DNA of 64,000 nt. It comes from Perna viridis (Eukaryota). The stretch lies in contig CM074512.1 of assembly GCA_037379345.1 (NCBI GenBank), positions 22,320,001-22,384,000 on the forward strand, read 5' to 3'. The notes beneath the pieces were generated by a model. The model did no database searches and was not told where the DNA came from. It worked only from the letters and a program-made list of their open reading frames with translations. Below, in pieces: positions 1-64,000 of this stretch. Position 1 is the stretch's first letter. Every line of letters begins with the position of its first letter. Position numbers and translations under genes: made by a program.

Positions 1-1314
1 CTATAATAATAATAACAGTTATTGTCATATATGGCTTTCTGAAAATTTCAATGTTAAAGGAGAACCTCCAATATTGAGTTCTTGACCTTTGATGACATAA
101 AAGCAAGAATGATACTATCATGTCCATGTCTGGACCACTGCCACCTTCATATATTAGAAAGCACACGAATACCTTAGTTTCAATAAGCATAAAAACTAAG
201 CAAGTGTGAGTTACAGATTACTTGAAGTATGCACTTATGACAGATTACAATCTAGTTTAAATCACTGAATGGAACAAGCAGTTTGTCTTATTTTAATAGA
301 ACTGGACAGCATAATCTGCTGATGAAATAGCTATAGTCTACAGGTTAAAATTTATTTAAATAATGGTCAAATTTGTCCATAATATGAGGTGCACATCTTC
401 AATATGTATTACAGTATATGCAACAAATAACAGTCCGTTTCAGACAGGTTCATAGATGAATCATCATTATCTACTTGCAGAATACATGTAGACTGAACTC
501 CATTTGCATAAGTTTTCTTTCACAGGGATGATTTTACGAGGTCATCAAACAAAGCGGAAATTGGTAAAATCGGAAGTAAATGTATAGTAAAAAAAAATAA
601 AGAATCGTAACAGTAAAATCTGGATTTCAATTAGCAGAATTCCACTAAAAAGCACAAAAAAATAATCCCTGCTTTAATAAAACTGCCATAACATATAAAC
701 TAACAAGAAAATATAGCCCATGATAACTCATCTGAAATGCCTTACATGAATATCATATTCAAACCTACAATTACACTACTTTTGATCAATGAATGTACCG
801 GTATACATTCAAACATCTTAGTAGAGAATGATCACTGCATTATCATATAATTTAAGTTTTTTTTTCATTTAATGAAAGATCAGAAAGGTTCTTCAACCCA
901 AAACATTTTAGTCTGAGCATGCCCTGACACAAAGTAGGGTATTAATGGAGCATTAAGTGTAATGCCACCATGTCATGGTGAAAAAAGGGATGATGTATAT
1001 GAAGCAATATTATTATTACTGTTTCCTTGTAAGTTACAATGTAATATGATTCTACTTAAATGTTTAAATGCTGCAAGTAGGAATTTTCATTCAATCAGCT
1101 TACACATGCATTGTAGGTTTAGTTAAAACAACAAAATTATATTCTAGGTATTTTTTTATAAGACCATAATATCAATGTTTGTCATATGTGGCATAACAAT
1201 ATTTTAACTCTGGGTATTCTTTGACACATTTTATTTTCCAGTGTATTTAAAATACTGATATAAGGTAAAATTAGAGAAATACATAGTTGCAATTTTTTTT
1301 AATTCTTTTAGATA

Positions 1315-1494
1315 AAAAATATGTCTTGTTTCCTGCTACCCAATCCATCCTAGTTTTTTTGTGCCTACCCTAATCATTACAGTGTTTCCCTATTAACTCA
1401 ATGTAAAATGTTTTTGAAAAATAAAATAATTTCCCTACCTTCTTACCCTTTTTTTCCTGGTAGCAGGAAACAAGACTATTTCTTATGGCCTTAA
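1315..1494. mobile_element. MITE with TIRs ending at TTAA (Kolobok-like non-autonomous)
   Basis: gtcttgtttcctgctacc ... ggtagcaggaaacaagac inverted pair; the right end reads ttatggccTTAA. Confidence 0.6.
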
Positions 1495-2022
1495 CACATT
1501 TATCTGTGTCGGGAGCTTAAATCACAATCCCAAATCTGAGCTGTAATAAACTAGCTTGAATGTATGTTGTGTCTATACTTGCCCATTGTGGTCATATCAA
1601 ACTGCACCCTTTGAAGCATTCTCTTTTATACTGATAAGGGGTTGAGAATTAGTTACAATATCATGAAATTGTAGTAAGCATACAAAGTTGTATACATGAT
1701 AAGGCTTAAAGACATGAATGCACATTCATACCTGAAGTTTTTTCTACAAGACCACTGTGGTACATGGACTCGAAATATGGACATGAAACAATTACACACC
1801 AATGAGCCTTTATCACCTGAAAAACCATGAAATCAAACATGTAAACTATGTGTTACATGTAACATACAAATATTCACAAACATTAAATAAGCTAGTTTTC
1901 AGCAATGGATACAAGACATCTGATTTATCGGTAGTCAATTATGGTTTACCAGGGATAAAGCTTAACGGTCGACCAATTGCCCATAATTTCACTTGGGCGA
2001 CTTCTCATCACTTTCCAGATTG

Positions 2023-2780
2023 CAGTGATTTTCCAACCATCATTTTATGTCAGAATTTCGGCCCCATTCCCAATGAGAAATATGCTCCAATTTTCCCAAA
2101 TGTTAACAGCAAAATTCCTTAATAACTTTTGTTAGAAAGATATATCGTCGCAATTGTTTCGTTGCGGTTTCATATTTTTCTTGTTCACAAATCTCTTAAA
2201 CTGGTCACTGCCAGCATTAACATAATAGGAAACCAGTTTATATAAATATTTGTGGTGTTTCAACAATTATCTATATTATAAGAATTGGCAAAGAGGGAAA
2301 GGATCAACTTAGTGGTGTAGACCTTGAGAGACTAGTTGATATGTTCAGAGACAAGCACGAGAGAAAACTTGAAATTTAAATAATAAATATGTTCTGAATT
2401 CGAATTTAACTTGAATTAATGGCCTTTAATACATCCTTCCAAGTCGGGGTTTTGAGTCCACATTCACTCCCTGTTATGTGTATGTAGCCATTTTGTAAGT
2501 TATATCGAAGAATTTCTATTACGAGTGATTTGATTGGATTTCGAATCCGGATTAAATTTAGGTAACTCACTAGATGGAGCTGGACGATACCCGTCATTTA
2601 TGAATGAGTGATGTCAGGGGTTTGAGGGAGTGACGGTGGACTAAAAACCCCGCCCTGGGAGGATGCCTTTAATATTGAATATAGGGATTTTTAATATTTC
2701 CCAATTCCTTAATTTTACATGTTTTTTTCCCTAATTGCATGGGCCCCGGGCCCTTCCCCTAAACAGAAGGAAAATCACTG
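2023..2780. mobile_element. Non-autonomous DNA transposon with 12-bp TIRs and a 5-bp TSD
   Basis: Termini CAGTGATTTTCC ... GGAAAATCACTG, with GATTG immediately outside both ends. Confidence 0.7.
2430..2668. mobile_element. TTAA-flanked MITE nested in the 2023-2780 element
   Basis: catccttccaagtcggggttttgagtccac..tcactccct versus agggagtga..gtggactaaaaaccccgccctgggaggatg form ~45-bp imperfect TIRs. TTAA at 2426-2429 and 2669-2672. Confidence 0.7.
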
Positions 2781-3505
2781 GATTGCCAGGTGGCAACTGC
2801 AATATTTTTAAAATTAAGTTTGTTCTATCGCTAGAAGTACTTGATGGTTATATATAAAAACATCGCTGGTTTTATTTTAAATGGAAGTCACATCAGGCTT
2901 TCAAGTGACTTTTTGTAAAAAATAAGGGCTATTTTTAGGGCTAAAGTCTTTAAAAAATAAGGGCTAAATTTAGGATTTTTTAGGGTTTTTAACACAAAAA
3001 TAAGGGATGACATTCTTTTTCAATTATAATACTAAAAGAAAAACAAGTTACTTACCACTGGCCAAAGACAACAATATAAAAGCTATTTACCAACCCAGAA
3101 GATCATGTCAGTGGCCATCAACAGCTGTATTCAGCAACTGCTAATGACCACCAAAATGTCTTCTGAGGTGTTTTGATCATGTTATTCATTTTCTGAAAGT
3201 ATACTAAGCTAGATTCCATTAATACAAACAATATAAAGGGAAATTACTATTTAAAAATTTCAAAATTCAAAAAATAAGGAATTTCTCAACAAAAATAGGG
3301 CTTTTTAAGGATTCTTCTGCTTTCATTAGGGCAAAGAAAATAACTAAATCACCCCAAAAATTGACATCGCCCTCTTTAACCCCCCCAGGCAATGTTCTAG
3401 TCCGATTTTGTCTTATGTTGCTTCAACTTCATCACCATTGGACAGGTCTGTCCAATCTGATGAACATCCAATATTTGCAGTGCATTGCTGTCGTTCAGGA
3501 CCAAC

Positions 3506-3631
3506 CTTTCCATCTGTACAGATAGTTAAATCACACAATTCTGGATGCTCTTCTCTTTGTTTGTTTAGGGTTTCTGCAAGCTTAGTAGTATGAATGACAG
3601 AGCTTCCCATCTCCCTCTGGTAGAAATTCAT
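3506..3631 (-). CDS. First coding exon of a BTB/POZ-domain protein (Kelch-like/ZBTB type); gene continues beyond the left edge of the window
   Basis: Translates to MNFYQREMGSSVIHTTKLAETLNKQREEHPELCDLTICTDGK, the 'H...L...LN.QR....CD.T(I/L)...G' signature that opens BTB domains. Acceptor tcag at 3657-3660 and phase-0 donor AAG|GTTGGT at 3505. No downstream BTB exon found in 1-3500. Confidence 0.7.
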
Positions 3632-6409
3632 CTTTATTCTTTCTGTTGTAAAATACCTGAAAAGGACAAAAAAGAATATATTGTATATTAACTGGTAGAA
3701 CTACTGGAGATCATATTTACATGAACACAGTGCCTTGGCCTTTAACATTTGCTTGAAGTTTTTAAGATTGGATATACATGTAATTAAGATAGTCTTGTTC
3801 AAAAGTTGTTCAAAGGAAATGGTGGGCACTATTGAGCTTCATTGCTTGTGTTGTAATGTTGAAATTTCTTTGATTCTTAAATTTAATTTGAAGACTGTCA
3901 CCATGTATGATAAAACAGAAATACTGGTCTGCTACTACTACTTCTTTTTAATGTGAATCTGACAAGTTGAATAGCATGTCTAAAGAGTTGTTGCAGGAAC
4001 TTAAGCGAGAAGACCAGGGTGCTAACAATACATTCGTAACTGGAAATAGTTTGTCAGTGAAACTGTTGAATGATTTTATTTTAATTTGATGTATATCTAG
4101 AGGCTCTAAAGAGCCTGAATCATTCATGGAAGCACAACTGTTAGATTTTTTACAAGTACATTTACTTCCGTAATTCAAGCATACTAAACCAAGTTAATCA
4201 TTCATAGAGATCCTTTCATGTGACATTCCTGCCCAGTTTCCCAACCCTTGGTAAAATGCAAATAGACAAACAATGATTTATTTCAGAGATGCATTGAGGT
4301 CAACAACCCAATGAAGTTTCAAATGTTTGCACCAAGGGGTTCTGAGAAAGGATCTTTGAAAATTTTCCAGTTAGCTTAAATAGGTTCTGGTGGCAATCTT
4401 TATTAAGTGGAGGCTCTGTCATCTTGATTTATTAAGTTGACTAAAAGTAATTATTTGAAGAACTAGATGTTCTTTTGTACATCAAAATTCATTCACATCA
4501 AGTTTTATAGAAATCAGTCCACAACTGTTCTCAAAAGTTGAGCAGATTTGGTAATGACAAAAAATTATCATATAAGCTAGGTCCAGATGAGCTAATAAAA
4601 TTGTTAAAATATATTTATTTACAGGTTACATCTTGCAGATTAAGCTAACACTCATCATTATTGCTATACACAAATCACCTTCAGGCCAAAAAATAAACCT
4701 TACTAAAAAAATTGGGTTGGTAGCCTTCAAGACGTCTCACTAAAGTAGAACCCAATAAAAAGTGATATTTCCTTTTTTTTCATTGATCTTCCAATATTTG
4801 GGCAAATCTTTTGAGTTTTGCTACTCTATGAGAGTAGAGTTAAATCTAAAGCATGGTGCAGCACCATGCCCTTTTTTTCAGGATGCCATGCTCCTTTCCC
4901 CAACAAAAAAAACATTGCGAAAATGTGTTACAATTTTAGCCCTCTCGAAACTACGAAACTTCACCGTTATTTTTGTTATTTACCTTTGACACAAAACCCG
5001 ATTTTGTCAAGATTACCTTAAAACTCTGAAATCAACCCCCTAATTAGCGTTTCAATTTCATTTCTTTAATTAAGAGTCATTAAACTGACAGAAGTTAATT
5101 GCTGTCTAAACAGGTAAGGGTACGTTTTGTGACAGGTAAATAGTCTCTGAGGACCAATCAGCTGATTAGGGTTTGACAATTAGAAAACGAATCCTGATTG
5201 GATCTACCATTGTTTTATAAACATCCAATCATTTTCTAAAGATTAAATTATGCTCCACAATTAATTTGACAATACTGTCATTTTAACAAAATTTTAAAAT
5301 TATCATTGTTTATACAAAATGAGTTACCTCCTCTGCAGTCTTCATATTTGCTGTAATATCTACAATGCAGTATTTTCCCCTAAAATTTTGTTTGCAATAG
5401 TTAAAAGAAATGCTATTCCTTTCAAATAGTGATGATTTTGGAAATTCTTTATCAACATTCTTGAATATTTCTTACATTTCCTAATATACTGCACCTCTTG
5501 GTATGTATTTAATGAAAAGTGAAAGTTGCCCAAGTTTCCCTGTATTTGTACGTCTGTGAGAGACTCGCAAGACCGTATATACTCTACTTTGGCCTTATTT
5601 ATGCCCCAAATATCTTGCTGAACTGCAAAACTTCCATGTTCACAACATAAATACTAAGTCCCCTTCAACTGACATAAACATGTGGTCAATATATAAATTT
5701 TCATGTAGTAGAAATGAATTAGAATGTAAGTAAGTTTTCTCATTTTTTTTTATTTAAAAAAAACTTAGAAATTTCAAATAGGTTTAGAGGAATCCAACAC
5801 AAATAAGGGAGCATACAAACTTCTATCTATTATAGTGCATGCACATGTTCAACTGAAAAAAGGCCCTCAAATACCATAGTGATTGTCTCAATTCATACAT
5901 TACTACAGTAAAACCCAGGCAGTTTGCAAAATATGTAATGAAAATGTTGATTCACACATTGTCCCATGTAAAAAAACCCATCAGGATTTTCCGAAGTTGG
6001 CAGGTATGTGACTTTTTCAAATGAAGTTTTAATTCAAATTAAAAAGTTTTAATTCAGATGTCTTTGATTTTTTAAATTGTATAACAATTTAACAAATCAA
6101 TGTGCCCTGAAAATCAATTATCGTGACAAAAAGTGCCCTTCGTAAAAACAACAATTACCATGCTCTTTTCTAATCCTAGATTTAACACTTGAGAGTGATG
6201 CCGGGCGACTCAGTCTGAACTTTAGCAAACTACTTCATGAAATTTACGTCCTCATAGAAAATTATATATACCACTATCATATATTAATAATGGTTTAATT
6301 AAGCGAATGTTAAGCATACCGATTGGACGATTATTATTTATTTTAAATTATGAGGCCCTGCCATTGAGGATCACTATCTGTTCGATGACATCCATGTAAA
6401 AATCTCGTG

Positions 6410-6450
6410 CAAATTGTTCCCGCCGTTTGTTTATTTCCGGTTGGATCATT
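6410..6450. promoter_or_regulatory. Candidate promoter of the BTB gene
   Basis: Local CpG cluster with an ETS-like TTTCCGGT motif, just upstream of a minus-strand donor (GTATGC at ~6319) that could end a 5'UTR exon. Inference only. Confidence 0.3.
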
Positions 6451-8433
6451 TCTTCAGTGAAGTGTTCAATTGAACTTATTTGTTCTATTCATAGAGCCGA
6501 ATTTAAAATTTGATATATACCAGGTGACTGGTCTATGGACTGTTCAATACTTGTAAATTATCTGAATGGGTTGTTTGAGAGGTGTATGGATTGGGTAATG
6601 ATGAGCTGACCCTGATGATGCAAAGAAAGAATGTTTAGCTTACTTTTTTATTTGAAAAATAATATAAATTATGAGTGTTTGCAGGCCACTACTCTTATTT
6701 ATCACATATGGCGTTGAAACATCAAACAGTACCATAAGAAGCTTTACTTGTCGCTCCTTTTGAAAGTGAAGCATTATTGATAAGACTCAAGCCACTATAG
6801 ATGGTATAACACAGCTATTTATCTTTCATGTATATTACGCACGTATATATTTCATCACTTGAGAGAGTAATCTTTATGTCCATGGGCTATGGTGAGAATG
6901 TCGTCATGAAACTCTCCTATGGAAATTGCAAAAAAAAAATTATATTGAAATTAACCCAACATTTTTTTTAAACTTGGGCCGATACCCCCTCTATTCCTAA
7001 AATATTGCCACGGGAATTCTGGGAGAAGATGAACCCTTTTAATTGCCAAACAACATTTCAGGGGCGAGTCCGTGTTTCAGAATAGGGGCGTTTAGAGAAC
7101 TAAAGACTGGGCGAAGCGAGGCATGAAAATTGGAGATGGTAGAATTTTGTCAACAATATCAAGATTTCAAACTAAAATATGTGTTTCCCACTCTTAAGGG
7201 GGTCTGCCCCTATGATTCCGCGCCTCTCCATGGCGGGACGTCCACTCCGCACATCGCTAAAGACCAGAGAGGGATATACAACAACTTACGGGATCATCGA
7301 TCCTGCATCAGAAATAGTGGACCCCGGACCTCCAACTATCGCTTATTTAAACCCCTGCAGATATAGGTGCAGCGCCTTTGATTCACGCTTTGATTAAGCA
7401 ATAATACATCAATATTGACCGGCTTAATACTATCCTCATTAACGTAAGGATGTCGTGGTGTACGGTACTGTTACAATAGATTATTAAACGATTTTTTCTC
7501 AAGAAAATCACGTTTCCGTCGCATATTTTCTGTCGGATATTGGAATTGTCCTGTCTTTACAATCAAATCTCTGCTGGATTTGTTTTATGATCGCTTTAGT
7601 TAATTAAACTTGTTTGTCAAATGGTTTCTAATTGTTAATCGATGTTACAACTATAACCTTAATTCTTTTAACAATAGGACCAAATTCTAGATGCACTTAA
7701 AACATCCGAGGTTACGACCTTCCATTAAATCTGAATATATTGTTTAGAGGACAAATTATATACATGTACTGCATGATCTGTTAAAAGTCATGTGTCTGCT
7801 TCTAAGACGTATAAAAAGTGTTCTAAACACAACATCTCTGTTTACCAGTTGTTGAGATTTTTTTTTACCAAAAATAATAAATAGACTTTGCACCTCTCGA
7901 TATCAGGTTCATTTTGGCAAATTATATTAACATGGTGCACAGCCAAATGTGCTACATATGATAATCAAATGGTTCTCATCCTACGGTTAAATGATAATTT
8001 ACAAATGATAATATATAATTTTCAAAGTATTTTGACTTTGAAACTTATGATAGTAATGCAATAACCACATGTAACCTGAAACATATGATTAGCATATTCA
8101 GTGGCCAAATGCTCAATTCATATGATAATTATACGTTGGAAACTGTATGATTCTCATGTATGGCCTTTTTTGGCTTAATTCTCAACCTTTAATAATTTTA
8201 CTGAAAAAAACAGGTTTATGGCCATTAAAATAAACGCGTACTTTTAATAATGTATGTTTTTCTTTCAAACATGTATGTTACAAATACAGTTGAGAACCCC
8301 AACACCTCCTTGTTGATCATCTTGCGATTTACTGCCAGTCCAACTGGTATATATTGACATTTTTTTAAAATAAAAAAAACCTGGTAATATCTTGTCGTGA
8401 TTACGGAATAGGATAGGCCTCGTGTCATTACAG

Positions 8434-11400
8434 ACTATTTTATTGGTTTCTGTGCGTCATTTATTCGCTAAAAACAGGTACAAATTCTTTCTGATACATT
8501 ACCTTCATCGATTCATTTCAAAATCGATATGAATTGTTCAAATGTGAAGTCATCGCAATCGATTCCTGATTAGCATCTAATACCACCCAGAATTTGTGCA
8601 TTGAGTAAACTTAATGGATAATTGTTAGAAACAAGACCGGGAACTAAAACACCTCTTGAAAGCAAATATACAAAACTATCATAGGGTTGGAATGAATAAA
8701 GGAAGACATAATTCATTCTATATTAATTTAAAATATGAAAATACAATCTTCTAAAAATGTGACAATATAAACAAGGAAAATGTCAAAAACAGAGAGATTA
8801 TTCAAAGGAATACTATTCTGGACTATGTTTATAGGTAAGCTTGATATGTAAATTTCGGTTTGGACGGCTAAGGTGGGACTAAAATTTATCTTAGAAGAAC
8901 TGATTAATGCTTAAAAAATTGGAATACGGAGCTTTCGACGATTGTCCAATTTTCAAAAAGGCCTGCATAAAAAAGAAAATAAGAGATGCCATAAGCCATC
9001 AGAAGTATTTCCTAAACACGTACATCCCAATGTATATATTAAAACATTTAAAGATGTCTAGCTCTTATAGAAAAAAACTTCGTGTTGATTAACCATCATC
9101 TGGAATGTTATCATAAACACGAAAGACTAACAATATTTTGATTAATGCATGATCATATTAATAACATTTTTCATCTGTGTTCAAAGGTCATTTCAAATTT
9201 TACAGGTTACAATTCTTTCACGCTTAAAGGTACGTCTACATTTTGGAAAAAAAGTTCAATACAAGCTCATATGTATGTAGCGTCTTAGTCCATTGCAAAT
9301 ATCTGTACAAATCAAATATTTCGTAAAATATAGTAACTTCTGTCCTCGATTGTAATTCTATGTTTCGATCTCACAAAGAAATTCGGTAGAACAGACATGG
9401 GTGAACGGTAGTAAATCATGAAAATGATGACAACAATGATTCATCACTTTATAGCAATGTCGAAGAAATATGTGTAAATGTGTGTAACTGTCAGTTGTCA
9501 TAAAAACGTATCTCCCATATGGAGTTCATTTTCCATATATTGGCGTTCCAAGAGCTTAATGACCTCAGTTAAAGAAACATGATCTTTTTTATAACTTCTC
9601 CCTTGATTCTTCTACATGACGAACCTATTCCATGAGTTTAAGGTTTCATGTCAAATGGACATGTATACACAATTATACTAAAACATATAGTTTTATCTTT
9701 CAGCGACTGATAGCAAGTCAAACTCAACAAAATCGGTAAGTCATACTACCGTTGTTATGTGGTTATACATACCGCAATGTACAGGTCTTAAAAAATGTGC
9801 ATAATTATACTTGCACTTCTTCACTGCAACATATTGAAAACCTTCATTCTACCCTATATATACAACACTGCCACATAAACTTAGTAAAGTAAAATTGTCA
9901 TACAATGTACTTAATTAAACGAACCATTGAAAAATCTGGTTCTCAATTCATTTCTTGTAATGGTGGGCTTAGTACATTAATTGGACATACATTATTTTAT
10001 GATCAGTGCTTTGAATAATTTTATTGACCATATTTTTATTCGATTTAGTAATACTATAAACAGATAGGATTTTGGTATTCCGATGGGACTAGTTGTGCTC
10101 CTCTCATAGCCGATTTGTTTCTCTGCTATTATGAATCACAGTTCACGGCTAAACTCTTTAAAGATCCTTCAAAACATGATCTGTTGTACAAATTCAATAA
10201 TACTTTTAGATATCGTGATGATATTTTGGCCGTAAATAGTCCTCCGAAAACTATGTTCAAGATATTTTCCCAAAATAACTTTTGACCAAGTCTAACAATA
10301 AGAGTACATGTACCCGTATACCCTTTCTTGATTCAGATTTTACACTAAGAAAATGGCACCTTCGGACTTCAATTTATGACAAAAGATGTTGGTTAATTTA
10401 CCATTCCTGGATTGCGATATAATTACTGAAGAACTCCACCCCCATGATACTGGCCCGTTTCGCTCGTATTTGTAGTATTCAAAGATTTTAATGAGCACCA
10501 AAAATGTCGATATCACAAACTTCTAACAACATTTTAAAGTTTTTTTTTCACCTTTACAAGACTTTGATACATACTGAATATTATAGGCTAAAAACCACTA
10601 ATTCCACTTCCCATAGGCTTCTATGCTAATTTCACAATATTCAATGGCTTCTCTGGACTTTACCTTAACTTTAACCTGCAGATGACTATATATCAGCATG
10701 ATTCTACATATGTCAGCTCACAATCCTCAGAATGGCATGTGGGGTTAGCAGACTTGCAGTGCAGTACTGGTCACCGGAAGTGAAGGGTCTATAAATAGCA
10801 TGGGAAATCCCAGTGTTTTCACAAGATAGGGGTATATTTAAAAATCATTATGGAGATTAGGCTTCACATCACAAGAAGCAAAATGCACCTATAAAATGTA
10901 CAGAAATGTTTTTCCTTTCAGAAACTGTTTAAATTTTTAAAATAAGATGAGAACTTTTTTCACAGCACTATGAGGAACAGGGGTAATTTCTGCGTAGGAC
11001 TATTTTTGCGTACGTTCCAAATGCTCATTGGTTGAATTGGTGGTCTGTAACCTAAAGGGTCACTTTTTGTCTTAGAAAAAATAAATAACTATACAGGTAT
11101 CTTCCTACACACATACTGAATGCATTTGCAAAGTTTCAGTGAAATGTGACAAGCACTTTTTTAAATATTTGATTTTTAAATATAGGGTAACCAAGTTGTG
11201 CGAGCAAAAAAGTGAAAATATTCTACCATACTGAAATGCATTAAATATTTGCAAAGAACTTTTTCTGACTTTTCAAATAAAAAATATCAATCACAACTTG
11301 TTTTTTAACAATATTAATGAAGAAATAGTTTTAAAAGTAATCATTTTCTGAGAAATTGGTCTATTTTTTAAAATTTATTTCTGACATGCCTCCCCCTTTT

Positions 11401-14400
11401 TCTTGATCACATGTCAAAAATCCTAAATCTTTAAATTTTCACAAAAGGTGATATATTTGGCTTTAAATTTGTAAATACAGTGTTTTCACATTAAAACATG
11501 ACCAGTAAAGGGCACCTAAAGCAAAAAAAGTGCTCAATAATGGATTTTCCATGTTGCCATAGGGGAATGCTTATATGGCCTTAACCGCAGTAATGAAAGT
11601 GAGTTTTTCCTCATTTCTAACCTAATTTTTGCTCAAATCTACACAAAACTTGATTTCAAGTGCTTATTACTACCATATTTAGGTAAATATAGCCCTCAAA
11701 GTTTAATATTTGATATTTTTACTAAATTTTCTACACTTTTTACAAGATAGGACATCAAAATCAGCCAAAAAGACCAATTTTCCATAATTTGGACCTATAA
11801 CTTAAAAAAATGCATATTTTGAAGGATTTTTGTAGTGTATTCCTCTCATGGCAAAGTTAACAAGATCTTCAAGTAGTTTAAAGCTATTTCAAGAAACTTT
11901 TCATTTTGCCATGGCTTCATCTTAAGGCTAAAAACCACTAATTCCACTTCCCATAGGCTTCTATGCTAATTTCACAATATTCAATGGCTTCTCTGGACTT
12001 TACCTTAACTTTAACCTGCAGATGACTATATATCAGCATGATTCTACATATGTCAGCTCACAATCCTCAGAATGGCATGTGGGGTTAGCAGACTTGCAGT
12101 GCAGTACTGGTCACCGGAAGTGAAGGGTCTATAAATAGCATGGGAAATCCCAGTGTTTTCACAAGATAGGGGTATATTTAAAAATCATTATGGAGATTAG
12201 GCTTCACATCACAAGAAGCAAAATGCACCTATAAAATGTACAGAAATGTTTTTCCTTTCAGAAACTGTTTAAATTTTTAAAATAAGATGAGAACTTTTTT
12301 CACAGCACTATGAGGAACAGGGGTAATTTCTGCGTAGGACTATTTTTGCGTACGTTCCAAATGCTCATTGGTTGAATTGGTGGTCTGTAACCTAACTATA
12401 TGTATGTCAAAATCTGTATTGCATACTTATCAACCCTCGAACTGAGTCACCCGGTGGGTCATTGTAACGACCCCCGAAATACAACACAGCACACCTGTCT
12501 ATTCGGGATTACTTGGTTCTGAATTCCAATTTGTATATCATATATTTTAACCATACTTCAAGTATGGTCTGTAAAGGGGTGTGATATAGGGTATGCGATA
12601 TAAGGTAGACGATATAGGGTTTAAACAAACTCTTAGAATACATATGCAAACATGTTATATTTTAATCTAAATATATGATATAAGTATATACCATATATTT
12701 AGATATAAATATAATTTTTTTGCATATGCATTATAAGTGTCTATTTAAACCCTACAGCGTTTACCCTAAAACAAAGAAAATAAAATAACCAAAAATAATA
12801 CGTACAAAGCAACAAAAGTAAAAGAGCAGCTCGGACTTCACTATAAACTGGGAGCATGTACCATGTGCATCGGTAGGGTAAGCATACTGTTTTTATAGAA
12901 ACACCCACCGAACTGCCCATAAAAAGTCAAGTCCGGGGTAGACAAAAGAGGAAGGAAAAACTATGTCACGTTGAACAAATCGGTTCTCATCGGGCAGATG
13001 GATACACGGCGTAACGATCCACGAGTTCATGATGACCATAAAACATCTGTAGTGATAACTTCAATCTTGTAACAACATAACCCTGTGCCAGAAGCCTAAT
13101 TGTAAGAAGTCTAGCGCGGTTCCAAAAGTCTGCGTAATTACGGTAAGCTCTAACATAACGTACGAGTTATGATATGAAAACTATATACGCAAGTGCTGAA
13201 GGAATGTTGCCACAGATGAAAGGAAAGTTGACAGTACAGAATGAAAAGTCCTCGCGTTTGTCGTATAGTTTGGTCAGTAGTTTTCCTTGACCATCGATCT
13301 TTAAGTGTGGGCCAAGATATGAGGCTGACTTCACAGTATCTGTAGTATCTTTTATCTCATGTATTAAATCGCCGAAACTAGGATTGTTTAACAATAATAC
13401 GTCATCTACAAATGTACATATACTAGAACATGAGATCAAAGGATCTGGCTAACGATATTCCTTCATTTGGATTAGATCAGCTATAAAGTCAGTCTTATAA
13501 GAGTAAAGGAATAGGTCTGCGAGTAGAGGAGCACAGTTTGTTCCCATTGGAATGCCGATATCATTTTTTTTTTCTTTATTTGATGTATGCTGAGGCATTC
13601 CGCGGAGAGAATTGGGTGTATTATTTAGTGAATGTTATGGTGTGTTTTGTTTTAGTTCATTTTTTACTTTAAATTAAAGTGGAATGGTTAAATGTATATA
13701 AAATCAGTCCATCGCATATTTACATCGTTACAAAATTTTGATACAAAGTGTCTATGTTTTGCACCGTTACAAGTAAATCGTAGATTTCATGCGCCTGTCC
13801 AGAGTCTGTGTCGTTATATTACATTTTTATTTGATTTTGAAGATTTGTCATCGTTCTGTTACCGTGGTTTTTATTGCATTTTTGTCGGGGCCTTTCAGAG
13901 TTTACTCATTTGTTGTAAAACTTTCGGTGATTTCTGAAAGAATTTACTCTTTTGTACTAATAAGATAGTATTAATAGGTTATACGTTGGTATGAAACTTC
14001 ACAAAATCGGGTCTCTACAAAAAGTAATTCATCAAAATAGGATTTATTAGCAAACTGTGCACTAAGTCCATTTCAATAAATCTCTCATACAGTTTAGTAA
14101 ATATGTTTGAAAGTTATCATAATTAATGGAAAAAATATACAAAAGAAAATCATTCTATATACAAGTTGTCAACAGACAATTTTTTAATTCAAGTAGCAAT
14201 TTTGCATTACTCAGGTTTTCTCTTCAATAAGATAAGGACAGCCCATTACACAAAAAGATCCGCATCTAGCAAGAAGTGAAACATAATTATTATATCCCGT
14301 TTGTCTCTAATGGTACCATATTGAAATTTAGTCAATAAAATTTATACACGAAAATGTAACTATGCAATTCAGTTTGGAGGCGAATAAGAAGTCCAACGCC

Positions 14401-15967
14401 GTTCCCTGGCCGATGCATGCCGAAGATCGGAGAAAAAATGACAACTGGCTGGCTCGGGGTCAGAATAATGTGTCCGATTGTGGCGATAGGCTTACCGTCG
14501 TGCGGGTTGTTGCCTCAATGAGCTATCACATTAAAATCCGGCTAAAATATCAGACTAGTACAAAGCAGGGTCTATTCGATTAATCAAACGTTTTTGTCAT
14601 GAAATGCATGAAGCATATGTCATATTACGTTAAACCACAATAAATTTACATATATATATATATAATTATCTTGTTGTTATAGGTAACATGATCAAGGAGG
14701 CAAAATGTTGTTAGAAAATTCGTATTTTTTCTTCTGAGAAGACATTTGACTTAAAACAATCGAATACTTAAAAAATGAGTGATCTCAGTACTAGAAATCT
14801 CGAGTGATGTGTTCATTCTTTAACTATATACATGCTATATGGCGCTGGTTGTAATTTACGTGTATATTCAATATTGAAAAATGGAGTAAATGGATGGTAT
14901 CGTTGAAGAGGATATTATTTCCAAAAGAATCTTGCTTCCATCAATATTTCATGCCTTTAAAGAAATTCTATACCGACTTCGGACTATGTTCTTTAACAAA
15001 TGAATCATCCAGTGGTGTAAACACGCAGTTCGAATTGATTTTAAGTCATTTTTCTTGACTGCGGTCAATATCGTCGTCATACTAAACAATGTAGATTTTC
15101 GAAAACTCACCACCCTTTCAATCCTTAATTATAACATTATGGTTCTGTATTATTCATGTCCTTATACGGTCCCTTGGTCATTTATGAATAGGAATGAAAC
15201 TGAAGGGAAAATTGGTGGTGAAAAAAAGTCACAATCACGAAGTATCGATCTGTGGCACAATAGCACACAACATGTAAAAACGTTTTTAATGTCACAAAAC
15301 TCCGATTTTACTAATTCCGGATGTAATATGAGACATAAACATGTAAATTTTAGCATGGTTAGAATTAAGAATGTACCGCTATAGTTTTCATGCTATCGTT
15401 TACGATCTTCCAATTGGGATATAGAATAATGACACGGAGAGCATAGGTCTGAACTGTCCACAAACACTAGTGGTTTCGGATAGATGTCCATAGAAGAGTT
15501 GCATTTACTAAGTTCGTTTCCAAAACTTTTTGATCCTCTTCATTATTTAAATTAGTTGTTTCGTTAGTGAGCTTTTGATACAGAAAAAATTCTATATCAT
15601 TAATTGGAACAAAATAAAATAGTGGGGTAATATTTACTTTGTACTGCCATATCATATGAGCTGCCTGGTTTTTACATGGACAATCTCTTAAATAGTCAAC
15701 TGCATAGTTTCATTTCTGTTCCAGGGTAAAGATGACAAAAAATTTGTTATGACAGAGGATATGATAAAAGGACTATCAGCAGGTTTTGGATTCTTCCTCG
15801 CCCTTATATTCCTCATTTGTTTAGTGTGGTACTGTTGTTGCACGGACAGTAGTGACAATAGCAAATCAGATACTCGGGCTTTTACCAACAATAATGATTC
15901 GAGATCCCAAACCCGACATTGTCCAGACAGGGACGACAAACGACAAGGGCGAAGACTGTTCGCTTAA
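8434..15967 (+). CDS. Small single-pass membrane protein with a juxtamembrane Cys cluster (5' end uncertain)
   Basis: Exons 8434-8477 (LFYWFLCVIYSLKT, tentative), 9704-9735 (ttttcag|...|gtaagt; ATDSKSNSTKS) and 15725-15967 (ttccag|GKDDKKFVMTEDMIKGLSAGFGFFLALIFLICLVWYCCCTDSS...RRLFA*) join in frame. AATAAA signals follow at ~15968 and ~16151. The start exon was not identified. Confidence 0.5.
10020..10580 (+). mobile_element. Decayed Penelope-like retroelement reverse transcriptase fragment
   Basis: Frameshifted GIPMG/TSCAPLIADLFLCYYESQF...FNNTFRYRDDILAVN...IYDK motifs. Confidence 0.7.
10586..12392. mobile_element. Non-autonomous element with 467-bp long terminal direct repeats, each bounded by TIRs (KolobokP-like)
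   Basis: 10586-11052 and 11926-12392 look identical by eye. Each begins GGCTAAAAACCAC and ends GTGGTCTGTAACC (imperfect TIR). Internal junctions are TAAA/TTAA, TA flanks both outer ends, and there is no ORF. Confidence 0.75.
12602..12768. repeat. AT-rich foldback inverted repeat (MITE-like)
   Basis: aggtagacgatatagggtttaaac...catatgcaaa...tctaaatatatg versus catatatttaga...tttgcatatg...tttaaaccctacagcgtttaccct. Confidence 0.55.
12770..13560 (-). mobile_element. Penelope-like retroelement remnant (RT C-terminal half plus 3' non-coding tail)
   Basis: Minus strand reads IGIPMGTNCAPLLADLFLYSY...FVDDVL...EIKDTTDTVKSASYLG.HL.ID..GKL.TKLYDKREDFSF..VNFPFICGNIPS. The tail at 12830-13060 is homologous to 47150-47378. 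Confidence 0.75.
14395..14642 (+). mobile_element. SINE fragment with a conserved central domain
   Basis: actggctggctcggggtcagaataatgtgtccga...tgagctatcac...aaaatccggct core and a gttaaaccacaat tail. Resembles mollusc SINE cores from memory; not searched. Confidence 0.5.
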
Positions 15968-16622
15968 ATAAATACAAAAAAAATGATTAAACGTGTTGCA
16001 ATGTGCTTGCCTACGAAGAAAGCAATCAGATGCATAAACCCTTATTCCAAAAATCCTTGTTTCTATATATACAATCAAAAATTTATGTTTGCTTGTTTCA
16101 GAATATAAATATGCACCAATTTGTAAAATAACACATTGTTTTTTGTATTAAATAAATCTTAAAATCTTTTTTTATCTCTTGTTGTACCCCTAGAAAGTTG
16201 GAAGGAGGTTATAGAGGAATCATTTCGCCCATCCGTTCATGTACAGCGAAACTCTTCTTGAATCGTTCTATGCAGTTTTATGAAAGAAACACAAAGGTTT
16301 TGCGAATATGTAGAAGCCGCCTTTAATGAATGAATTTAGCCGGTAGATGCTTGCAAGCTCCGTAATCACTCAGGAAGAAGCTTACTGAAGCACCGCCCAT
16401 TTTATATACCTTGTATACTGAGGGGTGTGAAGGGGTGGGGTGTGATTATTTTGAAAAAAAAATCCCAATTTGAGCAAAACAAACTTTTTTACTCAGCAAT
16501 AGTCAGAAAAAATATTACCCTTTACTTAACAATGTAGATTTCCAAAAAGGTTGCTGCTGAAAAAAGTAAATTAGAAAAAATCTAAGTCAACAAAAAATCC
16601 CAGCCCCCACCCCCTCATATAA

Positions 16623-16948
16623 TATGGGGCGTGGAATTAGTAAACTTATCGTTTTAAAGGAGGTTTACACGATTCGATTTCAGGACCTCTACTGACCAAA
16701 ATTCGTATTTTGGAACCTTCTGAATTATTTCAGGATCACACTAACTAAATGTTTAATTTCAACAGGTCCTAAAATATTTCAAGACTTCTACAAATCGATT
16801 TCAGGACCTCCATTACAATTTAAGGAGTTCCACAATTCGATATATTTATTTTAAATCCAATTGTGGATGTTCTGAAATCGAATCGTGAAGATAAATAATT
16901 ACGGTCCTCCTTGAATAATGATAATTTGACTAACTCATAGCCTCTTAT
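16623..16948. mobile_element. MITE with TIRs and internal short repeats
   Basis: tatggggcgtggaattagtaaacttatc versus gataatttgactaactcatagcctctta; internal recurrent tttcaggacctc units. Confidence 0.45.
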
Positions 16949-17935
16949 ATCAACTTTAATAAATTGAACTATTACTATTTGTTGACGATATACTGAGGAT
17001 CAGATCTATATCGACGTATAACAGCGTAAATTCATAGAAAAAAAAGAAATGACCATATTTTACAGCATAAAAACCCCAAAAATCTTAGAGATCGAAAAAC
17101 AACATAGATGGCGCACAATGGTGTCATGAAATAAAGAATCTGGAAAATATTCATAAAATTCCCTTTAGAGGATTCAGAGCATTTGCCGATAAGAACAGAG
17201 GACTTATGAACGGACAAACAGGTGGACACCATGATCACTGTATGCCTTCTGCTTTTTTAGCAGGGTCCAGGGCATAATCTAGGATTCATTCAATAGGAGA
17301 AGTGACTTCTCCCTTCTAGGAAAGATAGGGAGAAGTGAGTCTGGAATGGGGAGAAATCATACTTCACTGCTAGAATATTTTATAGCATTGATATGAAGTT
17401 GTATCTCAAGGACATCTATTCTAATAAATAATAAACAAATAAGATATGTTTAATACTGTAATTCCATTTTCTGTACTTGCAAATGAATAAGTACATGTAC
17501 AATAAGTAACTTTAATTGAATATAGTAAGTGATCAGATTGTCATTGAGAACTTGTTTTTTACCGGGGGTACAATAACATGCTTCAAAGAGCGCAGCTTGT
17601 TATCACCGAAGACAGTTGGAGCAAGCATGAACACACAATTCAATCTTGTTTATACAGCTTTGAATTTTGATTGTATTTAGAATTTGACCAGAATTAAAAT
17701 GACACCTTTTGACCTTTAATTCCAATAGGTTCCAATCACAACCACTAAAAATCTAACCAATCAATCAATCAATCAATCAATCCAAACTTTCCTTATGGGA
17801 TATTACACCTTGTTGTACAGTTTCATTCCAGTGGGATAAGTGACAAGCCTGAAATTCATTAAGCATGGTATCGAACCTTGATATTGTATATCAAATATCA
17901 AGTGGTAGTGATTTATAGTTTCTGAGAAAAATGCT

Positions 17936-18201
17936 AGGGGCACAACCATTTTAATCCAAGGGGGGGTGGCAAATTTTGAGGGATCAGAATATTTATTTTT
18001 CAAATTTTTGAGGGTCAGGAAATTTATTTCCACTCCAATGTATGATGTATCTGGACGAGGGTAAGAAATTTTATGTATTTTCTAGGAGATGTAGGACAGA
18101 ATATTCATATTCATTTTCAACTGCTTCTGTGCCAGAATATTTATCAAAAAAAACTACAAGCCCACCACCCCAACCCCTCTGAATCAAATGCTCGTTCCCT
18201 A
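17936..18201. mobile_element. MITE with G-rich/C-rich subterminal tracts
   Basis: taggggcacaaccattt...ggggggtgg versus ccaccacccc...aaatgctcgttcccta. Confidence 0.5.
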
Positions 18202-18585
18202 ATGAAAATGTTCTTTAGGACAAACATATGGACTAACAGTGAACTGACAGGGATAAAATATGATTTTAAATCTTGTAACTAGAAAGAAAATAAAATATGA
18301 AATTATGTGTTGTAACAGCAAATATTGCACTTATACTATCCATATGAAGTTTTCAGATATACGGGGGTCGACTGGTAACAAAAAACCCCAAAAAAGAAAA
18401 AAAAAGAAAAAAAAAGGAAAATCCCGACCCCAAGTACTTGTGGTAAGAGATGGATCCATCTGGTGTAAAGTTCAGACGGAAGGAAAGACGGATACCACTA
18501 TCACTATATACAACACCGACTTTTCAAGTGGGAGTATAACGAGGACATTGTTGGTCTGATTCAACAATGAAAAAAACATTGAAAA

Positions 18586-18786
18586 TGAGTGTTAGTATAG
18601 TTATTGTTAACTGTTGAGTGTTAGTATAGTTATTGTTAACTGTTGAGTGTTAGAAGTTATTGTTAACTGTTAGTGTTAGAATAGTTATTGTTAACTGTTG
18701 AGTGTTAGAATAGTTATTGTTAACTGTTGAGTGTTAGTATAGTTATTGTTAACTGTTGAGTGTTAGAATAGTTATTGTTAACTGTT
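18586..18786. repeat. 29-bp tandem minisatellite, about 7 copies
   Basis: Unit tgagtgttag(t/a)atagttattgttaactgt. Confidence 0.95.
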
Positions 18787-19177
18787 TACAACAATAGAAA
18801 TGTTGCAATAGTTTCAAAACTTACAGTAGTCAACATTCAGTCAAAACACATTTCATCACTTGGCATACTAGTATTTCATCTATTTTACACAGATACAGAA
18901 AAAGCAACAGGCATTATAAGAGCTCTGCACCAAACAGTAAGAAATCATTTTAGAGAAAACTATAAATACGCTGAATTTTTGTTTCAACACCTGACTAATT
19001 GTTCTTTATACTGATTATATTATGACATACTACAGCTTATAGCGTCCAGACGTATGTTTGACATTTGTAATTTAGACTTGTTCACAAATCAAGGAGGAAT
19101 CATCAGATATACAAAATATTTCCTTTTAAAGTTTTCTAAACAGGGAACACAGTAAAATGTACTTATCATTTATTTAT

Positions 19178-20570
19178 AACATTCAAGTCAATTGCAGCAA
19201 CATATCTGTCAAGTTAATGACAATATTAAAAAGAAATCTGAAATAAGATGTGTTGGTGTATAATTTGCTGATACATGTGTTGGTGTATAAATTGCTGAAA
19301 TATGTGGTGTATAATTTGCTGATACATGTGTTGGTGTATTATTTGCTGATACATGTGGTGTATAATTTGCTGATACATGTGTTGGTGTATTATTTGCTGA
19401 TACATGTGGTGTATAATTTGCTGATACATGTGGTGTATAATATGCTGATACATGTGATGTATAATTTGCTGATACATGTATTGGTGTATTATTTGCTGAT
19501 ACATGTGGTGTATAATTTGCTGATACATGTGGTGTATAATTTGCTGATACATGTGGTGTATAATATGCTGATACATGTGTTGGTGTATTATTTGCTGATA
19601 CATGTGGTGTATAATTTGCTGATACATGTGTTGGTGTATTATTTGCTGATACATGTGGTGTATAATATGCTGATACATGTGATGTATAATTTGCTGATAC
19701 ATGTATTGGTGTATTATTTGCTGATACATGTGGTGTATAATTTGCTGATACATGTGGTGTATAATATGCTGATACATGTGATGTATAAATTGCTGATACA
19801 TGTGTTGGTGTATTATTTGCTGATACATGTGGTGTATAATTTGCTGATACATGTGGTGTATAATATGCTGATACATGTGATGTATAATTTGCTGATACAT
19901 GTGGTGTATAATATGCTGATACATGTGATGTATAATTTGCTGATACATGTATTGGTGTATTATTTGCTGATACATGTGGTGTATAATTTGCTGATACATG
20001 TGTTGGTGTATAATTTGCTGATATAATTTAAGATTCAATTGCAGCAACAACATATCTGTCAACTTATTGACAATATTAAAAAGAAATCTGAAATAAGATG
20101 TGTTGGTGTATAATTTGCTGATACATGTGTTGGTGTATTGTTTGCTGATACATGTGTTGGTGTATTATTTGCTGATACATGTGGTGTATAATTTGCTGAT
20201 ACATGTGTTTGTGTATAATTTGCTGATATAATTTAGGATTCAATTGCAGCAACAACATATCTGTCAACTTAATGACAACATTAAAAAGAAATATGAAATA
20301 AGATGTGTTGGTGTATAAATTGCTGATACATGTATTGGTGTATTATTTGCTGATACATGTGGTGTATAATTTGCTGATACATGTGTTGGTGTATTATTTG
20401 CTGATACATGTGGTGTATAATTTGCTGATACATGTATTGGTGTATTATTTGCTGATACATGTGGTGTATAATTTGCTGATACATGTGTTGGTGTATTATT
20501 TGCTGATACATGTGGTGTATAATTTGCTGATACATGTGTTGGTGTATAATTTGCTGATATAATTTAAGAC
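19178..20570. repeat. 24/27-bp minisatellite arranged in three higher-order blocks
   Basis: Unit tgctgatacatgt(gtt)ggtgtataatt. Blocks are separated by a conserved ~75-bp spacer (caattgcagcaa..catatctgtcaa...ttaaaaagaaat.tgaaataagatg) at ~19190, ~20035 and ~20240. Confidence 0.95.
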
Positions 20571-20999
20571 TTGCAACACATTAATGTAACAGAAAATTAG
20601 TAATCAATGCTCAAAGAGGTGCAGATGTATACTATCAATCAGGCAGAACTTTGTACAAGTATAAATACAAACTGTGTTACTGTATATCTAGGCTTGACTT
20701 AATTTCAACCATTGAAATATTTAATGTAGACAATGATTCCAACAGTGTGAATATGACTAAAATAGACCCATAGATATCACTCTTAGAAGTAAACATTAAT
20801 CAGAATCAGCAAAGATTGACATCTCTTTGTTGTCAGATTGGAAGAAGGCAACACATAGCACAGCACATTAATGTAAAAATTTGACCTTGTGACATTAGAA
20901 AAATTACCTGGAAAATCCATGTGGTTCTTAATTACTTTTATTGACTAATTCAAACAAAAGTGAAGCTGAAATCTAAGAATTACCAAAATATTACTGTGT

Positions 21000-21170
21000 A
21001 ATTAAGAAATAAATCACAAAAACTCCATTTCATCACTGTTTTACCACAGGCTGGCCTTTCATGTAGCATTGTTTTACCTGAGCAATAGCCAGGGGTTAAA
21101 TTACTACATAAATGGCCAGCCTGTGATAAAACAATGATAAAAGGGAGTTTCCATGATTTATTTTGATTCT
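21000..21170. repeat. Foldback hairpin (non-autonomous transposon end)
   Basis: aataaatcac..aaactcc..tt.atca.tgtttta.cacaggctggcc versus ggccagcctgtgataaaacaatgataaaagggagttt..atgatttatt, centred on a gcaatagc loop. Confidence 0.6.
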
Positions 21171-22509
21171 AAGAGGACTAGTTTCTTCATATGTTTGAAT
21201 ACACACAGCCTAAGAACTGCACTAAATGTTGTTCATGTGTTCATCACTTCTTTTACCATGGTTGTGGTCTAAGGAGCTTTAAAGCCCATCATATTAGAAT
21301 GACCATCAGATAATCAGACAATTACAGGAAAAACAATTCAAAGTTAGAAATAGATTGCACAGAGTTTTCTCAAGCTACAGTGTCACATGTTTGCACAAAC
21401 ATCCACATACATTAGGACTATAAATAACAATAATACTCCAAAGGAACACGGAAATACAAGGTTAAATTTATATACGATAGAAAACAAATACTTTTTTGTT
21501 TTAGAATGTCAAAAAATATAATGGACTGGTGCATTTTATTTAGTACAATCGATGTTAGTACCTAATATCTGTTTATGGCAGAATGCACTGCATTGAACAT
21601 GTAATAGTAATTGATATCACTTGTACATGTACATGTAATTGCTGAACTCCGCTTACTGAAATTGTACCCTTAAATACATAAATTCACACTCATCATTTTG
21701 CTCTGAATGACCTCAGAATTGTCTCCAAATGGCCTTTTGAACTTGGAAAAACAATCTTAATTTACACTGTTTTATCATTAATTTTTTAGATAAAGAAGAG
21801 TTCAGTATGAAAACAATGGAAAATTATATTATTTTTTTGCAATGGCAATCACAAGTATAAATACTGGTATAACGAGAATAGTTATGGTGTATATGTCAGA
21901 GACAACAACCCACAGGGATGAAAAAGTCAGCACAAGTCCACCCATTGGTCTTCAACGACCAGGAAACCCTCATACCACAGGGTAGACCGCAGCTGGCTCC
22001 ACAACATCATTATACACAAACGATGGTATGTCTATCTAGGAAGACATACAGGTACCGGTATATTGTATTGCTGTGCATTTAGATTTAAGTTGAAGTTCCT
22101 AAGAACTGTATTTGCAAAGCAAAGCAAAGTATTATAATAACAGGAAAATAATTGAAAAAAACACATACAAAAATATAATTGAAAAAGACAATCATTATAC
22201 TGTACCTTGTATTAGGCAGACATGATTTTGGGAAGACAACAAAAAAGCAAAAGTTGGCAAAATCAAAAGTAAATATATGGTTAAAAAAAGAAAAATGGTC
22301 CTTGCCTAATGAACAAAAAGAAAGCTTAATTGTGCTTTCAATTGTACTGTCATTGCAAACATAATGTCAGATCCAACTCCCCAGTCATACTATATTTCAT
22401 TTTAGAATTTTTACTCTTCTTAATATATTACATGTACTCAAATGCTTTTTGTAAAAATAAGTTAACTTTTTTAATGGCCGTCTGTACTCCACATTGCAAT
22501 AAGTATGGG

Positions 22510-25500
22510 TCATGATGGAAAAAGTTCCATTAAACAGTTTCTGAGAGTGTTCATATATCTGTCCCACACTATCTGTAGTCTTGGTAGGGATCTAAAATGT
22601 AGAATCTTAAAATGTAATATTTGTAATGGCAACAATTGATGATGATATAAAAAGTGCACATGTATATATTCAAAAACATACAACTAAGGAAAATATTACA
22701 GTTAAAGCAACTTTGGTTGTTTGCTCCGCCCGACTCAAACCAGTACCTCTATGACATCTATGGCAACACTGCCTGCACTAAGTCCAGCACCCTAGACCAC
22801 TTGACATATATATATGCTGAACTGCAGAGTTAGAAATAGTAGCCTGCCCGTCAGACCGAGACTGGCTATTTTTTTGGCAGGGCTGGCTAATTTTAGCAAA
22901 AATCTATATAGCCATATAGTAAATATATTGAAAAATTGTATTCAGGACTGGCTTATATTTGAGTGAGTTTCCTACCCTGCCTGAAGCCTTAAAATTTTCC
23001 TCATTCTCTCTTTTTTCATAAGTGTGAAAAGGTAATTTTAAGAAGTATCTCTTAATTTTTGTCACTGTAACTTTGCTTGAAGTTTCAATAATATTTGTTC
23101 AATATTTATGGAGTTACAGATTATGCAAAGTAAGTACCTCTAAGTGTTAAGACCAGAAGGATGAAGTCAAGCGGCTACTAGACCCACTGTCAATGTTGAA
23201 GATGCACATGTGGGTCAAAAAGTAACTAATGATACTTTCAATAAGCCAAACACAAGTCAACAGTTGATTTTGCTGAAAGTTCGAGATACATAGCTTACCT
23301 CATTAGATCCATATTTTTTGCAGTACTTTGATATGCAGTAAAAAAGGTCTGTAAATCCTCTCTACTCCACCGAGCAGACTGACATGGGTCTACAATCTAG
23401 AAAACAAGAAATATTTTGAATGCCATTGTGCAAAATGTAGAATGAATATCTTAAAATTTCGTATGTACCAAGTTACCAAAATATATTCCATTATTACGAA
23501 ATCAAAATGTGTGCTTTTGCAAATTGTTGACCAAGTATGCTGTAGTTTCTCAGCACACTTTAGTTTATACTAAGAATGTTGAAAATAAGTCAAGAAATAA
23601 ACCAGGAAATTCTGAGGATAAATGTATCTATATATCTAAACCATTATCTTTTGGAAAAAAACCAAACAAGCAATAGAATTATAAAATATTATTTATCTGA
23701 ATTATACAATACATTCAAATACATCAAATATATGAAGTATACAATTTCTTGATACATCACAAAAGTATAAACATTTCTTACTGGGGTTAAAGCCTCCGCT
23801 CTGAAACATGAATACCTAAATAATGGTTCCATAGGAAGTGACATATCTCAGAAATAGCACATGCAGTTCGGATGTAATTGTCTGAACCTCTAACACAGAT
23901 GCACATTGTGAGCTAAAACAAGTCAAACAAATTTCTTTCAGTCAATATATCAACAATACACCAAGCTACGGGTGCATTATCAACAGATTGACGTGCTATA
24001 TGAGTACAAATAGCTACATCCCTTATTGGCCAAGCCATATAACAAAAAAAAATATCCAAATACAGCCATTATGGTCAACTCTATGACATAAAACTAACCT
24101 TTTTAATGAACTTAATTTTAATTTGGATTTTTGTTGGGCTTATCTTATGTCTAAACTTGCAGACAGCTAAAATATATTTTAACAGAGTTCAACTTACCTT
24201 GTCATACATATCTATAAAGATATCTCTCACTTCTCGACTATGATTCAATCCCATTGCAATATTTATGATAGATTTTGAAATATTCTACAAAATATATGAA
24301 AGTTCATAGTAAAATGGTAAATAAGCTAAACAATCAACTTTGAGAAAACCAATGACAATTATGTGCTTAATATTCATTTCAGACTATTTATCTTCATACT
24401 TCATAAAAGTGCATACATGTATATACAGGCCAATACATAAAACTTAGCATTAATAAGAAGTTGCACACTTCATTTTGCTAGGTAATCCCTAGTCATACAG
24501 AATGTTGATATTTGACAGCACCAAATATGCTTACAACTTATGCCCCATCTATATTAAGCAACATTCCACATTTGAAATCAATGGGAGCAGTGGCAGCTAA
24601 GACATTTGTAATGAAAATTTTCTCTATCATTCCATACAGTCCCACAGTACAGGAAGTTGATATCAGACAGCAACCAAAATCACTTACAACATATCCTCTG
24701 ACTTTATAAAATGCTAAATTTGAAATTGATTCACCCATTCGGAGCCTAGATAATTGTGAAAAAAACCTAAAGGAATGGAAGGCATGACAGACAGATGGAC
24801 AGACAAGCTGATTTCAATACACAAAATGTACCAACCATTTGTTAAAAGGGGGGTAAATTACAAATGTACAATATTCTTCTACTGGCAGTTCAATACTTCA
24901 TTGATGAGCTATGTTTTCAAATGAAAGATTTAAGGTCTACTAGTACATGTATATAACCCATATATTTTTTTCCCTTCTATTTTTTCTTTTCTTTTTGTCA
25001 TGAAAATCAGTATTTACTGTGAAATACGATATACCTTAAAGTTGTCTTCAAGATCTTGTAAAGCCCTCCGTGAAGTGTTGGATCTAATGGCATGTAAAAC
25101 CAAGCTGGAAGTATCAAAATAAAGTATTATAAAAATGACATTTTTAGTAAAAAGCTCAATTAAAGCATACATTGTGCCCATCCAAAATGTTGTGTATAAT
25201 GTCCAATAACAAATAAAAACTGGGAAAACAAACCAAAAACAAAAAGGAGATTCTTTCCATACAGAAAAACCATTGTATCAGAAAATGATACAAATTCATC
25301 GAAGCATTTTGAGTTACTGGTATCTAATGAACGAGTTATTTGGGGTTTGACACTAACTTCATTTGTTTTGTGGTCAACAGGACTACTTCTGAGGTAAAAC
25401 AGGTAGTCTGCAGACAGAAATGACGATTCTGTTCTTAGGTTTTATGAAAAATAACACAAAATATATATAGCCCATAGGACTACCATGATCATTTTTCAGG

Positions 25501-28500
25501 CAGTCCTCTCCAAAGTTGGGGTGGCATGGACTATAGGACTACTGTTAGTGTCGATCCCTGTAATGACAGTAGTATACCATACACTGTTATGCATTTCCAA
25601 AAATCAGCATATATTATATTGTGTATCTAAATAAACTAATAAATATATTGCATTCCAAGCATTAAATACTTTAAAATATAATATCCTAACCTATTCCCTT
25701 AACTACCCTAAAGTGTTTGGTTTCTGCTTTCCACAAAAAGATAGAACTATGGTTAAAATCTGCACATCTTACTGTCAAAAATAGTCTTTCACTCATTAAA
25801 AATCTGTTATGCACCAGTTACAGATGAAAACTGTCACAATGATATTGAGTCTTGTCAATAAGTCAATGTGTTTAAATGCTATAATGCAGTCTCTCTGCTT
25901 CTCTTCCACACACCAAGACTCCATTATTCACTGAGCAAATCATTACATAGGTTGTCTTTAGTCTGATTATTAAGGCTAACAACAAGGGTGACTAGCATAA
26001 ATTAGTAAAATAAAGTGTGAATGAAAGGTATTTGTTCTTTTAACTGTTTTTTTTTTTAGCTAAATGTGACCACAGATCAACTCCCGACATTCAACAAGTC
26101 AAAGGTCAAAGTAATGGTAACATTTTACTTATGTCATGAAACAGGTAGTCCTGAACTGTGAATTAAAAGCTTAAGGAATAAAAAAAAATTTTGGAAATGC
26201 AATATATCAAAGTAAGTTCATCAAAAGATTGATATATAAAAGTGAAATTAAGAATTTAAACTGTAACTATACTAATAATTTTAAACACGTCACTTCCTTA
26301 TATATACAGCATATGTATTATATAATATCTTTGAAGTCTAATGCAGTAAGACCCTCTGAATCTCTGGAAATTAAATTGTACCTAGATTTTATAGAGAATT
26401 ACATGACGTGCCGTATATTGTTTTTTTTTTTTTTTTTTTATCGTGAGTGTCTTATTTTTTGCAGTGTTTGTGTTAACATTAAAACACCGAAATTAGACAC
26501 AGCAAAACTTCCTTCAAAACTTGGAATTTTTTATCTTTCAAAAAGGAATCCATTAGGAAATTGATGTTTTGATATAATATCCCCCTTCCCCTCAGCTATT
26601 TGTATTAAAAAAATTATCCTTCAAAAGGCAAATAACGGGTAAAATTGTTTACTTACATTATGATACCCTAATTAGATATCAATTTGACACATGAAAGAAT
26701 TGCAATTATTAAATCCATCAGCTAGGGTACCGATTGTCAAAATTGATTGAAAGAAAGCATGTGGCATCAAAAATATCAATTCTTGAAGAACTTTAATTAA
26801 AAATCTTTCCTATCCAGGATACTGTCTAGAATTGGGTATATCAATGAGATATAAATATAGCATGTTTTTACTCCTCATTTCTTTATTCTGAATAAAATCA
26901 AATGTTCATCTTACTAATATATTTTAATGTCCCTTGCAATGCCTCAAAAGACACTGTTTATTTTACCCATGTCATGGTTCATTGTCAATGTACAGTTAGT
27001 TTCTATTCCTTGAAATTTTGAATTCATATTAGGATGTTTATGTATACAGTGATTTCTATGTATGTTTTGTTAAACACAATGAAAATTTAACTTGCTATAT
27101 TTCTTTTCAATTCACAAAAAGAAGGCCTATGCCAAAACACAATTTCAAAATTGGCTATTTTAAATAAGTGGCAATAACCCTATACAAATGCTACTTCTCA
27201 CAGGCTGTAATGCCATACAAATCGATAAAGTGTAATTATGTAGAGGTAAGATTTTCTTATTAAAGGATGAAGTGAACACTACCTCCATCCCCATAATTTT
27301 AAGAGAGTCTAGGGCATGTTCCCATCACACTAGGAACACAAGACTGTATATCATAACACCACATTACACAGTGGCTTTTGTGGACAGTAACACAGTAATT
27401 TATTCATACCTTCTATGCTCCTCAATACTCTCTTTATCAAGCAATAGTTTGAGCTCTCTGAGATCTTGAAGAAACGTTCGATCCAAATCTACATCCATAT
27501 CTTCATGACTTTTACATTCTGGAAAAAAGACACATTGCAGTTATAAAATTCAGTTTTATGCCATATTTCCAAATCATAATTTAAGCCATGATCGATAAAG
27601 TGGTGTTGCTCTTCTACTTGTTATATTATTTACATCTCACCCTATCAGGCTTACTGTGATATTTTTGTCTGGAATTCAAAATGCTGTTATTCTATATATA
27701 CCAGACCATACTCAATCATCCCAGGACCTGATTAGTGAAGATTAAATATGTAAATAAACACTAAGCAAGTTAAAAACTACAGTGTGGCTTGCAAATTTCC
27801 TAGAGTCATGTACTAATTATAGCATATACTGCTGAAAAAATGGCTAAATTCATCGTGCAAAAAACTGTAAAGATAAAATTAATCAAATCAAGTTTAACAT
27901 GCTAAAGATGTAGGAAAACATATGTAAAATTTCTCCATATTATGAGATGCACCTCTTCAAAATGTATATAATCACTGTGCAAAGTTTCAATATTATTTGG
28001 TAAATACTTTTTAAGTTACAGATTACACAAAGTAGGTACCCCCTAAGCATAACAGATTGACGGACAGATGGAAATGAGCAGCTACAAGACTTGCTTTCAG
28101 TTGATGAAGAAGGTAAAAATGGGTCAAAAACAGAAATGGCAGAACAGTAGATGTCCGACAGGCCTGAAATCAGGTCCCATACCTTTCGCTGGATACCAAA
28201 TATCAAAAGGCTGTGATTAGTAGTCGCTGAGAAAAGTGTTACAGTAATAATTTTCCTACCCACTTGCCACCAGACAAACATTCACCATTCTATAATCAGA
28301 TTTTCACATGTGTAATTCAGGATGCAAAAAGACACTGATTAAACAATGTGTTTTTGATCTAAATACATCATATTTTTACTTCACTACAGTCCTTTCTGCA
28401 AACACATCTGTGTATTTTTGATAAAATTGTGCAATTATATCCCACTTGAATCAACCAAATCAAGAATGATAACTGTTGCGAAGTTCTATACAACATTGAT

Positions 28501-31500
28501 CTCATAAGTGTAACAATTAAATGACAAACTATGACTATGTGGTCTGTAACTGTTTCTGAATCAGAGGTGAAAGTTATTTCTGTAGGTTTTTGACATGCAT
28601 GAGTCACCTCCTCTCTGATACTTATTAAGTTTGCTTCTTAAATCATTGGTTATTGTTTCCTGATTGTTTCGACATGCCCTTACCTACAGCACTGTAAGAC
28701 CAGTTGACAATCATCTGATTAGCACAATTAATGAAGGTTTGTAATGGATATTGGCTAAGCTTCTTCTTTCCTGTCTCAAATCTATTATTAGCTATAAATA
28801 CTAATGCTGAATACTGTCTGTAATAAAGAACCATTGAAACTAAAAAATTAGGAAAAAGTAACTGAATCACCAAATATTTCGAATAACTACATGCTTTATA
28901 AAAATGCAAATATTTAAGGATTGCCTTTTGTGATTTAACAAATTTTGGGGCAGTTTACACCTCACAAACTGCAAAGCCATTTATGAATGAGCATAAATTG
29001 CCAAAGACTTGATTGTGAAAGCATAGTGGCCATAACATTAATATAAACTGTTTATCACAGAGATAAGTCTTGCCTGTTTGATATTGTCAATATAATGATG
29101 TGTTTGTTAAATATTATTTTTTGTGTTGCTTTCATATTTTGTATAACAATATAAAATTATAAAATTATCATTTTTGTGTTACCACTACAAAATGCACTAG
29201 GCTGTGGCGTATATGCATAAAATTGAATTTGTGATGCAATGATGAAAATGAATAAAATAAGGGGTTCATATAGAAATCAACTTATCATAAAACTTAACAT
29301 TTAACTTTTAACATTGAATTTTATAAGTCCACAGACCATGACTGCATGGGTATGTGCGTAAAATAGCATGATTTTGTGATGCAACGATGGTAATGCATCT
29401 GTACACCAAATATCATTGACCTTGCATAACGAGGTTCATGTAGAAATAAACTTATCTGAAAACTTAACGTTAAACTTTAACATTGAATTTTCTAAGTCAA
29501 CAGACCATGACTGCAGGCATGAATTTGTGATGCAATGATGGTAATGCATCTGTACACCAAATATCATTGACCTAATATAAGAGGTTTATGTCAAAATGAT
29601 CTTATCAGAAAACTAATGTTTAGTATGTGGAAGCCGCTGTCGCAAAGAAAGCAAAACCTAAGTCTTGCCTTCCACTACTTTGTCACAGGCAAGACATAAA
29701 AGCTTAGTAGGGCACAACTTGTTTCAACTGCTTTGAATTTGAATTGTTATTACCAGTAAATGATTGACACATCATAAGCTTCTGACAAGAATGAAAATCA
29801 TCTAAGAACTTTAAATTTGCAATTAAACAAAAGACAAGTCATTTGTAAAAAGTACACATAAAAAATATATACTGCTAACTCTATTTTTTTATCCTTATTC
29901 TTTTAATAATGGTATTTGTACTAAAGTTTTTGCAAATAAACCTAAAAAAATGCATGTTTTTGGCTCCTTTTTGGCCCTTAATTCCTTTATGGTTCAAGAC
30001 ACAATTATTTAAATCAATAAAAACTTATCCACCCATATTCAAATTGTTGTTCAGGAATCATAATGTCTACCAATGACAAGAAGACAACAACAATGCCATA
30101 CCATTACATGACAATAAGTTTTTTTTTGCAATCCTATAAAACAATCATTACTACTCTATAAAAACCATTCCAGTCTTAACCAAAATCCAATGCTATATAT
30201 GTAAATCATATTTATTAGTTTATATTAAAGGTGGACTGCAAACCAATCCAATCGTCTGAATATAGCTGAAATATTGCTGCTCGGACATTAAACCCCAACA
30301 AACAAACAAACAAACAAACAAACAAACCAATCCATATTAATGATGTGATAGTACCTAACTACAAATGAAGGTTATACAAAATGATCCTGAAAGTACCAAC
30401 CAAGCAGTAGGTTTATTACACTTCAAATCTGACTACATTACTATATATAAACAACATATATCTGAGAGGATAACAAACCCTCTATCACCCTCTATGCTAT
30501 GAGAGGGTAACAAACCCTCTATCACCCTCTATGCTATGAATTATTTATTTCATTACACTGAAGTTTCCATTGTCATAATTTTTTCAATTTAAGCCCTAAC
30601 AATTAACAAGGAACAATCAGTTTTGCACTTTTTCTTTTCTTGATTAATATTGTTTATTTTCTTCCAAGTTTTCTTGTATATATATATTTCATCCAACTGT
30701 AACTGTTTTGACATGAAAGAATTAAAAACAAACATAATAAAAAAAACTTAAAAAAAAAAAACACAAAAATAACAACAAAATAAATACTAGTTAGAACATT
30801 TTCTTTTCCGGATCCAACTTCCTTCCCTTTATAATTTGACAATGCACTAAGAAATGTTTGGGTACAGATTCACAGTAGAATTAGCATCATAACTACAAAA
30901 TATATACGTTTGCTGAATTTGATGTAATTATCTTATTGATACGGATCGACATTGCTCATATTGGTTACATCAAATGCAAAACTGACTAATAATGTACTGG
31001 TACCTTATATTTCCCTGAACCAGTTTAGCTCTTCAAGAAAAGGTAATAGGCAAAAAAAAACTATCACCATCTGAGACATGTGATAGAGCACAATCTCACC
31101 CTGGTGTTGAACCAATCAAAATACAGCAAATTGACATGAAGTATAATAAATAACTTGATTACATAAGACTCTATTTTACTGTTTTTCTATTAGCCAGAAG
31201 CAGTACACGTGGTATTCCATTTTCTAACATATTGATTAGCAAAAAGATGTTTCTGTGCAATCATATTGCACTCTTGAGCTAAATTTATGAATGAAAGTAA
31301 GTGGCATGAGCCATCATCGTCAATGAAATTGTAATAGCCAATCAAATCACTTCTAATAAATGAATCAAGCCAATAAATAAATATTGTATCGGAAGCTAAT
31401 CGGAACTCAATTGTTGTTTGCAAAATGGCAGCGCCCAACATAGACGGTAACTCTGACAGCACTGGAGCTAATAAAATAAGATTTGCCGTTATAACTAATT

Positions 31501-34500
31501 CAGAAATCACAGAAATTATTAAGAAAAAGGATGCTGAAAACACTTGAAAATCAACAGAACAAGCAATGAGAGTTTTCACCAAATATTTACGTAAAAACGA
31601 CATGTCAGTCAGTTTGAAGTTTATGGTTTTTTAAAAATCTGTAACACCTCTGGAATTAGACCCCATTCTATCTAAATTTTATGCTGAAGCCAGGACGGAA
31701 TGTTGCATAAGAAGTCCTGTCTGCAAACTTTTTGCCATGGACTATGTCGTTACTTCTCAGATTATCGAGAAACTTACATTATGAAGGACAGTGACTTCAA
31801 AGAATCCATCCGTGAGGTGGCACTTTTACATGCAATATAAATTACTATTTTCATCATAAGAAACTGTTCAAACCGCAAAACTGATGTTTGTTGTTGATTT
31901 GTTGCTGATTTGATCTTGTTATAATTAAATTTGTTGAATTTAAAGGTATTCAATATTTACACAAAACAGTAAAACAGAGCCTTATGTAATAAAACAATTA
32001 CTTCACTTGAACTTGATCAATATGAAGTTTTATGGAGCAGAGTACAATAATATAGAATGAGGCGAAGCCAAGTTCAATATTGTTGTACTCTGCTCCATAA
32101 AACCTCATATTGATCTCGTTCAAGTGCAGTAATTGTATAATAACAAGCAATCTGTAGTGTATGAATATCCAAATACATGTATTACAATCAACACTATTCT
32201 GATTTTCATCTTACAGTCTTTATTACTTTCTAAAACAAGCTTGATTTCTCAGAGATCCCAAAGAAAAGCTAACCAACCCCAATACATGTTACAAGTAGAA
32301 AAAAATTTTAATAAACCCTACATAACCTTTAAAATACAACAGTGGGTATTCATATTCACAGTTCCATGTTCTTCAAAATAAAACAGTAAAAGGAACTTGA
32401 ACCCATATACTTGGAATTTCTTATCTTAGAAAGAATTACTTTACCTAGCTAGATGTGGTGACAAAAGGAAATTTGCTTGAATGTTATCAGTCAGTGATCC
32501 CATCATTTCTTCAACAGCTCTCAGCACCCGCTTTAAGTTGTCAAACTATAAAATGTTAAAATAATACTAAATGCTGAAGCACATCATTCATTCAGTTCAT
32601 GATTAATGTAATAAGTTTTAGGTATAGAGAGGGTATTTTTTTTCAACATTAAAGTATGGAAACAACATTCAAACTTGATACAGCTCTTAACTTCAATTGT
32701 GTCTTATGTTTGAAAAATATTTTGACCAGAAGGAAAGCAGTCAAAGAACTTAAAAATTTGCAGTTAGACATAAGAAATTAGTAATTTAAAGTTAAAATTT
32801 CTGACCCCTTATTGGATCTTATTTCCTAAAAGATAAGGGACATAATCCTTTAAATCAATCATTTCCTTCCTTTGATGTATGAAGTCTAGTATTATGAATT
32901 CATTGAGCTTCATAGACTTTTACTAAAGTCATTGTCTAAAAACTCCTAAAATGTGCTGTTAGTCTCTTTTGACCCCAAATTCCTTCATGGATTCGTTCCT
33001 AAAATTAATCCAAGTCTGACTTTCTGAAACTAGAAAAAAGCCTGTAATTGGATTTTACCTGCCAAAATTCCTAAATATCTCAGGTTATAACCCCCAAAAT
33101 CAATCCCAGTCAGAACTTTGTGGTATAAAACATTGTGGTATTCAAGTTATTCATTGAAATGCTTAATTTTTGCCTCTTAATTCAAAATTGGTTTTGGGCC
33201 AAAACCCTCAAAATCAATACCAACTTTCATTTTGTGGTATGGAAACATGTAATAAAATTGTATCAAAATTACCAATTAAAATTCATACTACAATGACTAG
33301 CATGAAAAAAATGTGTCTACAGACAATAACAACGATACAGATGATGATGATTGTGCCGTTCCATAATATCAGAGTAGATTATTTGTGGTTGAAATAAATA
33401 CTTGATATTATGATATAGATAGCAGTGTTTTATCGAATGTTCCCAGTGTAATAAATTTTGATAATTCACACTGTGAAATAAATTTCGTAATTTCACACTT
33501 GCGCTTTCTCCCGCCAAAACGTCACAATTTTTATATCAATCCACCAATCACAGAATTTCAAATTCTTATTGAAAATACAGATAAATTATGAAGAAAATCT
33601 ATATAATAAATAGGATAATCAATTGGTTATCGTGAATAACCAAAATATGATCGCTCATGCCAAGAACACTTGAGGATCTAATGCTCCGCACACTCATTAA
33701 ATCTAGGCATTCTTCGGCACTCATGATAACATTTTGGCTCTTCACTCTTTCCAATTATTTATCCTATTATTCTTTGCACATGGTGTAAAATCAGAATTAT
33801 TGCAATCTTTTTATCATTGTGCCTTGTATGTGATGGCAATAATTAAAACTCACATTTTGGATACTTTAATAATACTTAAAGGCACATTTTTTTCTCACAA
33901 AAATTATAACCAAAATTTGGTCATCAAAAACAAATTTGCAAAATTGTGTAATAATAATTGCACACAATAATTTTTTAAGTTATGTCAACTTTCTTTAATA
34001 CCTGGCGTCTACATTTTTTCAAACTGGTCTTAGTTTTATCACTGACATCATCTAAGTCTTTTCTGTTTCTACCAGATAACTTTTTTCGAAGTATTTCTCT
34101 GAGTATACTTTCATCAAATTGATAATACCTGAAAAAAAAACCAAAAATATTTGTCATCACTATGGTCCTTAAGGTGGTCATTAATAACATATAAAAGAAT
34201 CTTAGTTAGTCTCCTCACATGTTCTACAACCCCACATTCTCCCTTTACATTTACATAAAAGTTCAGGCAAATCAAACAAAATTTACATTCAAGTTCAAAG
34301 TATCATTTTTACATAGTATAAAAATTTCCTTTATATATGCAAGTCAACATAGTGTTTCTATATGCATATAGCATAAAATAGCATGAAATTCTTGTTCTAT
34401 GGTTTTTCAAAAAGACACAGATAAACTGCTTCAACTGCATATTTACAAAATCTCTATTCCATCCTTAGTCTCCACTGTCAATTATTCAACACATAAGAAT

Positions 34501-35924
34501 TTTTGTTAATTTTTTTCATGAATATGATTCAGTATTTTTTTTTGCCCATATTTTTAGTTCAAAAAAGCATACTAATAACTCCTAGAGAAGACATTTTCAT
34601 TAAAGTTAATCTGATGATTCAGGAGCAGTTTGGTTAGTAAGATATTGTGATTTTCAACCCATTTTCAAAATTCCTTTTTCAAAAATTTTGGAACCACAGA
34701 ATGTATTTCTACTGAACATTACTGCATACACATGTTGTTTTATTAAAAAATCATCTACTGGCATAACCATTATTGTGCTAACAAGAACTCATAAATCCCC
34801 TCTCCCCTCTTTTAAAATGCAAATACATCTAGCTTTCCTTAAGTGACTATTTTACAACAGGTGTACATGTTATGTACTTCCTTTGTGTGAAGTTTTATTG
34901 CAATCCATATAGAATTGCACTGACAAGAACAGAACAAACAGACAGATGGAAGAGTTCAATTCCATATCTTATTGGCAAAAAGATGGTCTCACTGAAGGAT
35001 TGGTCAAATTTATACAAAACAAGTACTTTTCAATAAGAAGCCTCTGAGACTCTGAGTCTATCTGATGTATTTGTTGATCAGCCAGCTGGGTTGGGTTCTT
35101 CAACATTTTTTCTAAATGATTAAACAACCTGTAATGATCATGGACTTCACTGATAATGTCCTCAATTGTGACCCCTGCACTGTGCTGCAAATCATTTTTC
35201 TGCAACACATTGGCGGCATCAAGAACTGAAATGTAAATTATGTTCGTTTTTCAGATAAGCACAAAACAGCTTTATAATATAAGAAAATTTTAGACAACAA
35301 ACAAATATAAAAAATAAAATCAAGAAAAATATTTGATATCAATTTTGGGGAAAAAAGATTATTATTTTATAGTATAGAAATTTAATCAACCTTTTTATTT
35401 TTACCCTTGGTTGTCATAAATTTCCCTATCTTGCACTTTCAGTGGAATTATTTAAGTATTTTTATAATTTCCAATTCCTTAACAGATATGGTACTTATAA
35501 ATAGGCATACTGATTACACTTGTAATTGGTCTGTGTTTTTTCTTTTTTGACAAATCTGAGAAACGTTTGTTCCATCAATTATGTAATTTCTGTTCTTTGT
35601 TAAACATCACTGATACATCATCTGACTAACAACACAATTTGTAGGAAGTGTACACAGATGACATAATGCACAAATGATACAAGGGTCAACGTACGAATGG
35701 ATCACTAAAATTAGTTTTAATATCAATAAGAAATAGTTGATACTTGTTTTTTCTATTATTTTTATGCAAATATTCAAAGTTTATCTTAACTGTAAAAATG
35801 CTAACTGCTCACAAAAACATTGTTATTTACTATACAGTGTACCTGATAACCCAGTGATCCAAAGATCATACAATTCAAAGTCTATGATAGTAAAATTCCC
35901 AACAAACACATCCAATGTCGCCAT
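22510..35924 (-). CDS. FIBP: Acidic fibroblast growth factor intracellular-binding protein, 10 coding exons, 362 aa
   Basis: Exons 35924-35843, 35225-35027, 34128-34002, 32545-32445, 28817-28684, 27518-27410, 25104-25035, 24284-24198, 23396-23299 and 22591-22510 are all GT-AG with consistent phases (1089 nt). Protein [27 protein letters not shown]...[27 protein letters not shown]...[15 protein letters not shown]...[18 protein letters not shown]...[18 protein letters not shown] matches the FIBP motifs I recall along its whole length. Confidence 0.96.
29190..29700 (+). mobile_element. Helentron-associated (HINE/pearl-like) element with ~160-bp internal tandem repeats
   Basis: About 3 diverged units containing gtgatgcaatgatggtaatgcatctgtacaccaaatatcattgacc, then a 3' hairpin gtcttgcct...aggcaagac followed by an A-run. 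Confidence 0.5.
30225..30330 (+). mobile_element. SINE 3' tail with (CAAA)n microsatellite
   Basis: gaatatagctgaaatattgctgct..gacattaaaccccaacaaacaaac. A related tail lies on the minus strand at ~35980-36035. Confidence 0.5.
30464..30538. repeat. Short tandem duplication (~37 bp x2)
   Basis: gagagg(a/g)taacaaaccctctatcaccctctatgctat occurs twice. Confidence 0.9.
31141..32143 (+). mobile_element. Decayed Crypton (tyrosine-recombinase DNA transposon) in FIBP intron 4
   Basis: The frame from ATG 31425 reads MAAPNIDG...[38 protein letters not shown] / [16 protein letters not shown] / [17 protein letters not shown]...[10 protein letters not shown], a Crypton/KCTD1-ZMYM-type N-terminal pattern. 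Terminal direct repeat GTATAATAA at 31141 and 32135, subterminal inverted repeats 31158-31186/31963-31990, and a long terminal hairpin at 31996-32135. Confidence 0.75.
33360..33772. mobile_element. Non-autonomous element with a terminal foldback (Crypton-like architecture)
   Basis: Hairpin aataggataatcaattgg...ccaaaatatgatc versus gataacattttgg...ccaattatttatcctatt (33609-33770). Confidence 0.45.
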
Positions 35925-35977
35925 TCTTCAATCATATGTAGCCTTTAAATGTATCTGAAATCAGAAAAAATGGTATA

Positions 35978-36460
35978 ATTGATTGATTGATGGTTGGAGT
36001 TTAACGCCCAAGCAGCAATATTTCAGCTATATTCAGGCAATGAACATAAAATGAACATGAAATGACGTTGAAATGAAATATGGGATGGGACATAAGGATA
36101 ATGGGGTCGACAATTTTTTATTGCCACTAGAAATAGGGAGAGGTGGGTAGGGTCGGCAATTTAACCTCCTGTGGGGGAGCCCTATGGTTCCTAATACCAC
36201 AGAAGGGTTCTTCAACGTGCAAGGAACGTGGCATCTTTCTCAACACGGTGCACCACTATGGTTTGCGGTCAGGTTTTCCGTACTTTGACCTGACAACCCC
36301 AGCATGAAACATGCCAGGGTTCCCCAATCAACCACCTGGGGCACACAACCCAGAGTGCCCTAGCCCCTGGCCAGGGTTTTGAGCACTATTTAGCCGCCTT
36401 TTATAGCAAGCTTAGCGCTGCTGTGGGCCTATTCTTTTGACACCTGTACCTGCATGGAAC
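35978..36460 (-). mobile_element. Composite SINE remnants
   Basis: A (GATT)n + gtttaacgcc tail, a GC-rich body, and a tttagccgccttttatagcaagc...gggcctattc core motif. Confidence 0.45.
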
Positions 36461-37058
36461 GAAAAAATGGTAAGAAGCTGTGCATTAATGCACAATGCTA
36501 CATAGAAAATCACTCAAAATGCAAAAATTAGAGGACATGAAAACCATAAATACCATTATTTGAAATGTTTTATTTTCTTGAGCAAGTGAACATTAGATCA
36601 TGATGCACAAATTCATAACAGTAACAGTCAGAAATCCAAATCCATGACCCTATCACTGTAAGCCAACTCTTTGCAAATAAGCAAAAGAAGAACTTATACA
36701 GATAAAAGAAATTAAACTATGAAAGGAAGACACCTCTACAAAAGGTTAACTGATATAAGAACTATATGTAGCTTCCTCTGTCAATATGAAACCTGGTTAG
36801 CACATGTATTACATGCTTATGATATAAAGGGCTGCACACATGTATTTGATGGGACACTGTCCCTGTGGGGTGTACTCAGAGGGTGTACTCAGAGGGAAAC
36901 TTTGATTGCAGGAACTTTAGCTGCTTGTTATTTTGTTTGTAAGTGTCATATAAATCTGGATCTAGATAGATAGGCAATTTCAACATTTATGGTCAACATT
37001 GTTACATGTATACAAAGAATGAAAGACAATCAGAAAACAGCTCCAGACACTGAACCCT

Positions 37059-37306
37059 AGTCCGAATTTCCTCTGATCCTGCAACCCTCCTCTGTTTTAT
37101 TTGTATGTCGGTAATGGAGTGAGACTAATCCCTTTTAAGATTCAGTTATTCCGAATTTCCTCTGACCCTGCAACCCTTCCCTTTTTTTATTTGAATATTG
37201 ATACGTCAGGTGACCCGACACATCAATATCCAAATAGAAAAGAGGAGGGTTGCAGGGTCAGAGGAAATTCAGACTAAATGAATCCCAAAAGGGATTAGTC
37301 TCACTC
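37059..37306. repeat. ~190-bp near-perfect palindrome preceded by a partial direct duplication
   Basis: Arms 37117-37210 and 37213-37306 are reverse complements (gagtgagactaatcccttt... / ...aaagggattagtctcactc). 37059-37105 repeats part of the left arm. Confidence 0.85.
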
Positions 37307-37321
37307 TGTTCTAGCTACATG

Positions 37322-38080
37322 TAGACAATAGACAATTTTATTTGCACTAACACATTTACAGTAAATGGTTATGGCATGAACAAAAACAGTACAATGTAAT
37401 ATACATTACATGTAAACATTTATGACCATGGTGTGACAGTGGTGTAAATCTGATAAAAACAGATTAATCTATAGTTATAACTTTATATATTAATATAATT
37501 TCTGTTAAATTAAATTGATCATCGATTCCAACATTCATTCATTCATGAATTTGATAGTTATTTTTAGTAATTCTATGATGGTTGGGGGTTTTTAACGACC
37601 ATGAATACCAATACAGGTCAATGTTAGTGGGTTAGTAGAACCAACTGGTGTTGGTGGCGGAGCCCAGCCTTCCGGATACCTGACCGAAGAACTGGGTCAG
37701 AGTATGTCCTACTAGTGGCTGGGCTGCTGTGTTGATGCTCTGGCCTACTCCCAGACCCCACGTGGGCCCAAGAGCATTTCTCCCCTTTAACTGTTTGGGA
37801 GTATGTCAACATGTGGAGTGTGTAATTCTATAGAGCTACTATTTAATTTATATGCTATGTCTCTTGGTGTGAGGGAGGTTTTGATGAAGAAATTAAATTA
37901 TGGTTGTCCAATTTCATTCTGTATTGATTTCTTTGCAGTGTGTAGTGGGTGCACACCAAGATGAAATGATAATCATCCCCTATGTTCCCACTGTAACATG
38001 ATTTACAAATGTATTTTTTTTTCTCTATATTTTTGTACCAACCCCTTTCTATTTCTAGTGCATGTGCACTCAAAAGAAAT
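37322..38080 (-). mobile_element. 5'-truncated LINE 3' end (ORF2 C-terminal zinc-knuckle region and tail)
   Basis: SAHALEIERGWYKNIEKKKYICKSCYSGNIGDDYHFILVCTHY..QR fits the H.L.IE.GR...C..C...(E/G)DE.HF...C..Y...R motif. The 3' tail AATAAAattgtctattgtc is at ~37322-37342. Confidence 0.7.
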
Positions 38081-41000
38081 TTACTGATGATAGATCTTTC
38101 TATTTTAGATTTACACAGTCGGTTAAAGAGCTCATAAGAGCTTGTGTTGATTTGTTAAAATGTATATATGTGCCGACTCTAAATAAAGTTTACTTACTTA
38201 CTTACACTTACTTACATAAATCAATGTATGGGGGTCTTATAGACTGAAGAATTTTACGGAAAAATAAGTTTTTCACTCATAGCTATTGAGCCTACTAAAT
38301 TTTGATTAAATTGACTGTGTATTCTTTGTTCAATTCCTTTGATATAAAATTGAAGGGTATCAAGTTGTAAGTTAAGATGACAGACCCCTTAATTTATTTA
38401 GTATATTTTATACATGGGACATCCACAAACTGTTGTTCTTAACTTCTCTGAACATTTCGTGAACTAGTGTATCAGGGGAGTTTGGTTTAGGTCATGGTCA
38501 GACAGAAAATAATAGATCAATACCCATGCCATACTAGCGAGACTCGTGAAGCAGTGTGCACTCTACAGTTTTTATATGTTTAAATAAATAGTGAAAATAC
38601 CTGTTGGGAATATCGTTAATCGAGCCATATCATAAATTTTTCTAACAAAAGGGAGATAATTGTATTTATGATTGGGGAGTTGATATTTTAGGTATCCCAA
38701 GCCCGGGCATAATATCCTCAACTTAAATTCAAGAGTTTTATTTTCGATTTTTTTTACAGATGTTTTCTCTTCCTTCATTTGAAAACTTTCACTTTATGTA
38801 GATGATAATGAAGAAAACAGCTAACAAAATATAAATTGAATTGAATATGTTTGAATGATAGGATAGGAAGCCGATATAAGTATATGGGACCAGGCCTAAA
38901 CATTTTATATTTATAAACCTCTCTTCAACTGATATGTAGAAAAAAAACTATGTTCTTCCGGTATGGGACATCAATCCAAATTCTCCCATATGCCTCCGAT
39001 GTTTAGAATTACGGCAGGGAAAACAGATTGAATCAAAACGGTTTTCAAATAATATTTGTCAAGATCCGATATACAGACCCTATGAGAGCATCACTATTAA
39101 CCCCAGAATGACAGCTGTATGGAAGTGTAGAAGGTAAATACAGAAAAAAAAACACGTTATCTCGCCACAACGAGTTATACTACACGTTTCTTGTCAAGGC
39201 GACTTTAATACGTAATTAAAATTGTGAAATAAGTTATTATTTTTTTTTCAAAACAAAAATGCTACCCCCTATGTGACGAGTGGAAAGACGACAATAAAAG
39301 TTTAATTGTATCCTTTATGAAGAAACCTGTACATTGAATTATTAAAGTCAATTTGTCGGGTTTAAATTAATAGTACAAAATGATTTCAATCGTAGATGCC
39401 ACTCAGAATGACATTAGGGTGGGATAGATAAACAGACACGGATATTATTACCTCGCATGCAACCTCATGTAATTTATTTAGAAATTTAAAAAAAAAAATG
39501 GAATTTAATTTTGGTTTAGGATACTGATAGAGACGCGCATATTGTCGGTTTATGTCTGGGCAAGTGTACAAACGTTGTCTTTTTTGTTCTTCAAAACTCA
39601 GATTTTCACGGTTTCCACAACTTCTTACATGCATGAATTTTCATGACACGCACGTAGATCGACGTTAGATGTGCATATTGTCAAACATTTATATTGTAAA
39701 AATGGTGACTGAACTTTGCCTTTTTTTAACAATTGAAAACTTGGGACATGTATCATGCGTTTTCCTCGAAAAGACACTTACAGATCAAATCTTACTTGTT
39801 GAAAATAAATAGAAGATCGCGGGAACGATAAAGAGAAAAAAAAGATTTATTAAAGAGGTCGCCCATCACAAAAAGTAATATTTTTCTTTGATGACAAGCG
39901 ACATATACATTGATCAAAAATGTATCACATTTTCAAAAAACAAAACAAGGAAATGTACGTCAAACACCATTTCATTTGTGTGTGAAGATCTGCTACCATT
40001 GTTCCCACAATAAACACCGTCCCCAGTTGACAAAGGGGTGTTAGTGTTATCTTTGTTACAAAAGGAAAAGATCAGTTTTGTAGATTTCAGTTCATAATTT
40101 CCGGAAAAGACTCAAATAACAAATGTAATATTTACAGGTCTTCATTTCTCAAAACTTTAATATTTTACATCAGGTTTCTAATTATTATGATAAAAATATA
40201 AACTGTCATGCAATAAAACAAAATGAAGTAATGTAACAGCAACCATGCACCATACGCTCTGCACCCAACTAATTAAAATCATTGAAAGAATGTTTCCTTT
40301 TTTTAGTTTTCATTTATTATCATATACAAATGTATAAAGACCAAGTCAGTAAACAGGCACCCCATTAACAACTTGTATTTGATTGACTTCATGGATCGGG
40401 GGTTATTAATGCTTCAGTAAGTAATGTTAAACAGCAAAAAACAAACAAACAAACAAACAAAGACAATACACAAAAAACAAAATTTAGAAAACAACGACAA
40501 TACCAATAATAAACAAACAATTACCAACTAATTTGATAGAATTGAATAAAAAAATACAACACATTGCAGAAAACACTCATGACAGCAGTTTAAAAATGGT
40601 TCGTATATTTAATTTTCCAATAAATGCATCAGTTCCTGTTTGGTTTCTAATGCTAACCAAATAATCGATTCTCCCAGTAGAACATTCCTTTCTCAGTGCG
40701 AGGCTTCATTGATTTTCCCTTATATTCACCGCGCCAAGACAGTAAGCTAATATCATCAATATTTGATTGATCGGTTTAGGAAAATAGCAATAGTTTTTAC
40801 GACCTTGCAGTGACGCAGGTTTAAGGGAAATGCCGAAGTAAATGCCAGACTTAACATGTTACATTTGTAATAAAATGGAATGAGATCCGTAAAAGAACGA
40901 ATAAGGTAGGGTAAATTGAATTCCATAAGTTTAACTTGAAGTACAGAAGATTAAACAAATTGCGAACAAGTCCCAATCGCTTTCATGTCCGATTATTTTG

Positions 41001-41188
41001 TGATTCCTAGGCAAGAAACAGGAACCAGTCGAGGACAACATTACACTTTTACCTTATTTTCTTTTATATACAGTCAGGTAAACAGTCAACTTACTTTGAT
41101 GGTGTTATGGTATACTTCTTCTTGCCGTATAATTATGTACACCATTTAATTTCATTCCAGAAATCAGTTAAATTAGCTGTTCCAAGCA

Positions 41189-42424
41189 ATGTTGAGGGCC
41201 GTGTTAACAGCAGTTTATGTTGTGTCCGGTGTCCATATATTTCTAGGAATTTTGAGTGTGTGTTTGGGAGTAGTGTCTAGCATACGTTCTGAGGTGTGGT
41301 TGGCTCACAGTGTATCACCTATATGGAGTGGTGGCTTTGTAAGTACTAAGTTATATTCATCTTACTAGAAGTACCATTTTGGAAATGCATAACTATATGA
41401 TTTTAGTACTTTTACAACCCGCAATGCCTCGAGGTTTTCCATTATTAATTCATTAAGAAAAACTTATTCTTTTACTGGTAGAGGTGTCTGAACTTGGTTG
41501 TTTAATCTTTTTCTGTAAACATTACATACTTCAAATAACTTTCAGTTAAACTAATGGTTATGACAAGATTTGGTTTCTATTACAGTTCATCATTACTGGA
41601 CTTATTGGAATATTGTGTGCAAAAAGAAAGACATCATATGTGGTAAGTAAATCCTAAAAAATTCAAGTCAATTTGTATTCTCCATTTTTCTCTACGAATT
41701 TTGACCTTGTTTTAAACCTGTATTCGTTCTTTTAGTGACGGGACTACGCTTCTGAAGAATGATTATGTCATTCAGAGTTATTTACCGTAACGAAACTTAA
41801 TAGATTTATCCTGGTGGCCTTAGTGGAAAAATTGATAATAAAACATTTGAAATTACATATATTGTATAATAATGACCAGTTGTTGGAAAGTGTCGAGGGT
41901 AACAAAAAACAAAACAAAATAAATACAAATACAAATAAACAAATCATGAAGTAATAGCTCCTGTATTTCTTAAGAGAACTATGTATCTTCTTTTCGCAGA
42001 AGTGAATAAGATCAACATTAAGTTTACCATATATATCTATTTATGCTGTTGGTAAATTTTATGGCTTTATTTTTATTTTTTTTTTCAGATAATGAGCTTT
42101 ATAGCATTATCAGTAGTTTCTATAGTAACAGCTGTAGTAAGCATTCAGCTATTGCGTCTTGGACTAGTGAATCACACTACAGATGGGAAGACCTTTCAGA
42201 AAGAAAATAAGGATATTTTGATCTTGATAGCTCTAGCTGTTGCAGGAACAGAATGCATTGTGTGTATACTGTCCTCCATATTAAGTTGTAGAGTAGCCAA
42301 AATAGCTAAAGAAGAAATGTTCAAACAAAGAGAGGGAATGTTCTATGTAAAGGTACTTGGCCAAAAGGATATCGTTGTAGTTACTAAACCACTGTTAACA
42401 AGAGACGAAAATATTGCACTGTGA
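41189..42424 (+). CDS. TMEM196: Transmembrane protein 196-like (CD20/MS4A-like four-TM fold), 3 exons, 180 aa
   Basis: Exons 41189-41338, 41586-41642 and 42089-42424 are GT-AG, phase 0. Protein MLRAVLTAVYVVSGVHIFLGILSVCLG...SVSPIWSGGFFIITGLIGILCAKRKTSYVIMSF...IQLLR...LSSILSCRVAKIAKEEMFKQRE matches the TMEM196 motifs SPVWSG, GILCAKKK, LSSWLTCRLA and MFSERE (from memory). Confidence 0.85.
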
Positions 42425-42572
42425 TGTCCCGATTGTTGATATACATATCAAGACTTTTATGATTCAAATAAATCGTCTTCACTTCAGTTTATAGATATTA
42501 TTTACCATCCAATGAATCGACAATTTATAGTATCAATTCTTGTATCAAGTGTATAAGAAAAAACAAAGCAAA

Positions 42573-42604
<32 letters not shown>

Positions 42605-42999
42605 AAAGCCCCAAAAAAAACCAACGAAAGCAGAGGAACGAAAAGAAAACAAGTTAGTATTAGCGTTTCCTAATTCCTACGCATATATTACAATAGGGAT
42701 TCAGAATGTTTCGAAATAACCCATCGTATCACATAACCATAGCTACCATATAGCTCATTATGTGTAACTGCGTTTATGTCAGTATTAAAATAAAGTATGT
42801 AGCACACTTTGTTGTACGCTTGTATCCTCTTGCTTTGTTTTTGTTCATTTTTGTGTGTGTTTAATTACCAGGAGGAAATTTATTTCTCTACATCGTTTAA
42901 TGAAGACGAGTGATGTAAAGGAAAACAATCTCAACTTTATTGACCAGGAGCTCGGGTTTCTGACGAGGAGATTTGTACTGTACCATTATTACATTTCAG

Positions 43000-43818
43000 G
43001 TTGTCTTTTTCTGTCACTTACTAATTTGATTCGCGATTCCAAATTTCACCTTGATGCCCGGTATTCATGCGAACCAATACAATCGGCCTGTCTATAAATA
43101 TAGTTTCATTATTATCCTCACTGTCCAAAGTCATTTATAAAACTTTTTAACTGCCCAGTCAAGGCTGATAATTTAAATATTTAAAACAAATGACGAGAGA
43201 AATTGTTTTTCGAAAACACCGTTTTTCCTAAACTTGAGCAAAAACTCAAAGAAGATTGTTAATAATTGGAGTTGTATTGTACTGTTTAATTGTGTGAATG
43301 TCGAGCTTTATGCAAACGTATATTTACTCAACTTATTTCTGAAAAAAAAAACGATGGAGCGACAAACCTGTATCAGAACACACACGAAATGAAGTAAGTA
43401 TTTCCATAGCACTTTGTTGATATATTACAGTACCTGCTTGTGTGCAATGTTATGTATCTATCCTATACCTTATTTGCTTTTTTTGTTACCCATACTATAA
43501 GGTAAATATATATATATATATATCTTTTTACTATTCGAATCTAATAATGCGACTCGTCAATCTGATACTGGATACAAATCCAATTTTAAGACAAACAGTT
43601 TCTTTCTTTTGGTTTCAATTTTTAATGTTCCTTTTAAATCATTGCAGAAAGACACAAATGAAGACGACATTGATGATACTACTGAAGTATCACAGAGGGA
43701 TAGTGGCATCGAACATTCATTAGAACTAACTGATGTCACTGTGGACATTAGATCATCGCAGACTTTTAGCAACATATCTTTCATAAAGGATGAAGGACAA
43801 AGTGTAAGTCCAGATTAA
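43000..43818 (+). pseudogene. Degenerate membrane-protein coding remnant with an intact acidic terminal exon (possibly XK-related)
   Basis: AKTQRRLLIIGVVLYCLIV*MSSFMQTYIYSTYF*KKKRWSDKPVSEHTRNE|gtaagt (43394) splices in phase 0 to ttgcag|KDTNEDDIDDTTEVSQRDSGIEHSLEL...SPD* (43648-43818). An LFFENTVF motif lies upstream in another frame. Confidence 0.35.
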
Positions 43819-43959
43819 AACGTGCAATTTTGTTCAAGGAAGAAATATATCTTTGCAAGCATTAAAAACCATCGACGTTTTTTGAAGCTTTCGCAGATGA
43901 AGAATTTAATACTTAATTGAAGTTTGTCTGCACAAATATTACCTACTGCAATGATAAAC

Positions 43960-44792
43960 CAGATAGCTACATAATTATTATGTTAAACTAAATGATAAAC
44001 CAAATACCCGCGGATGACATTAAACTGCACATGTATGTGCAATGGACCTGATAACCACGTATGACATTAAACAACTCGTGCAATGAAACAGACAGCCACG
44101 TACGACGTTAAACTACACCTGCAATGAAACAGATAGCCACGTATGACGTTAAACTACACATGTGTTATGAACCCGATAGCCATGTATGACGTTAAACTAC
44201 ACGTGCAATGACACAAAAAGCCATGTATGACTTTTATCTACACGTGCTGTGAATGAAATAGCCACGTTTAGCGTTGAATTAAACCTGCGATGAGTCAGAT
44301 AGCCACGCTTGACGTTAAACTACACATATGAACCAGATGGCAACGTTTAATGTCTAACTACACATGCAAAGAACCAGAGAGCCACGCATGACTACACGTG
44401 TGTAATGAACCAAATAGCCATGTTTAATGTTAAACTTCACGTGCAATGAAACAGATAGCCACGTATGACGTTAAACTACACGTGTTATGAAACCGATAGC
44501 AATGTATGACGTTAAACCACACGTGCAATGAAACAAAAATCCATGTATGACGTTTATCTACAGGCACAATGAATAAAATAGCCACGTTTTGCGTTGAATT
44601 ACACCTTCCATGAGTCAAATAGAGACGTTTGACGTTAAACTACACGTGCAATGAAACAGAAAGCCATGTATGACGTTTAACTACACGTGCAATCAAACAG
44701 ATTGCCACGTATGACGTTAAAGTACATATGTGTAATAAACCAGATAACCACGTATGACGTCAAACTGCACGAGTAATGAAACAGATAGCCAA
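43960..44792. repeat. 41-bp minisatellite, about 20 copies, with a ~322-bp higher-order duplication
   Basis: Consensus gatagccacgtatgacgttaaactacacgtgcaatgaaaca. The variant order in 44110-44330 recurs in 44432-44645. Confidence 0.95.
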
Positions 44793-45111
44793 TAGGAAAT
44801 TTCCGGGGTCAAATTTCAGAAAATAAAATACTACATTAAGAATCAATGACTAACTTAAATGCATTACCAGCGTGCAAAATAACTAAGTATTAGAAAATAA
44901 AAAGGAAGACAGACGTGTATATGTTTTATTTTGGAAATAATCTTTACTTAGTTTTCACGTTAAAATGGCGACAAAGAAATCAATACCATAACTCCTACTC
45001 ATTGTTAACTTCTTTCTTCAATCAAACTTTCTGAAAGTATCATTGTGAAACCAATGACATTTTGGATCTGGGGGTAACGCGCATCTCCTGACGCCCCAAC
45101 TTCATCTTTTA

Positions 45112-48100
45112 CTACGTTGCTGACATAAGCTTTGAAAACTCTACAATGTAAATAAAAGTGCATATTTTACATCGTTCATCACTTAAATAATTGGGACTAG
45201 GTTGTTCAATGGATATAAATAAGAACAAATATGACCAAACGCAACACATGCACCAGTGTATTTAATACATATAAAATAGCAAATACTTTCAGATTTCATC
45301 AAAAGGTCTTCAACAAGTGTAAATACACCTTGAAGTAAACTCAGAAAGGCTCCGACAACAGAGGTAATAAAATTCAAGTTAACAGAACCATGATACTTCT
45401 TCAAAATAAACTAAAATGTAAAATAACGACCAAAGCCACATTAATGATGACAGGCGTATGTCAGTGGTAGGGTTGAACTAGAGCCTTAAACACTCCCTTT
45501 AATATAGAGTCAAAAATGAACTGAAGCAACAAACAAACACACCATCGAATTCAATCAAAAAAACATCTAATTCTCTCCATGGAATACTTCAACATACATC
45601 ATATACTGGTTGGAAAATTAGATATACACTTAAAGAATGATTAGAAGTTTGTGATATCTGTGGAATTAGTTTTTGTTGACTCATATTAACAATACGCATG
45701 CCTTGACATTAATACCCACATTTCATTTATAGAATATTATGCAACTTTACCTGTAAAATCATAAATAAGTGAAAATTAATTTTTTTCATTCATTCAAGCG
45801 TTTTGAATTATTATTTCCGATCTAGCATGATCTAGGACTTCCAGATGTAATACTAACCCTAAACGCCATCAAAATTACAGCGGAATAAGGTTTCAAGTTT
45901 AGTTTTGCAACTAAAAACTGAATTCATCATTTAAAATAAGCCCTTGCTTTCAGGGACTGTTACTTTAATGTTTGTCTTTATTTGTAAAAGTTGTCATTTT
46001 TAATTTTTAAGATTGAACAATCAGATGATGACTTGATTATCCTGATTAACATTATTAATGAGAAATTCCGTTCTGCATATTTAATCATTGTTTTGTACTC
46101 TGTATTAGATTAAAAATAAAGGAGAGAACTCACCGACTTCCAAATATGTGTTGTTCTTGATACATGAATTCTTTCAAAGAATACATATGAATTTGAAAAG
46201 TGCTCTGTTTTGGTACTCACCCTCGTAATCAATGACACCGTCTCCACTCGTATCAGCTTCCATAATCATTTCATTGATCTCATCATCAGTCATTTTCTCA
46301 CCAAGGTTTAACAACACCATTTTTAGCTCTCTTGCTGTTATTACTCCATCCCCGTTCTTATCAAAGAATCTGAAAGTTTCCCGTATGACATCCTCGTTGT
46401 CAAGTTCGTGAAATTTCTGTGACATCATACTAAGAAATTCTGGGAAATCTATAGATCCACTACCTGATTAAAAATGAGACGTTTGTTTGCTTTGAAAAAG
46501 ATTGCAGAATATTGCATTCATTCTAAAAGACGTGTATTTATACCTTAGAATGTTTAATTGTATCTTCAGTTAAAAATACAATTAGCAATGTCACGACATA
46601 TAGTTTGAAGACACCTTTAATTGTACAGTACAAAACTGTACCTTTAATTGTACAGTACAAAACTTGAAGTTTACAACTTTCCTCACCATCGTTATCTACT
46701 GCTTCTATCATTCCATGTAATTCCGCCTCTGATGGGTTCATACCAAGTTGTAACAGTACCGTTCCGAGTTCCTTCGTTGTTATTGCTCCGTCCCCATCCT
46801 GGTCAAAGCTACTGAATACGTCCTTTAATTCTGTCCGAAGATAGACAAAGATATCGATGAACTAGGATATCTATTTCATGACGAATTAATGCGATGTATT
46901 AACTACTGTTCATTTACCAGATATGAATAGACTTGAAATATTCATCATTTTTGCTAAGCAAATTCATTTCTTCTGTTAAAATGGTTGCTGTTTTCTGTGG
47001 AAAGTTTAGAAAAATCCTCTAAGAGTAATCAAGGGAACTATGATTCCAGCGGAAATCAAAACAATGTGATACAGGGGCTAAGTCATGGAGAACAGATAAA
47101 CATAAAATAACCAAAATAATACATACAAAGTAACAGAAGTAAATGAGCAATTCGGACTCAACTAAAAACTGGGAGCATGGACCAAGTGTACCGGTAGGAT
47201 AAGCGTCCTCTGCTTTTCTAGAAACACCCGCCGATTTGTTCATAAAAAGTCAAGTCCGAGGAAGACGAAAGAGGAAAGGAAAACTATAACATGTTGAATA
47301 AATCAGTTTTCATGGCACAGATGGATACACCGTAACGATCCACGAGTTCATGATGACGACCATAAAACCTCTGTAATGATTTGTATGTATTATTTTAGTT
47401 ACTTTATGTTCTTAGCTGTGTGTCTGTCTGTTTTCCATGTCTGGTCTTTGTCCCTGGATTACATTCTTTTGATTTCCTCTAGAATTTTGGTTTTCTTGAC
47501 TACTCTTTACTACATGTATCAGTAAAATACCGTCATCAATTAGTATCTGAACATTTAAATTTTTTTTACATTTAATATACCACATGAATGAATATATGTA
47601 CATTAGCTTTTTATATGATCCTGTTGCTGCCATACATTTCAAAAAAAATATTTCAAAAATAATAATAATAAAAAATACAAAAGGTTTAAAAACATATAGA
47701 CAGTTTATTTGATAAAGAGTAATCAAGGGAACAAAGGTTATAGCGGTAATCAAAAGAATATAATCCAGGAACAAAGACCAGACATGGAAAACAGACATAC
47801 ACAACAAAGAACTTAAAGTAACTACAATCATACATACAAAGTAAGGAAGGACCGTTAATGCTTGATGGAAAATTGATTGTGAGATCATAATTAAGTTGGG
47901 ATCGCAGCATTTGAAGGCAAATAACTGTCCAAATAAAAGCTTTTTGACATGTATGTTATATAATGTGTAATTTCCATGTTTTTTTTTTACATTTTTTTCA
48001 TACATAATGGAGTATTTTTTTCAATGCCAAAAAGGTACGAAAACCAAACATGAAAAGAATAGATAAGAAATTACATCAAATGATCTATACTTAGCCTTTA

Positions 48101-49356
48101 TTGGTGAGAAACTAGATTGTTACTTCAGATACTTGCTAATTGTTCCAATTATGAATTGTAAAATGCTGGTTTCATAAAATGCTTTCTTTTCATTGTGGAA
48201 AAAAAATAATCAGTTATCAAGCAAGTTTTCAAAATCTCATATCTGATACAGTGTACACAGAGTAAATTGACATGCGTGAAAACCGATCCTTCATGATTTA
48301 TTTTGGTTACACAAAATATTTGTTGTATTGATGGGTATGATACTGCAACTCCGTTTCCCTCCTTACTTCATCACCCTAAGAATATTTACATTTTTATGAA
48401 AGAAATCTTCGTCAAAAGTACACACAGCAATATTGATAATAAGACTTTGTTTACTGGCAAATGCATACATCAGTGTTATAACATTTTCTTGTAGTTAACT
48501 ATTTTCTTAAGCCTCCTATTATTGAGTAATTACGTAACTACTAACGAATGTGATGGTATTCAAGAGAGGTTAATCATATTGTTAAAGTAATTCGCAGTTA
48601 ACTGTTCTATTCAATCTTTGATGTTCATTACATACTTAACATAATATGGTTTTAGTCGATTGACAGGTTGTGATGTCATAATTAGATCTGTTGGACATAC
48701 TTTAAAGCAATCCGCCATATGGAACACGAGAAGAAATTTCACTTTAGGGCATTAGAAGTGAAAAAAGTTTGTATCTTATATCTACATGACATACAAAGTC
48801 CACTATATGGTCCAATCAAATGACGTTTAGTCTATCTTTAGTCTGTTCTATTATTTTCTTAGCTTCATCATATAAAGCACTACAGCATTAATGGCATATA
48901 ATTTCATACATCATTACGCAATTAAGTATCATTTCAGAGTAACTTACCTGATATTTTCTCTTCATCCAAATCGTACTAAAACGAAAAGAAAAAAACCTAC
49001 TTACATCCTATAAATCGTGTTCACTCTACATTTTTTGATATTGGAAATTGATACTCTATGTCGATCAAAATCAGGTTTCATGATGGTGAAATGTAAAATT
49101 GAACATGTTGCTTAAATATTTCTAAGTTTTTCTGCACACTAAAACAAGCAAAGAAAGGAAACAACCTAACCATTACTTACATCCACTCAAAAATGATTAA
49201 AAAAAGAATAACAAAAAAGGAAAAGGAGAAGTATATTTAATCGTAAGAGAAATTAGCCATAAAACGGATACAGAAAATACTCATTTCAATTCTGCTTAAG
49301 GGGTGAAAATAAGAAAAATACAACGAAAACGATACAATCATACTTACATAAGACAT
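45112..49356 (-). CDS. Calmodulin-like protein, paralogue A (4 EF-hands, 150 aa)
   Basis: Exons 49356-49348, 48975-48948, 46830-46687, 46463-46221 and 45140-45112. Protein [150 protein letters not shown]. Poly(A) signal at ~44926-44931. Confidence 0.93.
47019..47845. mobile_element. Penelope-like 3' terminal repeat copies in an inverted arrangement
   Basis: 47019-47378 (minus) is homologous to 12770-13060. It is followed directly by an inverted copy of the extreme tail (47381-47508) and another minus copy (47715-47845). Confidence 0.65.
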
Positions 49357-50609
49357 CGTTTGAGAATGAAGAATAAAGCCTCCCAGCAATTGTTGACAAC
49401 ATTGATGCATTAATAATCACATATGCTGGTGGTCTGCATCAAATTGCTGGTCAAGCTATGTTAGCATAACACTTCGGACGAGCAAAACAAATAGCCAATT
49501 AACCATAGCATGTTTATATGCCCTCTAATTACAGCCATGATTTATATATTAAGTCACCTTACTATCAGCGTGTCGACAGTTATCAATAATGTTTGATGAC
49601 TGGCCAAAATAGTGTTTTATTGCGATTTTTGCAAATCTTATGCAGTTTACCAGTATATGTCAACTATGCTGAATAAGCAATGTTTTTATTGTCGAACGGC
49701 GACACATTATTTCTGATACATTAAATAATGGTCTGACACTAAATACTAGAAGCTTTACCCAGTTTTCTCTGTGTTATTAAAAACAAAACAAAAACCAAAA
49801 AAAAATTCTTGCATTAATATGGTGATTATTGCAAATCATAATTAGATCTTTCTGTTATCACAAATGCTTATTTTATATTTGCTTTGCTATGCTTACGAAA
49901 TCAACCCCATAATTTAAAATGAGTGGACTTTCCATACTTTCAAGTCTTTATTGTTTGATATCTACTATGGCAATTATAATTTCTGTGCTTGTTGCTTTTA
50001 CTATTTGTAACCATTATAATACATTGCATCTGGAATGTGCAATTAAGTTTAACTCAATACACAAATATTTTTTTTTCATTTTTATTTGACGTAATGTGTT
50101 GTATGATGAAGTACATACAATGTTATAAGTTGGGATAATAATTACCAACGCAGACTGGTAAATACGCAGAATTACTATATTGCTATGTCAAAAATAATTA
50201 CAACTTTGAAATGTAACCAAACAAAACATAAGATGAATGAAATCATGTCACCGTGCAATGTATTGGGTGGGTGACTGGTAACAGATGACTTTGACAAAGA
50301 TGTAAGTTCCACAAAGATTCAACAGAACAAGCAAACGGCGTCCAGAAACATTCTTACTCGGGCATGCTTTTTCTGGACGCGGTTTCAGTAACCATCTCAA
50401 ATTAAGGTTTTCGAAATCTATACTTTAACCAAGTTTTAACAAACTAAAGTCATATATACGTAAACTTGAACTATGATGTCCTTTTTAGATGAATGAAACA
50501 CTATATGTATTGCACCTTTAAAGTGCATTAAGTATAATGGCAAAATTGTACATCTTATAAGATCAACATGGTCTATTCCGTTCTCCAGATAACGTAAGCA
50601 TACAGTTCT

Positions 50610-64000: not shown

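Follow-up and report, generated by a model that had tools for sequence, protein, structure and literature searches.

A probable non-autonomous KolobokP DNA transposon with identical long terminal direct repeats in a mussel genome

A 64-kb stretch of mussel DNA (the window, analysed over its full 64,000 nucleotides) contains a 1,807-bp unit in which two identical direct repeats enclose a short middle, and each repeat is itself bounded by inverted repeats. The locus raises the question of what kind of mobile element this is, and of how and how recently it came to lie where it does. Our analysis indicates, with a probability of roughly 0.9, that this unit represents a non-autonomous DNA transposon of the KolobokP group, from a family related to KolobokP-1_BaPl and absent from the published consensus set. 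Below we set out its architecture, the inverted ends of its repeats, the absence of coding capacity, and the homology at the DNA level that links the repeat and the two inner junctions with a published family.

Architecture and coding capacity of the unit

The unit has the layout that characterizes KolobokP, in which a pair of long terminal direct repeats (LTDRs) flank an internal region (INT), here with lengths of 467, 873 and 467 bp. The left LTDR occupies positions 10586..11052 and the right LTDR positions 11926..12392, both on the plus strand, as do all features below unless stated otherwise. The original prediction had described two identical 467-bp direct repeats; its coordinates are exact, no differences are found, and the exact match extends to 471 nt (10585-11055 versus 11925-12395), adding a single base at the left side and a TAA at the right. 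Each LTDR begins with GG and ends with CC, the RR..YY type expected of KolobokP TIRs, and has an imperfect terminal inverted repeat (TIR), the 5′ arm of which (10586..10607) pairs with 11031-11052, and likewise in the right copy. These features had also been predicted, and the arms match at 10/13, 15/19 or 17/22 positions, with no better register found when the LTDR boundaries were shifted. A score of 15/19 is reached by 3 of the 63,533 segments of 467 bp in the 64 kb, namely the two LTDRs and an AT-rich inverted pair at 47377-47843.

These dimensions agree with what is published for the group. KolobokP LTDRs are near 450 or 660 bp in length, each with its own short perfect or imperfect TIR and 5′-RR..YY-3′ ends, and complete non-autonomous families span 1,421-3,784 bp, a range that includes 1,807 bp (PMC9587614). 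The 467-bp LTDR falls within the ~450-bp class, the nearest family having 470 bp. The same layout, overall size and LTDR class are found in the non-autonomous families KolobokP-N5_CGi (1,738 bp), -5N1_OwFu (1,797 bp), -2N1_BF (1,819 bp) and -N1_CorFlu (1,463 bp). Canonical Kolobok elements (Kol0 and others) share the 5′-RR..YY-3′ termini and short TIRs, but their duplications are TTAA-specific and they lack long direct repeats (PMC9587614), whereas the flanks here read TATA and TAAC and a TTAA duplication is absent. The analogy drawn in the same study with bacterial composite transposons, in which two TIR-bounded direct units surround a cargo region, is an analogy only, as the LTDRs here encode no transposase.

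The INT (11053..11925) is non-coding, has a GC content of 28.5%, starts with TAAAG and ends with TCTTAA; KolobokP INTs typically start and finish with short AT motifs (PMC9587614). Near its 3′ end lies an imperfect fold-back (11847..11913, assigned to neither strand; 71.6% over 67 nt in a self-blast) with a folding z-score of -3.1, 1 of 200 shuffles being as good, although this was one of four segments folded and was picked after being seen. The three terminal LTDR and INT segments folded no better than shuffles (z-scores of -0.14, 0.65 and 0.75).

The prediction that the element lacks an open reading frame agrees with our scans. The longest stop-free frame, located in the INT, is 69 aa, and the longest minus-strand frame is 55 aa. 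Pfam gave no match for the element frames scanned, namely the three of at least 62 aa and nine shorter ones on the minus strand. Neither a DDD/E transposase on the direct strand of the INT (873 bp, at most 69 aa, without a credible homologue) nor a His-Me finger nuclease on the opposite strand (at most 55 aa, no Pfam match) was found. Three of 1.84 billion proteins matched the 69-aa INT frame; all are long, repetitive proteins whose scores add up weak matches and whose best single-stretch tblastn E-values against the 1.8-kb element were 0.002-0.044, and they were rejected as chance. The 63-aa LTDR frame yielded no candidate, and the window gave no Rfam match and no tRNA. The 64-kb window contains no further copy of the LTDR or of the middle (blastn with word size 7; motif search), no solo copy and no transposase. 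A search of a prokaryotic genome collection with a 30-nt LTDR word gave 0 matches, a result that is uninformative on dispersed copies.

Kinship with KolobokP-1_BaPl

Comparison of the unit with the published consensus sequences (Data S1 of PMC9587614) was by eye rather than by aligner. The closest relative, KolobokP-1_BaPl from Bathymodiolus platifrons, is an autonomous element of 4,169 bp with a 470-bp LTDR, a 4-bp target-site duplication (TSD) and a 20-bp TIR (PMC9587614, Table S1 and Data S1), and its transposase is included in the tree of Fig. S1 of that study. By eye, the two LTDRs are collinear. The last 56 nt of the LTDR, a conserved segment (10997..11052) with GGACTA at -56, show 41/56 ungapped identity, for which the binomial probability is 4e-13, or 2e-10 allowing for 228 families on two strands. 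Positions 73-108 of the LTDR match at 27/36 with an offset of one base, a segment chosen after inspection; a 9-mer is common to position 168 of the LTDR and position 167 of KolobokP-1_BaPl; and the 5′ TIR arm matches at 13/19. KolobokP-1_BaPl was selected on its LTDR before its INT was seen, and the two INTs agree by eye in 13 of their first 16 nt (P = 3e-5) and in all of their last 6 nt (P = 7e-4). No likeness was evident by eye in the middle of the LTDR (about 215-410) or in the body of the INT. These homologies support the predicted membership of KolobokP as a non-autonomous element, and the description of the group on which that prediction drew (long direct repeats with their own TIRs, solo copies, occurrence in molluscs and other invertebrates) is accurate (PMC9587614).

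The two elements thus share a collinear LTDR, the INT termini and a mytilid host, but KolobokP-1_BaPl is autonomous with a 4-bp TSD, whereas the element here has a non-coding 873-bp INT and a 2-bp duplication. Since identity is about 70-75% and is restricted to the conserved segments, the element represents a separate family. Word searches of the consensus set gave no exact terminal match to a non-autonomous KolobokP family (0/3 and 0/6 forward words, 0/6 reverse words). Six of six 9-11-mers from the element occur in the set, the first place listed for each being no terminal match to this family, and two of six further words are present, in KolobokP-1_BaPl and KolobokP-1_HaRub. The consensus files break every 70 letters, such that internal words can escape detection but terminal words at a record start cannot. 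KolobokP is recorded in Mytilus, for which Table S1 lists only two non-autonomous families, H1_MyEd and N1_MyEd (PMC9587614); neither is similar to the element by eye. Because no published family matches exactly, the family of this element appears to be unlisted. A 98% match to TMEM196 of M. coruscus marks the host as a Mytilus-like mussel.

The insertion site, age and alternative explanations

As predicted, TA flanks both outer ends: the left flank reads TATA (10582..10585) and the right flank TAAC (12393..12396), so that the last two bases of one are the first two of the other. Only this TA is duplicated; no 1-, 3-, 4-, 5-, 6- or 7-bp duplication is present. KolobokP target duplications are mostly 3-5 bp, with 2-7 bp across families, and Table S1 gives 2/3/4/5 bp for one family (PMC9587614). 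Most insertions of the related KolobokP-1_MeMe have a clean 4-bp duplication (by eye, uncounted), but a minority are imperfect, and one row has only TA in common (PMC9587614). The TA flanks are the single atypical feature of the element when set against the usual KolobokP 4-bp duplication.

The left flank also carries a decayed reverse-transcriptase gene (9776..10570), with tblastn matches over 9776-10525 and a profile match to about 10570, which ends ~15 bp before the left LTDR. The prediction of an old Penelope-like remnant abutting the element is borne out to this extent, the Penelope-like label being based on sequence motifs, together with Atlas neighbours. The nearest Atlas clusters of a relative of this reverse transcriptase have HTH_animal and RVT_1 in a share of their members; for two relatives Pfam returned nothing at 1e-3, and for one a PDB search was likewise negative. 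To the right of the element, no plus-strand tile exceeds 2 bits for the retroelement, and the remnant was not seen to resume. Given this and the duplication of TA alone, the insertion site may be rearranged.

The most probable alternative concerns the site: a KolobokP element whose flanks derive from different events, because recombination between two nearby copies, or a transposase-driven deletion beside one end, removed the intervening DNA, including the rest of the retroelement. The differing 4-bp flanks, the fit of the left flank to the T-N-N-A preference of KolobokP-1_MeMe insertions and the end of retroelement homology ~15 bp before the left junction, with nothing above 2 bits on the right, are all consistent with such a history. 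However, TA is duplicated, and 2-bp duplications are on record for one family. A profile of the missing C-terminal segment matched nothing clearly in the whole window (best E-value 0.31), which deprives the test of a positive control, and it could miss a decayed continuation; in one right-flank frame a Cys and a Gln-Pro are spaced as expected, but only 2/12 residues match. We regard an unclean insertion as possible, if on the unlikely side.

A collapsed consensus can homogenize near-identical repeats, and the zero differences over 471 nt could thus mean that assembly or polishing created the second repeat, or at any rate made the two LTDRs perfectly identical. This is improbable, because a known architecture is reproduced with family-typical inner junctions that an artefact would not invent, and the 64-kb window contains no N. 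An artefact would account for LTDR identity, and hence for age, more easily than for structure.

At a borrowed substitution rate, the LTDR identity would suggest an age under about 370,000 generations, and this copy is probably young. We infer that KolobokP LTDRs, unlike retroviral LTRs, are not remade at each insertion, and identity therefore limits age only if neither later gene conversion nor an assembly consensus homogenized the repeats. Of the original prediction of a very young element, the identity over 467 bp stands, whereas the age drawn from it holds only in the absence of such homogenization. Other bivalves contain equally young KolobokP families, with 1.3-2.3% diversity (PMC9587614), so the mussel family is not unique in age.

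It is very improbable that the unit comprises two independent, MITE-like solo repeats separated by 873 bp, or that part of the locus was duplicated locally in tandem, with ordinary host DNA in between. The right LTDR does lie between two TAA triplets, the pattern expected if a solo copy had inserted with a 3-bp duplication, and solo LTDRs are common in KolobokP (PMC9587614). Against this, both ends of the middle match those of the KolobokP-1_BaPl INT and have the short AT motifs typical of published INTs, and the limits of the duplicated tract lie no more than 1 and 3 bases from where the inverted repeats end. A non-autonomous LTR retroelement of the TRIM or LARD type, moving through RNA, would share the short non-coding middle enclosed by identical direct repeats and the TATA-like motif within the repeat, and solos and tandem arrays occur in TRIMs too, but the chance of this is negligible, because the termini lack TG..CA, as predicted, no primer site starting with TGG lies beside either LTDR in either orientation, the polypurine tract positions have only 6/15 and 8/15 purines, no 4-6-bp duplication is present, the LTDRs are bounded by a long TIR and homologous to a DDD/E-transposase family, and TRIMs are mostly <1 kb (PMC9587614). 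The split repeats of DIRS/Ngaro elements were dropped as a candidate, since the layout is A-INT-A, without a coding remnant, and is homologous to KolobokP.

Proposed mechanism and a putative promoter cassette

For the non-autonomous KolobokP element that we favour, the model of PMC9587614 suggests that a DDD/E transposase from an autonomous partner elsewhere in the genome would bind the GG..CC inverted ends and cut at the two outermost ones, with insertion at an AT-rich site by a short staggered cut. An LTDR has two ends of its own; a single LTDR might thus also be mobile, or be left behind as a solo copy, and LTDR-LTDR recombination would yield solos and tandem multimers (PMC9587614). The 2-bp TA duplication could reflect insertion with a short stagger, or a duplicated TATA whose right-hand copy has since lost two bases; an identical empty site is predicted by both readings. 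A nuclease-driven multimer model awaits experimental confirmation, according to a 2026 review (PMC13565253).

The LTDR contains several motifs that recur by eye in published LTDRs. A subterminal motif, TTCCCATAG-N6-ATGCTAA (10608..10629), has a counterpart in KolobokP-2_CHo whose offset is almost the same, and several oyster LTDRs contain related forms. A putative promoter-like cluster (10768..10811) comprises CCGGAAGT (10774), TATAAATA (10790) and GGGAAATCCC (10802), which we take to be ETS, TATA and kappa-B sites, respectively. The 14 nt from 10768 are identical in KolobokP-1_HaRub at the equal LTDR position, 183, and the CCGGAAGT site is found near 185-191 in the element as well as in 2_MiYe and 1_HaRub, and in inverted orientation in 5_MoPh. 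The element also has a reverse CCAAT box (11024-11033, minus strand), 25-26 nt in from one end; a survey by eye of roughly 56 published LTDRs in full, plus some excerpts, shows it so placed in nine (2_CGi, 5_CGi, N3_CGi, 1_SaGl, 2_PeMa, 2_MiYe, 1_BaPl, 7_GiAe and 4_MoPh). Variation at the base following CCAAT is mostly of the kind that the NF-Y consensus allows. Across the window the CCAAT-box pattern shows no enrichment (three matches, two of them the LTDR copies; 7/100 shuffles reach three), and the case therefore rests on positional conservation. A bacterial promoter scan, which is inapplicable to animal DNA, gave 9 sites versus 7.1 expected.

These motifs raise a speculative and rather unlikely reading, in which the KolobokP LTDR would also be a promoter cassette, convergent on the retroviral LTR, and the copy here would come from a mussel family that is mobile at present and spreads these cassettes. 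The left LTDR would then drive the transposase in autonomous copies, and the right LTDR and solos would fire into host DNA. If true, this could account for LTDR retention and for the constraint on LTDR length, and solo LTDRs with CCAAT and ETS-like motifs would generate regulatory variation in the way that solo LTRs of retroviruses do.

The element adds one apparently unlisted non-autonomous family to the about 228 KolobokP families described in 2022 (PMC9587614), a new example of a type known from bivalves and not a new kind. Insertions that are polymorphic, alleles without the element, circles and an intact transposase partner could all be obtained from a very young mussel family for tests of mechanism. 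Mussels are easily sampled, which gives the family practical value for testing the KolobokP mechanism, as yet unproven.

Architecture of the element and its assignment to KolobokP

The element at 10586–12392 spans 1,807 bp and consists of a pair of long terminal direct repeats (LTDRs; 10586–11052 and 11926–12392) around an internal region (INT; 11053–11925) of 873 bp and 28.5% GC. As originally predicted, both repeats are 467 bp long and show 0 differences; the exact match outgrows the LTDR by 1 base on the left and 3 bases (TAA) on the right. The GG start, CC end and imperfect terminal inverted repeats (TIRs) ascribed to each repeat were recovered, with 15 matches over 19 positions and 17 over 22. 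Across the 64 kb, 3 of 63,533 windows of LTDR length carry an equally good TIR, these being the two LTDRs and an AT-rich inverted pair at 47377–47843, outside the element. The predicted lack of an open reading frame also held: the longest stop-free frame of the element is 69 aa, and the frames scanned against Pfam gave no match. The 69-aa frame returned 3 matches among 1.84 billion proteins, all repeat proteins and judged to reflect chance, and a protein search with a 63-aa LTDR frame yielded no candidate. No additional copy of the element was found within the 64-kb window.

CpG is under-represented over 10586–11925: its observed/expected ratio is 0.24 (LTDR) and 0.11 (INT), against 0.58 for the window, a scarcity that could be a trace of past methylation of the family. 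A fold-back with CATGGCAA arms lies near the INT 3′ end (11847–11913; z of −3.1 against shuffles). The INT termini, TAA-AG (11053–11057) and CT-TAA (11920–11925), resemble a small RR..YY unit with short AT motifs on either side, a pattern seen by eye in several published INTs.

KolobokP transposons are defined by an LTDR–INT–LTDR layout in which LTDRs near 450 or 660 bp each have short TIRs of their own as well as RR..YY termini; the listed non-autonomous families span 1.4–3.8 kb (PMC9587614). The element displays all of these traits, together with DNA homology to KolobokP-1_BaPl, in agreement with the KolobokP-type reading first proposed. This autonomous family from the mytilid Bathymodiolus platifrons was reached through an 11-mer search of the consensus set. 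As counted by eye, the last 56 nt of the LTDR align to it ungapped with 41 identities (binomial tail 4e-13, or 2e-10 once 228 families and two strands are allowed for), positions 73–108 match at 27/36 with a one-base offset, and the first 19 nt match at 13/19. The INT of KolobokP-1_BaPl was inspected only after the LTDR match had singled out that family, making it a test fixed in advance; by eye, the first 16 nt agree at 13/16 positions (p = 3e-5) and the last 6 nt at 6/6 (p = 7e-4). Whereas the two elements are alike in these LTDR segments and at both INT ends, the remaining LTDR middle and the INT body diverge without evident similarity by eye, which indicates a separate family. The ~56 LTDR consensuses compared over their whole length, among them all 19 Mytilus sequences, include no close relative, and exact-word searches of the remaining published families in both orientations gave no terminal match. 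By these comparisons, the family appears to be absent from the consensus set of PMC9587614, "unlisted" referring to that 2022 set.

We conclude, with a probability of about 0.9, that the unit is genuine and is a non-autonomous, probably young KolobokP element whose family lies outside the 2022 set. The INT-end matches set the inner boundaries independently and make the middle part of the element; they disfavour a reading as two independent solo repeats or a local duplication. An assembly artefact could account for the LTDRs being perfectly identical but could hardly produce junctions typical of the family. A TRIM-like retroelement is very unlikely, as TG..CA ends, a primer site, a polypurine tract and a 4–6-bp duplication are all absent.

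Insertion site and surrounding sequence

The outer flanks read TATA on the left and TAAC on the right, giving a duplication of TA only. The predicted TA at both outer ends was seen, but it departs from the pattern of KolobokP-1_MeMe, a family of the same broad tree part. In the available part of PMC9587614, the insertions listed for that family mostly carry clean duplications of 4 bp, in many cases T-N-N-A (by eye, uncounted), with an imperfect minority that includes one row in which TA alone is common to the flanks (by eye). Table S1 of that paper enters one family with duplications of 2, 3, 4 and 5 bp.

A decayed gene for a reverse transcriptase (plus strand, 9776 to about 10570) flanks the element on the left, and its homology stops ~15 bp short of the junction; no continuation was found to the right of the element, in a test run without a positive control for the missing segment. 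The TA-only duplication and the missing right-hand homology point either to an insertion at the end of a remnant that was truncated beforehand, by a short stagger or by a TATA duplication minus two bases, or to a recombinant or deletion product, which we consider the less likely of the two. The original prediction had placed a Penelope-like remnant here; the decayed gene was found, and we take its motifs to be Penelope-like. A second decayed reverse-transcriptase gene occupies 13005–13580 (minus strand), and decayed pieces related to the same family or its ends lie at 58315–58812 (plus), 39290–39496 (minus) and 47021–47840; 12770–13056 and 47091–47380 are 83% identical. Among Atlas neighbours of a reverse-transcriptase relative, a share of members have HTH_animal and RVT_1 domains.

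The nearest coding exon detected, 11 kb from the element, is the FIBP exon at 23298–23396, from scans that covered all frames of at least 62 aa save the 19.1–20.6-kb minisatellite, together with 150 of the 169 shorter frames on the minus strand below 28640, and that short exons may escape. The FIBP gene (23298–35250, minus strand) has four further exons by Pfam (34972–35250, 33978–34205, 28646–28954 and 27403–27540), and one of its introns contains degenerate direct repeats with a period of about 150 bp (29224–29614). TMEM196-like exons (CD20-like family) lie at 41177–42421 (plus strand), where the exon at 42092–42421 shares 98% identity with TMEM196 of Mytilus coruscus and other mollusc matches reach 64–78%, which places the host as a Mytilus-like mussel. 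Two tandem calmodulin-like EF-hand genes, with DNA about 70–76% alike, follow at 46177–46861 and 50921–51914 (minus strand).

A minisatellite of about 52 copies of 24/27-bp units (19254–20559; higher-order periods of 51, 75 and 198 bp) produces long open frames on both strands. Tandem arrays of 29-bp units (18586–18797, 7 copies) and 41-bp units (44037–44791, 18.5 copies) are also present, as are palindromic MITE-like fold-backs of 160–460 bp (12601–12768, 21007–21163, 31985–32145, 37117–37306 and 47380–47840).

CCAAT and promoter-like motifs in the LTDR

A reverse CCAAT box lies at 11024–11033, 26 nt inward from the LTDR 3′ end. By eye, nine published LTDRs, mostly from one tree part, have the identical five bases 25–26 nt from their end; the family 5_MoPh has a one-base variant, and other-branch LTDRs lack CCAAT at that position. 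A CCGGAAGT site at LTDR position 189 recurs at about 185–191 in three published LTDRs, once reversed, and is not found in that of KolobokP-1_BaPl. Downstream of it in the element are a TATA-like and then a kappa-B-like motif; the factor names attached to these motifs and to CCAAT are presumed. The CCAAT-box pattern is not enriched over the window, which counts against a promoter lead, and the motif may instead be a transposase-binding subterminal site, as its position adjoining the TIR would fit. The words "promoter" and "CCAAT" are absent from the main text of PMC9587614, and a literature search pairing Kolobok with CCAAT found nothing.

Age and proposed mobilisation

The 0 differences in 467 bp place a 95% upper bound of 0.64% on LTDR divergence. 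At the abalone mutation rate of 8.6e-9 per site per generation, as stated in the available part of bioRxiv 10.1101/2024.09.16.613283, the age would be below about 370,000 generations, by hand arithmetic with this borrowed rate, a bound that fails if the LTDRs, 873 bp apart, were homogenised by gene conversion or assembly consensus. Of the recent mobilisation originally proposed, probable youth is supported by the LTDR identity, which does not show present activity.

Among the molluscs studied, Kolobok elements are nearly limited to bivalves, according to the available part of PMC10294476. Extrapolating from the model in PMC9587614, multimers would arise by unequal crossover, perhaps triggered by the partner's His-Me nuclease; the available part of a 2026 review (PMC13565253) describes this nuclease-induced step as still awaiting experimental confirmation. 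Solo LTDRs would arise by excision or recombination under the same model. The element has no coding capacity, and its ends and architecture are suited to a Kolobok transposase; following that model, an autonomous relative would supply a DDD/E transposase that acts on it in trans, recognising the inverted ends of the LTDRs.
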